Below are positions 1 to 64,000 of a DNA stretch of 64,000 bases, one piece after another (position 1 is the stretch's first letter; every line of letters begins with the position of its first letter). The DNA is taken from the NCBI GenBank assembly GCA_046328905.1, contig JAXLVP010000002.1, positions 197,499 to 261,498 on the forward strand, written 5' to 3'. Both the position numbers and the translations under genes were made by a program. Source of the DNA: Bdellovibrionota bacterium (GTDB lineage Bacteria > Bdellovibrionota_C > UBA2361 > SZUA-149 > CAZDWZ01). The notes under the pieces are model-generated. The model was not told where the DNA came from. It did not search any database and worked only from the letters and a program-made list of their open reading frames with translations.

Positions 1-78
1 TTTCGTGAATTTCGCTCCGGCATAGCTGTTCTTTCCTATGATGAGGATATTTTCAGCCATACTCGTTGCCGACGAACC

Positions 79-912
79 CTATATCGGGTTCCCCCAATTA
101 ATCCATGTCGTCTCGTCGTTATGCTGCTCGCCTTTCTGAATTGGGAAGAACTGCAGAAGCCGAGGCTCGTGAATTTTCGGGTCGTACCCGTTTTTTGCAA
201 GCTCTTCCGGGAAATATCCCACGGCACAGGTCGAACGTGTGATGTTGTTTGGCACTTTCTTAACAACGACAGAAAGCTGACCATTGTAGGTCGCAATCGA
301 TGCGTTTCTGCAATCGAAGCCGGCACAGACGAGCTGATTGAGAAGCGTCCACTGATTGTAAAGATTGTGATGTCCGGACACGAATGAGTGAAGAGAAAGC
401 GCCGAGTTCATAAAAGGCACCGTCAAAGCCAGAACCCCGCCCTCACGCAGATCGTCATACACTTTGTCGAGAAACGCCCCCGGATTGCGAATATGCTCCA
501 GCACATGGCTGCACCAGATCGCATCGAACTTCCGGATGAATCTTACGTCCAGGAAGTCCACCTCGATATCCACTTCACGACATGGGAAATCAGGATGATT
601 TTGCCACGGCTTTGCTGGCTCGAGCGCCGCGACATCCTTCCCGAGTGCATCGAAGATGTAGCTCGCCATACCGTCGTTTGTCCCAAGGTCGAGCACAGTC
701 CTGAAATCGTAGTGCTTGATAAGCTTCAGCATCGCGAGATGCGCGTACCAGAGCGGTCGTCGGTATGTTTTTCCGCCGCGCGAGATCGCGAATTCCACGG
801 CGCAAGGCGTCCAGCGGAACGGTGGCAGCGGCCGCACTTCGATTCTCGGTTCGGCTCCCGGTGGATCGGAATATTCCCGCCCGACCTCTCGCGTCATAAA
901 GTCGCCGTTCAT
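79..912 (-). CDS. class I SAM-dependent methyltransferase
   Basis: 277-aa ORF with glycine-rich SAM-binding motif I (VLDLGTNDG) followed by an acidic residue; start overlaps the upstream gene stop by 4 nt (operon coupling). Confidence 0.7.
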   Translation of the reverse strand: MNGDFMTREVGREYSDPPGAEPRIEVRPLPPFRWTPCAVEFAISRGGKTYRRPLWYAHLAMLKLIKHYDFRTVLDLGTNDGMASYIFDALGKDVAALEPAKPWQNHPDFPCREVDIEVDFLDVRFIRKFDAIWCSHVLEHIRNPGAFLDKVYDDLREGGVLALTVPFMNSALSLHSFVSGHHNLYNQWTLLNQLVCAGFDCRNASIATYNGQLSVVVKKVPNNITRSTCAVGYFPEELAKNGYDPKIHEPRLLQFFPIQKGEQHNDETTWINWGNPI

Positions 913-1823
913 TTTCCGATCTCCTCGATAATCAACTTTCTGCTCAAACCATGCGCCTGCCGAAGCTCGGCGTGGCTACCATAAACGTGAACAAATTCAT
1001 CTTTCAGACTGAAGGTCTTTAAAGCACACGTGGCTTTCGTATCCCACGCAATCTGCTTCACTTGCGCGGCCAGCCCACCTACGCAGGAATGTTCTTCGAT
1101 TGTAACGACGAGTGAATGCGTCTTGAGAGCTTTTGCAATTCCCTCTCGGTCGATAGGCTTCATAGTATGGCAGGAGACGAGCGAAACGGATCGTCCCTGC
1201 CCCGCAAGCTCCTTGGCCACATCACCGGCAAGGTCCATGACATGTCCAAAAGCGAGCACGCACACGTCAGTCCCTTTGGTGATGTATCGAATCTTTCCGA
1301 ACTCGAACGGGTCCACCGCTTTGTCCGTAAAGTTCGGCTCTCCCGCCTTTCCAATTCGGAGATACACGGGTCCTGGTGACACCGCACAGTAGCGAATTGC
1401 CTCCGCGAGCTCGAGGGGGTCACACGGAGCAAGAATTGAGATATTCGGGATCGGACTCAGGATACCCACATCCTCTTGCGTAAGGTGCGTACCTCCGAGC
1501 GTCGAATAAATAATTCCCGCGCCCATTCCGACCACCGTGACTGGCAGATTCTGATAGCAGAGGTCGTCGCGAATCATCTCGAACGGACGATAAGCGCTAA
1601 ATGTGGCGATGGTGTAAGCGAATGGTCGAAATCCGCGAAGAGCCATGCCGGCGCACAAACCGATCATACCCTGCTCGGACACCCCAACATCGATGAACTT
1701 CTCCGGGAATTGTTTGCGAAACAGCTCCATGCTTCCGACGGGAGAGATATCAGCGACGACGCAGCAGATATTCGGATCTGCCATCCCCACTTCATAAAGG
1801 GTCTGGGCAAATAGATTTCTCAT
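909..1823 (-). CDS. transketolase, C-terminal (pyrimidine-binding) subunit
   Basis: 304-aa ORF resembling the pyrimidine-binding/C-terminal half of transketolase (IDVGVSEQGMIG, AGMALRGFRPFAYTIATF, VTVVGMGAGI); coupled to the N-terminal subunit gene immediately upstream. Confidence 0.8.
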   Translation of the reverse strand: MRNLFAQTLYEVGMADPNICCVVADISPVGSMELFRKQFPEKFIDVGVSEQGMIGLCAGMALRGFRPFAYTIATFSAYRPFEMIRDDLCYQNLPVTVVGMGAGIIYSTLGGTHLTQEDVGILSPIPNISILAPCDPLELAEAIRYCAVSPGPVYLRIGKAGEPNFTDKAVDPFEFGKIRYITKGTDVCVLAFGHVMDLAGDVAKELAGQGRSVSLVSCHTMKPIDREGIAKALKTHSLVVTIEEHSCVGGLAAQVKQIAWDTKATCALKTFSLKDEFVHVYGSHAELRQAHGLSRKLIIEEIGK

Positions 1824-2641
1824 CGCAGACCTCCTTCGAGCTCGGACAGCGCTTGCTTATATTCTTCGGCGTTCGGGGAACGATAGTGCCAGATCGGCAC
1901 GTTCTCCATGTAGCTTACACCTTTTCCCTTCGTCGTACGGCAAATAACGAACAGGGGCTTCTGACCTTTCCGCGACATAACCGCATCAAACATCGCCGCC
2001 GAATCGTGGCCGTTTTCGATCTCCTTCACTTCCCAACCGAATGCAGCCACTTTGTCGCCAACCGGATAAAATGTCGGATGCAGCTCGCTCGTGCGTCCAA
2101 GCGATTGAAAGTCGTTGAGGTCAAGGAACGCGACGAGATTTGTGATACCAAGCGAAGACGCAATCATCATGCCTTCCCAGGTCGAGCCTTCTTGCAGCTC
2201 GCCGTCGCTCAACACCGCATACACGTTTGCATCTTCATTTCGGATCTTATGTGCGTAGGCAATTCCGGCAGACATCGTCATGCCATGCCCGAGTGATCCG
2301 GTTGACGCCTCAATACCCGGATTCCCGTAGTCAGGGTGAGTCCCGAGAATCCCGTCCGGCTTGCAGTACCGGTCAAGATGCTTCGACTCCAAAACTCCGA
2401 GCTTTTCGAGCGCCATATACTGGGCCAAACATCCATGCCCTTTGGACATGACGAACGTGTCCGGGCTCGTTCCGTCCGGGTTCCGACGCATGAGCGAGAA
2501 GTAGCAAAGCTCGGTAATCTCCATACAGGAGTAGGCCGACGCGATATGGAGGGCCGAGACCGTTTGCGAGATATGGAGAATCCGCTTGCGGAACTCAAGG
2601 CAGCGAGCCTGCGATGCTGCGAGATCGAATTTTTTCGTCAT
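1820..2641 (-). CDS. transketolase, N-terminal (TPP-binding) subunit
   Basis: TPP-binding half of a split transketolase (SKGHGC, SLGHGMTMSAGIAYA, LSDGELQEGSTWE). Start set at ATG 2641, which has a GAGG RBS 7 nt upstream; the track ORF extends to 2680 (TTG). Confidence 0.8.
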   Translation of the reverse strand: MTKKFDLAASQARCLEFRKRILHISQTVSALHIASAYSCMEITELCYFSLMRRNPDGTSPDTFVMSKGHGCLAQYMALEKLGVLESKHLDRYCKPDGILGTHPDYGNPGIEASTGSLGHGMTMSAGIAYAHKIRNEDANVYAVLSDGELQEGSTWEGMMIASSLGITNLVAFLDLNDFQSLGRTSELHPTFYPVGDKVAAFGWEVKEIENGHDSAAMFDAVMSRKGQKPLFVICRTTKGKGVSYMENVPIWHYRSPNAEEYKQALSELEGGLR

Positions 2642-2661
2642 ATGAGCCTCGTCGCGGACCA

Positions 2662-3315
2662 TCAGTTGATGATCGTCCAATAATAATCGCCGGTGTAGCC
2701 GGCTTCATCGAAAATCTTCTTCCAGAAATCCGGATATCCGTGAGTCTTCGCGGTGAGCACCCACTTCGCAAAGATCTCCTCCTCTTCCTTTGTCCGATAG
2801 GAGTCGACCTGAATGAAGCCTTTGCCTGGTGCGATCCGCTGCATCTCCTTGATCGCCTGAATGCAAAGTGGCCGCTCGAGGTTGTGTAGCGTGTTCAGAG
2901 AGATCGCCGCCGTGAAGCTTTTGTCCGGAAAAGGAAGCTTGAGCGCGTTCCCGAGATGGAGGCGGCCGACGACTTCCGGCTCGCAGTGCATGAGCGCGTA
3001 CTCTGATATCTCAATCCCGTAAACTTCCAAGCCTGGACATACCTTCATGAGGTCCTTGACGAGAAAGCCCTTTGCGCAACCGATGTCGAGAACGCGATCG
3101 CCCGGCTTTAGCCCCCAATGCTCGACGAAAGTCTCGGCGACGGGGATCCAACGACCGTCGTAGCGGTAGCCGCCGTAGCCGTGGTTGCGACTCCCATCGA
3201 AGTAATCCTTCCCGTACTGCAATGCGATGCGTTTGTCCTCCTCGGACGCAGCGGCACGCTCGGTGAGGTTCCGTTTCGGCTTCGGAAGTTTGTGCAGGAG
3301 CTCGATCTCAGCCAT
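2662..3315 (-). CDS. class I SAM-dependent methyltransferase
   Basis: Motif I VLDIGCAKGFL; start placed at ATG 3315 (GAGGA RBS), 1 nt after the upstream stop; track ORF extends to 3348. Confidence 0.7.
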   Translation of the reverse strand: MAEIELLHKLPKPKRNLTERAAASEEDKRIALQYGKDYFDGSRNHGYGGYRYDGRWIPVAETFVEHWGLKPGDRVLDIGCAKGFLVKDLMKVCPGLEVYGIEISEYALMHCEPEVVGRLHLGNALKLPFPDKSFTAAISLNTLHNLERPLCIQAIKEMQRIAPGKGFIQVDSYRTKEEEEIFAKWVLTAKTHGYPDFWKKIFDEAGYTGDYYWTIIN

Positions 3316-3316
3316 T

Positions 3317-4189
3317 CTATCCTCGCGCCTTCTTGATACCTTCGCCAAACGGCGTCATGCGAAAAGCCGGAAAATTGCGTAGGAGCTCAGTGATATCAAA
3401 GTGACGGTGCGTTACCGGGCTTTGTCGCGGTTGATTGACAATTTTCACCTCGGTCATCAATCCCTTGATCGAAGCTGCGACTTCACCAAACGAGAGAGCA
3501 CTGCCCGAAGCGGCGTTGACAACTCCAGTCGCCTTACGAGAAACCAGCTCAGTAATGAGAGAGATGAGATCGTCGATGAACAGATGGTCTCGCTGTTCTT
3601 CGCCCTGACCGGTCAATGAGATCTCATTTTTCTCGAGAGCCGTCTTGAGAAAACGATTCGGGCCATAGCTGTTGTGAGTGTCTCCGGCTCCGTATATCGC
3701 GCAGGGACGAACAATGAGCAGGGGCGTTCCCGCCTTTTTGCAGGACTCCGCCAGCATTCTCTCCCGCGCGAGATGCATCACTCCGTGGAAGCTGCTCGGA
3801 TTACAGGCAGAGGTCTCACGCACCGGATGGGCAGCGTCATCGTAGACTGCATCCGAACTAATATAAACGACATGTGCACACGGATGAGCTTCAATAGCTT
3901 CACACACCGCGTCTGCCATCGCCAGATTCTTCAAGAGAGTCTTCCGGTCCCGCCCTTTGTCAGGCGTAAGGGCCGAAATGAAGACCAGGGTGTCTTCTGA
4001 ATTCAGCGCTTCGCCGAGCTTGGTTCCCGCGTCTTCGGAAAGGAGATCAAGGTCCCGAGATGAGAGCGCCTTCGTTGCCCAACCCAGCTCGCGAGTTTTC
4101 GCTTCTAGATTCTTCCCCACGAAACCACGTGAACCGAGTATTACCATTCGCGAAGGTGTCTTTCTTTCTGACGAACTGAGACTCAGCAT
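3317..4189 (-). CDS. NAD(P)-dependent epimerase/dehydratase family (SDR) sugar reductase/epimerase
   Basis: N-terminal Rossmann motif ILGSRGFVGKNL and SDR-like fold; start at ATG 4189 (GGAG RBS) 1 nt after upstream stop. Confidence 0.65.
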   Translation of the reverse strand: MLSLSSSERKTPSRMVILGSRGFVGKNLEAKTRELGWATKALSSRDLDLLSEDAGTKLGEALNSEDTLVFISALTPDKGRDRKTLLKNLAMADAVCEAIEAHPCAHVVYISSDAVYDDAAHPVRETSACNPSSFHGVMHLARERMLAESCKKAGTPLLIVRPCAIYGAGDTHNSYGPNRFLKTALEKNEISLTGQGEEQRDHLFIDDLISLITELVSRKATGVVNAASGSALSFGEVAASIKGLMTEVKIVNQPRQSPVTHRHFDITELLRNFPAFRMTPFGEGIKKARG

Positions 4190-4190
4190 T

Positions 4191-5483
4191 TCATTTCTCC
4201 GTCTTTTTCCCCAAAGTGTGCACGGTAAAGCCTGCCTGATCAAAATCGCGTGAGCTCAACGCGCCGAACGGATCAAGAACCACCCGCCCCTTCATCGCGT
4301 TGGCGACCTCGCCCGCAGGAATCTTCTTGAACTCTGACCACGGGGTTATGAGCACGAGCACGTCCGCTCCTTCACACGCATGGAGAGCGGATTCGGCTTG
4401 CACGACTCGATTCGCCGCGCGTTCACCGAGCTTCACCATCGGGTCATACGCTCGAACACGTTGAGCCTTCAGCGAATCGATCAGCGCAACGGACGGCGAA
4501 TTCTTGATTGAGTGAGTGTCCGGCTTGTAGGCGATTCCCCAGATTCCGATGAGTGGGTCATCTTGCTTTGAAAACACAACTGACGAAAGCTTCCTGAGTA
4601 CCCAGTCTCGTCGATAGACGGCATTGGAAAACCAAGCTTCGATTACCGAGCTATCTGTTCCATGCTCCCGCGCGAGCGACTGCACGGTCACCAGATCTCG
4701 TTCCAAGTTACCGCCCGCGATCCCAAGACCGGGCTGCAGATACGCATGCGGGCCGATTCTTTTATCAAGCCGAAGTGATGGGGCGATCTCGCCCCACTCT
4801 GCCCCTATCTCTTCGCAAAGCTCTGCGAGCGTGCTCGTCGTAATCACTGAGGAAACCAGAAACATGTTGATAGAGATCTTTGCAAGCTCCGCGCTCTCAT
4901 AGCGCATCGGCAGAACAGGACAATCAAAGAGCGAGAGCACCTTCTGATACGCATCCGGGAGCGGAGCCTTCGGGTCCTTGCAACCAACGATGTATCGCTC
5001 CGGGTTGAGCATGCGGCTCATTGCGATACCGAAGACCAGTGTCTCCACCTGGTAATACAGTTGAATGTTCCGATTCTCGCGTTCGACGAGGGCTCCGAGC
5101 GCTCGGGTGAATCCAGGCGACACCTGGCTGTGGATAACCAGCGTCGCGCCGGTTTTGAGCGACGGGAGAATTTTTTCGAAAAGCTCCAATATCGGCGTTG
5201 GGTCGCTGATATTCTTGTCCGAGGTCGGCACGTCGCGAGCAATGTAGAGCACTTCACATCCGCCGAGGTCAGCTTGGTTCGCGGTGAATCGCACTCGGCT
5301 CCCCGCTTCGTGCAAGAGCTCAGACAGATTCTCCTCGAACACAGGCAGCTCGAACCTCGCCAACTTCGCCACGAGCGACGCGTCCGTTTCGAAGCCGAGA
5401 ATGTTCGCACCGCGAGATGCCAGCCCCACGCCGGTTATGAGACCGAGGTGCGAAAGTCCGACAATACCAACGTTCAGGCTCAC
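4191..5483 (-). CDS. nucleotide-sugar 6-dehydrogenase (UDP-glucose/GDP-mannose dehydrogenase family)
   Basis: 430 aa; N-terminal NAD-binding VGIVGLSHLGL and C-terminal GIAYKPDTHSIKNSPS...YDP motif typical of this family. Confidence 0.8.
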   Translation of the reverse strand: MSLNVGIVGLSHLGLITGVGLASRGANILGFETDASLVAKLARFELPVFEENLSELLHEAGSRVRFTANQADLGGCEVLYIARDVPTSDKNISDPTPILELFEKILPSLKTGATLVIHSQVSPGFTRALGALVERENRNIQLYYQVETLVFGIAMSRMLNPERYIVGCKDPKAPLPDAYQKVLSLFDCPVLPMRYESAELAKISINMFLVSSVITTSTLAELCEEIGAEWGEIAPSLRLDKRIGPHAYLQPGLGIAGGNLERDLVTVQSLAREHGTDSSVIEAWFSNAVYRRDWVLRKLSSVVFSKQDDPLIGIWGIAYKPDTHSIKNSPSVALIDSLKAQRVRAYDPMVKLGERAANRVVQAESALHACEGADVLVLITPWSEFKKIPAGEVANAMKGRVVLDPFGALSSRDFDQAGFTVHTLGKKTEK

Positions 5484-6394
5484 TTCCCCTCCTCATACAG
5501 CTTGCGCAGCGTCCTGTTGATCCAAAGGTCGTTGTCGAGATTCGTACCGCCGCGTTTCGCATGCTCAACAAAATATTCGTATTCGAGCTTCCACGTGGGG
5601 TCGGCACACTCGAGCGTATCGGATGCTTCAGTCGGACGTCCGGATGGCAGAACCCGCTTGCGAACAGTGATCGTGCTCGGCCCCCATTTACACAGGCAGT
5701 TGACATGAAGCGATCCGGCATCTCCGATCACATCCAGCCGAAATGTGTTTCTCCACGACAGCAACGTCGCCTCGAGCTGGATGCGCGGCATCTCAGCTTG
5801 CGAGCCGAAAACAACGTGGTCATACGAATTATTTTCCAGCCGGTAGTAACTGAACGGCTTGAGGTCCGTTCGGTGCTCACCAAGCAAGAAATCGGTTGTA
5901 TCAAGCAGGTGAGAACCGAGGTCCGCCAGCACACCCATTCCTTTGTCTCGCCAGACAGAGTTACGAACTTCACGCGCCGTCCCGTTTCCGTAGAACATCT
6001 CGAGGGAAAGAACCTTCCCAATCTCCCCCGCCGTTATAATTTCGCGGGCGCGGACGAGAAACGGCTCGAAGCGATGGTTGTATGCGGTGTAACAAAACAC
6101 CCGCCGCTTCGCGGCCAGATCGCGAAGGCGCTCGATATCCCGGTCGTCCTCGCTCACGAGCGGTTTTTCGACTAGGACGTGCTTCCCGTTATCGAGGAGG
6201 TAGGAAAGAATCTCGATCTTTGCTTCGTCCGGAGTGCACACCAATGCCGCGTCATACGATTCGAGTGGAACGTCTTGCACTCGCGTAAACTGGGCGTCCG
6301 GCTTTACAGGATCAACCGTCGCAACAAGATCGCTGCCGGCGAACTTGCTGCGTTTCGCACCTTGAATCCCGAGCCCGGCGACGATGACTCTCAT
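5480..6394 (-). CDS. Gfo/Idh/MocA family NAD(P)-dependent oxidoreductase
   Basis: N-terminal Rossmann fold with the VLVEKPL (EKP) signature; translationally coupled on both sides. Confidence 0.75.
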   Translation of the reverse strand: MRVIVAGLGIQGAKRSKFAGSDLVATVDPVKPDAQFTRVQDVPLESYDAALVCTPDEAKIEILSYLLDNGKHVLVEKPLVSEDDRDIERLRDLAAKRRVFCYTAYNHRFEPFLVRAREIITAGEIGKVLSLEMFYGNGTAREVRNSVWRDKGMGVLADLGSHLLDTTDFLLGEHRTDLKPFSYYRLENNSYDHVVFGSQAEMPRIQLEATLLSWRNTFRLDVIGDAGSLHVNCLCKWGPSTITVRKRVLPSGRPTEASDTLECADPTWKLEYEYFVEHAKRGGTNLDNDLWINRTLRKLYEEGK

Positions 6395-7977
6395 CGGAGC
6401 AGGACTTTGCTGATCAGGTTCTTCGACATCTCGGTCATCTGCTCAACCGACTGGAGCTTCGCGATAACGTCATCCGGTGTTACGGGGTGATTTCCGTCTC
6501 TTTCACACGCGACCGCGGCTGCGGCCGAGCCGATGATTGTCGCGATAACCGCCGACTTGCTAGTGTAAAGAGAAAGAGAAGAATAGGAGAGCATCGCATC
6601 GCCCGCGCCGACAGCATCGACGACGTGGTCAACGAAGCTATCGACAATAAAAAACGCTGAGACCTCTTCCGGACTTCGATACGTGAGCACGCCTCGTTCG
6701 CCCATCGTCATCATCAGACATTTGCACTTCGCGCGCGTGAACAGCTCGCGGGCGAGCGGGCGTACGACTGAGTCCTGATCTCCGAGAGCGAAACGAACCT
6801 CGCGCTCGTTCGGCGTGATCAGATCACATCCTTGAAACTCGACGATGTTCCCCCATCGGCTGGCAACTTGGCTATCCGCAACCTTGAAGGTCCCCTCCGG
6901 CACCGCTTCGAGGAATGCCGGGATGGTGTTCCGATTGAAAATTCCGTGACGAAAATCTGAGAACACGACGATGTCGGCCGGAGTATTGACAATCGAGTCG
7001 AGCAGCTGAGCGCGAATACGTTCGGAGATGATCCGATTGTCGACCTTTCCAACTCGAAGGAGATGGTAGCCGCTTGCAAGAAAAGAGTTCTTCTGGGTGG
7101 TCGGGCGTGTTTTGTCGATGACAGCGTGATTGTGAATGCCCGATTCTTTCAGTTCCGACGCGACAAAGTCTTTCAGCGCATCATCGCCCATGACCGTCGA
7201 AAAGGTGACATCCGCGCCCGCTTTTTTGATGTGACGCGACACGACCGCTGCACCGCCTGCAAAGTCCACTTGACGGTCGAACTGCACCGTCATTGTCGGC
7301 GTTTTCACGGCGCCACCCTGCATGCGGCAATACGTGTAGGAATCTACAATCGTGTCGCCGATCACATGCACTTTCACGTCTTTGAATTTGTCGAGTGTTG
7401 AATAGAGGTCTTGGAACGTAATATTCTCGGACTCCATCAGGAGCACGAGCTTCGCCGCTCCCAAGCGAGGGGAGAATGCTTCCGAGTCCGAGCTCGTCGT
7501 ATACTCGGCATCCCCTGGGGTGAAGAGAACTTCGCCGCCGTAAGCCTCTACCGCTGTGACGTCTTCGCGCGCCTTCGCAGGACTGCCGCTCTCGAAATAA
7601 TCAAATCCTTTCGCGAAATAGTCCGGCTGAAGAATGCGGATATTGTCGAGCGGCTGCTCATTTCGATCGATGATGACGTAGTCTACAAACTCTAGCGCAG
7701 CGAGGTTTACCGCGCGAACATCTTCCGGAACCGAAGGTCGCAAGCTCGATCGTTCGATGTACTTGTCTGAGACGAGCGTCGCCACGAGAATATTGGCGCG
7801 CTCCTTCGCGTACATCAGATGGCGAAGATGGCCGGGATGCACGATATCGAACGAGCCGTGACACATCACGACGGACTTCGTCCGCGGATGCGGACCGACG
7901 AGGTCTCGCACCTCCTCCACCGTACGTATCTTGCGGCGGAAATCCTCCGCTTTGTGCTGCTTCTTCGCCTTCATCAT
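6391..7977 (-). CDS. bifunctional cytidylyltransferase-like nucleotidyltransferase / PfkB-family sugar kinase (HldE-like, reversed domain order)
   Basis: N-terminal CHGSFDIVHPGHL (HxGH nucleotidyltransferase motif); C-terminal PfkB kinase (VHVIGDTIVD ... DAVGAGDAM). Confidence 0.7.
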   Translation of the reverse strand: MMKAKKQHKAEDFRRKIRTVEEVRDLVGPHPRTKSVVMCHGSFDIVHPGHLRHLMYAKERANILVATLVSDKYIERSSLRPSVPEDVRAVNLAALEFVDYVIIDRNEQPLDNIRILQPDYFAKGFDYFESGSPAKAREDVTAVEAYGGEVLFTPGDAEYTTSSDSEAFSPRLGAAKLVLLMESENITFQDLYSTLDKFKDVKVHVIGDTIVDSYTYCRMQGGAVKTPTMTVQFDRQVDFAGGAAVVSRHIKKAGADVTFSTVMGDDALKDFVASELKESGIHNHAVIDKTRPTTQKNSFLASGYHLLRVGKVDNRIISERIRAQLLDSIVNTPADIVVFSDFRHGIFNRNTIPAFLEAVPEGTFKVADSQVASRWGNIVEFQGCDLITPNEREVRFALGDQDSVVRPLARELFTRAKCKCLMMTMGERGVLTYRSPEEVSAFFIVDSFVDHVVDAVGAGDAMLSYSSLSLYTSKSAVIATIIGSAAAAVACERDGNHPVTPDDVIAKLQSVEQMTEMSKNLISKVLLR

Positions 7978-8020
7978 CTCCTTGACCGAGGTCTGTGCGC
8001 ACTCCGACGCACTCCTCCGA

Positions 8021-9022
8021 TTAGGTCAATCCGATCTTCTTGATCATCTTCACGTTGAAGTAATGCGGGTCATCGAAGCTGTTCGGGAGCTTCCCGGCTT
8101 TGAACGCTTTACACAGTCCGCGAACGGCATCTTCGATACTGTATTTGGGCTCGAAGCCAAGCACTCGGGCTATTTTCGCCGACGAAACGTGGTATGACCG
8201 AAGGTCGTCGGACTCGGTGGTCACGATTTCAATCGGAGCGAGCTCCGGCATCTCTTCTTCCACGACGTTCTTCACGATAACGGCAAGATCGGCGAGCGTT
8301 CGGTTCTGGAATCCGGCATTGAATGTCTCACCCTGAATCTGTGCCGCCGGTGTCTCGAGCAAGCTCACGTAGAGATCGGTAATATCTTCGATATGAATAT
8401 TCGGCCGCTTCTGAGGTCCGCCGAACACGGTGATCTTGCGTTTATTCACGGCGTGATTCGTAAGAATATTCACCGAAAGGTCGAGACGAGTCCGGGGAGA
8501 GTAACCGCAAATAGTCGCAGGACGGATTACGACACAAACAAAGTCATCAGACTTGTGCTTCAGAAGAAGCGGCTCAGTCAGTCCTTTGTACTTATTGTAA
8601 TCAGTGATCGGCACCAAGGGATGCTCTTCGGTGACTTCCGGCGCATCGCTCACGCCGTAAACGGAGCTCGTCGAGGCGTAGATGAAGCGTTCTACACCCG
8701 CTTCCTTCGTAGCAACGACCATCGGCTCGAAGCAGTCGTAGTTGATAGCCTTGCTCAATCCGTCGTTCAGCTCGAAGCTGGGATCGTTCGAGATACAGGC
8801 GAGGTGGATGATCGAGTCGCAACCGGCAATCGATTTCGCGAAATACGGAGTATCGCGGATGTCGCCTTTGATAACTTTCAGATTTTGATGTTTCGGAATG
8901 CCCTGTTCGCCGTAGAGCATGAGGTCGTAAATCCGAACCTTATGTCCCAATGCGAGGAGCTTCGGAACAAGAACAGAGCCCACATAGCCCGCGCCGCCAG
9001 TTACAAATATTTCACGTTGCAT
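8021..9022 (-). CDS. NAD-dependent epimerase/dehydratase (extended SDR, UDP-sugar 4-epimerase-like)
   Basis: GGAGYVGS Rossmann motif and YNKYK (YxxxK) catalytic motif. Confidence 0.8.
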   Translation of the reverse strand: MQREIFVTGGAGYVGSVLVPKLLALGHKVRIYDLMLYGEQGIPKHQNLKVIKGDIRDTPYFAKSIAGCDSIIHLACISNDPSFELNDGLSKAINYDCFEPMVVATKEAGVERFIYASTSSVYGVSDAPEVTEEHPLVPITDYNKYKGLTEPLLLKHKSDDFVCVVIRPATICGYSPRTRLDLSVNILTNHAVNKRKITVFGGPQKRPNIHIEDITDLYVSLLETPAAQIQGETFNAGFQNRTLADLAVIVKNVVEEEMPELAPIEIVTTESDDLRSYHVSSAKIARVLGFEPKYSIEDAVRGLCKAFKAGKLPNSFDDPHYFNVKMIKKIGLT

Positions 9023-9192
9023 AACCCACCCTCTAAAGCCGTTCCGAACCCATAAAATACCGTAATTACATAATCTTTATGTCATATACGATGCGTGGTC
9101 CAGCCGAAAAGTAGCGGAATACCAAACCTGAAAACCCGCATCTTAAAGCTATGAAGGTAAAACGCCTTCTATCTTTTTGATGAGGTTTTCGC
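9023..9192. promoter_or_regulatory. divergent intergenic region (putative promoters for the 9022-to-79 minus-strand operon and for the SIS-transaldolase gene)
   Basis: 170-bp AT-richer gap between divergently oriented genes; no specific -35/-10 assignment made. Confidence 0.3.
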
Positions 9193-10569
9193 ATGTCATT
9201 TTCAGCCTCCTTCCTCCGTGAAGCGATGCAAATCGCCGACCAACTCGACGAGAGCGCTATCGAACGAGCTGTGCAGGTTCTCCGCCGGACACGAGACAAT
9301 CAGGGAAGGCTGTTTCTGATCGGATCTGGAGGCGGAGCCGGTCATGCATCGCATGCTACCTGCGATTTCCGGAAGCTCTGCAGCATGGAGGCCTACTGCC
9401 CCACCGATAACGTCTCAGAGCTGACCGCCCGAATCAACGACGAAGGATGGGATTCCTCCCTGGCAAACTGGCTCAAAACTTCTCGGTTAAATGGAAAAGA
9501 TTGCCTTTTTGTCTTTTCCGTTGGTGGCGGAAGCGAAGACAAGAACATCTCCGTGAATCTCGTCAACGCTATGAAGGCGGCGAAAGAGGTCGGCGCATCA
9601 ATCGTCGGCGTTGTCGGCCGAGATGGTGGATTTACAGCCAAAGTAGCGGATGCTGCGATAGTGGTGCCAACGGTCGATGCTTCCCGGGTCACTCCTCACA
9701 CAGAAGCCTTCCAAGCGCTCGTTTGGCATTTGATTGTCTCTCATCCGGCTCTCCAAACCGGCACGGCAAAATGGGAAGGAACACAGTCATTTGCCTCAAA
9801 GTCCGGACAAAAGGCGACTTCGATTCACCAGCTGCACGTGAAGGTGTTCGCCGACGGCGCGGAGCTCGCGGGAATGCTTGAAATGTATCGCAACCCCCTC
9901 ATCGCCGGCTTCACGACGAACCCGACGTTGATGAAGAAGGCCGGCATTGTGGACTACGCTGCCTTCGGCAAAGATGTTCTAACGCTCATAAAAGACAAGC
10001 CGATCTCATTCGAGGTGTTCTCCGACGACTTTGCGGAGATGGAAGCACAGGCGCTTACCATCGCTTCTTGGGGCGAGAACGTATATGTGAAGATCCCTAT
10101 CACCAACACCCGTGGTGAATCAGCAGTGCCGCTCGTGAAGCGACTCACCGCTGCTGGAGTCAAAGTAAACGTCACAGCGATTATGACCTTGGAGCAGATC
10201 GAAGAGGTCCTGCCGGCCTTAAAAAATACCGCGGGCGCATACGTCTCCGTGTTCGCGGGTCGAATAGCCGACACCGGCCGCGACCCACTACCGATGATGA
10301 AAGCCACGATGAAAATGCTCGCGGAGCATCCAGCCGTCGAGCTCATCTGGGCGAGCCCCCGTGAGCTGCTAAACATTTTCCAGGCGAACGAGATTGGCTG
10401 CCACGTCATCACGGTAACGAATGACGTCCTGAAGAAGCTCACGCTCGTCGGTAAGGATCTTTCCGAGTATTCGCTCGAGACTGTCCAGATGTTTCGGAAT
10501 GATGCTGTTTCGGCGGGATTTTCGCTTGAAGTGGATTCTGATGGAAAGGAGAGTCAGATAGCGGCGTGA
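9193..10569 (+). CDS. fusion protein: SIS-domain sugar-phosphate isomerase (GmhA-like) + transaldolase/fructose-6-phosphate aldolase-like domain
   Basis: N-terminal SIS motifs (LFLIGSGGGAGHASH; FVFSVGGGSEDKN ... VVGRDGG); C-terminal TalC/FSA-like motifs (GFTTNPTL, Schiff-base-type YVKIP, SVFAGRIAD). Confidence 0.75.
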   Translation: MSFSASFLREAMQIADQLDESAIERAVQVLRRTRDNQGRLFLIGSGGGAGHASHATCDFRKLCSMEAYCPTDNVSELTARINDEGWDSSLANWLKTSRLNGKDCLFVFSVGGGSEDKNISVNLVNAMKAAKEVGASIVGVVGRDGGFTAKVADAAIVVPTVDASRVTPHTEAFQALVWHLIVSHPALQTGTAKWEGTQSFASKSGQKATSIHQLHVKVFADGAELAGMLEMYRNPLIAGFTTNPTLMKKAGIVDYAAFGKDVLTLIKDKPISFEVFSDDFAEMEAQALTIASWGENVYVKIPITNTRGESAVPLVKRLTAAGVKVNVTAIMTLEQIEEVLPALKNTAGAYVSVFAGRIADTGRDPLPMMKATMKMLAEHPAVELIWASPRELLNIFQANEIGCHVITVTNDVLKKLTLVGKDLSEYSLETVQMFRNDAVSAGFSLEVDSDGKESQIAA

Positions 10570-10570
10570 G

Positions 10571-10604
10571 CTGCAGCGCAGCGCCGATAAGCGGCGCGCT
10601 GCAG
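10571..10604. terminator. GC-rich hairpin between convergent genes (possible bidirectional terminator)
   Basis: Perfect 9-bp stem CTGCAGCGC / GCGCTGCAG around a 16-nt loop; no U-tract on either side. Confidence 0.3.
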
Positions 10605-10609
10605 ACGTA

Positions 10610-11143
10610 CTAATGCACGCACCGGTCGTTGAACCCGGTATTCTCCTGACTGCTAGAATTCGCGAGCTCTCCGTTCGTTGCGACAGTGCAGCCTCCGTTA
10701 CCAACGAGCGGTGTCTCCATGGGGTTACCATTCGTGTGACCGTCAAAATGAGGATACGCGAAGTTGCTGCCCCACTCCCCGTCGTCTGTCATTTGAATGA
10801 GTCCTGCTCGGCTAAGCTGACACGCAATCTTAAACTCGGCTGGCTCGGGAAGCCGTTTGCCTGCTTCGGCACAACTCTGGTGACAATCTTCCCACGCTAT
10901 TCCTGCGCCTGAAAATTGGTCTTTATCCGCATAAATCCCGGTGGGACCAGCAGTTCCTTCCGATCCTATGGGAACGAAGACCTCACTTGCGCTGCGGATT
11001 TTCGCATGAGGATGAAATAAAACGTTCTTCGTCATTTCCTGATTCACGATCTCGGACCCGAGCGATTGCGCGATGGCGCTCGATGAGAACAAAACCGAAC
11101 CTGCGATGAGACATACGAGTGACGTGAGTGATTTTCTGGGCAC
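10610..11143 (-). CDS. small secreted Cys-containing protein, paralog A (possible DUF1566/Lcl-like lectin-fold domain)
   Basis: N-terminal signal peptide (LVCLIAGSVLFSSSAIAQ); W-E-D-C...KRLPEP.EF motif; clear paralog of the 30332-30880 gene; GTG start. Confidence 0.55.
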   Translation of the reverse strand: MPRKSLTSLVCLIAGSVLFSSSAIAQSLGSEIVNQEMTKNVLFHPHAKIRSASEVFVPIGSEGTAGPTGIYADKDQFSGAGIAWEDCHQSCAEAGKRLPEPAEFKIACQLSRAGLIQMTDDGEWGSNFAYPHFDGHTNGNPMETPLVGNGGCTVATNGELANSSSQENTGFNDRCVH

Positions 11144-11239
11144 CCCTCGTGTTTGCAGTGCGGTATTGACCGGGACCTCGGAACGATATCCGTCCGCCGA
11201 GCGTTAATCGAGTAGTTGAGCAAATTTTTTCTTGGATGC

Positions 11240-12487
11240 TTACTCAGGCGAATACCCAAGCCGCTCCATCAATTCTGGCGTCGCAATTGACCGTATCCGA
11301 GCCTTTTGAGATTCGCTGAAGGCGGAGCGCCACTCATCGTTCACGCCCTTGCGGAACGCATAATCGCCTGGCTTGCACTCGTATGGTTCGCCCCGAAATT
11401 CGCTCCGTGGAATTCCGTGGAAATCGACTATCGAACGAAAAAAATCTTCCGGCCGGCTTTTGAAATCTTCAAACTTGGTCCATTGGATCTCGAAGCTCCG
11501 AGACGGATCGGCTTCCGCATCCAACCATCCCTGGATCCATTCGATCTCCACACCGAGGTAGAACTCTATCGCCGCGTCGAGCTTTTCTGCCAACGTCTTC
11601 CGAAAATAGCCTTCTGGAAAATTACACTCGAGCATTGCCATCTCGTATCGCTGCATTTCTGGCGTACGTTGAGCCATCGTTCGCAACGCTTCTTCAACGT
11701 AGAGTATGGACGAATAGAACGCCTGGCGTGGATCGCGGAGGTGGACGTTCACCTTCCTTATACCGCTTAGGTTCAGGGCGAGGATGCTCCGTTTGCACGG
11801 GAACATGTGCGCGTGCAGTATTCCGCCATAGTGGAGAAAGCGTTCGAGCAGCTTCGGGATGATTGGTGCTCTATTTCCACCGTATTGGTCCGTGATCGGG
11901 TCGCGGTGGTCAAGCATACCGAGGCGCCTCGAAAGCTCGGCACAGATGAAGGTTCCGGCTGAATGCCCGATAGCTGCAAAAAGGATGGACTGATGGTTTC
12001 GGAAAGGCTCTCGTTGGGCTTCGAGGTCTAACTGTCTGATCGTATCGCGAAGAACATTGAAAACCTCCATGTTTCCGGGGTGAAATTGGAGGAGGGCGCG
12101 GAGCACCTTGACCGCATCCTCGTGCTGCTTGGACTCCACGAGCAGTCGAGCGAGCGGAAGACCATACTCTACAGCGTCCGGCCGGAAGCGCAGCGCACTC
12201 GTGTAGCTCTGGATAGCTTCTGCTCGGTACTGAAGTAGAGAGCAGAGCTCTGCATGGTGATGAAAGAAAACCGGATGCTTGTGCGGCTGAGAAATCGCCT
12301 TTCTGAGGACTTCGAGAGACTCGAGCGCCTTCCCGGAGCGAAGGAGAGCCACGCCCAACAGATCCAGAACGGACGCATTGTTCGGATCAGCGGCAAGCTC
12401 TGTCTCGAGAACCGAGCATGCCTCATCAATGCGACCCGCTTCCAGGTTCGCTAGCGCGTTCGGCGGATAATGGATCTCAGTCAGCAA
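11240..12487 (-). CDS. TPR-repeat protein with C-terminal sulfotransferase-fold domain
   Basis: N-terminal TPR-like repeats; C-terminal sulfotransferase-like motifs (LRDPRQAFYSS resembling the 3'-phosphate-binding region; FRKGVNDEWRSAFSE resembling the C-terminal RKG..GDWKN.F motif). Confidence 0.55.
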   Translation of the reverse strand: MLTEIHYPPNALANLEAGRIDEACSVLETELAADPNNASVLDLLGVALLRSGKALESLEVLRKAISQPHKHPVFFHHHAELCSLLQYRAEAIQSYTSALRFRPDAVEYGLPLARLLVESKQHEDAVKVLRALLQFHPGNMEVFNVLRDTIRQLDLEAQREPFRNHQSILFAAIGHSAGTFICAELSRRLGMLDHRDPITDQYGGNRAPIIPKLLERFLHYGGILHAHMFPCKRSILALNLSGIRKVNVHLRDPRQAFYSSILYVEEALRTMAQRTPEMQRYEMAMLECNFPEGYFRKTLAEKLDAAIEFYLGVEIEWIQGWLDAEADPSRSFEIQWTKFEDFKSRPEDFFRSIVDFHGIPRSEFRGEPYECKPGDYAFRKGVNDEWRSAFSESQKARIRSIATPELMERLGYSPE

Positions 12488-12624
12488 TTCCGTTCCCCTG
12501 TATTCGCACCTATTTTTGATGACATGTTGGTCGGCAAAGGCTCTTCGAATCGTCGATTGGCCGGTGATATTTCTTTACTGAATCCCCCAATTGATAGTAA
12601 TAATCCGACAAATCTGGAGACCTT

Positions 12625-13377
12625 ATGAAGACGGAATGGGATTACACCGACCTCGCGGACGCCTACCTCAAGCGCGCGCCCTATTCGGACCAAGCGCTCG
12701 ACGAGATGGTGCGGCTCGCAAGTTTAGATGCAGACTCTGTAATCTGCGATGTTGGAGCCGGCACCGCGCATCTCACACTGCCGATCGCGAAGCGGGGCTA
12801 TCGAGTCACTTCCGTGGAACCGAACGATGCAATGCGCGCAAACGGTATGCGTCTGACCTCCAATCTGCCCAACGTGAGCTGGATTGAGGGCACGGGCGAA
12901 GATACCAAGCAGCCCGTCTCTTCATTTGACATGGTCACTTTCGGCTCATCGTTCAACGTGACAGACCGACCGCGGGCACTCGTTGAAACTGCGCGAATTT
13001 TGAAAAACCGAGGATGGTTTGCATGCATGTGGAACCACCGCTCACTCGAAGATCCGATTCAACAAGGAATTGAATCTGTCATTCGAAAGCACATTCCGGA
13101 ATACGACTACGGTAGCCGCCGAGAGGACCAGACGGAAGTAATCAACGCCTCAGGTCTGTTTGGGAAAGTTCACAAGCTCGAAGGCCCGGTCAGCCATCGC
13201 CAATCAATTGATGATTGCGTCGAAGCTTGGCGCTCCCATGCCACTCTGCATAGGCAAGCTGGAAACAGCTTTCAAACGATCGTTGACGAGATCGAGAACT
13301 TTCTCCGAGCGAAGAACGTCGATTCAATCGACGTTCCTTACCAAACTCGAATCTGGTGTGCGCAGAAGAAGAGCTAG
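12625..13377 (+). CDS. class I SAM-dependent methyltransferase
   Basis: Motif I ICDVGAGTAHL with acidic residue at the end of beta2 (VEPND). Confidence 0.7.
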   Translation: MKTEWDYTDLADAYLKRAPYSDQALDEMVRLASLDADSVICDVGAGTAHLTLPIAKRGYRVTSVEPNDAMRANGMRLTSNLPNVSWIEGTGEDTKQPVSSFDMVTFGSSFNVTDRPRALVETARILKNRGWFACMWNHRSLEDPIQQGIESVIRKHIPEYDYGSRREDQTEVINASGLFGKVHKLEGPVSHRQSIDDCVEAWRSHATLHRQAGNSFQTIVDEIENFLRAKNVDSIDVPYQTRIWCAQKKS

Positions 13378-13378
13378 C

Positions 13379-15790
13379 TTAACTGCGCTCGGGTCCATTC
13401 GACGCGAGTACGCGAACTTTCCGATTTGCACAGTCGATCTGAAGATGACGAGCGCGAGACCACTCTGCGTAGTTCTGTTCCCCACAACCAATGACAGCCG
13501 GGATCCCAAGCTCAGCGCAGCGAATCGCCATGTGCGAGTTCACGCCTCCGTACATCGTCACAAGTGCACCGATTTTGCGAGAGAAGATCCAGTCGTGGCC
13601 CGGATCGGCGCTCCGAATGAAAACAATCTTCTGTGAAAGATCGATCTCGAATAAGTCTTCCTCGATGACGACGGTTTCGGCTATCGCACGTCGGGTGATG
13701 AAGTTCGGCTCAACCTCGCTGAGAAAAAAGTGTAGCGCGTCTGCATCGCGCTGGATCAGTTGCGGCAAACGGATTGCGCAGGCCACATCGTATCGCTGCT
13801 TATTCCGCTGGATGTCCGTCCGGAGAATCTCCGGAAGAGATTCATGGGTCAGGTTCGTATAGAGATGCCGCACTGTTTCGATATCGACGAACGCAAGGTC
13901 CTCACGAGCCATGCCGTGTTTCTCGCCGAGCTCCACCAGATACGAAAGTATCTGGCTGACATTCCGGCTAAACAAGAACTTCCCATATTCCCGTCCTTCG
14001 ACAGCTTCCCGGATGAACTGAAAAAACTCGTCGACGCTCGCGAGGAGTCCGTTTTCCTTCAGCGCGTCTGCAACACGCCCGTATTGTTCGGAAGTTAGGT
14101 GGAACTCACATTCTGCCGACTCGGTTACGCCGCACGACAGCCCTTGGAAGTATAATTCTGGAGCCTCATCGTAACGAAGCGACAGTATGTCGTACGTTCC
14201 AGGACGCAGATGACCATATCGTTGAAGGAACTCTTCCTTGCTGAGCGTTCCCACTTGCACTCGCTCCGTATCGTTCGCCAATCGCTTCGCAACCGTATTC
14301 AGCGATCCGAGAAAGCTCTGATAGTCCTCGTCGGAAAAAATTTTTAGGTCCACAAGAGATCGGAGCATCTGCACGGCGATAAAACCCGCGCGCGCGAGGC
14401 CAGCGAAAGGCAAAGTGCCGTATCGTTTTCCATCTTCGATGAGCCAATAGATTTTATCGATCGGGGACAACTCGCTCGCCACGATGCCGTCAAATCGGCT
14501 CGTCAGCTCATCGAGCTTTTTCAAATCTTCCTGATACAGACCCTTTGTTGTCGAAACCACTGTGTTTGTTAGATCCAGGAGAGCGTATTTCAGCCGGTCT
14601 AGCTCCAACTCAGTGAAGCCGTGACGCAGCAGCTTCTTGATGCGCGTGGCAAGATTCAAATCGTAGCATGAGTGGACGATTTCGAACTCTACCTTGTCAT
14701 GGTCGCTCGGGCGCTCTGTAAGCTGATCCATGTAGTAATTGACAAGCTTGTGAGCGAGCGCATTGTCGACTTTTTGCGGGACAAATGAGCTGAAGCTCGC
14801 TCGAATGTCGATATATGGAAGGCCCAAAAAATCGACCAAAAGCGGGCAACTGCGCACGTTCTTGTAGCCGTAATTGTTCCTTTGATATGCCCAGATATCG
14901 TCGGTGATAAGCTGTTGGTAGAGTGATCGCGCGAGCGCCTTCGGACGGAGGCCAATCATCTCAGCCGGATTCCAATCCGTCATGACGCTGTACATTCCGC
15001 GGTCACCGAAGAGATACGGGTGGGGCCGACTCAGCTTTTCCAGTTTTGAGCGGATGCGCACCAGATATTGAGCAAAGTCGTTTTCCGAGATTGACGAAGC
15101 TGTCGGGCGGGCGGCGATAGGCCGCACTTGAAATAAGATAAGCTCGTCAGAAGCGGTGAATGCAAACTCGATGTCGAGCCGATCGCATTCAAAAAGTGCT
15201 TCGAGCTCCTCGAGGCACCCGACAATGCGATCTAATCGCTTTTGCGGTGCCGGTTCTTTGGTTCCCCGAAACCGAATGTAAGTCTTTGTTTGATGGGTCC
15301 CTGCGGTTACGCTCGACGTTGAAGTTGTGGTGTCGTCGTAGTTGATGACATAGTACGGAGCGAGAGAATCGCCGTCTCGCGAGAATGCAACACCACTCAG
15401 GACTGCGTCGGAAAGATGCGGTTGCACAAAAAATTCGTCGGAAGATTCTTCTCGCCCGTATGATCGGATGACGCTATCAATAGCATCGACGACGGACTTT
15501 GTGTCCCCAGTAACCACGTTTCCGATCGAGCAGAACTCTCCCGCGTGAGACGCGCTCGCAGAGTCTTCAGCGGCGCAGGAGCTTCGCACAATGATCTGCG
15601 GTGAGGAAGAAAACTCGTCCTGAATAGTTCGAATGACATTCTCAGATTCCGTTCGCCACGTTTCGACTGTAAAACATCTTAGGGGAAGTACCGTCGATCG
15701 GCTCAGACGACCTTTCAATGCGAGTAACGTTTGGGCCTTCGTGCTGAAGTGGATTCGAGCCATTTTGAACCTTGCGGGTGAAACTGCCAC
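13379..15790 (-). CDS. PEP-utilising-enzyme family dikinase-like phosphotransferase (rifampin-phosphotransferase / glucan-water-dikinase-type architecture)
   Basis: N-terminal PPDK-type nucleotide-binding motif (RSSCAAEDSASASHAGEF); C-terminal swivel His domain (GGVNSHMAIRCAELGIPAVIGCG); no C-terminal TIM barrel, so not a canonical PEP synthase. Confidence 0.7.
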   Translation of the reverse strand: MAVSPARFKMARIHFSTKAQTLLALKGRLSRSTVLPLRCFTVETWRTESENVIRTIQDEFSSSPQIIVRSSCAAEDSASASHAGEFCSIGNVVTGDTKSVVDAIDSVIRSYGREESSDEFFVQPHLSDAVLSGVAFSRDGDSLAPYYVINYDDTTTSTSSVTAGTHQTKTYIRFRGTKEPAPQKRLDRIVGCLEELEALFECDRLDIEFAFTASDELILFQVRPIAARPTASSISENDFAQYLVRIRSKLEKLSRPHPYLFGDRGMYSVMTDWNPAEMIGLRPKALARSLYQQLITDDIWAYQRNNYGYKNVRSCPLLVDFLGLPYIDIRASFSSFVPQKVDNALAHKLVNYYMDQLTERPSDHDKVEFEIVHSCYDLNLATRIKKLLRHGFTELELDRLKYALLDLTNTVVSTTKGLYQEDLKKLDELTSRFDGIVASELSPIDKIYWLIEDGKRYGTLPFAGLARAGFIAVQMLRSLVDLKIFSDEDYQSFLGSLNTVAKRLANDTERVQVGTLSKEEFLQRYGHLRPGTYDILSLRYDEAPELYFQGLSCGVTESAECEFHLTSEQYGRVADALKENGLLASVDEFFQFIREAVEGREYGKFLFSRNVSQILSYLVELGEKHGMAREDLAFVDIETVRHLYTNLTHESLPEILRTDIQRNKQRYDVACAIRLPQLIQRDADALHFFLSEVEPNFITRRAIAETVVIEEDLFEIDLSQKIVFIRSADPGHDWIFSRKIGALVTMYGGVNSHMAIRCAELGIPAVIGCGEQNYAEWSRARHLQIDCANRKVRVLASNGPERS

Positions 15791-15882
15791 CAGACCTCAT
15801 AACCTCCCAATTTGATGTTTTTTCCTACTCCAAGATTCGAAAACTTGCGGGCCTTTTACCGGGCCTGTAGCTTCTAAACTGA

Positions 15883-16392
15883 ATGGACGATCAGTCGAAT
15901 AGCGCGCGAATTTTTTGGATTACTGGTTACCCCGGTGCCGGAAAAACCACACTCGCGAAAGAGGTAATGCTCGCCTTGGAGTCGCGGGGCACACCAGCGA
16001 TACTCGTCGACGGCGACGCTGTCAGGGCTATCTTCGGAAATGACTTAAGCTACGACGACGCAGGCAGAATTCAGAACGCTTGGCGCATCGCACGACTTTG
16101 CAAATTTGTCGCCGGCCAGAATATCGTGGTCGTTGCTGCTACTGTGTCTCTCTACGCGGAGGTGCGCGATTGGCTTCGCGGCGAATGTAGTGGATATCGG
16201 GAGGTCTTTGTTTCCGTAACGAAAGAAACGCTCCAGCAGAGAGACCAAAAAGGGCTCTATTCTTCCGGCGCCCCGGTTCCAGGCCTCACTCAGAGATCAG
16301 AAGAACCGCTGAATCCGCACTTGAGGATACAGAATGACGAACATCGAGAATCTTTCGCATCGCTCGCCGAGACGATTCTCGCTCTCCGGTGA
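15883..16392 (+). CDS. adenylylsulfate (APS) kinase family protein (CysC-like nucleotide 3'-kinase)
   Basis: P-loop GYPGAGKTT and LVDGDAVR motif typical of APS kinase; 169 aa. Confidence 0.75.
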   Translation: MDDQSNSARIFWITGYPGAGKTTLAKEVMLALESRGTPAILVDGDAVRAIFGNDLSYDDAGRIQNAWRIARLCKFVAGQNIVVVAATVSLYAEVRDWLRGECSGYREVFVSVTKETLQQRDQKGLYSSGAPVPGLTQRSEEPLNPHLRIQNDEHRESFASLAETILALR

Positions 16393-16399
16393 CTTGCCG

Positions 16400-17665
16400 T
16401 CAGAGTCGAGCTTGCGAGTGGTGCACGTGCTCGTCCTTCTTGGGCACTCCGATTCCCATCCCCCGCAAGATTCTTTGAATTCGCAGTGCTAAAACTTCCT
16501 GCCCTCGAGCGTTGTAGTGGTTCCAGTCGTGATAGACGGTCTCGTCGACGTCATCCAGCCACTCGCTCGCATCTTCTACATGCACCATACACCCGTCATG
16601 AAGGTCTTTTCGCAGCTCGAGGAACCGCGACCGAACCATGGCGAACCATTCTGGGACTAGCGTCGGCACAGGTGGCATGCGCGCAGCAATTTTTGCGAAG
16701 AGTGCGGACTCCTCGTCCGTTCGTTTTCGGCTACCCCACGCAAGTTGCGGCTGTAAGAGGTAGATTATCTTCGCGCCGTTGGCTCTGCTGAGCCCGATGG
16801 CACTGCGGACGTTTCGGATGTACCAGTCGACGGATTCGGGCTTGACCGACCAAGTCGAATAATCCATCTCTCCCCAAATCTTATTCGGCATCTCTACCTT
16901 CGTGGATGCCGTGTGTTGAAGTTCGTCAAAGAAAGTTTTTATTTTTGCTGCAAGCTTCGAGCTGAGGATTCTACGGCGGAGCTGATGGCTGAGCGAAGAA
17001 TAGCCCGATGCCTGAAGCACCATCTGCACAACGTCGTCCAGTGAGCGATGGGTATTTGGAATCCACCCACCCCGGAGCCCCTTATTACCCCATGTCGAGC
17101 TCAAGCAGTCATTGATTCCGTCCAGCACGACGATTACGTCGGGTTGATACCCAATCAACTCGAGCGACAAATAGCTCAGCTGTTGCCATGACATGTACGA
17201 TCCGACACCACAATTGAGCACTCTGATTTTCGGTGAGTCGGCTCGAAGGAATCTTTCTAATTGCGCGCTCAGCGTTTCAGAATTGCTGTTTACACCCATT
17301 CCCATCGCCGTAGATCCGCCCATGACGAAAACGCGTGTAAGCGACTTGTCGTCCGCATGGTAGTCGCGCGGCGTCGTGCCATTGTGAACGAAGCCATCTT
17401 GGTCGGTACCGAACCAGACGTTGTTCCATTCCCAGTGCGCGATTTCTCCCCCAGCGTAATTGCGGCCAAGTCGATGTCCGAGGCGCGGGTCCTTAATATA
17501 TCGACCAGGAACCGTTCGCCAATCGACAGTCAGTTTCCGCTCCTCTGCCATGCGCACCTGTTCTCTAGAAGAGCGGATAGATGTACTCTGCGGTTGGATC
17601 CTTCTGTTCCACCGCAGGTTGCCGAGCGAAGACGCCATAAACTGCGATGACCGGTAGCAAAACAA
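16400..17665 (-). CDS. SGNH/GDSL-family hydrolase (esterase or acyl-group-modifying enzyme); 5' end uncertain, possible frameshift
   Basis: GDS-type block VFVMGGSTAMG and C-terminal DxxH (YHDWNHY); an overlapping ORF in another frame (17565-17816) encodes a signal-anchor-like segment. Confidence 0.6.
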   Translation of the reverse strand: MFCYRSSQFMASSLGNLRWNRRIQPQSTSIRSSREQVRMAEERKLTVDWRTVPGRYIKDPRLGHRLGRNYAGGEIAHWEWNNVWFGTDQDGFVHNGTTPRDYHADDKSLTRVFVMGGSTAMGMGVNSNSETLSAQLERFLRADSPKIRVLNCGVGSYMSWQQLSYLSLELIGYQPDVIVVLDGINDCLSSTWGNKGLRGGWIPNTHRSLDDVVQMVLQASGYSSLSHQLRRRILSSKLAAKIKTFFDELQHTASTKVEMPNKIWGEMDYSTWSVKPESVDWYIRNVRSAIGLSRANGAKIIYLLQPQLAWGSRKRTDEESALFAKIAARMPPVPTLVPEWFAMVRSRFLELRKDLHDGCMVHVEDASEWLDDVDETVYHDWNHYNARGQEVLALRIQRILRGMGIGVPKKDEHVHHSQARL

Positions 17666-17941
17666 GAAACAATGGAAATGCGGCTGCTCGAGAAAGGAAA
17701 GACTTACGCTTTTGCACGATGAGAGTGTATGCGGCGCCGAGCAGGGCCGAGCAACGCGTACTCGTGCGCTGACCTGCAGGGCCTGACTTCGCGTGCGAGA
17801 TCTGTGGTTCCATCACTTACCTTCGGTTGCAATGATATGATTATGATGCAGGTTTGAAGGCTTCGGATCCCCGAAAAGATTCTCGAAATGATCAGACTCT
17901 TCAGCGAGTTACTCCCCCACGTCATGCAGCGAATGGAAACG

Positions 17942-19474
17942 TTACGCCGGAAGCAGCTCGCTATGCGCCCTCAGGAAATCTCGCGCTACGCGGCAGTTCA
18001 TCACACCAGACACTGATCGCAGGAGCGCTTCACGCCTGAAACGGGCCTGCAAGATCTCATCCCGCTCAGAATACAAGGATTTCCCATCCATCCGATCCAT
18101 CATCTCGATCGCCGCACCTTGAATTTCTTCAGGAGTATTCTCCAAGACACGCACCTTTTCCCGGGCATAGACGTGCATATTGACGCAGGAAGTGAATGGC
18201 GGTGACAGAGCTTCAGCAAAGGTTTGCAATCGACCGTCACGTTCAGAGTATTGAAGCTTCGGCAAGAAGAGATCCTCGCCGCCATACGGATAGAAGTCAG
18301 TGCCCACAATATTTGTCCAAATATTCGGTCTGCCCCAGGGCGAGGCGGCTCCGTTCGGACCCGACGCACTCGAAATAAAAAAACGACATTCGGCGGAACA
18401 ATAGATGTCGAGCCAATCCGTGGACGGTATCCGATGGGGAAGGTCGATGACAAACGGCATCGAAGGAAGCGGTGTCATATGCGGCGCTCCTATTCGTACA
18501 ACTGCTCCGCCTCTTTGGACGATCGATTCTATAGCTGGAATGTAGTTCTGAGCCGACGAGTTCATATAGGTCCAGAATGCTTCCTCCGTCGGATTTCCGG
18601 AACCGGCCAATTGCTCGCGGACATGGAGGGTAACAAACCACCGGTCTTTTGGAAGTCCGAGCGACTCGAGCAAGGCCCGACCCTGCTCCCGATGTTGTTC
18701 GTCGATCGAGAGGAGCGGGCGGCCCACCTCTCGATCCCACCGATCTTGCAGCTTCACCATCGCATGATGAAGGTGGAGCGGCTTGCCTTCTTTCACACGC
18801 AGCCAACACGAGTCGTACTCGAGATCTCGAGCGAGAGGTTGAAGCAATTGGCACAGCCCGGGATCAGTTACGACGCAGAGGTAACGCTTCCAGTACTCGA
18901 GTAGCGCCGGATTTGCTACCTTTCCGTTTGGTGCAAGAAGCACAGGCTGAAACCATTCTGGAAGCAGCCCGAGAACTTTCATTTTCAAAAAGAATTCCGG
19001 CTCGCTGACGAGATGGCCAAAATGCGTGAGCGTACCCGTGCGAGTTTGAAAAAAACGAAGTCCGCTCTTTCCAAGCGGGTGGGCGTTGATAAGGATGGCG
19101 CGTCTTTCGTGCGCTGACTCAATCCATCGATAACAGCTGTCTTGGTCCCCGGCGAAATGGTACAGAAATGCGGCGGAATAGCATGCTTCGATCGCGTCAG
19201 CAGAGATGTTGTCGGAGGCCAATTCGAGACCGTAAGCAAAATATCTTGCGACTTGGAAGAGAGCCTCGACCTGCATTTGACCCGTTGCCACGGGCATGAG
19301 CGTGCGCGCCAGCGAGACATACGCGTCCCCTAGCGCGCGACGATGGTCGTCATCCCACAGATCCTTCGGCGCGTCCTCGAGCCGGAAGATACCCTCCACG
19401 AAAGGTAGCGCCGGCGCAGTGCTCAGCGGGTCAATAGGTAGATTTTCATTCAGCGCGGCAGCAAGATTCGTCAC
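17942..19474 (-). CDS. conserved hypothetical protein, possible GT-B-fold glycosyltransferase (heptosyltransferase-like C-terminal motif)
   Basis: ISSASGPNGAASPWGRP resembles the GT9-type DSGP..H.A.A.G.P motif; start placed at GTG 19474 immediately after the upstream stop because the longer track ORF (to 19744) would overlap the upstream gene by about 270 nt. Confidence 0.4.
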   Translation of the reverse strand: MTNLAAALNENLPIDPLSTAPALPFVEGIFRLEDAPKDLWDDDHRRALGDAYVSLARTLMPVATGQMQVEALFQVARYFAYGLELASDNISADAIEACYSAAFLYHFAGDQDSCYRWIESAHERRAILINAHPLGKSGLRFFQTRTGTLTHFGHLVSEPEFFLKMKVLGLLPEWFQPVLLAPNGKVANPALLEYWKRYLCVVTDPGLCQLLQPLARDLEYDSCWLRVKEGKPLHLHHAMVKLQDRWDREVGRPLLSIDEQHREQGRALLESLGLPKDRWFVTLHVREQLAGSGNPTEEAFWTYMNSSAQNYIPAIESIVQRGGAVVRIGAPHMTPLPSMPFVIDLPHRIPSTDWLDIYCSAECRFFISSASGPNGAASPWGRPNIWTNIVGTDFYPYGGEDLFLPKLQYSERDGRLQTFAEALSPPFTSCVNMHVYAREKVRVLENTPEEIQGAAIEMMDRMDGKSLYSERDEILQARFRREALLRSVSGVMNCRVARDFLRAHSELLPA

Positions 19475-19476
19475 GT

Positions 19477-20265
19477 TCAATGTCCTTCCGTCTCGCGACC
19501 AGTCACTGTTCGAAACCGGCCGGAGGCGATATCCTGCTCGGCCCGTGCGATTCGATCGGGAGTGTCGATTCCAAGCTGATAAAATTTCGCCCCATCTACT
19601 GGAAACGCAAATATTTTTTTTGAAGAAGCGAGCACCTTCGGGAAAACATCCCGTGGAAGGTCGACGACAGGCGACCCTTCGTCCTTGGGGGAAACGAAGC
19701 TCAGTATCTCGGGAGAAAAAGCGTATACGCTTGAACTCACCCATTGCGAGACTATTTCGGAGTCAGTTTGAGGTCGTTCGACGAACCGGAGTATCTTTTT
19801 CGTCGACTCATCGAACAGAATCACTCCTGATTTTTTCAGCTGGTCGCGAGGGCGGAAGTAGCAGCACAAAGTAGCGATGCCTTCGCTCACCCTGTGCGCT
19901 TCAGCGACAGCTCGCAGATCGAAGTTCACCAGCATATCGGCGGACAACACAAAAAAAGGCTCGGAGAGAGCCATCGCCGCAGCAACCTTGCGCATCCCTC
20001 CTGCCGTACCGGTCAGCTCGTGCTCATCAACATACTCAAGCTTTAGACCAAAGCGAGATCCACCCCCAAAGTACGTTTTGATCTTCTCGGCGTGGTAGCT
20101 TACGTTCACGCCGATATGGTCGACGCCATGCGAGGCAAGAAGCTCGATACCATATTGCATCAGCGGCTTCCCGCTTATCGGAATGAGGGGCTTCGGCTGA
20201 TGATCGGTCAATGACCCCATCCGTTCACCCCGGCCGGCTGCAAGCAATATTGCTTTTCGGATCAT
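19477..20265 (-). CDS. sugar-phosphate nucleotidyltransferase (RmlA/HddC/mannose-1-P guanylyltransferase-like)
   Basis: N-terminal LLAAGRGERMGSLTDHQPKPL signature of NTP-transferase family; about 260 aa. Confidence 0.75.
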   Translation of the reverse strand: MIRKAILLAAGRGERMGSLTDHQPKPLIPISGKPLMQYGIELLASHGVDHIGVNVSYHAEKIKTYFGGGSRFGLKLEYVDEHELTGTAGGMRKVAAAMALSEPFFVLSADMLVNFDLRAVAEAHRVSEGIATLCCYFRPRDQLKKSGVILFDESTKKILRFVERPQTDSEIVSQWVSSSVYAFSPEILSFVSPKDEGSPVVDLPRDVFPKVLASSKKIFAFPVDGAKFYQLGIDTPDRIARAEQDIASGRFRTVTGRETEGH

Positions 20266-20840
20266 AAGACTGGCGCCGCGAGCAGTGGAATAAGCTCGGA
20301 AAAGCTTGTGATAGTGTTATCCGGTGTTATTCGGTGGAGAGAAAGGTACAAGTCCTGCGCCTGTCGCGGGTCGTAGAGCACGGTTCTTACACCGGCTGAC
20401 TCTCCAGCCTTAATATCCGAAGCACGATCTCCGACAATCAACGAAGAAGCAAGGTCAATATTCAGCTCATCGGCCGCATCAATCAACATTCCGGGTTTTG
20501 GCTTCCGGCACTCACATGAACCACTCAAGCCGCGGACAGTCCCTCTCTCGTGATGATAGCAGTAGCGAACGGCATCGAAAGATATTCCTTGGGTCTCGAG
20601 AAGGCGAACGAACGCCTGCTCTATCTCCATCCGAGTTTCAACTGTCACTTTGCCAAGTGCGACATCAGGCTGATTCGATACGACAACAAGAAGGTAGCCT
20701 GCACGACGTGCAGATTGTAGGACTTCAACGATGCCGGAGACGATCCGGAGTGAATCTGGCGAGCGAACAGCCTCACCGTCGATGTCGTGAACGATCACCC
20801 CATCCCGATCCAAAAAAAGTGCCGGGCGTGCGGTCTTCAT
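20262..20840 (-). CDS. HAD-IIIA family phosphatase (GmhB / histidinol-phosphatase-like)
   Basis: LFLDRDGVI motif I, VVSNQ motif II, CxCRKPKPGM and GDRASD motifs typical of heptose-bisphosphate phosphatase-like enzymes. Confidence 0.7.
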   Translation of the reverse strand: MKTARPALFLDRDGVIVHDIDGEAVRSPDSLRIVSGIVEVLQSARRAGYLLVVVSNQPDVALGKVTVETRMEIEQAFVRLLETQGISFDAVRYCYHHERGTVRGLSGSCECRKPKPGMLIDAADELNIDLASSLIVGDRASDIKAGESAGVRTVLYDPRQAQDLYLSLHRITPDNTITSFSELIPLLAAPVL

Positions 20841-20846
20841 GACGAA

Positions 20847-21962
20847 TCACGAAGCAAGCTTTTCGACAACACCCATCGCCTGCTCGATGGTGTCGTCGAT
20901 ATCAATACCGTACCGGTAGGCACCGGCACGACCTATCGAGAAGACGTTGTCAGGCATCATCGCGAAATACTTATCCGCTTTCGCCTGCTCGAACTTCGTC
21001 GGGAAAGGATAGTGCTTTCCGTTGTCTGACGGAATCTCCATACCGATCAATGTGGTCGGCGACTTGTGATGAGTGAATTTTTTGTACTCGACGAGCCGAG
21101 TGAATTTCTCGTTGTTCGCATAGTAGAGAAAGTAAACGTTCTCCGGGAAGCTGTGCTCCACTGGAAGCACGAACGTGTGCAGGTCACGACCAAGGTAGAA
21201 GAGCTCACCGTGACAATGTTCGAAAAGGATGTCGGGTGAAATCGTGTTGATAATGACATCGAACGTTTTTTTCTCGCCCTTGATTACGACAGTCTTATTC
21301 GGAATGTCGTAATGTTCAATCTTCGTTGAGAGCAGTACTTTCGCCTGAGCAGTGCTGATGTCGAAGTATTTATTGTAGCCGTCTTCCGCGTAGGGATACG
21401 CAGAAATCGCTGTATCCCACGCAGCCCGAGGACCCTCTTTGAGCGCTACCCCTTTCGGCGACCAACTGAACGTGTCGAGGATCTTGTTATCATCGATCTG
21501 CCACATCTTCTTGCTGTACTGATTGATGTACTTGTCATACAGCGTCTGACCAACAGATCCGACCCAATAATCTTCGATGTTTTGGGCGTTCGCAACACCC
21601 TTCACGGTTCTGAGCTCTTCCTTGATCTTATCACAGTCCGGCATCCGCTCGATGTCGTCAACGTGGATCGGGAAGTTGTAAAATGCGTTGTCACGTTCGA
21701 CGTAGGTCAGAAATTGGTGGTCGGCACAAAGACGAAGCGGGCAGAAATGGTTGAGAAAGTCGTAGACGCGTCTGTTCTGCGTCAAAAAGTGTCGCGGCCC
21801 GAACGTGTAGGGGTGCCCGCCGAACCAAAAGGTCCGGACGCCCGCACCGAGGAACGGCCCTGCCTCGACGATAGTTACGTCCCAATTTTTCCCTTGAAGC
21901 GCCAACTGATGTGCGCTCGTGCAGCCGGCAAATCCGCCACCAATAATCAGAACTTTTTTCAT
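20847..21962 (-). CDS. UDP-galactopyranose mutase-like FAD-dependent enzyme (pyranose-furanose mutase family)
   Basis: Start at ATG 21962 (MKKVLIIGGGFAG, GGAGG RBS); GPRHF...VYDF and C-terminal GRAGAYRY motifs resemble UGM; the first 46 codons of the track ORF were discarded. Confidence 0.65.
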   Translation of the reverse strand: MKKVLIIGGGFAGCTSAHQLALQGKNWDVTIVEAGPFLGAGVRTFWFGGHPYTFGPRHFLTQNRRVYDFLNHFCPLRLCADHQFLTYVERDNAFYNFPIHVDDIERMPDCDKIKEELRTVKGVANAQNIEDYWVGSVGQTLYDKYINQYSKKMWQIDDNKILDTFSWSPKGVALKEGPRAAWDTAISAYPYAEDGYNKYFDISTAQAKVLLSTKIEHYDIPNKTVVIKGEKKTFDVIINTISPDILFEHCHGELFYLGRDLHTFVLPVEHSFPENVYFLYYANNEKFTRLVEYKKFTHHKSPTTLIGMEIPSDNGKHYPFPTKFEQAKADKYFAMMPDNVFSIGRAGAYRYGIDIDDTIEQAMGVVEKLAS

Positions 21963-21987
21963 GCCACCTCCCAAAATCCGCTGCGCG

Positions 21988-22758
21988 CTAAACCTTGCAC
22001 GTAATGAATGACATACCGAAGCCGCCGATGGGCAGAAACTGAGCAAACGTGAATTCGCTCCGCTCTTGCAGCTCTTTGAAAGCCTTTCCCACCCCGGCAA
22101 ACGGCGAGCCTTTGTATCCGACGTGATAGTCGTCGATATAAATCAATGTTCCCGGCTGCAAAAACGGCTCAATGAATTTGAACACCGGAACAGCGCTTTC
22201 GTAGAGGTCGCAATCAACACAAATCATGCTGGCTCGAACACCCCGTTCGAAGAGCTCGGACTGCAACTGCGAGGTAAGGCTCTTTTGATAAAAACCTTTG
22301 TACGTGTGAATTTTGTCGGTGTAAACACCCAGGCTCGTCACCAGACGACGGAATTCTTCTTCGCTGGTAGCGAGCGCGCCGGGCGTGTAGTCCGACACTG
22401 ACACTTCGTCTTCGTTTTCGATGACCGGCAAACCCTCGAAGCTATCGAAGGCGTGGAACTTCATGAAATGCATGTTCTGCCGCCGCGCTTCGCTCACCGC
22501 CATCCGAAAGGTTCTCGCGCGGTGACACCCGAACTCCATGTAGTCCCCAACAATTTCGTTCGCGTAGAGCGAATCAAACGCCTGGATGTAAAAATTGCGT
22601 TTCGTTGTTTGGCGACGCAGCTGGTTGTAAGCAATCTGCTCTTTCTCACCCCAGTTCTCGAGCTCGGCTGCAGTTCCGAGCTCAACCCACGGTTCGCCCT
22701 GGATTCCTCTTGCGGCAAACTCTTCGACCGGAACGCGTTTGTCGGATCTCATCGTCAT
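21988..22758 (-). CDS. TylF/MycF-type SAM-dependent O-methyltransferase
   Basis: IVGDYMEFGCHRARTF and ICVDCDLYES motifs typical of macrocin-O-methyltransferase-like sugar O-methyltransferases. Confidence 0.65.
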   Translation of the reverse strand: MTMRSDKRVPVEEFAARGIQGEPWVELGTAAELENWGEKEQIAYNQLRRQTTKRNFYIQAFDSLYANEIVGDYMEFGCHRARTFRMAVSEARRQNMHFMKFHAFDSFEGLPVIENEDEVSVSDYTPGALATSEEEFRRLVTSLGVYTDKIHTYKGFYQKSLTSQLQSELFERGVRASMICVDCDLYESAVPVFKFIEPFLQPGTLIYIDDYHVGYKGSPFAGVGKAFKELQERSEFTFAQFLPIGGFGMSFITCKV

Positions 22759-22760
22759 AG

Positions 22761-23903
22761 TTAATCGTTCCTGATAAAACTCACGTATTGCTGGCCCCTT
22801 CCGAAGAAGGTTTTAAAATTGTCGAAGTCGTCGGCTCCGATTCGTTCTTCGAGAAAATCGGCGGCTTCAGTAAAGGCCAATTTGGTCTGCGGCATAAACT
22901 CGTTGATGTGGGAAAGCTCCCGAATCTTCGCTGCTGCTTCGCAGTTCAGCTGGGACGGTTCCGAACTGTCCTCAATCTGTTGCATAAGCTCAAAACAGTC
23001 CTGAGCAAGACGCAAAATTCGCGTTCCGGTTTCAGGAGAGTGTGCCGGCAACTCAAACCGGTAGTCTGTCAGGTTTGCGATGTTGCTCAAGTACTGCACT
23101 TTGAGACTCGCATTGGACGTGCGTTCATCTCCGTGGAGGTCCTTATACCACCTCCAATCTTGCATAAATCGCGGGGAGCTGCCGTAGAATGTCCATCCGT
23201 CACAAACCGAATCAATCGCGTCCGTGATAGAGAAGAAACCTGCAAAATACTTGATGATGATATTGTCCTGAACCCAGTCACGGGCAGGTCGATTCATTCC
23301 CTTGAGCGTTTTCAAATGCGAGGCAAAGAACGGTTCGAGTACCTTCACCCGGTCCTCCATCGGATCCGAGAACGGGCTGAGCTTCATGGCAATCAAGCGG
23401 CGGAGCGATTCTCCAAGAAACGACGCCGAGTCTATCGATGTGCCGACGACAATGCCGCCGGGTTTCGTGAATTGCGCCACATGTCGGAAAAATGCTTTTG
23501 AATCGAGTTGAAAGGGAACCACGCCTTCACACAACACGAGATCGAAGCGGTCGGCGGTGTCGAATCGCTCGATGAGAGAGCTCACGATCTCGATGCTTTC
23601 AAACGGAACGTTATATTCGTGAAAGTTCTTCGTGAGGGTCTGAATCGCCGTCGGATTTCCGTCCACGAGAACGTAACGTGCGAGATTGAGTGAAGCCGTG
23701 AAAAGCGCGTTGTAACCCGAGCCAGGGCCGAATTCGATCACCTCGCATCCACGAAGCAACCGTGATGGAATGCCGAGATGGCGATACAAGCTCTCGCGCC
23801 GTTCAAAGTGTTTCCTCAGCGCAGAGATATCTTGTCCGACGGGAGAGATCTTGTGCGTCGTGTAGAAGTCGAGATACGGCCGTTTTTCGTTATCGTTTTG
23901 CAT
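22761..23903 (-). CDS. class I SAM-dependent methyltransferase
   Basis: Motif I VIEFGPGSGYN; 380 aa with long C-terminal extension of unknown function. Confidence 0.6.
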   Translation of the reverse strand: MQNDNEKRPYLDFYTTHKISPVGQDISALRKHFERRESLYRHLGIPSRLLRGCEVIEFGPGSGYNALFTASLNLARYVLVDGNPTAIQTLTKNFHEYNVPFESIEIVSSLIERFDTADRFDLVLCEGVVPFQLDSKAFFRHVAQFTKPGGIVVGTSIDSASFLGESLRRLIAMKLSPFSDPMEDRVKVLEPFFASHLKTLKGMNRPARDWVQDNIIIKYFAGFFSITDAIDSVCDGWTFYGSSPRFMQDWRWYKDLHGDERTSNASLKVQYLSNIANLTDYRFELPAHSPETGTRILRLAQDCFELMQQIEDSSEPSQLNCEAAAKIRELSHINEFMPQTKLAFTEAADFLEERIGADDFDNFKTFFGRGQQYVSFIRND

Positions 23904-24286
23904 CGCGAAGCGGCATCGATTCTAGGGCAAACGTAATTCCATTTGCAGCACGCAGGTGTGCCGCCCTATTCGGATGTAGGAAATCAGCAGAGTGGTTCGA
24001 CAACCCATCAAGTGTCAATTCGATGACAGTACCGCAGATCGTCGATCTCAGGCTCGATCTTCTTTGAGCGAGACCGTAGGTCGTCCGTCTCGTCACACCG
24101 AGCGCGGAAATTGACCGTTGGTGTGCGGAATCGCCTCACTGGGTCGGTAATCGATCTTATCGTTCGATTCAGACGCTCCGGATACTCAACGCGAGGCCGA
24201 ACAAGCAAAGGTACGCCGAACCCAAGCCGCGCTTTCGCTCATCTTTTAAAGAGGATTAGTCCCGCAAAACTGGTGAGTTTTTTCGT
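23904..24286. promoter_or_regulatory. divergent intergenic region (putative promoters for the methyltransferase operon and the radical-SAM operon)
   Basis: 383-bp gap between divergently transcribed operons; no convincing small precursor-peptide ORF inside. Confidence 0.3.
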
Positions 24287-25450
24287 ATGGACGCAGTCGG
24301 CAACAGCAGCGTCACGCAGATGGATCAAGATATTTCCCCAGACAGACTGCGAGCGCTTCCGTCTCCACTCCCCGCGGACGGACGCGAAGCTTACACGCGT
24401 GAACGAGAGCTCGCGTTGGCGTATTCCTCGCGCCGTCGAGAGAACTACGAGCGCTATCTCGCCTCAAATCGTCGCAGCGCGACCGTCGACTACCTGCCCA
24501 TCGTGCTCGACATCGAAAACGTTTCGCGGTGCAATTTTCGCTGCATCATGTGCATCACGAACGATTTCAAGAAGGGCAAACGCGCCAGAGACATGTCCGT
24601 TGACGAGTTCAAGCGGCTGATCGACGAGCAGTATGGTTTGGTCGAAATCAAGCTGCACGGCATCGGAGAGCCGCTCTTACAAGGCGATGATTTCTTCGAA
24701 ATGGTTCGCTACGCACGTGCTCAGCATATCTGGGTGCGAACGGTAACGAATGCATCTCTTCTTCACCGCCGGGACAATTACAAAAAGCTTGTCGACAGCG
24801 ACATCAACGAGATTCAGATCTCAATCGACGGAGCGGACAAGGAAGTTTATGAGCGCATCCGCCGCCTGGCAGATTTTGAGCAGGTCACGGCCAACTGCAA
24901 ACTCATCAACCAATACAGCCGGAGCGCGGGCAAGCTTCGGACAAAGATGTGGACCGTAGTGCAGCGAGAGAACGTACACCAGCTCGAAGCTCTTGTTGAT
25001 CTCGCGCACGAGCTTGGATTCTCCAATCAAGTTTTTTCACTGCAGGTGCATGCGTGGGGATCGGAAGAGCTCGCGCAAAGGAACCACGACGCGCAGACAG
25101 ATGACATACTCAGCGAGCGTCGCTTGTTGGCCCTCGTGGATCGGGGACAGCGGCTCGGAGTCGACGTTCGATTTTGGAATATCACCAAGAAGTACAGCTC
25201 GGACGCTCCAGAGACACTTTGCCCTTGGCCCTTCGAACGCGCTTTTATCGGCTCTGATGGAAGAACAGTTCCCTGTTCGATGATTGCCAACCCGGATGTT
25301 TCAGAGATTGGTCGGGGGAAGAGCTTCCTCGAAAATTGGACCGGGGAGGAGTATCGCACGTTCCGCGAGGCTCATATCAAGGGAGATATCCCGTCCATCT
25401 GCAAAGAATGCTACCTCCACAATGAACGCACCAAGGAATCTGCGCAATGA
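24287..25450 (+). CDS. radical SAM enzyme with C-terminal SPASM-like Cys-rich domain
   Basis: CNFRCIMC (CxxxCxxC) radical-SAM cluster motif; C-terminal additional cysteines (CPWPF...GRTVPC...CKEC) consistent with auxiliary Fe-S clusters; an in-frame Met 11 codons downstream is an alternative start. Confidence 0.75.
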   Translation: MDAVGNSSVTQMDQDISPDRLRALPSPLPADGREAYTRERELALAYSSRRRENYERYLASNRRSATVDYLPIVLDIENVSRCNFRCIMCITNDFKKGKRARDMSVDEFKRLIDEQYGLVEIKLHGIGEPLLQGDDFFEMVRYARAQHIWVRTVTNASLLHRRDNYKKLVDSDINEIQISIDGADKEVYERIRRLADFEQVTANCKLINQYSRSAGKLRTKMWTVVQRENVHQLEALVDLAHELGFSNQVFSLQVHAWGSEELAQRNHDAQTDDILSERRLLALVDRGQRLGVDVRFWNITKKYSSDAPETLCPWPFERAFIGSDGRTVPCSMIANPDVSEIGRGKSFLENWTGEEYRTFREAHIKGDIPSICKECYLHNERTKESAQ

Positions 25451-26598
25451 CCCTCATCCCGATCGACGAATACAATCGCAGCGAGCAGGCCGCCCTGACG
25501 AGCGCGAGCAATCGATATCGTGAAGCTTTCGCTCCCTCTCACTTCAGCTCATTCGGATATCCGTCGCGCGTCGTAGACGAAAACGAGCTCTACAATTTTG
25601 TCGATGTAATGCAAGAGCGCCGCTTCGACTACTACTTCGATTCAGTCCTCGGTGCCCTCACGGAAGAGGAGTTTGAAAAGTACCGCTTTCTTTCCTCTGC
25701 GGTAGCCGAGCTCTGCAAGAAGCGTTTCGGGAAGCCGGGCTGCGGTAAGAGCGCCATCGCCCACAGCATCAACGTCTTACGACATATTCAGTTCGTGACG
25801 AACAATCAGTCCGCTCGCGTATTTGAGATAGGCCCCGGATGCGGATACCTCGGCGCGCTACTCACCGGCTCCAATTACCGATACATGAGCTACGATGTTA
25901 CTCAGGCATTCTATCTTTATCAGAACCGCCTGCTGTCTCATCTGTATGGTTCGCGGCTGGTCGAAGTCGCGACTGGGGGGCTTTCAGGAAAACATATTGA
26001 ACATCTCTTGAGTGGCGAGGCCGGCTTCTTACCAGCGATCCACCTTCCGTGGTGGGAGGCGATGCGCCTGCCGCAGGGCCATATTCCAACGGTGGATATC
26101 GTCACATGCAATCACGTCTTGTGCGAGATGCACTATATGAGCTTATCATTCATGGCGAAGCTCTGCCGCTTGATGCTCGAAGGGTCTTCGGGTCCTCGGC
26201 TCGTTGTCTTCGAAGGTTGGGGATGGCATGCAACGAATCGCCTCTCGACAGTAGTTGGGGAGCTTTACAGGCACGGATTCGTGCTCGCGCACCAGGACCC
26301 TCACATATCGGTTCTTGCCCTTCGCGCAGACGTAAATGCCGGGCAATTTCCGGAAGTCGGTGCCGCAGTTGATACGCACGGGATTAACTGGAGTGCCGGC
26401 AAGTGCTTCGTCGAAGAAGGCGTGAAGCCGTTTGACGGCCCCGCGATAGGTCGTAAGCTCGCCGAGTCTCGAGAGCGGCTGAGGAGTCGACAAACCGTTT
26501 CGAAAGAGATCGTCAGAAATCACCTGGTGTCGCTCGTCGGCGAAAATGGTCTCACGACCGAAGATGAGCATTTCTTAAACTTCATTGAGCACCCGTAA
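25447..26598 (+). CDS. putative SAM-dependent methyltransferase (class I-like)
   Basis: VFEIGPGCGYLG motif I, acidic post-I residue (YMSYD), DIVTCNHVL motif II; start overlaps upstream stop. Confidence 0.5.
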   Translation: MTLIPIDEYNRSEQAALTSASNRYREAFAPSHFSSFGYPSRVVDENELYNFVDVMQERRFDYYFDSVLGALTEEEFEKYRFLSSAVAELCKKRFGKPGCGKSAIAHSINVLRHIQFVTNNQSARVFEIGPGCGYLGALLTGSNYRYMSYDVTQAFYLYQNRLLSHLYGSRLVEVATGGLSGKHIEHLLSGEAGFLPAIHLPWWEAMRLPQGHIPTVDIVTCNHVLCEMHYMSLSFMAKLCRLMLEGSSGPRLVVFEGWGWHATNRLSTVVGELYRHGFVLAHQDPHISVLALRADVNAGQFPEVGAAVDTHGINWSAGKCFVEEGVKPFDGPAIGRKLAESRERLRSRQTVSKEIVRNHLVSLVGENGLTTEDEHFLNFIEHP

Positions 26599-26600
26599 GC

Positions 26601-27830
26601 ATGGCCACCGCTGCAAAGATCAAATCAGACGAGAAGCTTGCGATTCACGGCGGTACACCGGTTCGTTCGACCAAGATGCCCGCGCGCTTCGCTTTCGGGC
26701 CGGATGAAGAAGCGATGCTGATGGAATGCATCCGTTTCTATCGTGAGCGCGGCGAAGATCCCGGTTATCAATCGTTTTACGAAGATAAATACTGCGACGA
26801 GTTCGCTCGCTACCAGGGCGGCGGATATGCCGACGGCGTAAGCTGCGGCACTGCGGGTGTGTTCGTTGGGCTGAGAGCGCTCGATCTGCCACCGGGCAGC
26901 GAGGTCATCATATCTCCGGTGACCGACAGCGGTCCACTTGGCGCGATTATTCTTCAGGGATTCGTGCCAGTCGTCGCTGATGCGGCGGTGAACAGCTTCA
27001 ACATGGGCGTCGAACAGTTCCTTGCGCGAATCACTCCACGCACCTCTGCGCTCGTAGCAATTCATGCGGGAGGTGAGCCACTCGAGATCGATCGCATTGT
27101 CGAGGAAGCTCACAAACGCGGGATCAAAGTTCTCGAAGATTGCAGCCAGGCAACGGGCGGCTCTTGGAAAGGAAAGAAGGTCGGGACGTTTGGCGACATC
27201 GCGGCATTCTCGACCATGTATCGCAAGAACTTGGCCGCGGGCGGGAGCAGCGGAATTCTTTACACCACGGATCACGATCTTTACCAAAAGGCGCAGGGCC
27301 ATGCCGATCGCGGAAAGCCGGTATGGAAACGGCACGAGCTTGATCTGCGGAATCCGGGATATGCAGCATTTCCCGCTCTGAATTTCAACACGGACGAGTT
27401 CCGCTGCGCAGTCGGTCTCGCTTCGCTTCGCCGTCTCGACGAGTGCAACGAGAAACGGAAGGCGTTCCTCCGACGACTGCTTCCACGCATGAAAGAGGAA
27501 TGCAGCTCGCTCACCCCATTCAACTTCCACGAGGGCTTCTCGCCATTTTATTTCCCGATACTCGTTGACGAATCCCAACTGACCTGCACCAAGCTCGACT
27601 TTGCGAGAGCTGTGGCAGCGGAAGGGATCGGACTTGGAGACCACTACGGATGCCTGGTGAGCACCTGGCCCTGGGCGCAGGAGTATCTTTCCGACGACTT
27701 CGTCACGGTGAACGCTATCAGTGCACGCGATCGATCGTTCAATCTGTACGTGAACGAATGCTACGGCGAACAAGAGGTCGAGGATTGCATCGCCGCATTC
27801 TCGAAAGTAGAACGACATTATTCTAGGTAA
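26601..27830 (+). CDS. DegT/DnrJ/EryC1/StrS-family PLP-dependent sugar aminotransferase
   Basis: VLEDCSQATGG ... FGDIAAFSTMYRKNLAAGG block with the PLP lysine context typical of this family. Confidence 0.8.
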   Translation: MATAAKIKSDEKLAIHGGTPVRSTKMPARFAFGPDEEAMLMECIRFYRERGEDPGYQSFYEDKYCDEFARYQGGGYADGVSCGTAGVFVGLRALDLPPGSEVIISPVTDSGPLGAIILQGFVPVVADAAVNSFNMGVEQFLARITPRTSALVAIHAGGEPLEIDRIVEEAHKRGIKVLEDCSQATGGSWKGKKVGTFGDIAAFSTMYRKNLAAGGSSGILYTTDHDLYQKAQGHADRGKPVWKRHELDLRNPGYAAFPALNFNTDEFRCAVGLASLRRLDECNEKRKAFLRRLLPRMKEECSSLTPFNFHEGFSPFYFPILVDESQLTCTKLDFARAVAAEGIGLGDHYGCLVSTWPWAQEYLSDDFVTVNAISARDRSFNLYVNECYGEQEVEDCIAAFSKVERHYSR

Positions 27831-27849
27831 TTGCTGACAGGAGCGGGCT

Positions 27850-28674
27850 ATGTCGGTCTTCGAAACGTTCATTGATCCGAACGAAGAAGCGCTCGGAAAC
27901 AAATTTCTCACGCAGGGCTATCTCAATCACCCGGTAGACAATCGTTCGGCACTCGATGCGCTGCGACACGCAATTGTGGAGATTGTCGCTGAACATATCG
28001 GAGCGCCTCTTCCGAAGGACGAAGCGCATTTCTTGAACTTCGTTCATGAGCAGGTGCCGGTTGAAAAGCTGAACGATATGCGACTCAAGGTGTTCAGTAA
28101 GATGAACGCCATTCCGTGGTTCAAACCGACGTATTACGGCCTCGCCAAATCAGCGCTCGACGCCGTCGTGGGAAATGAGCTCGCGATGCAGAGCAGCGTC
28201 AACCTTTCGGTCCAATATCCGAATGACAGAAGCTCGCTCCTCAGCGTACATGCTGATACCTGGTCAGAAGAGTCTCCCTTCCAAGTCGTCGCTTGGCTCC
28301 CTCTCGTTGACGTCTACGACACCAAGGCGATGTATCTGCTCAGTCCGGAGAAGAATCGCACGGTGAACAAGCGACTTCGGGACATTTCAAAAACGGGCGG
28401 ATCGGACAAGCTCTTCGAAGCATATGAGAAGGATTTCGAATGGGTAAAGGTCCCGTACGGAAACGTGCTCGTGTTCTCACCGAACTTGCTTCACGGAAAC
28501 GTTGTGAACGTGACTCCTGAGACGCGCTGGTCGATGAACGTCCGCTTCAAAGGCCTTTTCACTCCGTACATGAGCGAAGAAAAGAAGCTGGGGGATTTCT
28601 ATCTCCCGATTACGACTAAGGTCGTCACTCGCGTCGGCATCAACTACAAAGTGCCGGAGGGATTCGATGAGTAG
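27850..28674 (+). CDS. PhyH-like Fe(II)/2-oxoglutarate-dependent oxygenase (putative)
   Basis: HxD (LSVHADTW) ... distal His (LLHGNVV) ... Arg (RWSMNVRF) arrangement compatible with the 2OG-oxygenase facial triad. Confidence 0.5.
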   Translation: MSVFETFIDPNEEALGNKFLTQGYLNHPVDNRSALDALRHAIVEIVAEHIGAPLPKDEAHFLNFVHEQVPVEKLNDMRLKVFSKMNAIPWFKPTYYGLAKSALDAVVGNELAMQSSVNLSVQYPNDRSSLLSVHADTWSEESPFQVVAWLPLVDVYDTKAMYLLSPEKNRTVNKRLRDISKTGGSDKLFEAYEKDFEWVKVPYGNVLVFSPNLLHGNVVNVTPETRWSMNVRFKGLFTPYMSEEKKLGDFYLPITTKVVTRVGINYKVPEGFDE

Positions 28675-29128
28675 TACAGCTTCAGCTCGAAACGTCCTTC
28701 AGGGCTATGTCGTGAACGTCGCGTTCGGCAATTTGCGCGTCCCGGCGCCGATGCAAAACCTCATGTTGCGTGACTACGCGGCGAAGAATAACCTGATGTT
28801 CAAGCTCTCTGTCGGCGAATACTCGTTCCCGGGGTGTTACCTCCAGCTTGAAGGGTTGTATCCCCTCCTTCGGACCATTGAAGGGATTGGGATGTGCAGC
28901 ATGTTCATGCTTCCCAAGCATGAAGAGCGACGACGTCTTGTCTACCAGAAATGTATCGAGGCTGGTGCTGCGATCCACCTACTCCTCGAGAAGGTCGTCA
29001 TCCGTGATTGGACGACCGTAGAGCGCGTCGAGGATGTGCTGCGGTTTCATCGGGCGATTGCACAGAGCCCGACGACGATTCCGACGGAGCTGTTGCCGAA
29101 ACTGCCAGTCCCTGATTGTTTCACCTGA
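28667..29128 (+). CDS. hypothetical protein (operon member, unknown function)
   Basis: 153-aa ORF whose start overlaps the upstream stop; no recognisable motif. Confidence 0.4.
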   Translation: MSSTASARNVLQGYVVNVAFGNLRVPAPMQNLMLRDYAAKNNLMFKLSVGEYSFPGCYLQLEGLYPLLRTIEGIGMCSMFMLPKHEERRRLVYQKCIEAGAAIHLLLEKVVIRDWTTVERVEDVLRFHRAIAQSPTTIPTELLPKLPVPDCFT

Positions 29129-29134
29129 GGAAGT

Positions 29135-29608
29135 ATGGTCACGGACGTTGTCACCCGCCTTGCAACCGCAGACGACCGCACCGCGTTGTGGGAATGGTAC
29201 CGCGACCCTGTTCGCTATTCTTTCTTCAAGACACAACCGGCCGTCACGAAAGATCAAAGCCGAACGTGGTTTAATCAGTTCCTAACGTCTAACCAGCGCA
29301 CTCGACTTTACGTTGTCCTTGTCGACATTATCCGCATTGGTTTTGTTCGACTGGAGCTGGTCCGTCCGGACGAATTTGAAGCAACAATCTTCATCCGCCC
29401 TCCCTATCTTGGGAAGGGTTTCGTCCCGAGAGCGTTAATCTCAGCGACATCGGAGTTAAGAAAGCATCGGCCCGGTGCACGCGTGTTTGCAAACGTTCGA
29501 CGATCGACTCCACAAGCCGAGCAGCTTTTCGCGAGCGATGAATTCTTCACTGAGCCGCACGGTGACAGCGCTTTTCGCGTAAATGTAATCCAAGGAGCCC
29601 TTCGATGA
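29135..29608 (+). CDS. GNAT-family N-acetyltransferase (putative)
   Basis: IFIRPPYLGKGFVPRAL resembles GNAT motif A (acetyl-CoA binding loop). Confidence 0.45.
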   Translation: MVTDVVTRLATADDRTALWEWYRDPVRYSFFKTQPAVTKDQSRTWFNQFLTSNQRTRLYVVLVDIIRIGFVRLELVRPDEFEATIFIRPPYLGKGFVPRALISATSELRKHRPGARVFANVRRSTPQAEQLFASDEFFTEPHGDSAFRVNVIQGALR

Positions 29609-30300
29609 AGATCCTTCTTTTGGGACCACTTTGGCGGAACGCTCCGATCCGCGACTTCTTGCAATCGAAGGGGAACGAAGTTGAGTGCACGGGCGAGCCG
29701 ATCACGCTAGACTTTGCTCAAAGCAAACACATTGAATTCATCATTAGCAGCGGTTACGGGCCGATCATTCGACCGGAAGTGGTTCACGCATTCCCGAGAA
29801 GAGTGATCAACCTGCATGCGACATATCTGCCCTACGGTAAGGGCATCGGCACTACGTTCTTTTCCGTTTTTGAAGGTACGCCGACGGGGGTGTCGATCCA
29901 CTACATCGACGAGAAGATTGATACCGGTGACGTGATTGTGCGGCGACTGGTTCCTTATTCATCTGGCGATACTCTGCGCACGTTCTACGGGAAGCTGCTT
30001 GCCGCAACTGAACAGCTCTTTCGAGACACCTGGGATCAAATTGCTGCGTCGACTAATCCGACGATTCCTCAACGGACGTTTGAGCTGTCGGTCCCCTATC
30101 GTAGCCGTGTCGACTCTGAGCGGTTCATGGACCTGCTTCCCCTTAAATGGGATACACCGCTCACAACCGTAGAGGCGATGGGGGCCGAGTTTTTCTGCTC
30201 TGAGAATTTTTGGTTGAGGTTCGAAGCGGATATTGTCCCTGCCGGAGCATCCGAAGCAACAGTATCCGCAAGCACCGACCGGCTCAAACCAGGGAGCTAA
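29605..30300 (+). CDS. formyltransferase-family protein (sugar N-formyltransferase-like)
   Basis: INLHATYLPYGKG (N-x-H ... LP) and IDTGDVI motifs match the Fmt/PurN-type formyltransferase catalytic core. Confidence 0.65.
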   Translation: MKILLLGPLWRNAPIRDFLQSKGNEVECTGEPITLDFAQSKHIEFIISSGYGPIIRPEVVHAFPRRVINLHATYLPYGKGIGTTFFSVFEGTPTGVSIHYIDEKIDTGDVIVRRLVPYSSGDTLRTFYGKLLAATEQLFRDTWDQIAASTNPTIPQRTFELSVPYRSRVDSERFMDLLPLKWDTPLTTVEAMGAEFFCSENFWLRFEADIVPAGASEATVSASTDRLKPGS

Positions 30301-30331
30301 CCCTGCCCCAACTGACGAAATCGGGGCAAGG

Positions 30332-30880
30332 TCAAACGAAAATATACTCGTGCACGCATCTGTACGCGATATTTGTGTTTTCGGCTGAGCTCGCATTGGC
30401 AAATTCACCGACACCCGCGTATAAACACGAACCGTTACCTACCACCGGCACTTGCATGTGCTGTGTGCCGGAGGCGCTGTCATATTCAAGTATTGAGAAA
30501 TTGCTAGCCCATTCAAAACCATTGGTCATATTAATGAGCCCGGTCGGAGATAGCTGACAGGCAATCTTAAATTCGACTGGCTCTGGAAGTCGCTTTCCCA
30601 GCGAAGCACAATTTTGACGGCAATCCTCCCAAGCAATACCCGATCCGGAACTTTCGTCCTTATCGATACAAAATCCCGTCGGACCACCCGTTCCTCCAGC
30701 GCCGACTGGAACAAACACTTCGGACGAAGCACAATTATTAATGTGCGGATGGAAAAGCCCGTTGTCCTTCATTTCTTGATTGATCATGTCCGAGCCAGCC
30801 GCTTGCGCCCAACTGCACGCAGGAACAACCAAACAAACCGCACCTATTAGAACTAAAGCTGCAAATGTCGTCCGTTTCAT
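30332..30880 (-). CDS. small secreted Cys-containing protein, paralog B (possible DUF1566/Lcl-like lectin-fold domain)
   Basis: Signal peptide (AALVLIGAVCLVVPACSWA), GGAGG RBS; conserved blocks shared with paralog A (GIAWEDC..C...GKRLPEP.EFKIACQLS). Confidence 0.65.
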   Translation of the reverse strand: MKRTTFAALVLIGAVCLVVPACSWAQAAGSDMINQEMKDNGLFHPHINNCASSEVFVPVGAGGTGGPTGFCIDKDESSGSGIAWEDCRQNCASLGKRLPEPVEFKIACQLSPTGLINMTNGFEWASNFSILEYDSASGTQHMQVPVVGNGSCLYAGVGEFANASSAENTNIAYRCVHEYIFV

Positions 30881-31017
30881 AGGTCCTCCATTGAATCGTA
30901 AAAAACTGCCCGCCGGGCCGAATTTAAATCACATATGCGGCTCGCCGCATGGCAAAAGTTTGCGACATTACCGATAATTACGACATCTAATGAGCTTATA
31001 ACCGACATTACCGACTT

Positions 31018-32982
31018 ATGCTCAGCTCCATCTACGACTACAAAACCCAGCTAACGAAACTCGCAGATGAGTTGCTTGCTCGCGGCGAGGTGACGGAAGC
31101 CGAGTTCATTTTGCGTCGAATGGTGGAACACTATCCTTCCCTTGGTGAAGGCTGGCGGCGCCTCGCGAACGTCTTGGTGAAGCTCGAGCGGTTCGACGAG
31201 GCAGAGGAGACTATCGCGCGCGCCTGTGCAATCGATCCTCATGATGCAGAATCGTACCTTGTAAAATGCTCTCTCGTGGAAAAGCTCCGCGGTGAACAGG
31301 AAGCTGAGAAGCTGCTCAGGGCTGGAGTTGCTGGTCGTGAGCAGTGGTGGAAAGTCCGAGTCGCCCTCGCACAGCTACTCGTTCGAACGGGGCGTGAGGC
31401 AGAGAGCGAATCGATTCTCCAGTCCCTGCTCGATGAGCAGTGGGACGCGGATATTGCTGCAGACCTTGCAGGCGTCAAGCTTCGCCTTGGCAAGCTTGCG
31501 GAAGCGCAAGCTCTCATCGTTCGATTCTCGAGTGAGGGCGCCGCGCCACAGAAACTATTCGATACCGCACGCGCGCTCGTCGAAGCAAAAGCTCACGATG
31601 CAGCATGGCAGTTCATTCAAGCCCTGCTTGGTGCAGGGATTATCGACGAACAGGTTTTCCAGTCGCTCGGTGAGCTGCTGACGCAGATTCACGGTCCCGA
31701 ATCAGGACTTCAGTTTTTTGAGAGCGTGCTCAAGCAAAGCAACAGCAAGAACTTGCGCGAGTCAGCGGTAAACGCCGCCGTTGAAACTCGCGCACCGGCG
31801 TTGATTTCGCTGAGCTCGAAGCGCCGCGCCGTCTTCGTGGCTGAGATTCCTAAGGTCCGAGAGACCAAGCTCGCGGCCGGACTACGCGCGTTCGGATGGG
31901 AGGTAATTCTCCTCTGCAAGAAGGCGCCCGACTACGATATCTCGCTTTATTTCGACGCGATGATTCCCTTCGGGACTGCGGAAGAAGCGCAGTATCTCGC
32001 TCGTCGTCTCCATGCGAGCATCTTTCATGTGTTCGCCTCCGCGGTTGATGAAACTGCTCTTTCGTTCATCAAAGACAAACCGGGGGTCACTTTGTTCGAC
32101 GTCACCGATGTGTTCGACGGCATGATCTACGAGCACCCGGCGCTCATGGAAGCGCAGCGCTATTGTTTCCTGAACGCAGACGGGCTTGTTTGCCGCGACC
32201 TCCAAACAAACTTGCCGCTCAAGCGCGCAGGTCTTTCGCGGCCGAAGCACACCCTGTTCTTTCCAGAATTCTGCTGGAACACGACTCCGAAAATCGTCGA
32301 CCGCCCGGGACCAGAGCTCCATATTGTCCAAGCGGGATGGATCGATCTTCAGGGAAAAACCGAACGTAAAGAAAGCAGCGCCTTTGACCTCTTCCAGGCG
32401 TTTGCTCAAGCCGGAATCCACGTACATCTCTACAAGCACATGCTCTTCGGCGATGCAGATCCTAGAACGCTGTACGGAGATTTGTACGAGCTACAGATGC
32501 AGTACGGCTGCGTCCACATCCACCAGACCGTACCGGTGAACCGTATCTGCAGCGAGCTGACGCAGTACCATATCGGGATGAACATCGCAGCACACACCGT
32601 CTTCATGAGCCGTGAGACGAAGCACTCCAAGAATGCGTATCACTTCTCGCTTTGCGGCTCCTCGCGAAATGTCGACTATTTGGAGGCCGGCCTTCCTGTC
32701 CTGCAAAGCGCAGACCTTACGTTCCAAAAGTTTATGCTCAAACGGATGGGAGTTGGATTCCCACTCAAGAAGCAACACCTGAACGATCTGAAAAACTATC
32801 TATCGCAGTATAATTCGCGTGAGGCTCGGGAGAAGATCTATTCTCGCAGGGAGAAATACTCGGTCGCATCACAGTCACATCGGCTGGCTTCGTTTTACGA
32901 CGCATGCTTGGGATATACCGAGCCGGTCAAGGAAAGGGCTTTCGACGTGAACGTTATCCCTTCATTCCCACCCTTCGCTTGA
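31018..32982 (+). CDS. TPR-repeat protein with C-terminal GT-B-like (glycosyltransferase-like) domain
   Basis: N-terminal about 250 aa with TPR-like helical repeats; C-terminal region with GT-B-like features (VDYLEAGLPVL); architecture reminiscent of TPR-glycosyltransferases. Confidence 0.45.
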   Translation: MLSSIYDYKTQLTKLADELLARGEVTEAEFILRRMVEHYPSLGEGWRRLANVLVKLERFDEAEETIARACAIDPHDAESYLVKCSLVEKLRGEQEAEKLLRAGVAGREQWWKVRVALAQLLVRTGREAESESILQSLLDEQWDADIAADLAGVKLRLGKLAEAQALIVRFSSEGAAPQKLFDTARALVEAKAHDAAWQFIQALLGAGIIDEQVFQSLGELLTQIHGPESGLQFFESVLKQSNSKNLRESAVNAAVETRAPALISLSSKRRAVFVAEIPKVRETKLAAGLRAFGWEVILLCKKAPDYDISLYFDAMIPFGTAEEAQYLARRLHASIFHVFASAVDETALSFIKDKPGVTLFDVTDVFDGMIYEHPALMEAQRYCFLNADGLVCRDLQTNLPLKRAGLSRPKHTLFFPEFCWNTTPKIVDRPGPELHIVQAGWIDLQGKTERKESSAFDLFQAFAQAGIHVHLYKHMLFGDADPRTLYGDLYELQMQYGCVHIHQTVPVNRICSELTQYHIGMNIAAHTVFMSRETKHSKNAYHFSLCGSSRNVDYLEAGLPVLQSADLTFQKFMLKRMGVGFPLKKQHLNDLKNYLSQYNSREAREKIYSRREKYSVASQSHRLASFYDACLGYTEPVKERAFDVNVIPSFPPFA

Positions 32983-33031
32983 AATCAGCGATTTCCCGCT
33001 CGGAGAAGCTAGAATAGGGCTAAAACCTTCG

Positions 33032-33907
33032 CTACACCCGCTCCAGGAGATACCCGGATACAATATGTCCAAGCATGCGGACGGTCACCTCGAAGTAGCC
33101 CCCGCGGCCGGCGCCTGAGGGAACGTATATGTGTTTCTGTGCCCGGACGTTTCCGGCGTCGGCACCTACGATGGCCACCGTTCTTGCGCCCTGCTTGTTC
33201 GCTTGATCGAGCGCTCTTCGAACGCTGTTCGATTTGCCTCGGGCAGATATTCCGATCACGAGGTCGTTCTGCTCGAGCTCCGCTTTGAGCTGCTTCACGA
33301 ACGCAAACTCGTACCCCGGATCTTCCACGCTTGGAGCTTGCTCTTCAACTTCGTCGTTGAGGCACGTTACGGTGAACGGGGCGGTGACCGCAGTGATGAG
33401 GTCATTCGTGAGAAGAGACGCGAGATGCGCACCCGAGGCGTCGCCGCAAATGAAGATGCGATTGCCGTTCTCCTTCGCGGTGGCGATTACTTGCGCGAGA
33501 GCGCCGATTTCAGACGCGCGAAGCCCGTGCAGTGCTTTGCCGATGCTGGAGAGGTAGCCGGTGAGATAGTCTTGGAACTTTCCTTCCGAGGCCGGCTTCT
33601 CTTTCGGTAGCTCTCGCTCGATGAGGGTAAGCGCAGCTCGGCGCTTCGAAATGCTTTTCACGTCTGCGTTGGACCGAACGAGCAGCACCTGCGCACCCGC
33701 CCTCTTCAGCTCGCGGAATGACGTTTCGAGCTCGCGCCGATCGGCGGAGCGTCGAACCAGGAGTGGCCCGTTATCGAAGATTCCGTCGAGCTCGAAGATG
33801 CGAGAGATGGCATGGCCACGAAGGGCTTTCGCAACCCTCTCCTTCGAATCCTCGGCATCATCGCGAACACCTTCCAATATCAGCTCAAAGCAATCGGAAC
33901 TCTTCAT
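33032..33907 (-). CDS. SIS-domain sugar-phosphate isomerase (GmhA-like) with about 100-aa N-terminal extension
   Basis: C-terminal SIS motifs (IFICGDASGAHLASL; LVIGISARGKSNSV; VAIVGADAGN); N-terminal domain unassigned. Confidence 0.6.
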   Translation of the reverse strand: MKSSDCFELILEGVRDDAEDSKERVAKALRGHAISRIFELDGIFDNGPLLVRRSADRRELETSFRELKRAGAQVLLVRSNADVKSISKRRAALTLIERELPKEKPASEGKFQDYLTGYLSSIGKALHGLRASEIGALAQVIATAKENGNRIFICGDASGAHLASLLTNDLITAVTAPFTVTCLNDEVEEQAPSVEDPGYEFAFVKQLKAELEQNDLVIGISARGKSNSVRRALDQANKQGARTVAIVGADAGNVRAQKHIYVPSGAGRGGYFEVTVRMLGHIVSGYLLERV

Positions 33908-34137
33908 GAGGCAACCTTGGGAAAACGTTTCTGAAACCAGCCAAGCTAAGAGGCTGAATGGTTTAGATGCACTGAAACCGTGCTCGAATTCCGATTATTT
34001 GCAGTGGCCGATTGAGGCTGAATCAAACTCGCCGGACATGCGAAAAAGCATACATACAGGGCCTGGATTTTAGCATCAGTATCAGACCTACGATAAAGTG
34101 GCGTCTGGAGGCGTTCTCCGCTAGGTAATCGGACACT
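33908..34137. promoter_or_regulatory. divergent intergenic region (putative promoters)
   Basis: 230-bp gap between the SIS gene (-) and wecB-like gene (+). Confidence 0.25.
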
Positions 34138-35241
34138 ATGCTGAAAGTAATCAATATCGTCGGCGCACGGCCGAACTTCATGAAAATTGCCCCGCTTGTC
34201 AGGGCATTTGGCGAAAGCCCCGTTTTTGAGCAGCGGCTGGTTCATACTGGGCAGCATTACGATCCAGGGCTGTCGGACATATTTTTTCAGGAGCTTGGCA
34301 TCCCGGCGCCGGACGTGGCGCTCGGCGTCGGCTCTTTTCCTCGAGAAGAGCAGATCGCAAAGATTGAAGAGCTCTTCGAACCGGTGCTCGTGAAAGAGCA
34401 GCCGGACCTCGTTCTCGTCGTCGGCGACGTGAATTCAACTGTCGCGTGCGCTCGTGTGGCCCGCAAACACGATGTGAAGGTCGCGCACGTCGAAGCAGGG
34501 TTGCGAAGCTTCGATCTCAGAATGCCGGAAGAGCACAATCGTATCGCAACCGACAAGATCTCGGATTTCCTCTACGTGACTGAGCAGGCCGGACTCGAGA
34601 ACTTGGCGCGAGAGCAAGTTCCCGGACGAGCGGAGCTCGTCGGCAACGTCATGATCGATACGCTCGTGTATCAACTCGAACGGGCACGAAAGACGACAAA
34701 GCTGTCCGAGCTTGGGCTTACGCCTGGCAGCTACATTGTTTCCACTTTCCATCGACCGAGCAATGTCGACTCGCGGGAGACTCTCGAGAAGCTACTCGAG
34801 ATTCTCGAGCTCGTGACTTCATTCGGCTCTCTCGTACTGCCTCTCCACCCGCGAACTCAGCACTCGATGGAGTCTTTCGGGCTGGCCGATCGGCTTCGCG
34901 GAATCGAGAATCTTCACCTGACACCTCCACTCGGCTACCTGGATTTCATCGGGTTGGTCGCGAGCGCGAAGGCCGTCGTGACTGACTCCGGCGGCATCCA
35001 AGAAGAGACGACGTATCTCGGTATTCCATGCCTAACGATGCGTGAGAATACCGAGCGCCCAGTCACTATCGACCTCGGCTCGAACATGCTCATCGGCTCG
35101 GACCTCAACAAGCTTCGCACCGAGCTCGAAAGGATTAAGTTGGGACGCTACAAGAAAGGTGCGATCCCTCCGCTCTGGGATGGCCACGCAGCAGAGCGGA
35201 TCGTCCGCGACCTCGCCGCACAGCTGAAGAAAAGGAACTAG
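34138..35241 (+). CDS. wecB: UDP-N-acetylglucosamine 2-epimerase (non-hydrolysing, WecB/MnaA family)
   Basis: Hallmark motifs GARPNFMKIAPL, HVEAGLRS, TDSGGIQEE; 367 aa. Confidence 0.85.
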   Translation: MLKVINIVGARPNFMKIAPLVRAFGESPVFEQRLVHTGQHYDPGLSDIFFQELGIPAPDVALGVGSFPREEQIAKIEELFEPVLVKEQPDLVLVVGDVNSTVACARVARKHDVKVAHVEAGLRSFDLRMPEEHNRIATDKISDFLYVTEQAGLENLAREQVPGRAELVGNVMIDTLVYQLERARKTTKLSELGLTPGSYIVSTFHRPSNVDSRETLEKLLEILELVTSFGSLVLPLHPRTQHSMESFGLADRLRGIENLHLTPPLGYLDFIGLVASAKAVVTDSGGIQEETTYLGIPCLTMRENTERPVTIDLGSNMLIGSDLNKLRTELERIKLGRYKKGAIPPLWDGHAAERIVRDLAAQLKKRN

Positions 35242-35242
35242 C

Positions 35243-36526
35243 ATGCCCCGCGTGCTGATGCTTTGCTACTACTACCCGCCGATTATTGCTTCCGGCGTGA
35301 CGAGAAGTCTCGCGTTCTCGGAGCATCTTCCCGAATTCGGCTGGGAACCGCTGATCCTGTCCGTGAACCGTTCGAAAGATCCCTGGGTGAAATCGGGAAG
35401 TGAAGTCCCCGATTGGGTCACTATCGAGCGCACCAACGAATGGAATTTTGCCGGCCTTTGCGACTTGCTTCACGCGGGCGCATGCGCCGCGTTTCGCCTC
35501 TTCAAGAAGGATCTGAAGACCAACTACTTTCGTGAATGGTTGGCGCTGCCGGACACTCAGATCGCATGGCTTTCGTCTGCGGCGGGAGTCAAGCTTGCCT
35601 CAACCTGCGACATCATTTACGCGAGCTGCTCTCCGTTCAGCTCAGCCCTGAGCGGTTGTATGATCGCCGGGCGGACCAGGAAACCGCTCGTCGTCGACTT
35701 TCGGGATGCTTGGAGCCTGAACCCTCACTCCCCGCACGGATGGCTGCACCAGACAGCAATCCGCATGATGGAGCAGAAAGTCGTGCGACAGGCCGATCGC
35801 GTGATCCTCAATACCAACGGAGCAGGCGAGCTATATAAAAAGACCTACCCGCAATATGCTCAGAAGTTCGTCGTCATCCCGAACGGCTACGACGAGCTTA
35901 CTCCGGTGAAGCCCAACACAGCGCCCGATGCTCCGTTTCGAATATTGCACCTCGGCAGCTTCTACGGTGAACGCTCTCCACGTGTGCTTCTGGAAGCATT
36001 AGCCGAGCTGCCGGAGCTGCCGATTGAATTCGTTCAGATCGGAGGGTCGTTTGACTGCGCTGACGAGTTCAAGAACCGGGTGAAGATGAGCATCTCGCCT
36101 GCGGTTCCCCGAGAGGAGGCGCTTCGGCGAATGACTCAGGCTTCGCTCCTCTACCTGAAACAGGGGTTCGAAAAAGGGGTGAGCCGAGATATTGCGGTGG
36201 CCGCGAAGACCTACGAGTATTTGGGGACCGGATTGCCGATCCTGGCCGAGCTCCCGCCTGGCGATAATTCCGACATCATCCAGAAGTACGCCGGCAAGGC
36301 ATTTATCATCAATTCACCCGACAAAGAGGCCCTGAAGCGGGCCGTTCGAGAGGCGTTCGAAGCTCGAAACTCGACTGAGCCGGCTGTAAGCCACGACTTC
36401 GTCCGCGATTTCAATCGTCGAGGCCTGACCAAGCGGCTTGCTGACATTTTCAACGAGCTCCGCGCAGTCAGCCCATCCCATCAGAGGACCGCTTTCACCG
36501 TTCCCAAGCCGAGACCTGAGTATTAG
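35243..36526 (+). CDS. GT4-family (GT-B) glycosyltransferase
   Basis: C-terminal E-x7-E-type region (KTYEYLGTGLPILA) typical of retaining GT4 enzymes; coupled to wecB. Confidence 0.8.
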   Translation: MPRVLMLCYYYPPIIASGVTRSLAFSEHLPEFGWEPLILSVNRSKDPWVKSGSEVPDWVTIERTNEWNFAGLCDLLHAGACAAFRLFKKDLKTNYFREWLALPDTQIAWLSSAAGVKLASTCDIIYASCSPFSSALSGCMIAGRTRKPLVVDFRDAWSLNPHSPHGWLHQTAIRMMEQKVVRQADRVILNTNGAGELYKKTYPQYAQKFVVIPNGYDELTPVKPNTAPDAPFRILHLGSFYGERSPRVLLEALAELPELPIEFVQIGGSFDCADEFKNRVKMSISPAVPREEALRRMTQASLLYLKQGFEKGVSRDIAVAAKTYEYLGTGLPILAELPPGDNSDIIQKYAGKAFIINSPDKEALKRAVREAFEARNSTEPAVSHDFVRDFNRRGLTKRLADIFNELRAVSPSHQRTAFTVPKPRPEY

Positions 36527-36634
36527 GGCCCGCCTGCCCTATGATCCAACTCATACCGCATGGGAGCTGAGCATCTATATTCGGGGCTTTACTTGCGTTA
36601 GTGCGTTTCGCACCCCCGGCACGGGTCTCCCCTC

Positions 36635-37225
36635 ATGGGCACTGGTTCACTCCGCTCGCTCCTCGAAGCTCAACTGAAGGATCTGTACAACATCGAGATC
36701 CAGATGCTCATCCAACTGCCTCGGTTGAAAAGTCGTTGCGCGTCTGACCAGCTCTATCGTGCGCTCGATGAGCATGAAGATGTCACCAACCTTCAGCTCA
36801 AACGGCTCGAAGAGATCGGCTTCACGTTGGCCGTGGAGCTCACGGGAAAAACGAGCACAGTGATGCAGTCCCTCATCGAGGAGGCAGAGGAGCTTCTCGA
36901 AGAAAACGCTCCAGCAACCGTTTATGACATTGCGACTGCAAGCTTCGCGCAGCGCATCATTCATCTGGAGATCGCCGCTTACAAGTCGGCTTCATCTCTG
37001 GCGGATCACCTTGGTTTGAGCCGCGTGTATAATATGCTGCTCGAGAGTCTCACGGAGGAGAACTCGATGAACGATCTCTTGGCTGAGATCCGAAAGAGCG
37101 AGCTATTCCCGAAAAACGATTGGGAGTGGAGCTCGACTCAGGAAGCATACAACGACCTACCGGGCGACCCAGCCTTCCTCACCGACTCCGACGTCGAAGA
37201 CGACTACCCGAGCGATATCTACTAG
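36635..37225 (+). CDS. ferritin-like domain protein (YciE/DUF892-like)
   Basis: N-terminal LKDLYNIEIQML pattern typical of the YciE/YciF ferritin-like family; acidic C-terminus. Confidence 0.45.
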   Translation: MGTGSLRSLLEAQLKDLYNIEIQMLIQLPRLKSRCASDQLYRALDEHEDVTNLQLKRLEEIGFTLAVELTGKTSTVMQSLIEEAEELLEENAPATVYDIATASFAQRIIHLEIAAYKSASSLADHLGLSRVYNMLLESLTEENSMNDLLAEIRKSELFPKNDWEWSSTQEAYNDLPGDPAFLTDSDVEDDYPSDIY

Positions 37226-37342
37226 CTCCACGACAGCACCTCGCTAAGCCCCGTATCTTCCTAGTCGTTGCAGTTGTACCTTGCCGCGCTCCACGACGTT
37301 CATGGTATGGGAGGGCGTTGCCACAACGCGAAAGGACCTCCG

Positions 37343-38353
37343 ATGCTTCCTAAAGAACCCTCTCCTGCCTTATTTTTCGAAACAATCAACGCTTACCATC
37401 GCACGGCGGCGCTGAAGGGCGCAGTTGAGCTTGGGATTTTCAGTGTGCTCGGCCAAGGAAGCACCGCGGCCGATATCGCGAAGTCGTGTAACGCGACCGA
37501 GCGAGGTATCAGAATTCTGTGCGATTATCTTACCATCGCCGGCTTCCTGAAGAAAAAAGGCGAGCGCTACAGCAACACGCCGGATAGCGAAGCGTTCCTC
37601 CGGAAGGATTCGCGCACGTACGTCGGAGGCACTCTCCAGTTTCTTCTGTCCGACCAACTCCAAGAGTCGTTTCGTGATGTCGCAGGTTGCGTCAAGCGCG
37701 GCGGTACTTTGCTGGAAGGAGCCGGCACAGTTGATCCAGACGACCCGGTGTGGGTGGACTTCGCGCAAGGGATGGCGCCCATGATGATGCCGGCGGCGCT
37801 CGATCTTGCGAGCCTCGTACCTCAAGCAGTCGATCAGCCGATTCGTGTGCTTGATATAGCTGCCGGCCACGGAATATTCGGCATCACCATCGCAAAGCGT
37901 TTCCCGAAGGCTGAGATCACGGCTGTCGACTGGCGCGCCGTTCTTGAAGTAGCCAAGGAAAATGCAAGGCGATTCGAGGTAGCGGATCGATACAAGACCA
38001 TCGCCGGCAGCGCTTTTGAGGCCGACTTCAGCGAAGGCTATGACGTTGTCCTACTCACCAACTTCCTTCATCACTTCAATCCCGCTCAGAACGAAGCGCT
38101 TCTCGGACGCGTGAAAAAAGCGCTCAAACCCGGCGGACGCGCACTTACGCTCGAGTTTGTTCCGAATGAAGACAGGGTCTCGCCGCCGTCTTCCGCAGCG
38201 TTCAGCATGGTAATGTTGTGCTCTACGCCTGAGGGTGACGCATACACATTTGCGGAGTTGGAGAAAATGTTCGAGCATGCCGGCTTCGCGAAATCGACGC
38301 TCGTCGAGCTTCCTTCGGGAATGCAGCGGGCTGTTGTAAGCGAGGTTGCCTAG
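37343..38353 (+). CDS. O-methyltransferase family 2 (dimerisation domain + SAM-MT domain)
   Basis: VLDIAAGHGIFG motif I and overall family-2 OMT layout; start set at ATG 37343 (AAGGA RBS). Confidence 0.7.
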   Translation: MLPKEPSPALFFETINAYHRTAALKGAVELGIFSVLGQGSTAADIAKSCNATERGIRILCDYLTIAGFLKKKGERYSNTPDSEAFLRKDSRTYVGGTLQFLLSDQLQESFRDVAGCVKRGGTLLEGAGTVDPDDPVWVDFAQGMAPMMMPAALDLASLVPQAVDQPIRVLDIAAGHGIFGITIAKRFPKAEITAVDWRAVLEVAKENARRFEVADRYKTIAGSAFEADFSEGYDVVLLTNFLHHFNPAQNEALLGRVKKALKPGGRALTLEFVPNEDRVSPPSSAAFSMVMLCSTPEGDAYTFAELEKMFEHAGFAKSTLVELPSGMQRAVVSEVA

Positions 38354-38470
38354 CAAGATTTCCGCTCCCTCCGACCGATAGCTGGCCTGACGGGGTATGT
38401 GGTCAGAGGAGAGAATGAGCGGAGCTCCGCCGCGCACGCCGGAAAAAGACGTGCGCGGCTTTTGGTCTGA

Positions 38471-39658
38471 CTACTGTTCGGCCACTGCTTGAAGTGCTTC
38501 GAGATCTAAGATCTTCATCACACCGGCTTTGGTCAGATCGAGCACGTTGTCACGTTCGAGAGCTTTCGTGAGACGGATCGCTGTTTCCGTCGTCGCTCCC
38601 GTGAGCTCTGCCAGCTCTTGCCGTGTCATGTCGATCTGCACGGGCTCCGACTCATTCGCGGTCCCGCAGAACTTCGGCACAAGCGAGCAAAGCGCGGACG
38701 CGATTCGGACTTCCGTCCGGTCGTGCGCCAGAGCACGCGACACGTCGTGCGCATTTCGCAGACGATCGAAGATCTCCTGCACAAACTTCCTGCTGAGATC
38801 CGGATATTTGTCGAGGATCGAAAGGACGACGTTTCTCGGGATCCACATGAGGCGCGTCTTGACCTGCGTGCGAACGTTCACTGGGTACGGTGCGCGGTCG
38901 ACCGTTGCCAGCAACCCGAACGGGTCACCCGGCGGAAGGAGCTCGACGATCAGGTCCTTGCCTGTCGCTGAGCTCTTGACCATGGCGATACGCCCTGTGA
39001 TGACCACGAAGCCGGAAACGTTCGCGTCACCTTCCGTCACAATGAATTCTCCGGAGCCGTGCGAGGAGAAACGAGTTGCCTTGGCCATTGCAACCAGGTT
39101 CGAACGGTCGATCTCGGAAAAATACTTCATGCGCTTGAGGTACGAGAGTGCTTCTTCCTCGGTCTCCGAGAGCGTGCCCTCCGGCGCGGTATCCTCAACC
39201 GGAGCTTCAGCGCCTTTACCCGTCTTTTCTACCGGCTTGCCCGGCGAAGCGGCCGTAGGTTGAGCGGCGCCTGAAGCTCCGCGAACCGAATGATTGTAAA
39301 GAGCGAGCTCAATGGCGGTGCGCAGCTCAATTTCCTTGAACGGCTTGAGCACGTATCCATACGGAGCCGTAATCTTCGCGCGTTCCAGAGTTGCCGCATC
39401 GGCATGAGCCGTGAGGTACACTACCGGAATTTGGAGCTTCTCGTTGATCTGTCCGGCCGCAGCGATACCGTCGATCTCACCCTTGAGAATGATGTCCATA
39501 AGTACCAAATTCGGGCGCAGCTCAGTAGCAAGCTCGATCGCGACAGCGCCGGAGCTTGCCGTCCCTACCACCGAGTAACCCAACTCAATGAGGCACTCCT
39601 TGATATCAGTAGCGACGATGCCCTGATCTTCTACAATGAGAATTTTTTCTCTAGCCAT
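38471..39658 (-). CDS. response regulator: CheY-like receiver + cNMP-binding + Crp/Fnr-type HTH
   Basis: Receiver (ILIVEDQ ... LVLMDI ... KP); C-terminal Crp-like HTH (RQELAELTGATTETAIRLTKAL). Confidence 0.8.
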   Translation of the reverse strand: MAREKILIVEDQGIVATDIKECLIELGYSVVGTASSGAVAIELATELRPNLVLMDIILKGEIDGIAAAGQINEKLQIPVVYLTAHADAATLERAKITAPYGYVLKPFKEIELRTAIELALYNHSVRGASGAAQPTAASPGKPVEKTGKGAEAPVEDTAPEGTLSETEEEALSYLKRMKYFSEIDRSNLVAMAKATRFSSHGSGEFIVTEGDANVSGFVVITGRIAMVKSSATGKDLIVELLPPGDPFGLLATVDRAPYPVNVRTQVKTRLMWIPRNVVLSILDKYPDLSRKFVQEIFDRLRNAHDVSRALAHDRTEVRIASALCSLVPKFCGTANESEPVQIDMTRQELAELTGATTETAIRLTKALERDNVLDLTKAGVMKILDLEALQAVAEQ

Positions 39659-39669
39659 GATGTATCCTG

Positions 39670-42348
39670 CTACGCCGAGAGTCCGGCAGTATTGTTACTA
39701 AAAGAAACCACAAACTCTGAGCCCTGGCGGTTGTGAACGTCCAAAGCTCCGTCGATCTGCGAACAAAGGATCTGGATAAGGCGCATCCCCAACGAGCGCG
39801 CAGAAGCGAAATCGAAACCTTCCGGCAGTCCCACTCCGTTATCTTTCACGGTGAGCGTCACAACATCGCCACTCTCGTCGAGCTCGATAGCAATGTGCGG
39901 TTGTTCTGCTGAACGGTAGTTCTCCGGAGTGAACGCATGTCTGATGGCATTGGTAGCCAACTCATTTACCATCAATCCACAAGGGATGGCAAAGTCGAGC
40001 GCGAGCACGACGTCATTCGCTTCTACCGACATCTCCACCTGATTTGCACCGGAAAGCGAGCGCTTGAGATTATTGACGATTTCTCGCAGGTAAGTCCCCA
40101 TATCGATCTGCGAAAAGTCGTCGCTCCGGTAAAGCGTCTCGTGCACGAGCGCAATCGATTGGATGCGGTTCTGGCTCTCCTCGAGCAGGGTGCAGATCTT
40201 CTGGTCCATGACCCTTCTGCTTTGCAGCCGGAAAAGGCTGGAGATAATCTGAAGATTATTTTTTACGCGATGGTGAACCTCACGGAGGAGGACCTCCTTT
40301 TCCTTCGCGGAATGACGAATCTTTTCCTCGGTTCGCTTGCGTTCGCTGATATCGTGTAACAACCCGAAACAGATCTCTTGGTCGTCGATGGTCGCAGCCT
40401 CAAACGACAGATCGACCGGGAACCGCGTGCCATCCTTACGCTGCCCCTCCCGTTCTCCAGCAGGAAGGAGTCGAAGCCCGGTCGAGCCACCGTTTGACGC
40501 GCTGTTTCCGTTGCTCCACAGGTTCAGCCCGGGAAGCAGCCGGTCGATCTTTTCGCCCGCCAGCTCATGCTCGGAATACCCAAAGATCTCTTCTGCCGCC
40601 GGACTGAAGCTGCAGATGCTTCCGTTCGCACAATAGAATGAGACAATTGCATCGTTCGTTTTCTGTGAGATCAGTCGCGCCTCCTTCTCTTTGCGCCGGG
40701 CCAGCCGCTCCGCACGCTCTCGCCGTCCCGACTCGCGCTGAAGGCTCCGGTCCGCCATAACGAGCTGACGTTTGAGCTGAAGGGTTTGGGCGATCAACTT
40801 TCTCGAGAAGAAGAGAAGCAGAGCGGTCGAAAGTGCAGCGAGAAGTGCCGCTGCAAGCAGCGAGTGGATGATCACTTTTCGGGAACGAGCAAGCAGCTCG
40901 CTCTGGGGCACAGAAAGATTGATCTGCCAGGGCGCCTGGACGAGCGGCGCGCGCAGAACATATGGCGCGTTCTCGGGATCGAGGCCCTCTGCAACATGCC
41001 GGCCCTGCCCGCCTGATTGAAACGACTCATCGGAGGAGCCTGCGTCGCGCGTGGCGATGTCCCCGTTCGAGACATAGAACTCATTACGAGCTTTCCCGGC
41101 GAGAGCAATCAGAGAGAGACGCGCTGCGCGACCAAACTCGCGGCTTCCCTGAATGGTCTCGCGAAGCGGTTTTGCATCGAGCACGAACACGTCGGTTCCG
41201 CTGCGGACACGCTCGTTGTCAACGACTGGATTCAACGCAAACAAATAGAACTGCCCATTCCGGGTGAACGGCCCGATGATTCGGAACGCGTCGACGTTAG
41301 TATAATTTGCTGCCTCTATGGCGAGGTCAGACTGCCGACCGGCGCCGGCAATAAGCTTTCCTTGCGCGTCGAACCGCGCCACCCCGAGAATCTCATCGTT
41401 CAGCGACGTTGTGTATTCCAGCGTAGGATTCATCGCGGCCCGATATTCTTCGGCAGGAACGGTTTGCTGACTGAGCTTTGCAAGAAGCTCTAGTGAGGCC
41501 GGATTATTCGATACCTCAGCCGCAAGCAGCCGATATTTGGCGAGAAAGTGATCCAGCTCCGATGCTTTCGCCAGCAAGCGCTCCTGAACCTGCGACCTGG
41601 ACGCTTGAAGCACGGTTTCGCTCAACCCCAATACTCCGAAGCCTGCACTCAGCAACGCCAAGGTAAACACTCCCACTGCAGTAAAAATGTAGGTCGCTCG
41701 TCCGAGGCTGGCGAGGCTTGCATGTTCGAGCTGCGCACGCGTCCAGCAGAGCCCGATGAGCGTTAGGCCGATCGCCGTAAAGCTGACTGATTCAACACGC
41801 GAGATTTTCGCAAAGAGCTGCCAGCTCTCTACGTCGCCGACGTTCATCGAGTAGCCAAGCATGGAGAGCGCACCGACCGAGAAGATAATCAGACCCAAGA
41901 TCGACGTCAGAATGATCCGTCCAAAGACGCTCTCCACGCTTTCAATTGCGAGGAGCGCAACGCCAATCATCGCGTACACCATCGCTTTATTGGCTTGCAT
42001 GGCCGGCGAATACGAAACGTCTCCACCGATCAAACGCAAGAGAGCATGACTCGAGTGGGGACCACGGGTCGAGAGAAGCGTATCGATGAGAATCACGAGA
42101 GCGACGAGACAGATAAACGCGCCGCACCCACGAGCCAGCCGCATGCGGTCCAACCCCGAACCGAGGATGCCGGTCGCAGCAGCGATGAGAAGAAAGCGAA
42201 ATGGGAGCTCCGCATCGGGAGCGTGGATTGGTTGGAACTGAAGCGCGGCAAGGACAAGTATCGACACCCCGACAATCGCACCGGTAAGGCGGCGGCACAG
42301 CAGAAGCTTATCCGCTGCGAAGAATGTGCGAAGCGAGAACGAATCCAC
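39670..42348 (-). CDS. membrane sensor histidine kinase (multi-TM sensor, PAS, HisKA_2-type, HATPase)
   Basis: N-terminal hydrophobic helices, PAS-like region, H-box HHRVKNNLQIISS, C-terminal ATPase motifs (NAIRHAF, DNGVGLP). Confidence 0.8.
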   Translation of the reverse strand: MDSFSLRTFFAADKLLLCRRLTGAIVGVSILVLAALQFQPIHAPDAELPFRFLLIAAATGILGSGLDRMRLARGCGAFICLVALVILIDTLLSTRGPHSSHALLRLIGGDVSYSPAMQANKAMVYAMIGVALLAIESVESVFGRIILTSILGLIIFSVGALSMLGYSMNVGDVESWQLFAKISRVESVSFTAIGLTLIGLCWTRAQLEHASLASLGRATYIFTAVGVFTLALLSAGFGVLGLSETVLQASRSQVQERLLAKASELDHFLAKYRLLAAEVSNNPASLELLAKLSQQTVPAEEYRAAMNPTLEYTTSLNDEILGVARFDAQGKLIAGAGRQSDLAIEAANYTNVDAFRIIGPFTRNGQFYLFALNPVVDNERVRSGTDVFVLDAKPLRETIQGSREFGRAARLSLIALAGKARNEFYVSNGDIATRDAGSSDESFQSGGQGRHVAEGLDPENAPYVLRAPLVQAPWQINLSVPQSELLARSRKVIIHSLLAAALLAALSTALLLFFSRKLIAQTLQLKRQLVMADRSLQRESGRRERAERLARRKEKEARLISQKTNDAIVSFYCANGSICSFSPAAEEIFGYSEHELAGEKIDRLLPGLNLWSNGNSASNGGSTGLRLLPAGEREGQRKDGTRFPVDLSFEAATIDDQEICFGLLHDISERKRTEEKIRHSAKEKEVLLREVHHRVKNNLQIISSLFRLQSRRVMDQKICTLLEESQNRIQSIALVHETLYRSDDFSQIDMGTYLREIVNNLKRSLSGANQVEMSVEANDVVLALDFAIPCGLMVNELATNAIRHAFTPENYRSAEQPHIAIELDESGDVVTLTVKDNGVGLPEGFDFASARSLGMRLIQILCSQIDGALDVHNRQGSEFVVSFSNNTAGLSA

Positions 42349-42486
42349 AAATAATTTCCGAGCGATTCAAGATCATGTGGTGGCCGATAGCGAACACGAA
42401 GCGGTCCCATAGGGATACCGCTGACCGGTCATGATAGAATTCACGGGGCGGACACGATATGCGCTGGATCAGATTGGCGGGGTAGG

Positions 42487-43170
42487 TCAGACGCGAATTA
42501 TAGCTTCGAATTCAGCGGGTTGGGGCAGTTTTTCCAGGATTACATCCGGCTCTGAGCTCAAGAGTTGCTCCATGCTGTATATCCCGGTCGATACAGCGAT
42601 AGTTCTTGCGCCGTTCGCTTTCCCGGCTTCGATGTCGTGCGGCGTGTCCCCGATGACGAATATTTCCGACCCAGACGGCCGGCTCCCAATCTTCTCCGCG
42701 GCACGGCCAATCGCTGCGCGAACGATTTCCTTCCGTTCTCGGTGGTCGCAGCCGAACCCACCGAACCGGAATAGATGATGAATACCACCGTGTTTTAGCT
42801 TGCAACCTGCGAAACGTTCCAGGTTGCCGGTCTGCAAACCAACGAGCAGGGAGTCGTCTGCTCCGAGAGCCTCACACAAATCCTTCGCACCCGGAAGCAA
42901 ACGGAACGATTGAGAGAGAACGAGCTCCTCGGCGAGATATTGATGTGCAAGAGCGCTGAGACCTTCCATCTCTTCCGGAAGCAGCTCGCGACCGAGCGCC
43001 AGTCCAGCAGCCTCCTGCATGATGGCTTGGTCACTTCTCCCGGCCTTCGGCACATCCTTCGAAGCATCCATCACTCCGAACCGTTCACCAAACGCGCGGT
43101 CGCACGCACGCCCTCCAGCGCCGCCGTCGAGGAGAAGCGTTCCATCAATATCAAAGAGAATAACCTTCAT
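42487..43170 (-). CDS. HAD-superfamily hydrolase (phosphoglycolate phosphatase-like)
   Basis: Motif I LFDIDGTL; C-terminal GDTPHD motif. Confidence 0.7.
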   Translation of the reverse strand: MKVILFDIDGTLLLDGGAGGRACDRAFGERFGVMDASKDVPKAGRSDQAIMQEAAGLALGRELLPEEMEGLSALAHQYLAEELVLSQSFRLLPGAKDLCEALGADDSLLVGLQTGNLERFAGCKLKHGGIHHLFRFGGFGCDHRERKEIVRAAIGRAAEKIGSRPSGSEIFVIGDTPHDIEAGKANGARTIAVSTGIYSMEQLLSSEPDVILEKLPQPAEFEAIIRV

Positions 43171-43173
43171 TGG

Positions 43174-43968
43174 TCAGCCTGTCGGGTCATCCGGCCCACT
43201 GTTGTAGAGCGTGCCCCCGGAGGCTACATACGGGATATAGAGCTCATCAATTACCTTCTGACTCTCCACCCCACACCTCACTTCAACTCCTCGGGCCCTG
43301 AGGTTTCCGGCCCAAGGCTCATCATCTGCGGGTCGAGCGTTCGGATCTCGGATGAGAGCTTCGATCTGGGCGGGCGTAAGTGCTTCATGCAGTCCAGCAA
43401 CGACGGCGCCGGACAACGGAGCGCCTCCGACAACATAGCGCGGAGCCGCCCACGTGAAGAATGATTCGCACATACCGCACGGCGCGCCCGTCGTCACTGC
43501 AAGAACAAACCGCTTCCACCAGTTTCGTCCCGTGCACGCACTGACCTGCATACCCAGAACCATCTCCGCGTGCAAAGCAGCGTTGTCGAAAACTTCGACG
43601 AGGTTGACTCCAATTGCGATCAACTTCCACGACTTTACGCTTGAGAGAGGGAGGCTCTGCTTGAGAGTCGCTTCGGGGGTGAGCGACGCGTACCAGGATG
43701 CAAAATCCAGCTCGTTCCCCTCTACGCAAATTCTTTGAGGGATGGCTCCCACCGCGCCGAATGGTCCTCCGCGCTTACCATCAATTCCCTCGAGACAGCT
43801 CTTCCGCGCCGCCGCAATCGCGATGCTCATCAGCTCTTCGACAGAACCGACGACCGTCGCCGCCGGGTTTTCGACTATTTCCCAAAGCTCACGGGGCAGT
43901 GAGAGCGACCGTACAGTCTGCGCTGTTGGATCAAAGTTAGGCTCGAGCGCTAGGAAAGTGGCAGCCAT
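43174..43968 (-). CDS. cytidine/deoxycytidylate-deaminase-fold zinc-dependent deaminase (putative)
   Basis: HAE ... (27 aa) ... PCGMC zinc-binding signature; unusually long insert before HAE. Confidence 0.5.
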   Translation of the reverse strand: MAATFLALEPNFDPTAQTVRSLSLPRELWEIVENPAATVVGSVEELMSIAIAAARKSCLEGIDGKRGGPFGAVGAIPQRICVEGNELDFASWYASLTPEATLKQSLPLSSVKSWKLIAIGVNLVEVFDNAALHAEMVLGMQVSACTGRNWWKRFVLAVTTGAPCGMCESFFTWAAPRYVVGGAPLSGAVVAGLHEALTPAQIEALIRDPNARPADDEPWAGNLRARGVEVRCGVESQKVIDELYIPYVASGGTLYNSGPDDPTG

Positions 43969-43972
43969 AGAT

Positions 43973-44698
43973 TTACCTGATCACCGGTTGATAGAGGTTC
44001 GGCTGTTCCATATGGAGCATATGCCCCGCCTCTCGGATAATCTCGAAGCGTGCGCCCGGAACCATGCGACGCAGCTCGTCCTGATAACTTGCGCCGAAAA
44101 TGTCATCTTCTGCTCCGGCGTGAAAATTGGCCTCGTCCGGGTCGAGCCGCGGGTAGTAGCTCGCTCCGTGAAAGGCGCGTAGCGCAGCAGTTTGGCGGCG
44201 GAGGGCTTTCTCGCTTTGTCGATTGCGTCCTGAGCTTCGATAGCGGACATAGTCGCTGAAACGTTCGGGATGCTGTTCTCGGAACTGCGGTGAGAAAAAC
44301 CTCCGCAGTGCGCGCTCGAACGACTGCTCATCACCGGGGTGAACGCTCCGCCACTCTTCGATGAATGCGTCGGGCACGGCGGGATTCTCATACGTATTCG
44401 CGGCCGCAGACAACAATCGAACTTCAAGCTTCGATGGCAGTTTTTCCCTTCGCTCGGTCGCAAGGATAGCCACTATCATCGCGCCCATACTGATACCGAT
44501 GAGGGTGAGCGACTCTGCATTTCGGGCGGAACGCCGAATCGTCTGCAGGTGCATGTCGGCAATGTCTTCAAGAGTATAGGTCGATCCGATCACGACTCCA
44601 TCGCCGATTTCCGGATTTTCGAGCGGGAACAGGCCTTCGACCGGAGGCAGCTCAGAAGCGGCCATCGCCAAACCTGGTATCGCGAATCCCCATGTCAC
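43973..44698 (-). CDS. alpha/beta-hydrolase-fold protein (putative esterase)
   Basis: GxSxG-like IGISMGA and C-terminal His (EAGHMLHMEQP); start placed at GTG 44698 with AGGAG RBS 9 nt upstream; longer track ORF would overlap the rodA 3' end. Confidence 0.5.
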   Translation of the reverse strand: MTWGFAIPGLAMAASELPPVEGLFPLENPEIGDGVVIGSTYTLEDIADMHLQTIRRSARNAESLTLIGISMGAMIVAILATERREKLPSKLEVRLLSAAANTYENPAVPDAFIEEWRSVHPGDEQSFERALRRFFSPQFREQHPERFSDYVRYRSSGRNRQSEKALRRQTAALRAFHGASYYPRLDPDEANFHAGAEDDIFGASYQDELRRMVPGARFEIIREAGHMLHMEQPNLYQPVIR

Positions 44699-44732
44699 TC
44701 GAATTCTCTCCTGTGGCGAATCCGATGCTGCG

Positions 44733-45848
44733 TCATGCGAATAGAAATCGCCGAATCGAGAAGCCCGCGACAATACCGAGCGCGGCCATCGCTGCGATGA
44801 CGGACGAGCCGCCATAACTCAGCAGCTTCAAGGTCACCCCGACGACCGGGACGACCCCGATCACCATTCCGATGTTGATGACGACGTGCCAGAACATCAT
44901 CGAAGCCACACCAAACGACACATAAGCGGAAAAGCTATCCTGACATTTTGAGCAGATGCTTAAAATCCGAAAGATGAGCAGAGTGTACAGCGCGAGCACC
45001 GTGATCGAGCCGAGAAATCCCCACTCCTCTGCGAGAACCGAAAAGATGAAGTCTGTTGTCTGCTCCGGAAGGAAACGGAGCTGAGTTTGGGTTCCCTTCA
45101 GGAACCCCTTGCCGGTCAATGCTCCGGATCCCACTGCAATCTTCGATTGGATTGCGTGATATCCGCTTCCGAGCGGATCCATCTCCGGAGAGAGGAAGTT
45201 GAGAACGCGCTTTCTCTGGTAGTCTTTCAGCATGCTCCAAGCCGGGACTGACATCAAAGCGCCCGCAAGCGCAATCCGCATCAGTGTTCCCCGCTGAATC
45301 CCCGCCATGAGCAACATCGAGCCTCCGATGACGAGGTGACATAGCGCCGTGCCAAGGTCGGGCTCTTTGGCGATGAGGATCGTCGGAATGATGAGGAGCA
45401 CGGTTGGAAAGATCAGTGTCGGAATTGTGTACCCCTCGCTTGGTGCGCTCTCGCTACTGAAGAGCCGTGCAAAAAGCATAATTAACCCGATCTTCATAAA
45501 CTCAGCGGGCTGCATCCGGAAGCCGCCGAACTCCAGCCACCGCCGCGCGCCGCCTGCGACGACCCCCTTGAGGAGGACAGCGAGGAGGAGCACGCAACCG
45601 GCGATATAGAGCGGCCAAGCGATCCGCCGCCAGAACGTCGGGTTGATAAAAATACAGACCGTAAAAAAGACCAGGCCAATCCCCATCGAGACAGCCTGTT
45701 TGATCATAGGCTTACTGGTTTCGAGCTGAGGGTCGTATCCTGCGCTGTAGATGACGACGAGCCCGATGCCGCACAGCAGCAGCATCGCGATCAGGAGTAA
45801 CCAGTCGAAGCTTGAAATCTGACGTTTGTCGACTCTGCGAAATACCAT
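44733..45848 (-). CDS. rodA: SEDS-family peptidoglycan polymerase RodA
   Basis: Multi-TM FtsW/RodA family immediately downstream of PBP2 (mrdA); start at ATG 45848, 1 nt after mrdA stop. Confidence 0.85.
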   Translation of the reverse strand: MVFRRVDKRQISSFDWLLLIAMLLLCGIGLVVIYSAGYDPQLETSKPMIKQAVSMGIGLVFFTVCIFINPTFWRRIAWPLYIAGCVLLLAVLLKGVVAGGARRWLEFGGFRMQPAEFMKIGLIMLFARLFSSESAPSEGYTIPTLIFPTVLLIIPTILIAKEPDLGTALCHLVIGGSMLLMAGIQRGTLMRIALAGALMSVPAWSMLKDYQRKRVLNFLSPEMDPLGSGYHAIQSKIAVGSGALTGKGFLKGTQTQLRFLPEQTTDFIFSVLAEEWGFLGSITVLALYTLLIFRILSICSKCQDSFSAYVSFGVASMMFWHVVINIGMVIGVVPVVGVTLKLLSYGGSSVIAAMAALGIVAGFSIRRFLFA

Positions 45849-45849
45849 A

Positions 45850-47811
45850 TTACTGCGCTCGCCCCCCTGCGTCTGCCGGGTGCTGCTGTTCGATCTCGGC
45901 CTCCTGGGCCTGGCTTGCAAAATCAATCGCGTCGTCGCCTTCGTCAGGCTCCGGCTCGACATCTTCAGGTGCAATCTTCTCAGGCGGTCCGATGGGCAGG
46001 TCCTGCGGAAGCATACCGATCTTCTTGAAGTACGTTTCCATCACCGCCTTCGAGATCGGAGCCGCGAACTCACCGCCATGCCCTGAGTTTTCCACGATGA
46101 TGGCCATCGCGATCTTGGGGTTTTCCGCCGGCGCAAAAGAGATAAACCACGCATGGTCTTTGAAGCGCTCGCCAAGACTTTCTTTGCCGAGCGCTCCCGT
46201 TTGCGCGGTACCAGTTTTTCCTCCGACAGTAATTCCCGGAATCGCTGCCCGTTTTCCGGTTCCATGAGGGTCATTCACAACGTCAATCGCGAACTTTCGG
46301 ATCGTATCGAAAACGCTCTTGTCGAAGTTGATTGTGTTTTGAACTTGAGGTGCGAACTCTCTTACCTCTCCGCTTACGTGGTCGACGACCTTCTTCACCA
46401 AGAAGGGTTTGTACACTGTTCCACCGTTCGCGAGCGCCGATATTGCAACAGCCATCTGAATTGGAGTGACGTTCAGGTATCCTTGCCCAATCGAAACGGG
46501 CAATGTATCGCCCGGGTACCATCGCTCCCCACGGACCTCTCGCTTCCAGGTGTCCGACGGAAGAATTCCAGGATCTTCTCCAGGCAACCCGATACCGGTC
46601 TGTCCGCCGAAGCCGAACGGCCGAGTGAATTTCTCGATGCCTTCAATGCCAAGTAGTTGACCAAGCTGATAGAAGTACACGTTGCACGAAACGGTGATCG
46701 CCTTTTCCATGGCCGTTGCACCGTGACCTTCGTGCTTGTGGCACTTATAGGGCCGGCCGCCGAACATGTAGTATCCGGGGCAGTTCAGCTCAGTGCTCGG
46801 GGAAATTTTCTTTGCAGCAAGGCCGGCCATTGCCATGAAGAGCTTGAACGTGGAACCGGCGGGATATTTGCTGGAGATGGCGCGGTTCGAGAGCGGCTTA
46901 TTCTTATCATTTGCCAGCTGCTCCCAATCTTGGGCGACCATCTTCCCGGAGAAGATGTTTAAGTCGAACGTGGGAGCAGATGCGAGGGCGAGGACTTCAC
47001 CATTGTTCGGATCCAGCGCAACGACGGCCCCTCGGTGACCGGCGAGACCCTCTTCCGCAACACGCTGCATGTCCGAGTCGATCGTAAGGAAGAGGTCATC
47101 GCCCATCTGGTCGTCGACAATGCCGAGCTCGCCTCTTCGATGACCCATGGCGTCAACTTCTACCTGGATGTAACCGCTCTTTCCGCGCAGTGATTCCTCC
47201 CACTGCTTCTCGATTCCGGACTGACCGATGAGGTCCCCGGTATGGTAGTCGCCGTTGCCCTGGAGCGCATCGAGCTGAGTCTTGTTAATCTCTCGCGCAT
47301 AGCCCAGAACCTGAGAGGAGAGCGTGTTCCCCGGATAGGCTCGCGCCGGAACGGTATTCACGATCACGCCCGGAAGTCGGTATGTGTTTACCTTGATCTT
47401 GGCAAGCTCTTCACGTGACACATCTGCCATGACAATTCGCGGTTCGAAGTGTCTTCCTTTGCCGGGAGACTGGAGCTGCTTCTGCAGCTGCGCGTATTCG
47501 CGGCCTGTAATCTCCGATAAGGTATGCAGGGTTTCGTTCACGTTCGGCGTATCTTCAAGGATGAGCGCTACATCGAAGGCCGGACGGTTTCGCACGAGCA
47601 CATGCTCGTTACGATCATAAATTGTGCCTCGCGGTGGCACAGTCCTGACCGTCCGCACTCGGTTGTTCTCCGACTGATCGCGGAAGAAGGCACCGTAGAC
47701 GACCTGAAGATACCATAGGCGTACGATAAGCAAGCCGAACATCAGACAGAGGAACGTGGACGCCGCTACGATTCGGCGAGTGAAGACTGACTGTTCGATC
47801 TTCTCACCCAT
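45850..47811 (-). CDS. mrdA: penicillin-binding protein 2 (elongasome transpeptidase)
   Basis: N-terminal membrane anchor, PBP dimerisation and transpeptidase domains (STFK-like GSTFK, SxN, KTG-type KTGTAQ). Confidence 0.85.
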   Translation of the reverse strand: MGEKIEQSVFTRRIVAASTFLCLMFGLLIVRLWYLQVVYGAFFRDQSENNRVRTVRTVPPRGTIYDRNEHVLVRNRPAFDVALILEDTPNVNETLHTLSEITGREYAQLQKQLQSPGKGRHFEPRIVMADVSREELAKIKVNTYRLPGVIVNTVPARAYPGNTLSSQVLGYAREINKTQLDALQGNGDYHTGDLIGQSGIEKQWEESLRGKSGYIQVEVDAMGHRRGELGIVDDQMGDDLFLTIDSDMQRVAEEGLAGHRGAVVALDPNNGEVLALASAPTFDLNIFSGKMVAQDWEQLANDKNKPLSNRAISSKYPAGSTFKLFMAMAGLAAKKISPSTELNCPGYYMFGGRPYKCHKHEGHGATAMEKAITVSCNVYFYQLGQLLGIEGIEKFTRPFGFGGQTGIGLPGEDPGILPSDTWKREVRGERWYPGDTLPVSIGQGYLNVTPIQMAVAISALANGGTVYKPFLVKKVVDHVSGEVREFAPQVQNTINFDKSVFDTIRKFAIDVVNDPHGTGKRAAIPGITVGGKTGTAQTGALGKESLGERFKDHAWFISFAPAENPKIAMAIIVENSGHGGEFAAPISKAVMETYFKKIGMLPQDLPIGPPEKIAPEDVEPEPDEGDDAIDFASQAQEAEIEQQHPADAGGRAQ

Positions 47812-48342
47812 TTAATTCGACCAGCGAAAAATCGGTGCACCCTGCGTTTTTCCGGAAGAGGTGTGCGGAGCAGCGCGACGGCCCAAGGTCCGCAACACAA
47901 AGGGAGCGAGCAGCGCGCTCAAAAACGCTTCCCAAGAGGCTGATCCAAAGATTCCATCCGGCACGATGAAGCCATCGACATAGAGGTAATACAGCAGAAG
48001 CAAGGTCGCTGACTTCGCAATTGAGCAAACAAAAGTAATGATGGTAATCGCGATCCCTTTGTCTGCATAGACGCGGTTCGCAATCAAACCGACCAAACAA
48101 AAAGCGGCGACACAGCCGGCGGCATTCGGACCGAGGTAGTCGGCTGAGGCAAAGTCAGCAAAAAGACCGAGACAGAACGCACCGAGCGCTCCCCAAGCCG
48201 TGTGGTAATAGAGCGATACCGCGACTGTGAGAATGACAATGAAGTCTGGAGCGACCGCAGCAGGGAACGACGCATGGATCAGCGTCGCCTGAATCAGGAG
48301 GCCAATCAAACCGGCGACGAGGAATACAAAGAATACGCGCAT
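47812..48342 (-). CDS. mreD: rod shape-determining protein MreD
   Basis: Small polytopic membrane protein between mreC and mrdA. Confidence 0.7.
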   Translation of the reverse strand: MRVFFVFLVAGLIGLLIQATLIHASFPAAVAPDFIVILTVAVSLYYHTAWGALGAFCLGLFADFASADYLGPNAAGCVAAFCLVGLIANRVYADKGIAITIITFVCSIAKSATLLLLYYLYVDGFIVPDGIFGSASWEAFLSALLAPFVLRTLGRRAAPHTSSGKTQGAPIFRWSN

Positions 48343-48345
48343 AGG

Positions 48346-49323
48346 TTAATGAGTTTTGCTCTCCGACGTCGCTGCAGGCCGGCTCGCTTCTTCTGCAGTT
48401 TGCAGGCCTTCTGCTGCCGGGATTGACTTTCCTGAAGCTGCGGTTTGTTGACCTTGCGTCGGCGAGCTTCCGTCGTCGAGCTGTCCAGTGGCGTGGCTGA
48501 GCTCAGGAATCACTATCAGCACGTTTTCCAAGCGATAAACATCCACGCTCGGCTCAACGGTGATCTCTTGGAACAAGCCGCTGCTGTTGGGATTGACCTT
48601 CGACACGACTCCAATCAGCGAACCTTTCGGGAAGACTCCGTCCATACCGGAGGCAATGACGCGCTCCCCAATGTTCACCTGAAACTCCTTGATCTTGAGC
48701 ACGTAACGCAGACGCAATGATTCGCGACCGAACCCACCCTCGGCGGTGCCTGCCGCGCGACTCGTCTGCGCGAGAGCGTCGATTGCGCTGCTATTATCGG
48801 TCAGAAGCAGCACGCGGGCGGAGTGAGCGTTGACGGCGGTGGTCTGACCGACGATCGCATTTCCGTCGACGACTGCGAGTCCCGGCCGCAAGCCGTCTGC
48901 TGTGCCGCGATCAATCGTCACGCTTTTCACCCAGTTTGACGGATCGCGCCCCACGACGGAGGCGACAACTCCGTTGTACCCGGAGTATTCCGCGAAGTTC
49001 AGAATGCTGCGCAGCCGTTTGTTCTCGCTGTCATATTCGAGCAGCCGTGAGTTGAGCGCTTCCAGCTCGCGCACCCGTTTGTCGAGCTCATTGCGCTGCG
49101 CTTCGACGTTCAAGAGATAAAAATAGTGGTTCCACACGTATTTCCCCGATTGGAGAACCTCGTGATAGCCCTTCTCGAGAGGTACGAGAACCGAGTCGAT
49201 GAATTTGATCCCTGAGTGAGAGAGGGAGCGGTTGGAGACGCTCAAGCTCATGAGCTGCATCGAGCACAGGAACAGCGCGATTGCCGTAAGCATCAAACTG
49301 TGCCGGCGCAGAAACTCAGCCAT
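48346..49323 (-). CDS. mreC: rod shape-determining protein MreC
   Basis: N-terminal TM helix, coiled-coil, beta-rich periplasmic domain; Ser/Thr/Pro-rich C-terminal tail. Confidence 0.8.
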   Translation of the reverse strand: MAEFLRRHSLMLTAIALFLCSMQLMSLSVSNRSLSHSGIKFIDSVLVPLEKGYHEVLQSGKYVWNHYFYLLNVEAQRNELDKRVRELEALNSRLLEYDSENKRLRSILNFAEYSGYNGVVASVVGRDPSNWVKSVTIDRGTADGLRPGLAVVDGNAIVGQTTAVNAHSARVLLLTDNSSAIDALAQTSRAAGTAEGGFGRESLRLRYVLKIKEFQVNIGERVIASGMDGVFPKGSLIGVVSKVNPNSSGLFQEITVEPSVDVYRLENVLIVIPELSHATGQLDDGSSPTQGQQTAASGKSIPAAEGLQTAEEASRPAATSESKTH

Positions 49324-49488
49324 GGAAATTAGTCACCTCGTAGAATCAGTCCGCCCTATGTGCTCTCGTATTCGACGGGCCACCGTGAAGCTCTTCGCGG
49401 GAGTAAGGGAGCTCCTCGCGATTGAACGGACGCTGCAAACTTCGAACGCAGAGACAGGATGCGTTAGGGAATCGATTCGTTTTACCGT

Positions 49489-49503
49489 GGTCACATTGTG
49501 ACC
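49489..49503. promoter_or_regulatory. perfect inverted repeat GGTCACA-T-TGTGACC in the mreB-mreC intergenic region (candidate operator)
   Basis: 7-bp arms with 1-nt spacer, located in the unusually long (about 410 bp) mreB-mreC gap. Confidence 0.2.
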
Positions 49504-49733
49504 GCAACCGCAAAGGACCGCAGTTGGGCGATTGAATTTGAAAATTTTTTGCGAGTGAAAATGAAACGCTGAGACACTGACGTCAGAAGCCGAACATCGC
49601 GTCGCTCTTCAGAAAGAGATCTCGCCCGATGCAGGGAAAGCCCGATTGAAGCAGGACGACCGAAACACGCGCCGGAGGCCGTTGTGAGCAGCAAGCCGGG
49701 CAGCTCCAAGTGCGAGCGTCCCGGCTTTCCGCG

Positions 49734-50798
<1,065 letters not shown>

Positions 50799-50880
50799 CT
50801 AACGTAAAGAACCGCCTCGATGGATCGATAGGTGTAGCAATTTTCAGAACTAAAGTCACACCTGCGGGACGATAAAAATC

Positions 50881-51246
50881 ATGCTCACGCAAAATTTTCG
50901 GATCGCACTCTGGTTGACATTTTCAATTGTTTCCGCGGCTGACGTTCGTGCCGATTCACGCGTAGAGGTGAGCACAATTAACGGCCAAGTTTTGTACGGG
51001 AAGCTTTGTGCGAAGTGCCATGGAGTGAACGGTCGTCCTGACGATACGGCGCTCAAATTGCTCGATCCTTCGCCGAGCGATCTTACGGCAAAATCGTACC
51101 GCTTCGGAGATCGCCGTGAAGATCTCATCCGAGTGATCCGCTACGGCTCCGGCCGCAACATGATTCACTACCAGGACCGGCTCTCCGACGAGCAGGCAGG
51201 TGCGCTCGCCGATTATGTGCTCAAGCTGAAAGCCGGCTCTGAGTAA
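50881..51246 (+). CDS. c-type cytochrome (class I, mono-haem)
   Basis: Signal peptide followed by CAKCHG (CxxCH haem-binding motif). Confidence 0.7.
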   Translation: MLTQNFRIALWLTFSIVSAADVRADSRVEVSTINGQVLYGKLCAKCHGVNGRPDDTALKLLDPSPSDLTAKSYRFGDRREDLIRVIRYGSGRNMIHYQDRLSDEQAGALADYVLKLKAGSE

Positions 51247-51395
51247 TAGCTCGCACCAAAGACACGGTAGGCGAGCTGAATAGCCGATTTGTGTTTTCGC
51301 TGACTATCTCGTCTGTATTAGGTGCGCAGCTCAACGACCAACATGCGAGGGACGTCCGAGCGTTGTGGGGCGAACCGCAGGTTGGAGTGTGTTGG

Positions 51396-51740
51396 TTAAG
51401 CAGCGTGCTGCGTCGGTGCCGGAGCGGGCGACTTCCGAAGACGCACAAGCTCTCGATTCGTTGCCGAAAGAGCGCTGAGCTCTTCATCGGCAACGTCGAA
51501 AGGCGCATCAATTAAGTGCTCCATCAACACAGTCAACTGCTGCTCTGCTGACAACCGCCGGTCAACGAAGATGAGCTTTGAACCGGAGAGCAGGCACTCG
51601 CCACTTTTCACTTTGAAAGCAGGACCCGCACAGAGCTTCTCACGCCGGACCGAGATCCCCCTCGCACGAAATACGTGCTCGAGCGAGCGGACTTGACGTT
51701 CGGATTCGAGATCTCGGGATTGTCCTTTTTTCTGAGCCAT
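51396..51740 (-). CDS. hypothetical protein
   Basis: 114-aa ORF from ATG 51740 (AAGGA-like RBS); no recognisable motif. Confidence 0.3.
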   Translation of the reverse strand: MAQKKGQSRDLESERQVRSLEHVFRARGISVRREKLCAGPAFKVKSGECLLSGSKLIFVDRRLSAEQQLTVLMEHLIDAPFDVADEELSALSATNRELVRLRKSPAPAPTQHAA

Positions 51741-52006
51741 AGTCCTTCGGTTGCCGGGTTGGAAGCCAGAGAGTCCTTTAAATACTGAAAATGTCAGCTG
51801 TCGGCAATCGCCCAATTGACCGCTCATCGGACGATCCTGCACCGCGGCCCATTCTTCTCGCTATAAAAAAGTCTGGTATCGCGACGGGTTAGCAGGTCAG
51901 CGTGCGCCCCCCGCAGAAGCATCAGTTCTGCTCGGTTCGTGAATAACATCCTTTGAGGATCCGCCTTCGTGTAGAGCGGGTATTTCCAACCTCTAGAGGC
52001 TACGGA

Positions 52007-53137
52007 ATGCGACAGTTTCAGGCACGGCTACAGCAGAATCGAGGGGTGGTGTTCACCGCGGGCGCCATGGTCGTGCTGAGCGCGGTTTTCTCCATGTTCT
52101 CGTGCAACAAAGGTGCGGCGACTAGGGTCGCAAGCAACGCGGCGCCGCGGCCGATTGAACAGAAGGCACCCGGCGTTCAGTCCCCGGCGCTGCCTGAAAT
52201 CACAGTGTCTGCGGATCCGCTGGAGCGCGTTGCGCAGAAGCTCGCGCGAGAGAAGGCGGCCGCCGCTAGCCGGGAGCCGGTGACTGGTCAGACCGATGTG
52301 GCTCCGCCTCCACCGTCGGCGACAGACACGAACCCCACTGAGGAAGCAAATCAGGCCGGAATCGATCCGTCGGTGCCGCGTTGCCCCGAAGGCTCAGTAC
52401 CCGTGGGCGCCCCTCCGCCGAAAGGCAATCTATTCTGGTGCTCTGCGAAGACTACTCTCGGGACTGGAGAAAAGAACGGTCCGTACCTGAAATGGGACAA
52501 CGATGGAAACAAACGCTTCGAAGCTTACTATGTGAACGGGCAGCCGCATGGACGAATGATCTCGTATTTTGCAGACGAGCGGGAAGAGGAGCTCAAAGAA
52601 TTTTCAAATGGGGTCCTGAACGGGAAGTGGATCCAGTGGAATCGCGAAGGCGATAAGGTCGCTGAAGGTGTCTTCGTGAACGGTAAAAAGAACGGGAAGT
52701 TCAGCTACTGGGATCGACACGGTGCGCTGACATCGGAGGGCACCTATAAGAACAACCTCGAGTTCGGTGTGTGGACGACCTTTTACCCGGACGGCGAGAT
52801 ACAAACGAGAATCACGTATCGAGACGGAAAGAAAAACGGAAAGGCCGAGACCTTCTTCACAAGCGGACGTCTGTCTTCGACCGGCGCGTATCGCGACAAC
52901 AAGCTCGAAGGTGAATGGGTGTACTACAACGAGGACGGGCGCCTGAAGGTTCGGGGCGCATACGCAGACGGCAGAAAGAACGGTCCGTGGTCGACATACA
53001 AGCCCGACGGCCAGCTTGCCGATACAACTATGTACGACAACGGCCACGCTATCCGGGAGAGAAATCGACAGCAGCTCGGCAGCCGCACCCAATCGGCTCG
53101 CTCCCCCGATAATAGCCAACGCTGGGTCGAGATGTAG
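52007..53137 (+). CDS. lipoprotein with MORN-variant (YwqK-like) repeats
   Basis: Lipobox-like signal (SAVFSMFSC), then repeated G.W..Y...G...EG.Y.NGKK.G.W units; start at ATG 52007 with GAGG RBS. Confidence 0.6.
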   Translation: MRQFQARLQQNRGVVFTAGAMVVLSAVFSMFSCNKGAATRVASNAAPRPIEQKAPGVQSPALPEITVSADPLERVAQKLAREKAAAASREPVTGQTDVAPPPPSATDTNPTEEANQAGIDPSVPRCPEGSVPVGAPPPKGNLFWCSAKTTLGTGEKNGPYLKWDNDGNKRFEAYYVNGQPHGRMISYFADEREEELKEFSNGVLNGKWIQWNREGDKVAEGVFVNGKKNGKFSYWDRHGALTSEGTYKNNLEFGVWTTFYPDGEIQTRITYRDGKKNGKAETFFTSGRLSSTGAYRDNKLEGEWVYYNEDGRLKVRGAYADGRKNGPWSTYKPDGQLADTTMYDNGHAIRERNRQQLGSRTQSARSPDNSQRWVEM

Positions 53138-53499
53138 TTTCCGCAAAAACATCTCAAGAATCCACTTTCCCTCGACGATACAACATCTGAATCAGGAAGT
53201 TCGCCGTACCACGGAGGTAACCCCGCGTGACTATTAGTGACACCGCGCCCGTCGCAAGTGTTCCCACCGAGTTCAACGTCAAAGTCGCAAAAGGTCAGGA
53301 CCAGCAGCACGAGACTGTTGTGAACGAGCTGCTGCAGAGCGTCCGGCAAAACGTGAACGCCGAGAATGGCGTAGGGCAACAAGTAAACGTCGCCGCATAA
53401 CGAAAGCGAACTGTTCCGTCGTCGACCAGATTGACGCGCTCGCGGCAACCGTCGGGAGCGTCGCTTGCTTCGCAAAGAGCGCGTACATACAATGGCGCC

Positions 53500-54813
53500 A
53501 TGAATGAACGTGTCGCCGCGCTCGACGCCAGCTTTTTCACTCTCGACTCTGACACCACGCAGCAGGTCATCGCGTCGTACTCTCCGCTCGATCGAATTCC
53601 CGATCTCGAGCGTGCCCGGCAAAGTGTATTGCGGCAGATTGAAGCGTTTCCAAAGATGCGCAAAAGGATCGTCGAACACGGCGGTCTACGTTGGTCGGAG
53701 GACACGTCCTTCGATATCAAGCGCCATGTGCGTTTCGAATGTGTACCGCTCGCGCGCACCGAGCGCGATCTCATGCGGCGAGCGGAGCAGATCTTCAGCT
53801 CGCATCTCGACCTCGAACACCCGCCTTGGGAGTATGTTGTTCTCAGCAGCCGCGAGCAGCCGGAGCCCGACGCCCTCGTCGGATTGCTTTTCAGGATCCA
53901 TCATGGCCTCGCCGACGGGCTCGGTGCGCTGGAGTTTTTCCATCGTGCATGCGATCTACACCCGAGCGGGGCTGAGCTGGAAGCGGTCTCAGCACGCTCT
54001 CACCGTCACGCCGGACAAACCGGCGCCGGCCCGAAAGCGGGCAAATGGCGTTTGCGTCAGAGTATTGCAAAGCTTCTCACCGAAGCACGCGAACGGGTCG
54101 TGAAGAACCCGCTCAACGGCGAAAATTCCGCGGAGCGCAGATTTGCCCATATCGAGTTCCCGCTCCACGACTTGAAGTCGCTCCGGAGAAAATATCGGAC
54201 GTCACTCAATGACCTGCTCCTCGCGCTGGTCACCGGCGCCGTTCGCAGATATCAGCTTTCCGTGAGCTTCTCACCGATTAATGTCAAAGCGCTCGTGCCG
54301 TTCAATTTGCGACCGAAGACCAACCTCACAACGCTTGGGAATCAGCTCACCGGCGTCGGCGTTCCACTTCCCGCAGCGATCGCCGACCCTGTCGAACGGC
54401 TAAAGACCATTCAGACCTGTTTCAACAGAATCAAGTCGGACGGCTCTTTCGGTGCCTATCGCATCGTAGGCATTTTAAATAGCTACCTCCCTCGACGTCT
54501 TCAGCGCCGTTTGAGCGAAGCCGCGGCGAGACGCTCGAATTTTATCTGCACAAACATGCCCGGCCCGGACAAACCGCTCTACTTCGGCGGCGCAAAGCTG
54601 CTGGGACAGTACGGCTTCGCCGCGTTGATGCACGAGCAGGGCATCGCGTTTGCGTTCATGACCTACGCCGGTAAAGCATGCGTCTCGGTAGTGAGCGACC
54701 CTGCGGTCGTCCCCGACCCCTGGCAGATCGTGAGCTACGTAAAAGAGGCGTTCGAGGAACTGGCCTGCACAGACGCGGGCACTCCCCTCCCCCGGGCGGC
54801 AGGATCGGCGTAG
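53500..54813 (+). CDS. wax ester synthase / diacylglycerol acyltransferase (WS/DGAT) family acyltransferase
   Basis: Catalytic HHGLADG (HHxxxDG) motif and N-terminal LDASFF block. Confidence 0.75.
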   Translation: MNERVAALDASFFTLDSDTTQQVIASYSPLDRIPDLERARQSVLRQIEAFPKMRKRIVEHGGLRWSEDTSFDIKRHVRFECVPLARTERDLMRRAEQIFSSHLDLEHPPWEYVVLSSREQPEPDALVGLLFRIHHGLADGLGALEFFHRACDLHPSGAELEAVSARSHRHAGQTGAGPKAGKWRLRQSIAKLLTEARERVVKNPLNGENSAERRFAHIEFPLHDLKSLRRKYRTSLNDLLLALVTGAVRRYQLSVSFSPINVKALVPFNLRPKTNLTTLGNQLTGVGVPLPAAIADPVERLKTIQTCFNRIKSDGSFGAYRIVGILNSYLPRRLQRRLSEAAARRSNFICTNMPGPDKPLYFGGAKLLGQYGFAALMHEQGIAFAFMTYAGKACVSVVSDPAVVPDPWQIVSYVKEAFEELACTDAGTPLPRAAGSA

Positions 54814-54825
54814 CCCACCGAGCGG

Positions 54826-54908
54826 TCGTTGGCGAAGTATCCCCCTTCGTTGGCGAAGTATCCCCCTTACTTTTCTCCCTAGCGCAGAGTATCCCCCTTA
54901 CTTCGTAG
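54826..54908. repeat. short tandem direct repeat (two perfect 21-bp units TCGTTGGCGAAGTATCCCCCT plus a degenerate third copy)
   Basis: Units at 54826-54846 and 54847-54867 are identical; AGTATCCCCCTTAC recurs at 54888. Confidence 0.7.
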
Positions 54909-55077
54909 TGATGCGGACAAGTTTGCCGGCAACGAGACGGTCAACAATTGGTTTCACCGCGACAACCAGCCACTAGTCGCGACGGGTGTCACCGCATCGA
55001 ACGACAAGCTGTATGTCTTCACGGGCTACTCGGGTCTCGACTACGTCCTTCCTGCGAACGTAACGCACAATGATCGA

Positions 55078-55563
55078 TTGGAGATCAAATGGGCTGACTA
55101 CACGTTCGGCGGCAAAGGCGGAAGCGACAAACCTGGGCTGCTTGGGACCGGACATTCGGGCTCAATTCGCGAGGAAGGTGGCCAGACGTTTGTCGACGTC
55201 GCCGACCGCGCGCACTTCCAACGCGAGCGTTTCACGCTCGATGGGAAGCACGTAGCAACGCTGCAGCTCCCTGAGGGCAGCCTGGTGTGTAACATCTTCT
55301 ATGACGGCGACTGGGCCGTCGCATCGTGTCTGGACGGTCCAGATCGATCGAAGGGCGCTCCTATCTACATCATGTATAAGGACAAGATCGTCCACACTCT
55401 CATCGCTCGCGAAGAATTTGGGCTTTCGAACTTTACTCACATCCATGGCGCAGCAATCCGTATCGTTGAACAGACGCCGGGGAAGATTGTCCTCGCACTA
55501 CGTGCGCAGGCGTGGAATCCCGGCGGAGTGGCGGGTTGGAAGCTCACAGCAACTGTGAAGTAG
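55078..55563 (+). CDS. hypothetical protein (possibly a 5'-truncated or start-less gene remnant)
   Basis: 161-aa ORF using TTG; the frame is open upstream to 54883 without any ATG/GTG. Confidence 0.3.
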   Translation: MEIKWADYTFGGKGGSDKPGLLGTGHSGSIREEGGQTFVDVADRAHFQRERFTLDGKHVATLQLPEGSLVCNIFYDGDWAVASCLDGPDRSKGAPIYIMYKDKIVHTLIAREEFGLSNFTHIHGAAIRIVEQTPGKIVLALRAQAWNPGGVAGWKLTATVK

Positions 55564-55925
55564 GTCTAGAAGCAACCGAATGAGCATGACCGGCAGGGTG
55601 GACCTTTCCTCCCTGCCGGCGGCTCGCGGTTCAGCAATGTTACGGCTCGTGAGGCTTCGCCATCGCACTCCTCTCCTTTCAGCTCGGAGAAAACGGCTTG
55701 GGGCAGCGCAGCTCCGGGCGTCACAATCCCCGCGCATGCATGTGGTTGATACCCTCGTGTCACCGCGCATCTCCGCTCGAACGAAAGGACGAGCTTCGAA
55801 CCCGCGAGGTTGGGCTGTTCACTATTCGTTCATTCGCCAGCCGAGGCTTTAATAGCCACAGCGGCGATAGGTCCAAGCATAATTTGAGTACATAACCTTA
55901 CGATAATGCTCCCAATCGTAACCCA

Positions 55926-55969
55926 GGGGGGTGTTGAGACCGGCCAGTCTCGACATCCCCCATTTTTTT
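55926..55969 (+). terminator. Rho-independent terminator
   Basis: GGGGGTGTTGAGAC-loop-GTCTCGACATCCCCC hairpin followed by a T7 tract. Confidence 0.6.
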
Positions 55970-56219
55970 CGCTGCTACGCACATTTTTCGTTCCCTCCAG
56001 GCGTCCGCGCAGCGCTCGCCTAGACCAACCTCAACCGTTAAGCCCCTAATTTCTCTAGCCTTTCAAGAAATGCGCAATTTTGTACAACAGGGTGAACAAA
56101 AAGCTTAAGTTTTGGCCGTATGTGGCCGTTTGAACATTTGGGACGCGGTGGACGTTCAATTTTGAACATCAGGGAGCCGCGCTATTAGAAACTGTATTCG
56201 GTCGGATGTGGTATCAGCT

Positions 56220-56465
56220 ATGAACAATGCAGAGTTAGATAAATTCAGTCGGTTAGTGAACCTCACGGAACACAAAGCAGAGGAACAAGCCAAAAGACGT
56301 CCTCGCGCGATGACCACGCTGAAGCTGCAGTGGCTCGCTGAGCGTCTGCGCAAGACCGAGCAGATCAAAAAGGCGGTCGCCGCCGGAACATACCGAGTCG
56401 AGTCGAAGCTCGTCGCTCAGGCGCTCCTCGGTATCAATGTCGATCTCACAAAAGACAACATCTGA
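56220..56465 (+). CDS. flgM: anti-sigma-28 factor FlgM-like protein
   Basis: C-terminal KKAVAAGTYRVESKLVAQALL matches the FlgM sigma-28-binding helix pattern; small size (81 aa). Confidence 0.55.
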   Translation: MNNAELDKFSRLVNLTEHKAEEQAKRRPRAMTTLKLQWLAERLRKTEQIKKAVAAGTYRVESKLVAQALLGINVDLTKDNI

Positions 56466-56530
56466 TCTCTCTCACAGAGTGCGGGGGCAGGCCCGCGTTC
56501 TGATCTCTCGGCGCAACTACTCACTGTCTA

Positions 56531-56556
56531 GCGGGGTTCCCACCCCGCTTTTTTTT
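56531..56556 (+). terminator. Rho-independent terminator downstream of flgM
   Basis: GCGGGGT-TCCC-ACCCCGC hairpin followed by T8. Confidence 0.65.
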
Positions 56557-56887
56557 GGCTGAGCGGATGACTGTCTCCGCGGCTGCAACACTTCTGTCCG
56601 GAGCGCTTCGATACATCCCGCGTCAGCAAACTTCCGCGCATTCGACTCAGCGTAAGACCGTAGCCCCCGCGCTACCCGCTTCGGTAACAGTGGCAACAAC
56701 TGCCGAGGCGAAGGTCCGCAAACACTTCAGAGCCCGTTGCTGCGCAGAATCGCGCAGCTGGAGCCTCGTAAACACGCTTCCGCCACAGAACTCTGCTGTT
56801 TCTTCTCGCAGAAGATTATAGTAGCGTTTCGCTGCCGGTCATCGGGCCGGGCGGTAATTATTGGCAAAACTCATTTCGGATAGTTTT

Positions 56888-57328
56888 ATGAAAGTATCGT
56901 CTCGCCACTGTCTTCTCGCCCTCGGCGCATCGCTTCTTTTCGTATCGTCGGCCACCAGCGCATTCGCCGGAAAACCGGAGCGCGATCGCGCGGATGACAT
57001 CAAGCCGAAGCAGGAAGAAGTGCAAAAGAAATTCAAAGAAACCTGCGGATGCGATGTGCATGTAAACGTCAAGTTTGAATCGTACGCTACGGTCGACGAC
57101 ATGGCTTACATCGACCAAAGTCTCGATTCGCTTTCGTCCGCAGCTTCCGCGTACTGCGAAAAGGAAGCCGACAAAAAAGCTCTGTGCGAATCTCTGACTG
57201 AAGTGGAGTTCTCGTTTGCCAAGGACGAGTCGACGGCAAAGCTCGAAGGAAAGAAGATCAGCGTTACGACTGGGCCGCATAGCTATGCGAGCGATACGGC
57301 CTTCTCAACGATCTTGAACAAATTCTAA
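56888..57328 (+). CDS. secreted hypothetical protein
   Basis: Signal peptide MKVSSRHCLLALGASLLFVSSATSAFA; Lys/Glu-rich mature part with 4 Cys. Confidence 0.5.
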   Translation: MKVSSRHCLLALGASLLFVSSATSAFAGKPERDRADDIKPKQEEVQKKFKETCGCDVHVNVKFESYATVDDMAYIDQSLDSLSSAASAYCEKEADKKALCESLTEVEFSFAKDESTAKLEGKKISVTTGPHSYASDTAFSTILNKF

Positions 57329-57348
57329 CCAGCGTTTGTCCGCTCGGA

Positions 57349-57383
57349 GGCGGCGGGATTACTTTTCCTCGCCGCCTTTTTTT
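57349..57383 (+). terminator. putative Rho-independent terminator (overlaps the 3' end of the convergent ClC gene)
   Basis: GGCGGCG ... CGCCGCC stem followed by T7. Confidence 0.45.
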
Positions 57384-58888
57384 CCATCCACCCGCTTTCT
57401 CAATCGCTTACGAACCGAAGAAACTCGCTTCGTCAGACTTCCCTCTCTTACACGCATCGAACCGATCGTAACCTCTCCGATAGGCACGTCGAGATCGAAC
57501 TCGAGTCCGGCGGACTTCGCAAATCCGATTCGTTGACTCGGATACACACTCCGGTGGCCGACGATGAGATACGCCGCGCACACGGAAAGCGCAGCGTACA
57601 CTCCGACCGGTCCGGGAAGAATTTCCATTCCCATCACCGCGGCGGCGATTGGTGTGTTGGTGCTCGCACCAAGTAGCGAGATGAATCCGAAGGCCGAAAC
57701 GAGGCTGATTGGAAGGCCGCAGAGCTGCGCTATCGCGGCTCCGACCGTCGTTCCAATGAAGAACAGCGGAGTCAGAATCCCCCCGCTGCCTCCGACCTCC
57801 AACGTGACGGCGGTAGCGAGCATCTTCAGCAATCCGGCAGCAATAGGGGCATTACCGCCGTGAAGCACCGCCTCGATTGTCTCGACTCCGAGACCCGAAT
57901 AGAGCGCGCCGAAGATGAAAAAGAAAATAACCAGCAATGCGCCACCGAAGCAGGCGACTTGGTAGGGGTGACTTCGGTAGTGATGCAATCGCGCTTCAAT
58001 GAGCTCGGTAAGCTCGATGAAAAGGAGAGCAACCAACCCGAAAATGACTCCAAGTCCCAGCGTCAATAAGACAAAGACGAACTGTCCAGAGACGATCGTG
58101 CTCGGCGGCACATTTACGACAGGCGGCGACACGTCGCAAACCAGGTGCGCCATAATCCCGGCGAGAAGACTTGGAAACAGTACCGAGTATTCGATCCGAC
58201 CAAGATAGAGCACTTCGATCCCGAAGAGCGCCCCCGAGACGGGAGTTCCAAACACAGCCGCGAATCCGGCGCTGATTCCACAGATCACCAATCGCCTTCG
58301 GTCTGCGTCTGCGAGCCGAAGCACGTCAGCGAACAGGCTGGACACCGCAGCGCCGATCTGTGCGCACGGTCCCTCTTTTCCGACAGATCCGCCCGTGGCA
58401 AGCGTGAGAATCGTAGCAAGCAACTTGACCGGCGCGACCTTCCAAGAAATTCGGCCTGAGCGCTGATGCACCGCCTCGATCACTGCTTCCGTTCCGTGCC
58501 CCTGGGCTTCTGGTGCGAAGGTTCGAATGAGAAATACACAAAGTGGAAGAGAAAGAGGCAGCCACAGATAGGGAGGCACGCGATTTCCTGTTTCCGTCGC
58601 AAGCCATGCGGACGCTTCGGCAAGAGACCAGAGGAAGAACTTGGTCCCGATCCCGACGCACAGGCCGGAGATCGTCCCTAAGATAGCCCATTTCGTGGTA
58701 GTGACGAAGAGGGCGGTATGTTCGATATACCATTTCGATCGCGGCTCGCTGGCGACCTTTTGAGATTCCTGCTGAACACGTTCTTCGACGGGTGCGAGGG
58801 ACGGCCCGACTTCCGAGGCTTCCGTTGGAGAAGCACCTTCATCATCCATAGCTCCGACTCTAACCTTTGTGTGCGTAGACGCGACCAT
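57359..58888 (-). CDS. ClC-family chloride channel / H+-Cl- antiporter
   Basis: Selectivity-filter motifs GSVGKEGP and GTPVSGALFGIE; multi-TM; alternative start ATG 58849. Confidence 0.8.
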   Translation of the reverse strand: MVASTHTKVRVGAMDDEGASPTEASEVGPSLAPVEERVQQESQKVASEPRSKWYIEHTALFVTTTKWAILGTISGLCVGIGTKFFLWSLAEASAWLATETGNRVPPYLWLPLSLPLCVFLIRTFAPEAQGHGTEAVIEAVHQRSGRISWKVAPVKLLATILTLATGGSVGKEGPCAQIGAAVSSLFADVLRLADADRRRLVICGISAGFAAVFGTPVSGALFGIEVLYLGRIEYSVLFPSLLAGIMAHLVCDVSPPVVNVPPSTIVSGQFVFVLLTLGLGVIFGLVALLFIELTELIEARLHHYRSHPYQVACFGGALLVIFFFIFGALYSGLGVETIEAVLHGGNAPIAAGLLKMLATAVTLEVGGSGGILTPLFFIGTTVGAAIAQLCGLPISLVSAFGFISLLGASTNTPIAAAVMGMEILPGPVGVYAALSVCAAYLIVGHRSVYPSQRIGFAKSAGLEFDLDVPIGEVTIGSMRVREGSLTKRVSSVRKRLRKRVDGKKGGEEK

Positions 58889-59122
58889 CGATCAGCGGCG
58901 CCACTGCGCTGCGGTCGATTCGATGCTCGGTTTGTGGATCTCATTTCAACGGATGTCAACAAACGTAAAGTGCGTTCTAGGCGATGAACATCCGAAGTGT
59001 ATAGAATTATTCACGATACCGTCGGACGAGAAACGGCAACCGCAACAGCGCTTCGCCGTTCCAATTCATTGAGCGAGAGAACAGCAAACCGCTCGCAAGT
59101 GATAGGACGAGCGTCAACGACG

Positions 59123-59464
59123 TTATTTGGAGGGAACGATATAGTACGGGTAAGGTTGCCCGTCCTTGAAGTCATAGTACGGTTTCGCGTTTGAACCGAC
59201 AATCGGATTTGAGCCGTTTGCCGGACCGTTTTTTGTCAGCGCACCCCAAGTGAAGTCGTTCGCCGTCAACTGGCGGTCCGGCATGTTCACGTTGACCGGT
59301 GGATTGCCGAGCATGAAGCGCGCCTCGTCAGCATTCGCGATACGCCCTTCGCCCTGCTCCGCAGGAGTATTCTCGGTGTTCGGCAAAGAATCAGCAGATG
59401 CTGCCGACACAGCAAAACAGACGGCAAGAAAAGGCAGCGCTACCGCAACTTTCACACGTCTCAT
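59123..59464 (-). CDS. small secreted hypothetical protein
   Basis: Signal peptide MRRVKVAVALPFLAVCFAVSAASA; about 114 aa. Confidence 0.45.
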   Translation of the reverse strand: MRRVKVAVALPFLAVCFAVSAASADSLPNTENTPAEQGEGRIANADEARFMLGNPPVNVNMPDRQLTANDFTWGALTKNGPANGSNPIVGSNAKPYYDFKDGQPYPYYIVPSK

Positions 59465-59631
59465 GACAACGCACTCCATCACAATCGTTCACCCCTTGTT
59501 ATGCGGCTCAACACTCATGGTGTCGCGCTTAGCCCGCCAATTCACTACTGAAATTACTTGCCGATAAGCTCAGGATTAAACCATAATACACCGACACCGA
59601 CACATACGTATAACATCCTTCTAGCCGTGCC

Positions 59632-61251
59632 ATGAGCGTCATCTCCTCCCAGCTCAAAACCTCTCTTCCTGAGTTCAAACAACGGGCGAGTGAATACACG
59701 AAGCTTACCGAGGAGCTTCAAGCACTGCTCGGACGCGCTGCCCAACCTGCGGACGAGTCTGCAAGGGCTCTCGCACGAGAGCGCGGAAAGCTCCTCACCG
59801 AAGAGCGTGTCGAAGCACTGATCGACGTCGGCTCGCCGGTTCTCGATATCGCACCGCTTGCAGGCCTAGGTGTCGATGGGAGCACCGAGCCGGGCGCGGG
59901 AATCACGACCTGCATTGCCCAGGTCTCCGGTCGAAGCTGCATGATTGTCGCCAACAATCCTGCGGTGAAGGGGGGAACCTATTTCCCAACTACGGTAAAA
60001 AAGCATCTCCGTGCGCAAGACATCGCGCTGGAGAATGGGCTCCCGTGCATCTACCTCGTAGATAGCGGGGGGGCATTTCTTCCTCTCCAAGATCAGGTGT
60101 TTCCCGATCGTTTTCACTTCGGTCGCATCTTCTACAACCAAGCAATCATGAGCGCTCATGGGATACCCCAGATCTCCCTCGTTCTCGGCTCGTCTACCGC
60201 GGGCGGAGCGTACGTGCCGGCCATGAGCGACGAAACGATCATGGTTCGCGGAAACGCAACGATCTTCCTGGGCGGACCGCCGCTCGTCAAAGCGGCAACA
60301 GGCGAAGAGGTCACTCCCGAAGAGCTCGGCGGTGCGGAAGTCCACACCAAAGTCAGCGGCGTTGCTGACCATCTTGCCGAAAACGAGCTGCACGGCATCC
60401 AGCTTGCTCGCGATGCCGTCCGCGCACTTGGGCCGGAACGTACACAACTGGTACATCGTCTCACGAGAACACAAGCGCCTGAGCCACCTCTGTATCCTGT
60501 CGAAGAAATTTACGGAATTGTCGGTGGCGACCTGAAGAAAAGCTTCGCAATGCGTGAGGTCTTGGCTCGACTCCTGGACGGCTCACGGCTGCATGAGTTC
60601 AAAGCGGAATACGGCAAGACGATTATCTGCGGATTCGCTCACATCGATGGCTATTCTGTGGGGGTCATCGCCAATGATGGAATTCTGTTCAGTGAGTCTG
60701 CACTGAAAGCTACTCATTTCATTGAGCTCTGCAACCAGAGAGGGATACCCCTTCTCTTCGTTCAGAACATCGTAGGCTTCATGGTCGGTAAGTCTTACGA
60801 GAACGAAGGCATCGCGAAGCACGGAGCGAAAATGGTCTCCGCGGTGGCCACTTCTCGCGTCCCTAAATTCACCCTCGTCGTCGGCGGCTCGTTCGGCGCG
60901 GGAAACTACGGGATGTGTGGAAGAGCCTACGAGCCTCGCTTTCTCTTTACTTGGCCCAGCTCTCGAATTTCAGTCATGGGAGGCACTCAAGCAGCGCGAG
61001 TGCTGACTGATATCAAGCTGGCCGCGGGAAAACGGAAAGGCGCTGCGGTCGACAAAGAAGAGCTCGAACGATACCACAGCTCCATCCTGGAAAAGTACGA
61101 AACCGAGGGAAGCCCGTATTACGCCACGGCTCGGCTGTGGGACGACGGCGTCGTCGATCCGATTGATACTCGGCAGATTCTCTCCCTCGCTTTCGCTGCG
61201 ACCAAATTCGATCCGTCGACCTCATATCATCCCGGCGTGTTTCGGATGTAA
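59632..61251 (+). CDS. acyl-CoA carboxylase carboxyltransferase (beta) subunit, methylcrotonyl-CoA carboxylase-like
   Basis: 539 aa with the two carboxyltransferase half-domains. Confidence 0.8.
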   Translation: MSVISSQLKTSLPEFKQRASEYTKLTEELQALLGRAAQPADESARALARERGKLLTEERVEALIDVGSPVLDIAPLAGLGVDGSTEPGAGITTCIAQVSGRSCMIVANNPAVKGGTYFPTTVKKHLRAQDIALENGLPCIYLVDSGGAFLPLQDQVFPDRFHFGRIFYNQAIMSAHGIPQISLVLGSSTAGGAYVPAMSDETIMVRGNATIFLGGPPLVKAATGEEVTPEELGGAEVHTKVSGVADHLAENELHGIQLARDAVRALGPERTQLVHRLTRTQAPEPPLYPVEEIYGIVGGDLKKSFAMREVLARLLDGSRLHEFKAEYGKTIICGFAHIDGYSVGVIANDGILFSESALKATHFIELCNQRGIPLLFVQNIVGFMVGKSYENEGIAKHGAKMVSAVATSRVPKFTLVVGGSFGAGNYGMCGRAYEPRFLFTWPSSRISVMGGTQAARVLTDIKLAAGKRKGAAVDKEELERYHSSILEKYETEGSPYYATARLWDDGVVDPIDTRQILSLAFAATKFDPSTSYHPGVFRM

Positions 61252-61281
61252 TCCGGTATCCACGGCCCATGTAAGGTCCCT

Positions 61282-63354
61282 GTGGCAAAGAAACAAACAG
61301 CTCCTTCCATGAAACGAGTTTTGATCGCGAATCGCGGTGAGATCGCCGCACGCGTGCTTCGCGCCTGCAAGAAGCTGGGCCTTGAGACCGTTGCGGTGTA
61401 TTCCGACGCCGACAGCGCCGCACCATATCTGGCACTAGCTGACGCGAAAGCTCATCTCGGGCCGGCCGCTGCCTCAGAGTCGTATCTCAGAATCGACAAA
61501 TTGATTGCGGCGGCGAAAGCGAATAGCGCTGATGCTGTCCACCCCGGTTACGGATTTCTCGCAGAGAGCCCAGAATTCGCAGACGCTGTGGAAAACGCAG
61601 GGCTAATTTTTGTCGGGCCGAGCGCAACCGTGATGAAGCGGGCCGGCCACAAGGACTCTGCCCGAAAAGCAGCCGCCGCTGTTGGACTGCCGATTCCACC
61701 CGGATACGATGCCCTAGACCAATCCGAGAACACCCTTGTCGAAGCGGCTCGCGGAATCGGAGTTCCGCTGCTGGTCAAAGCCGCAGCGGGTGGCGGCGGG
61801 AGGGGGATGCGTCTCGTTCGAGATCTGAGCACGCTCGACGATTCAATCGTGAGCGCGGCTCGGGAGGCCAAAGCGTTCTTCGGCGACGGCCGTTTGATTC
61901 TCGAACGGTACATCGCGCCTGCGCGTCACATCGAAGTACAGCTCATTGCCGACCGTTTCGGGTCCATCTGCCACCTCTTTGAGCGTGATTGCTCGCTCCA
62001 GCGCCGATACCAGAAAGTGATCGAAATCGGTCCCGCGCCCGCTCTGCCGAATGCTATTCGGAGCGCTCTGTTCGAAGCTTCGCTGAAGCTCGGTCAATCG
62101 CTGCAGCTCGTAGGAGCAGCCACGGTAGAATTCTTGGTCCCGTCGGCCCCGCAGGCCGGCGAACCGCCATTTTACTTTCTTGAGATCAATCCTCGGGTGC
62201 AGGTCGAGCATCCCGTCACAGAGCTCATCACCGGCATGGACATCGTGGAGCTTCAGCTTCGGGTGGCCCGTGGAGAAAGGCTGGCGTTCGCTCAGTCGGA
62301 TGTCGGCTGCAGCGGTGCCGCAATCGAGGCTCGTATTTGCGCCGAAGTACCGAGCGAACAGTTCCGCCCAAGCGGAGGAACAATCGGAACGCTCACGCTC
62401 CCGCAAGCATCTTCCAACCTCCGCCTGGACCACGCTCTCGCTGAAGGGCTCGAGATTGCGTCGCACTATGATTCGCTTCTGCTCAAGCTCATTGCGTACG
62501 GGGGCGACCATGCGTCAGCCCGCCAAACTCTGATTGAAGCGCTCGCTCGCGTCAGCATCGGAGGGCTGGAGACGAACCAACGGTTCCTGATCAGGCTTCT
62601 CGAGTCATCTCCCGAGCTCCACTACCACACGACGTTCATCGATTCTCAGATTAGCGAGCTCAGCTCAGCTTCTCGCGAGGAATCGGAATTCTTTGCCTCG
62701 GCCGCGGTTGCCGCAAGCTTAGGTTTCGCGTATCGGAGCGCAGCCACCTCCGACGCGCTTCGTTTTTTTCGGATGAATCGTGCTGCAGACGGAACAAGGT
62801 GCATTTTCGCTCCTTCCCGTCTGTATCGAGTCGAATCATCGCTCGTCGACAGCTCTGTCAGCGTGGAAGCGCGTGTGATTGGTTGGCGAGATGGGGCACT
62901 CTCGCTTGTCACCAATGGGCAAATTTTGAACGTTACTGCGGAGTCAGATTTTTCAGTCGCCGTCGAAAGCGGCTCCAAGAAGATTCGAGCGACGCTCGTT
63001 GAGCGAAAAGGCGCCGATGGCGACGAAGTGCTGAAGCTTCAGATGCTTGGTTCGGTCGCGCGCGTCCAGATGGCACCACTCGTTCAGTTGGCGGTTGGTC
63101 AGGAGGAGTCTACCGGTAAGATTTTATCTCCGCTCCCCGGGCGAGTGCTCAGCCTCCCATTCGCTGCCGGTTCAGAGGTTCTGAGCGGAGACTGCGTCGC
63201 TGTCATCGAGTCTATGAAGATGGAGCACTCATTGAACGCGAAGTCTTCCGGCACGGTGAAAGAGGTTCTCACGAAAGTCGGCGACTCCGTGAAAGCCGGG
63301 GACATTATCGTTCTCCTAGAACCAACGGAATTAGTGCAATCGTCCGGCTCATAA
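61282..63354 (+). CDS. acyl-CoA carboxylase biotin-carboxylase/biotin-carrier (alpha) subunit, methylcrotonyl-CoA carboxylase-like
   Basis: Biotin carboxylase ATP-grasp N-terminus (KRVLIANRGEIA) and C-terminal biotinyl domain with IESMKMEH (biotinylation lysine); GTG start with AAGG RBS. Confidence 0.85.
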   Translation: MAKKQTAPSMKRVLIANRGEIAARVLRACKKLGLETVAVYSDADSAAPYLALADAKAHLGPAAASESYLRIDKLIAAAKANSADAVHPGYGFLAESPEFADAVENAGLIFVGPSATVMKRAGHKDSARKAAAAVGLPIPPGYDALDQSENTLVEAARGIGVPLLVKAAAGGGGRGMRLVRDLSTLDDSIVSAAREAKAFFGDGRLILERYIAPARHIEVQLIADRFGSICHLFERDCSLQRRYQKVIEIGPAPALPNAIRSALFEASLKLGQSLQLVGAATVEFLVPSAPQAGEPPFYFLEINPRVQVEHPVTELITGMDIVELQLRVARGERLAFAQSDVGCSGAAIEARICAEVPSEQFRPSGGTIGTLTLPQASSNLRLDHALAEGLEIASHYDSLLLKLIAYGGDHASARQTLIEALARVSIGGLETNQRFLIRLLESSPELHYHTTFIDSQISELSSASREESEFFASAAVAASLGFAYRSAATSDALRFFRMNRAADGTRCIFAPSRLYRVESSLVDSSVSVEARVIGWRDGALSLVTNGQILNVTAESDFSVAVESGSKKIRATLVERKGADGDEVLKLQMLGSVARVQMAPLVQLAVGQEESTGKILSPLPGRVLSLPFAAGSEVLSGDCVAVIESMKMEHSLNAKSSGTVKEVLTKVGDSVKAGDIIVLLEPTELVQSSGS

Positions 63355-63433
63355 ACGCCGTCGGTACCCAAGCCGAACGGCTCGAGACGAAGCTCAGCGA
63401 CTGATTGTTCCAGCGACGCGCAAAAAGAAAAGT

Positions 63434-63991
63434 CTAGAACGGAGACACCGGCCGATTGAACGGATTCGTTTCCGGGGTCGGTGAAGCCTCCGGCGCAGCT
63501 CCCCCCTGGTCAGCCTTGGGACGGCGCGGCCTCGGCTTCTTAATCGGAGCCGGTTTTCCGACAACGATCTTCGGCGTCGGCGCAGCCTCTGCGGCACCGG
63601 TATCCGCGCTTGGCGCGGCGTCAGGCGTGTCTTCGATCGTTTCCTCCTCGAGCTCGGGAAGCGCACCCTGCTCGACGTGTATCTTCGGTTCGTCAGGAAT
63701 GATGGCCTCGGAGGGCACGTAAAGCCAGCATTTCATTTCGGAGATCTGCGTTGAGAGACACTTCCCGATCCTTTGATTGCAATCCTTTCGCACCGAGTTC
63801 ATGACGAGCTGACGACTGGTAAAGTCCATGGTGGGAAAGCTTCCCGATACGTTCGAGAGCTTCTTGAGTACGCATCCCGATTTGCTTTGGTGATCTCCAC
63901 GGCAAGCATCGATCGCCTGCGCCTGAACGGAGGCCAAGCGTGCATTCAACTTCGCTTTGATGTCTTCAACCAGACTTCCCTGCTCGCTCAC
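63434..63991 (-). CDS. hypothetical protein with Pro/Ala-rich C-terminal tail (may extend beyond the window edge)
   Basis: ORF reaches within 9 nt of the window end; first in-frame start is GTG. Confidence 0.3.
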   Translation of the reverse strand: MSEQGSLVEDIKAKLNARLASVQAQAIDACRGDHQSKSGCVLKKLSNVSGSFPTMDFTSRQLVMNSVRKDCNQRIGKCLSTQISEMKCWLYVPSEAIIPDEPKIHVEQGALPELEEETIEDTPDAAPSADTGAAEAAPTPKIVVGKPAPIKKPRPRRPKADQGGAAPEASPTPETNPFNRPVSPF

Positions 63992-64000
63992 GGTCGCGTA

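Follow-up and report, generated by a model that had tools for sequence, protein, structure and literature searches.

At the head of a string of sugar-type genes in this locus stands a radical SAM enzyme with a SPASM-like C-terminus, which raises the question of whether the enzyme acts on a peptide or on a sugar, and whether the string forms one pathway. We analysed a window of 64,000 nucleotides from a Bdellovibrionota MAG. The ORF list gave seven plus-strand ORFs at 24287-30300, g1 to g7 (Table 1). Their junctions (in order -4, +2, +19, -8, +6 and -4 nt) bear out the tight packing and the three stop/start overlaps, at 25447, 28667 and 29605, given in the preliminary description. All seven ORFs have homologues elsewhere and are therefore not chance ORFs. 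The domain calls made earlier are also real, with Pfam or NCBIfam matches for g1, g3, g6 and g7 and family-level support for g2; g4 and g5 are treated below. The seven genes are real and co-directional, are probably co-transcribed, and belong to a glycan-biosynthesis locus that spans at least 36 kb (about 79-36526 of the window).

Table 1. Features of the locus, in window coordinates. "Partner block" denotes the radical SAM partner genes at 909-10569.
Feature	Position	Strand	Length	Basis or remark
TK_C	909-1823	-		Pfam; partner block
TK_N (other half of split transketolase)	1820-2680	-		Pfam; partner block
MT228, small methyltransferase	2662-3348	-		Pfam; partner block
SDR	3317-4243	-		Pfam; with radical SAM gene in 8/48 loci, 45% median identity
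UDP-glucose-dehydrogenase-like (UGDH-like)	4191-5483	-		Pfam; partner block
Gfo/Idh/MocA (Gfo)	5480-6394	-		Pfam; partner block
HldE-like cytidylyltransferase + PfkB	6391-7977	-		Pfam; partner block
SDR	8021-9022	-		Pfam; partner block
SIS + transaldolase fusion (SIS-TAL)	9193-10569	+		Pfam; partner block
Sugar-1-phosphate nucleotidyltransferase	19477-20265	-		Domain search
GmhB-like HAD phosphatase	20262-20840	-		Domain search
UGM-like flavoenzyme (GLF)	20847-21962	-		Pfam GLF 108 bits; best-conserved radical SAM partner
TylF-type O-methyltransferase	21988-22758	-		
Class I methyltransferase (MT380)	22761-23903	-	380 aa	
Intergenic, divergent (MT380 operon on - strand vs g1)	23904-24286	.		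No credible small ORF
g1, radical SAM enzyme, twitch-type C-terminal domain	24287-25450	+	387 aa	Pfam, NCBIfam, alignments, AF2 model
g2, class I SAM-methyltransferase-like, unnamed family	25447-26598	+	383 aa	Start overlaps g1 stop by 4 nt
g3, DegT/DnrJ/EryC1-family PLP sugar aminotransferase	26601-27830	+	409 aa	Pfam DegT_DnrJ_EryC1, E 6e-53
g4, 2OG-Fe(II) oxygenase	27850-28674	+	274 aa	TIGR04324; HxD...H motif present
g5, LIC12192-family sporadic carbohydrate cluster protein	28667-29128	+	153 aa	TIGR04323
g6, GNAT N-acyltransferase	29135-29608	+	157 aa	Acetyltransf_3, E 8e-9
g7, formyltransferase-domain protein	29605-30300	+	231 aa	Formyl_trans_N, 59 bits
TPR + unknown C-terminal domain protein	31018-32982	+	654 aa	

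The g1 protein matches Pfam Radical_SAM (73 bits) and SPASM (33 bits), and CNFRCIMC at residues 82-89 holds the CX3CX2C cysteines C82, C86 and C89. Its C-terminus has just four cysteines (C312, C330, C372 and C375). None of them varies across an alignment of 73 sequences, a set of 119 homologues or the 48 genomes; the same homologue alignments revealed no further conserved C-terminal Cys in the family beyond C331. The four align to C169, C187, C232 and C235 of BtrN (numbering counted from the alignment start), in which four Cys ligate the auxiliary cluster (PMC9012708), and a profile of the family's C-terminal domain matches only BtrN in the PDB, weakly (E 0.0024). Judged from this pattern, the domain is a one-cluster BtrN-like twitch and not a two-cluster SPASM domain. 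It is predicted to hold one fully Cys-ligated auxiliary [4Fe-4S] cluster, the four cysteines leaving no second auxiliary cluster. Of the radical SAM enzyme with a "Cys-rich SPASM-like C-terminus" described earlier, the radical SAM assignment stands, and a full SPASM domain does not. For twitch radical SAM enzymes, carbohydrate substrates are already known, which removes the surprise at finding such an enzyme without a peptide. The AF2 model of g1 (pLDDT 92.7) builds the N-terminal 70 residues as helices only, without an RRE-like sheet. The best NCBIfam match reaches 110 bits against a cut-off of 380, and no NCBIfam housekeeping or maturase family matches g1 at its cut-off.

An ORF search found no precursor peptide or small ORF by the radical SAM gene in the window, and no small ORF adjoining this gene is common to unrelated lineages among the homologous loci. 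The small ORFs that recur either shadow neighbouring genes, in an alternate frame or antisense, or are found only in the closely related Bradyrhizobium loci. The statement that no small precursor ORF lies nearby thus holds for the window. We counted neighbours at 48 homologous radical SAM loci in 48 genomes. Sugar-pathway partners are present in 37, and in 13 no more than 0.2 kb separates the GLF gene from the radical SAM gene, in keeping with the sugar context proposed earlier. The other 11 loci lack a sugar partner within reach; six of these (L007, L009, L016, L024, L027 and L031) have 14-21 kb of sequence. Together, these results indicate that g1 almost certainly modifies an activated sugar, not a peptide.

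The most frequent partners among the 48 loci are GLF (26), MT228 (26), TK_N (22), TK_C (21), SDR333 (17), HldE-like (15), Gfo (14), UGDH-like (13) and SIS-TAL (11), at median identities of 48-63%. GLF often abuts the radical SAM gene, TK_C lies 0.8-1.0 kb from it in 10 loci, and epimerases, B12-radical SAM enzymes, FkbM, OMT3 and C-methyltransferases also recur. In the window, the best-conserved partners fall outside 24287-30300, at 909-10569 and 20847-21962. Of the nine genes of the first block, all but the SDR at 3317-4243 have counterparts in 11-26 of the 48 loci, and Bradyrhizobium-type loci show the same gene order next to their radical SAM gene. The GLF gene starts at 21962 (MKKVLIIGGG) and not at the listed TTG at 22100; its product, presumed to be an NDP-sugar pyranose/furanose mutase, scores only 101 bits against the UDP-galactopyranose mutase equivalog (cut-off 304). 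Taken as a set, HldE-like, Gfo, UGDH-like and SIS-transaldolase genes with GLF, split transketolase, methyltransferase and SDRs resemble a pathway that yields a nucleotide-activated heptose or octose.

The g2 sequence itself has no Pfam or NCBIfam match. The earlier call of a class-I-like methyltransferase holds at family level, because the ExGxGxG motif (E127, G129, G131 and G133) is invariant in the alignment and 16 of 38 homologues match Methyltransf_12; in L004 and L035 a g2 homologue adjoins the radical SAM gene or stands close to it. g3 has a Lys-containing S-x4-K motif, and its orthologues in loci L054 and L055 are 74% identical. The PhyH match of g4 (E 0.0014 only) is under the Pfam cut-off; the protein scores 319 bits (cut-off 150) against TIGR04324, "sporadic carbohydrate cluster 2OG-Fe(II) oxygenase". 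g5, previously an unknown of 153 aa, scores 116 bits (cut-off 55) against TIGR04323, the LIC12192 family, and is predicted to have a resolvase-like alpha/beta fold. g7 has the N-x-H ... D catalytic motif, weakly matches dTDP-4-amino-4,6-dideoxyglucose formyltransferase (NCBIfam) and is probably a sugar N-formyltransferase.

The preliminary description took the seven genes for a single radical SAM-led pathway unit, which neighbourhood conservation does not support. Across the 48 loci the string is not kept together: a g2 gene is present in 9, a DegT gene in 5, genes for the 2OG oxygenase and for the 153-aa protein in 4 each, and GNAT and formyltransferase genes in a single locus each. In L054, L055 and two JGI contigs, all from close relatives, DegT, GNAT, formyltransferase, 2OG oxygenase and LIC12192 genes occur together, and a radical SAM gene is absent from the 10 kb around them or from the contig. 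Orthologues of g3-g7, GLF, HAD, TylF, MT380 and g2 in L054 and L055 are 37-85% identical to those of the window (in L055, 69% for the TylF-type and 52% for the 380-aa methyltransferase), and the trio of HAD phosphatase, nucleotidyltransferase and GLF is kept in both. L055 carries instead a 4,6-dehydratase-like SDR, whose best match in the window (SDR 8021-9022) is only 21% identical, and an RmlC-like isomerase, for which no match was found in the window. Homologues of the 654-aa TPR protein, possibly a glycan-transfer or target-recognition component, recur in L054, in L055 and at four of the radical SAM loci. The string is a mosaic: two modules, g1 with g2 and g3 to g7, travel separately. The best explanation, which we hold at about even confidence, is this mosaic with g1 performing a radical step on an NDP-sugar within a surface-glycan locus.

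The tight packing with three overlaps, which suggests co-transcription, and the sugar-type nature of all seven enzymes would also suit one dedicated pathway, with g1 as the founding step and the other six acting in sequence towards a single N-formyl/N-acyl methylated amino sugar. In L028, L034 and L057 DegT adjoins the radical SAM gene (overlapping it in L057, where the order is GLF-GNAT-DegT-rSAM), and in L034 the radical SAM gene is followed by GNAT and formyltransferase genes. The low co-occurrence counts, the g3-g7 sets without a radical SAM gene and the location of the conserved partners elsewhere make such a pathway doubtful. That g1 is a peptide, protein or cofactor maturase (RiPP, anSME-like activator or metallocofactor), in a sugar locus by chance, is very improbable. 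The SPASM match, top NCBIfam matches to tungsten-cofactor (110 bits) and mycofactocin (83 bits) maturases, top structural matches that include SuiB, SkfB and CteB, and a Ser331 homologue (L059) that lies outside a sugar context, next to an ORF of 51 aa, would fit. However, every NCBIfam score is far under its cut-off, the four C-terminal cysteines leave no second auxiliary cluster, no small ORF was found in the window and none is common to unrelated lineages, the N-terminus lacks an RRE-like sheet, the radical SAM gene abuts its neighbours in many loci, and a sulfatase or glycyl-radical partner is absent.

Other radical chemistries on a sugar can be considered. As an AprD4- or DesII-type 1,2-diol dehydratase or deaminase, g1 would be a lyase giving a deoxy-keto sugar for SDR reduction or DegT transamination. 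SDR genes are the most frequent neighbours (26 loci), often directly upstream of GLF-rSAM, DesII is among the structural matches, and a keto product would account for both SDR and DegT neighbours; we nevertheless regard this as unlikely. Quite improbable is the formation or rearrangement of a C-C bond, such as carbocyclisation or ring contraction, in a higher-carbon sugar that the transaldolase and transketolase genes would supply. Four-Cys ligation leaves no open MoaA-type iron site (PMC9012708), and no known higher-sugar producer is among the loci found.

Within the two-module mosaic, g1 would reductively cleave SAM, and the 5'-deoxyadenosyl radical would take a hydrogen from a carbinol carbon of an NDP-sugar, probably in the furanose form supplied by a mutase of the adjacent type. 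GLF-family pyranose/furanose mutases such as HS41.17 likewise stand by nucleotidyltransferase and SDR genes in Campylobacter capsule loci, where, unlike in the window, a radical SAM partner is not described (PMC12369002). The substrate radical could be oxidised to a ketone via the auxiliary cluster, as in BtrN, the butirosin 2-deoxy-scyllo-inosamine dehydrogenase, which performs a two-electron alcohol oxidation to an amino-ketone (PMC9012708). Both proteins have a radical SAM core and a twitch with four cysteines in matching spacing, and BtrN acts on a carbohydrate-like alcohol and has an aminotransferase partner, as g1 has a DegT-family aminotransferase nearby. They differ in identity (about 16-22%), in size (BtrN about 250 aa), in the 70-aa helical N-terminal extension of g1 and in the family's extra conserved Cys331, which aligns to BtrN Phe188. 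The g1 family belongs to Gram-negative surface-glycan loci and BtrN to an aminoglycoside cluster; the predicted activity of g1 presumably has a nucleotide-activated substrate, unlike that of BtrN.

Alternatively, the family-specific Cys331 could quench the radical from the opposite face to give an epimer, as in EpeE/YydG, which also combine one auxiliary cluster with one extra conserved non-ligand Cys. HygY and NeoN are presumably sugar examples of such epimerases. A free Cys is the H-atom donor in a twitch-type epimerase, in which a Ser variant slows quenching (PMC13012085). Residue 331 is Cys in 117 of 119 homologues and Ser in the window protein, so the keto outcome would be favoured here. 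The two other Ser331 homologues lie in uninformative or non-sugar contexts, and L028 and L034, with DegT adjoining, keep Cys331; Ser331 therefore does not track with DegT.

The g4-g5 pair, adjacent with an 8-nt overlap, matches the two computationally defined NCBI families of the "sporadic carbohydrate cluster", for which a literature search on the family names found no published function. With DegT, GNAT and formyltransferase the pair recurs in L054 and L055, where the last two genes precede the pair, whereas in the window they follow it. For sugar supply, the window has counterparts, by domain family and without sequence comparison, for most functions of the lincosamide GDP-octose/GDP-lincosamide pathway (LmbR, N, K, O, M, L, Z and S; PMC12945683): transaldolase + SIS isomerase, HAD phosphatase, nucleotidyltransferase, SDR epimerase, UGDH-like, Gfo-type and DegT enzymes. 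It adds the split transketolase, the UGM-like mutase, many methyltransferases and the radical SAM enzyme. The PfkB-type kinase, in the window fused to a cytidylyltransferase, would presumably fill the kinase step.

A keto sugar made by g1 would pass to DegT for transamination, to g7 or g6 for N-formylation or N-acylation, and to g2 and neighbouring enzymes for methylation. A reasonable predicted end product is an amino sugar that is N-formylated or N-acylated, methylated and possibly hydroxylated. Only some 5-7 of the radical SAM loci include DegT, and the hand-off from ketone to amine therefore cannot be the family-wide role. We infer that g1 most likely performs an optional oxidation or epimerisation at a carbinol carbon of a nucleotide-activated heptose or octose.

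The seven plus-strand genes g1-g7 listed in the table below are separated by -4, +2, +19, -8, +6 and -4 nt, exactly as in the preliminary description of the string. Profile searches upheld most of its domain calls: g1 matched Radical_SAM and SPASM, g3 DegT, g6 GNAT and g7 Formyl_trans_N. The oxygenase g4, which had been called PhyH-like, scored below the Pfam cut-off for PhyH but clearly belongs to TIGR04324 ('sporadic carbohydrate cluster 2OG-Fe(II) oxygenase'; 319 bits, NCBIfam cut-off 150). The 153-aa g5, previously listed without a family, matched TIGR04323 (LIC12192 family) at 116 bits against a cut-off of 55, and NCBI names an identical protein as a member of that family; proteins identical to g2 and g5 are recorded in an NCBI Bdellovibrionota MAG (tag U0136_15150). 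Both g4 and g5 are therefore sporadic carbohydrate cluster markers above their cut-offs, encoded with an 8-nt overlap amid carbohydrate enzymes. We found no mention of 'sporadic carbohydrate cluster', TIGR04323, TIGR04324 or LIC12192 in the literature searched.

Features of the locus, with the number of radical SAM loci (of 48) that contain an orthologue and the median identity to the window protein
Feature	Coordinates	Strand	Source	Loci	Median identity
g1, radical SAM	24287-25450	+	ORF list		
g2, methyltransferase-like	25447-26598	+	ORF list	9	
g3, DegT	26601-27830	+	ORF list	5	
g4, 2OG oxygenase	27850-28674	+	ORF list	4	
g5, LIC12192 protein	28667-29128	+	ORF list	4	
g6, GNAT	29135-29608	+	ORF list	1	
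g7, formyltransferase	29605-30300	+	ORF list	1	
UGM-like (GLF)	20847-21962	-		26	58%
MT228				26	63%
TK_N				22	61%
TK_C				21	60%
SDR	8021-9022			17	63%
HldE-like fusion	6391-7977			15	53%
Gfo				14	53%
UGDH-like				13	48%
SIS-transaldolase fusion	9193-10569			11	57%
Nine-gene partner block	909-10569				
PEP-utilising-enzyme-like, APS kinase and GDSL genes	13379-17665				
TIGR04372 glycosyltransferase, as listed	17942-19744				
Ser331 codon of g1	~25277-25279	+			
182-aa Cys-rich protein	30332-30880	-			
650-aa TPR protein	31018-32982				
Whole glycan locus	79-36526				

In the DegT family a PLP-binding Lys marks aminotransferases, and His in its place marks PMP dehydratases; sugar N-formyltransferases combine the Formyl_trans_N fold with an Asn-His-Asp catalytic triad. 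Direct reading of the sequences located the PLP-binding Lys of g3 within ...FSTMYRKNLAAGG..., the iron-binding HxD...H motif in g4 and the N-x-H...D motif of formyltransferases in g7 (INLHATYLP and IDTGD). The g3 protein scored 181 bits against PF01041 (DegT/DnrJ/EryC1), placing it in the sugar aminotransferase family, and reached no cut-off among the NCBIfam equivalogs. The PF00551 match of g7 (59 bits) was confined to model positions 75-177, and its best sugar-formyltransferase equivalog gave 55 bits against a cut-off of 238. Class I SAM-dependent methyltransferases have a Rossmann-like fold with motif I, E/DxGxGxG. The g2 protein of the window itself matched no Pfam model; an ExGxGxG motif is invariant in its family (38 sequences), and 16 of the 38 homologues matched Methyltransf_12 (best E 4e-7).

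Radical SAM enzymes bind a SAM-cleaving [4Fe-4S] cluster through CX3CX2C in a partial TIM barrel, and SPASM domains with two auxiliary clusters carry a C-terminal motif of seven to eight Cys, including CX2CX5CX3C, that binds two [4Fe-4S] clusters. We studied the g1 family as three sets, comprising 73 aligned sequences, 119 database homologues and 48 genomes. CX3CX2C is present in g1, and C82/C86/C89 and C312/C330/C372/C375 are invariant in the family. After residue 300 the family conserves no Cys but C312, C330, C331, C372 and C375, and the window protein contains just four Cys there; CX2CX5CX3C was absent throughout the family. Without this motif, and with just four Cys in the last third of the protein, g1 falls outside the two-cluster SPASM subfamily; Pfam SPASM matches it at 33 bits because the model also covers twitch domains, which are truncated SPASM domains holding a single auxiliary cluster (PMC9012708). 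By its cysteine pattern, g1 is a twitch enzyme with one predicted auxiliary cluster. The prototype of this subfamily is BtrN, which oxidises an aminocyclitol alcohol to a ketone and ligates its auxiliary cluster with four Cys (PMC9012708). A PDB search with a profile of the C-terminal 90 residues of the g1 family returned BtrN as its sole match (E 0.0024), with the four invariant Cys aligned to BtrN C169/C187/C232/C235 (positions counted from the alignment start) and C331 to Phe188. The function of BtrN-type dehydrogenases is to oxidise a secondary alcohol by two electrons, which the auxiliary cluster accepts; in this respect g1 resembles them only in its ligand pattern and its neighbouring aminotransferase. 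Against NCBIfam the best score of g1 was 110 bits (cut-off 380), the generic N_Twi_rSAM model gave 92 (cut-off 170), and no cut-off was reached among 60 families that included the tungsten cofactor, mycofactocin, PqqE, AhbD and MoaA maturases.

More than 1000 database proteins are related to g1 at E<=1e-10, from Alphaproteobacteria, Acidobacteriota, Verrucomicrobiota, Chlamydiota, Bdellovibrionota and others, and the closest is only 71% identical. A homologue with 64% identity, P0008, comes from a 10.5-kb contig assigned to an archaeal MAG (Candidatus Nitrosotalea sp.), which reflects either horizontal transfer or a binning artefact. A search of a plasmid collection with g1 gave no match, and the extra N-terminus of the 491-aa homologue P0025, checked as a possible informative fusion, looks like an over-called start. 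C331 was found in 117 of the 119 homologues and in all 48 genomes; in the window g1 and in two relatives, P0002 and P0019, this residue, which directly follows the auxiliary-cluster ligand C330, is Ser.

As the preliminary description had noted, no precursor peptide accompanies g1: there was no credible small ORF in the 383 nt upstream (23904-24286) or downstream. In the window and 48-54 loci, the small ORFs found up to 1.2 kb to either side of the radical SAM gene included no family common to unrelated lineages. The clusters that recurred either were shadows of neighbouring genes, in another frame or on the antisense strand, or were limited to closely related Bradyrhizobium loci, and we rejected the reading of g1 as a RiPP maturase on these grounds. 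RiPP recognition elements are N-terminal winged helices with a three-stranded sheet. No such element was found in the AF2 model of g1, whose residues 1-70 form only helices 18-22, 33-46 and 48-60, and no Pfam domain was found in this segment. An Rfam scan of 17000-37000 found no family, and a promoter and terminator scan of 23500-31200 gave uninformative motif counts at chance level. Of the 48 loci, 37 contained one or more orthologues of the window's sugar genes. Because no precursor ORF is shared and sugar-type neighbours occur in these 37 loci, the proposed sugar reading of g1 is supported, and the findings that the preliminary description had named as contrary to it did not appear. The other 11 loci had no such orthologue, and six of them, with 14-21 kb of sequence, contained transporters or regulators instead. 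The Ser331 homologue P0019 lies in one non-sugar setting (locus L059, 4545-8574), beside genes for a histidine kinase/response regulator, a 483-aa flavoprotein, a 51-aa ORF, a Tll0287-like protein and a 112-aa unknown; among the neighbourhoods seen, it alone might point to another substrate. Overall, g1 is likely to be a sugar-tailoring twitch enzyme.

A scan with the g1-family alignment, one genome per species, returned 51 loci, and co-occurrence was counted by tblastn of 34 window proteins against 48 loci (see table). Enzymes of nucleotide-sugar metabolism made up the neighbours: SDR epimerases/dehydratases, five kinds of methyltransferase, B12-radical SAM, split transketolase (TK_N and TK_C), Gfo/Idh/MocA, UDP-glucose-dehydrogenase-like, HldE-like and transaldolase proteins and APH-type kinases. 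Two architectures recurred. One, typical of Rhodospirillales and related loci, places the UGM-like gene directly beside the radical SAM gene, and the two lie within 0.2 kb of each other in 13 loci. The other, found in Bradyrhizobium-type loci and three unrelated MAGs, runs rSAM, TK_C, TK_N, MT228, UGDH-like, Gfo, HldE-like, SDR, SIS-TAL, and agrees in order with the nine-gene block of the window (TK_C, TK_N, the methyltransferase MT228, SDR, UGDH-like, Gfo, HldE-like, SDR, SIS+transaldolase). In the window this block lies 14-23 kb upstream of g1, and the mutase-like gene is on the opposite strand. A methyltransferase gene often follows the radical SAM gene immediately, and its family differs between loci (OMT3, FkbM, the g2 family or a C-methyltransferase). 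DegT is coupled to it occasionally, in loci L028, L034 and L057, with overlapping genes in L057. Operon adjacency in one genome had misidentified the real partners of g1. Among the loci, L023, taken from a record under the title Frankia sp. RB7, shares both its gene order (TonB receptor, PepSY-like, rhodanese-like, rSAM, SDR, Gfo and others) and its pattern of identities with the Bradyrhizobium loci; this assembly may carry the wrong label or be contaminated.

Homologues of g2 and g5 led to four sister loci, namely L054, L055 and two JGI contigs. These encode DegT (74% identity to the window), formyltransferase (62-67%), 2OG oxygenase (64-73%) and LIC12192 (64-66%) proteins and a GNAT, together with a UGM-like protein (84-85%), HAD, TylF, the methyltransferase MT380, g2 (45-58%) and a 650-aa TPR protein. 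All four lack a radical SAM gene, over 10 kb or over the extent of the contig. The best relative of g1 (71%) is less similar than the cassette genes are (74-85%), which fits, without proving, its absence from those lineages. L055 also encodes a 4,6-dehydratase-like SDR and an RmlC-like isomerase; a search of the window for counterparts gave no RmlC-like match and an SDR match of only 21% identity. These comparisons do not support the proposal that g1-g7 form one pathway unit, as g2-g7 are infrequent in the radical SAM loci and the g3-g7 set is found without a radical SAM gene. Since g1 has other partners elsewhere and the cassette occurs alone in relatives, the string is a fusion of a radical SAM and g2 module with a five-gene cassette around the 'sporadic carbohydrate cluster' pair, an idiosyncratic assembly of modules of known type.

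The string sits within a single glycan locus. Its order begins with methyltransferases, split transketolase, SDRs, UGDH-like and Gfo, followed by the HldE-like protein with reversed domains and the SIS+transaldolase fusion; then come TPR proteins, a PEP-utilising-enzyme-like protein, APS kinase and a GDSL protein. Further on are a TIGR04372 glycosyltransferase, a nucleotidyltransferase, a GmhB-like phosphatase and the mutase-like gene, and the locus ends with TylF, MT380, g1-g7, a second SIS protein, UDP-GlcNAc 2-epimerase and a GT4 glycosyltransferase. In the HldE-like fusion the cytidylyltransferase domain precedes the PfkB kinase, opposite to the order in E. coli HldE; the second fusion joins a SIS isomerase to transaldolase. 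The mid-locus PEP-utilising-enzyme-like (803 aa), APS kinase (169 aa) and GDSL-family (421 aa) genes hint at phosphorylated, sulfated or O-acylated sugars, and none co-occurs with the radical SAM gene in other loci. UDP-galactopyranose mutases combine a GLF domain with an N-terminus that binds FAD. The mutase-like protein matched Pfam GLF (108 bits) and NAD_binding_8, and its score of 101 bits against TIGR00031 (cut-off 304) suggests a relative with another NDP-sugar substrate. Its listed ORF is over-extended, the start being at 21962 (MKKVLIIGGG) and not at the TTG at 22100. The 600-aa TIGR04372 glycosyltransferase ORF is likewise over-extended at the 5' end: it shares 268 nt with the nucleotidyltransferase gene, and its true start probably lies further downstream. 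Between the formyltransferase and TPR genes lies a gene for a Cys-rich protein with a signal peptide, which had no family match and was absent from all related loci.

The lincosamide pathway includes a kinase step. Its route leads from pentose phosphate through GDP-octose to a 6-amino sugar (enzyme roles from PMC12945683). The transaldolase, isomerase, kinase, phosphatase, nucleotidyltransferase, SDR, UGDH-like, Gfo and DegT proteins of the window mirror this pathway by function, at the level of domain families only. This parallel suggests that the g1 substrate may be a nucleotide-activated heptose or octose.

We propose that g1 would abstract a hydrogen atom at a carbinol carbon of an NDP-sugar, which would probably be in the furanose form. 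The resulting radical would then either be oxidised to a ketone via the auxiliary cluster, as in BtrN, or be quenched by Cys331 to give an epimer. In twitch-type epimerases a free Cys is the hydrogen donor, and its replacement by Ser slows quenching (PMC13012085). Ser331 in the window g1 would tilt the outcome towards the ketone, which could then be elaborated by DegT, formyltransferase/GNAT and methyltransferases. What the data show is the pattern of cluster-binding Cys, the setting among sugar genes, repeated physical linkage to a pyranose/furanose mutase, occasional linkage to DegT and, often, a methyltransferase gene directly downstream; the mechanism itself is inferred. Ser331 not tracking DegT, the rarity of DegT as a partner and the weakness of the BtrN match count against it. 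Oxidation or epimerisation at a carbinol carbon is a tentative assignment with slightly less than even prospects. That Ser331 acts as a switch is improbable. Tracking with an adjacent DegT was rejected, as L028 and L034 keep Cys331, and the variants P0002 and P0019 are in uninformative or non-sugar contexts. A joint reading would make the family an unrecognised radical step to C7-C10 surface sugars of Gram-negatives, acting on furanose NDP-heptose/octose from a lincosamide-like transaldolase/kinase/phosphatase route plus split transketolase. Cys331 would be the hydrogen donor that makes most members epimerases, and the Ser variant a ketone-forming dehydrogenase feeding the DegT/formyltransferase cassette. 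We regard this combination as a long shot; if true, it would be a natural example of one residue re-routing radical sugar chemistry.

The target of the sugar was also considered. Genes fliM/N/O/P/Q/R adjoin the rSAM-less cassette of L054 (1-3722), a Magnetococcales MAG has two flagellin genes ~7 kb away from its radical SAM gene (L036, 15322-16666), and the 650-aa TPR protein recurs in related loci. Together these raise flagellin or another protein as a possible target of glycosylation. Flagellin genes occurred only in L036 and fliMNOPQR only beside L054, and no flagellar genes were found in the window; flagellin glycosylation was set aside as no more than a weak lead. The biosynthesis genes of bradyrhizose are unknown (PMC4743980), no photosynthetic Bradyrhizobium was among the g1-family matches, and a link to this sugar was left as speculation.

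The nearest known parallels are BtrN and its aminotransferase partner, twitch epimerases with a Cys donor, the lincosamide octose pathway, the uncharacterised sporadic carbohydrate cluster and, in Campylobacter capsules, the NDP-furanose mutases (PMC12369002). We found no pairing of a radical SAM enzyme with a furanose mutase in the literature searched, and we class g1 as an unstudied addition to the carbohydrate-acting twitch radical SAM enzymes already known. To our knowledge, radical SAM chemistry on carbohydrates comes almost solely from antibiotic pathways; the g1 family occupies cell-surface glycan loci. It is a good enzymology lead with cultured carriers available, among them Azospirillum rugosum and Skermanella aerolata, whose orthologues have Cys331, though it surprises less than a SPASM maturase lacking a peptide would. 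Its reaction, once known, would help to read widespread unannotated glycan genes, including the UGM-like mutase, the split transketolase, the HldE-like/Gfo/UGDH-like block and the 'sporadic carbohydrate cluster', and could reveal new sugars on environmental and plant-associated bacteria.

Follow-up and report, generated by a model that had tools for sequence, protein, structure and literature searches.

The window analysed here is a 64,000-nucleotide stretch of a metagenome-assembled Bdellovibrionota genome, located on a 1.87-Mb contig. On its + strand, a wax-ester/triacylglycerol synthase gene (WS/DGAT, 53431-54813; Pfam WS_DGAT_cat and WS_DGAT_C, NCBIfam TIGR02946) is followed by an ORF of 161 aa (55078-55563; NCBI locus tag U0136_15290), a 406-nt segment (55564-55969) and flgM (56220-56465). 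An earlier note on this DNA had flagged the segment as protein-free, ending in a strong terminator upstream of flgM, and had proposed that it is a long 3′UTR or an independent small RNA (sRNA) of about 400 nt. As proposed, the gene downstream of the segment is flgM (Pfam FlgM, E = 9e-7), and the strong terminator was found on the + strand only, as a stem-loop at 55926-55961 with 15 pairs, 9 of them G-C, and a loop of 6 nt. The flgM gene of GenBank encodes only 51 aa (P0050). The proteins of relatives (79-82 aa) align from the ATG at 56220; therefore, the annotated flgM start is probably too far downstream. A search of metagenome contigs with a FlgM alignment returned one short, distant locus.

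We examined the ORF preceding the segment, which is annotated in GenBank as a hypothetical protein and which the earlier note took for the nearest same-strand gene. That description is misleading, as 55078-55563 is the C-terminal part of a 5′-truncated gene. Upstream of 55078, the frame stays open as far back as 54883 and contains no start codon. In BLASTP against full-length homologues (P0004 and P0006), the similarity sets in at frame residue 6, equivalent to residue 169 of the family, and extends to the C-terminal end of the family. The remnant (54883-55563, + strand) thus keeps residues ~169 to the C-terminus (~210 aa) of a family of ~378 aa. Pfam has no domain for this family, and its fold is predicted to be a closed six-bladed propeller of the NHL/PAL/Drp35-like type (pLDDT 84.5). 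On a codon-usage log-ratio derived from 37 long window genes, the remnant scored +0.26 and its start-less part +0.20; since the composition is still gene-like, the truncation looks recent. Judging from the predicted fold, a propeller without the signal region and short of nearly half of the blades would probably fail to fold, and U0136_15290 is probably better annotated as a pseudogene of a secreted NHL-type beta-propeller family.

Between the WS/DGAT stop and the remnant, Tandem Repeats Finder detected a set of repeats (54826-54899, + strand) in which a 21-bp unit, TCGTTGGCGAAGTATCCCCCT, is present twice and a third copy of AGTATCCCCCTT abuts the truncation point. The three copies of AGTATCCCCCTT, two of them within the perfect 21-bp tandem, compare with 0.1 expected by chance, and these repeats were found nowhere else in the window or in all fetched loci. 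A recombination scar, binding sites and the end of an element are candidate origins. Inverted matches between these left junction repeats and 55655-55665 or 55833-55846 were weak and no better than chance pairs. A copy of a repeat or mobile element was rejected, as 54814-56219 recurs elsewhere in the window only as 12-14-mers.

To place the extra DNA, we compared the intergenic region with related loci. In the closest relative (JGI 3300056388, a 33.7-kb contig; FlgM 81% and WS/DGAT 59% identical), WS/DGAT lies at 4045-5388 and flgM at 5810-6055, leaving a spacer of 421 bp versus 1406 bp in the window. Therefore, the window carries ~985 bp extra, and the remnant plus ~290 nt are lineage-specific. 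Two same-strain contigs (L001 and L002) were 100% identical to the window and uninformative on divergence. When 54814-56219 was searched by BLASTN against all related loci, alignments were obtained only for the remnant, to full-length members of its family, for 55877-56016 and for the flgM promoter region at 56039-56167; 55564-55876 aligned to no related locus. Full-length propeller homologues have a convergent gene ~35 bp downstream and stand among unrelated or variable neighbours. On these grounds, we ruled out that the segment is a conserved 3′ region linked to the propeller family. The stretch 55564-55854 is probably 3′ flank that was brought in with the gene remnant.

Next to the codon usage of true genes (mean +0.22, 5th percentile +0.04), the candidate frames within the segment scored -0.04 to -0.19, and they had no domain match in Pfam or NCBIfam. 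The 90-aa ORF at 55580-55852 had no relative among 1.84 billion representative proteins, and a decayed second gene in 55564-55854 was rejected on this search with the 90-aa frame and on the domain searches. These results bear out the earlier view that the segment holds no credible ORF. They also bear on the reading that the segment encodes a small protein, for which ORFs of 47-90 aa are available, among them the 90-aa ORF and an ORF beginning MLPIV that starts in a hairpin loop described below.

The fold z-score of 55564-55969 on the + strand was -4.9, and this value, together with the missing ORF and the terminator at its end, would favour the whole ~400-nt segment as one functional long non-coding RNA or regulatory 3′UTR. 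When the last 82 nt were removed (55564-55887), the z-score was -2.3, and with the hairpins at both ends left out (55625-55887) it fell to -0.39. The region had been called structured, which is correct for both ends and incorrect for the middle. The first of these hairpins, given earlier as a 9-bp stem at 55589-55618, is present one base away, at 55590-55619 on the + strand and 27 nt past the stop codon of the remnant. It has 13-nt arms with one mismatch, including the perfect 9-bp arms CCGGCAGGG (55590-55598) and CCCTGCCGG (55611-55619), a loop of 4 nt and no T-run. The window contains 5 perfect 9-bp hairpins and its shuffles 2.1 ± 1.3, so that this one is unusual and not exceptional. In addition, 15 nt at the end of the remnant (GCGGGTTGGAAGCTC, 55531-55545) are 93% complementary to 55791-55805, 245 nt downstream, which could be chance or long-range pairing in a read-through transcript.

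A single unit of ~400 nt is also contradicted by the alignment with no related locus of 55564-55876, by the 421-bp spacer of the nearest relative, which is too small to hold it, and by Rfam. The covariance-model search that had been suggested as a check was run and matched no family: Rfam 15 gave no match in the whole window at the gathering score, and 54700-56300 gave nothing relevant at E ≤ 10. We consider a functional ~400-nt RNA very improbable. Because ~290 nt are lineage-specific, non-conserved and, without the first hairpin, folded at chance level, 55564-55969 is not one RNA. Conservation in relatives, another suggested check, holds for the last ~115 nt and fails for 55564-55854, a non-coding spacer (+ strand) that has neither similarity to related loci nor coding potential. 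Taken together, these results demonstrate that two unrelated pieces, 55564-55854 and 55855-55969, make up the 406-nt segment. For annotation, this means that ~290 nt of the flagged segment require no functional explanation. What survives of the original proposal is a shorter candidate of ~80-115 nt; the 400-nt unit and the link to flgM do not.

The second piece recurs directly behind WS/DGAT in two further, Bdellovibrionota-like species. In the locus L090 (GCA_964401765.1; WS/DGAT P0066, 47% identical), it lies 58 nt past the WS/DGAT stop, and in L092 and L093 (WS/DGAT P0067, 45% identical) it lies ~225 nt past the stop, behind a long palindrome. The WS/DGAT proteins of the three species are 45-54% identical to one another, and WS/DGAT is the conserved upstream neighbour of the element in all three. 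Common to the window, L090 and L092/L093 is the motif ACCTTACGAT(A)ATGCTCCCAATCGTA plus a terminator; the L090 module reads ACCTTACGAT-ATGCTCCCAATCGTAACCC, followed by a G+C-rich hairpin and a T-run. Within the 30-nt motif, one loop base is deleted in L090, and in L092 the 5′ flank changes from ACCTT to CCTTT and the 3′ end from AACCC to AGGCT. The motif forms hairpin 1 (55898-55921, + strand), in which the stem UUACGAU (55898-55904)/AUCGUAA (55915-55921) encloses the 10-nt loop AAUGCUCCCA (55905-55914). This hairpin is near-invariant in the three species: apart from the loop base missing in L090, one stem pair is weakened to U-G in L092.

Hairpin 1 is followed by the intrinsic terminator (55926-55969, + strand), whose 15-pair stem-loop is continued by an A and by T7 at 55963-55969. 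L090 and L092 each have an equivalent hairpin with a T-run, T6-A-T6 in L090 and T7 in L092. Among the three species, 4 of the 15 stem pairs are changed on both sides, and 92% of the stem cells are paired, as against 43-56% after sliding the partners by 1-3 columns; in this comparison of three sequences, 11 of 500 shuffles reach the observed values. Two hairpins form in the consensus fold and in each of the three sequences, whose z-scores are -5.4, -4.5 and -3.7. A covariance model (R1) gave 96 bits for the window, 85 for L090 and 98 for L092, the same three sequences from which it was built, and had no further match in the window or among the related loci L083-L094. The element was absent from L094, a more distant WS/DGAT locus (42% identical) with a different gene context. 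The L090 and L092 elements matched nothing in Rfam at E ≤ 1. These comparisons demonstrate, at the level of aligned sequences, that the module 55855-55969 and its two-hairpin architecture are conserved and that the terminator changes are compensatory. Since hairpin 1 never varies, its pairing gets no support from covariation, nor any contradiction.

The module also bears on the reading as a small protein, in whose favour one gene caller places a 58-aa ORF across the L092 element. In the three species, the frame opened by the loop ATG has lengths of 47, 8 and 36 aa and extends through the terminator. In addition, the one-base indel shifts the frame within the most conserved block; therefore, coding is excluded there on either strand. 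With the negative codon scores and the empty protein searches given above, a small protein is scarcely credible.

A constraint on the DNA itself, or a site bound by a protein, could account for the conservation of hairpin 1. One alternative is that TTACGAT-N10-ATCGTAA acts as DNA, either as an operator bound by a dimeric regulator or as a site of recombination or integration, with the terminator beside it by coincidence. The two arms are invariant and without compensatory change, as this alternative would have it, and two lineages have independent insertions just upstream (a block of 1 kb in the window, a palindrome in L092). Against it, the 10-nt spacer is conserved like the arms, which is unusual for an operator, the distance and orientation of the site relative to a terminator with a co-varying stem are fixed, and the downstream genes differ (flgM in the window, a small Cys-rich ORF in L090 and L092). 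Furthermore, no copies were found elsewhere: the exact motif was absent from the rest of the window and of the 93 loci examined, unrelated ones included, as well as from viral contigs. We therefore regard a DNA site as improbable.

Two features of the related elements were observed alongside. The Shine-Dalgarno-like sequence GGAGG, in part complementary to the CUCCC of the hairpin 1 loop, occurs in the terminator loops of L090 (4888-4897) and L092 (5346-5353); the terminator loop of the window (CGGCCA) has no GGAGG. The palindrome in L092 (~5075-5233, the same in L093), between the WS/DGAT stop and the element, is a near-perfect inverted repeat of ~42 bp around a centre of ~75 nt. Rfam models of plant microRNA precursors match it purely because it is a long hairpin, and it may be a miniature mobile element.

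We also examined the region between the module and flgM. The stretch upstream of flgM (56039-56167) has conserved counterparts in the flgM loci L086-L088 and L091, and the element is absent from all four. In the L090 genome, flgM is on a different contig and has no such element upstream. A link between the element and flgM was ruled out, as L086-L088 and L091 share the flgM promoter region without the element. By these sequence comparisons, the element is tied to WS/DGAT and has no functional tie to flgM. Within 56039-56175, there is a sigma-28-like sequence, TAAGTTTT-N11-GCCGTTTG, at 56106-56132, and three direct repeats of the form TTTG(T/A)ACA...GGGA are found at 56075-56092, 56129-56143 and 56157-56175; from their sequence, these repeats may be regulator sites.

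The wider neighbourhood differs among the species as well. Between a MORN-repeat gene and WS/DGAT, L090 (2789-3451) and L092 (3050-3709) have a 4′-phosphopantetheinyl transferase (ACPS) gene and an ORF of ~57 aa; the window has just 293 bp there (53138-53430), and the ACPS gene is therefore missing at that position. Between flgM and the acyl-CoA carboxylase genes, the window has a gene for a 155-aa secreted protein and a ClC chloride-channel gene (56861-58888), and the nearest relative has a 120-aa gene only. The ClC protein had no close relative in the genome collection, its best matches being 30-50% identical and from other phyla. This stretch may be a second lineage-specific insertion.

To explore how the module might be transcribed, we inspected the sequence preceding hairpin 1. 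The three-species alignment contains a promoter-like site (55855-55883, + strand), which in the window consists of a -35 GCCACA (55855-55860), a 17-nt spacer and a -10 CATAAT (55878-55883), followed by ttgaGTA, and scores 8/12. The corresponding hexamers are ATCACA and TACAAT in L090 (followed by ctggGTA; 9/12) and AGCACA and CACAAA in L092 (followed by cagaGTA; 6/12). The -35 keeps CACA and the -10 keeps A2, A4 and A5, with no T at -10 position 6 in L092, and the spacer is fixed at 17 nt while its sequences are unrelated. A conserved GTA stands 4 nt past the -10 hexamer, its A being the 7th base downstream; a start at this GTA and an end at the T-run would give a candidate sRNA of ~80 nt (55890-55969, + strand). 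Because the spacing and the core bases are kept and a promoter scan called the L090 site independently, while the window and L092 sites scored below its threshold, a weak sigma-70-like promoter of the element's own is plausible and unproven.

The transcript of WS/DGAT offers a second route. On the + strand, 54813-55926 contains no terminator-like site with more than 6 pairs; therefore, read-through from WS/DGAT would end at the 55926-55969 terminator. Likewise, in the 58-nt gap of L090 there is no other + strand terminator between the WS/DGAT stop and the element. RNAs at mRNA 3′ ends arise from a promoter or by processing, and at the MalH/MicX locus the route differs by species (PMC9438474). 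An independent sRNA gene is defined in the same source by its own promoter and terminator in an intergenic region.

The same observations would suit a simpler possibility, namely that the module is nothing but the 3′ end of the WS/DGAT mRNA, a terminator plus a hairpin acting in cis (on stability, processing or protein binding), with no action in trans. In L090 the module follows the WS/DGAT stop by 58 nt with no terminator between, the window has no strong terminator on the + strand from 54813 to 55926, two of the three species have a weak promoter-like site, and the target searches described below gave none in the window or in the WS/DGAT mRNA. However, the 30-nt motif has stayed intact, with one inserted base relative to L090, despite 1.1 kb of foreign DNA in the window and a ~160-bp palindrome in L092. 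The loop is near-invariant as well, a pattern seen more typically in surfaces for pairing or recognition than in hairpins that stabilise, and the -35/-10 spacing is kept across a spacer that is not conserved. We regard a purely cis-acting mRNA end as unlikely, though it retains real weight.

We searched for mRNAs with which the RNA might pair. In the window, the best duplex (-32.2 kcal/mol) was at the start region of the ORF at 59123-59455, and 9 of 120 shuffled RNAs equalled it; the WS/DGAT mRNA had no positionally conserved pairing site. A target shared across species was rejected, as the matches to a ~113-aa gene in L090 and L092 and the match in the window concern unrelated proteins. About one fifth of the inspected gene starts in the window have GGAG upstream.

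Taken together, we favour, with a probability of roughly 0.55, the reading that the segment is a composite of debris and an ~80-nt sRNA module, which would be either self-transcribed or a product of the WS/DGAT mRNA's 3′ end. The first piece would be non-functional DNA that entered this lineage with the now 5′-truncated propeller gene and came to separate the WS/DGAT stop from the element originally behind it. The second would comprise the weak sigma-70-like promoter, a start near 55890, the 7-bp hairpin with its loop AAUGCUCCCA and the strong intrinsic terminator, and its product would be an RNA of ~80 nt made from its own promoter or by processing of the WS/DGAT transcript. Most likely, the exposed C-rich loop and the 5′ tail would pair with G-rich, Shine-Dalgarno-like sites in mRNAs. 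For the module, we infer transcription, the 5′ end, action in trans and targets. A more ambitious proposal, which we put forward tentatively and would not yet back against its opposite, is that the module is the founding member of an undescribed sRNA family that spans deeply diverged Bdellovibrionota, is anchored to the 3′ end of WS/DGAT and regulates mRNAs in trans through its loop, coupling wax-ester/triacylglycerol synthesis to other functions, in the manner of FarS in the fatty-acid metabolism of Vibrio.

If this is true, a conserved regulatory RNA is attached to a storage-lipid gene in poorly studied, uncultivated Bdellovibrionota, and the covariance model could be used to trace it. The element has survived intact although foreign DNA was inserted between it and its parent gene. 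No major question is opened by this, because sRNAs at mRNA 3′ ends are a well-known class.

Among known sRNAs, those of mRNA 3′ ends, such as DapZ, MicL, CpxQ and MalH/MicX (PMC9438474), resemble the module in lying directly behind a protein gene, in ending at its intrinsic terminator and in having a short conserved unpaired region upstream of the terminator hairpin. FarS, which derives from the fabB 3′UTR in Vibrio cholerae (PMC7148568), has a parent gene in lipid metabolism, as the module would have in WS/DGAT. MalH/MicX is processed in one species and self-transcribed in the other (PMC9438474), and the same two routes are the alternatives for the module. However, the module has no sequence or model similarity to DapZ, MicL, CpxQ, MalH/MicX or FarS, and its phylum differs from theirs. 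Several of these 3′-end sRNAs have a known dependence on Hfq and RNase E. In the window, the module now stands 1.1 kb from WS/DGAT, its putative parent gene.

With classical intergenic trans-acting sRNAs of the Hfq type, which have their own promoter and a Rho-independent terminator of seven or more U, the module shares a promoter-like site of conserved spacing, a predicted length of ~80 nt, two hairpins, a T7 tail and conservation in relatives. It differs in the weakness of its promoter-like site (8/12 in the window, 6/12 in L092) and in the linker between its hairpins, which is ACCCA instead of the usual U-rich or A/U-rich sequence. PMC5558911 describes seven or more T after the terminator as a feature of Hfq-binding sRNAs, and the T7 tail at 55963-55969 fits that description, as far as its sequence goes.

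The exposed loop invites a third comparison. sRNAs with C-rich loops, of the RsaE/RoxS type (Rfam RF01820), pair with Shine-Dalgarno sequences. Like them, the module would expose a loop, and the CUCCC in this invariant loop is complementary to GGGAG/GGAG. In contrast to the several C-rich motifs of RsaE/RoxS, the module has a single one, it has no Rfam match at E ≤ 10, and its lineage is unrelated. On these features of its sequence, the module would fit the class of 3′-end sRNAs that share the terminator of their parent mRNA, or that of classical intergenic sRNAs.
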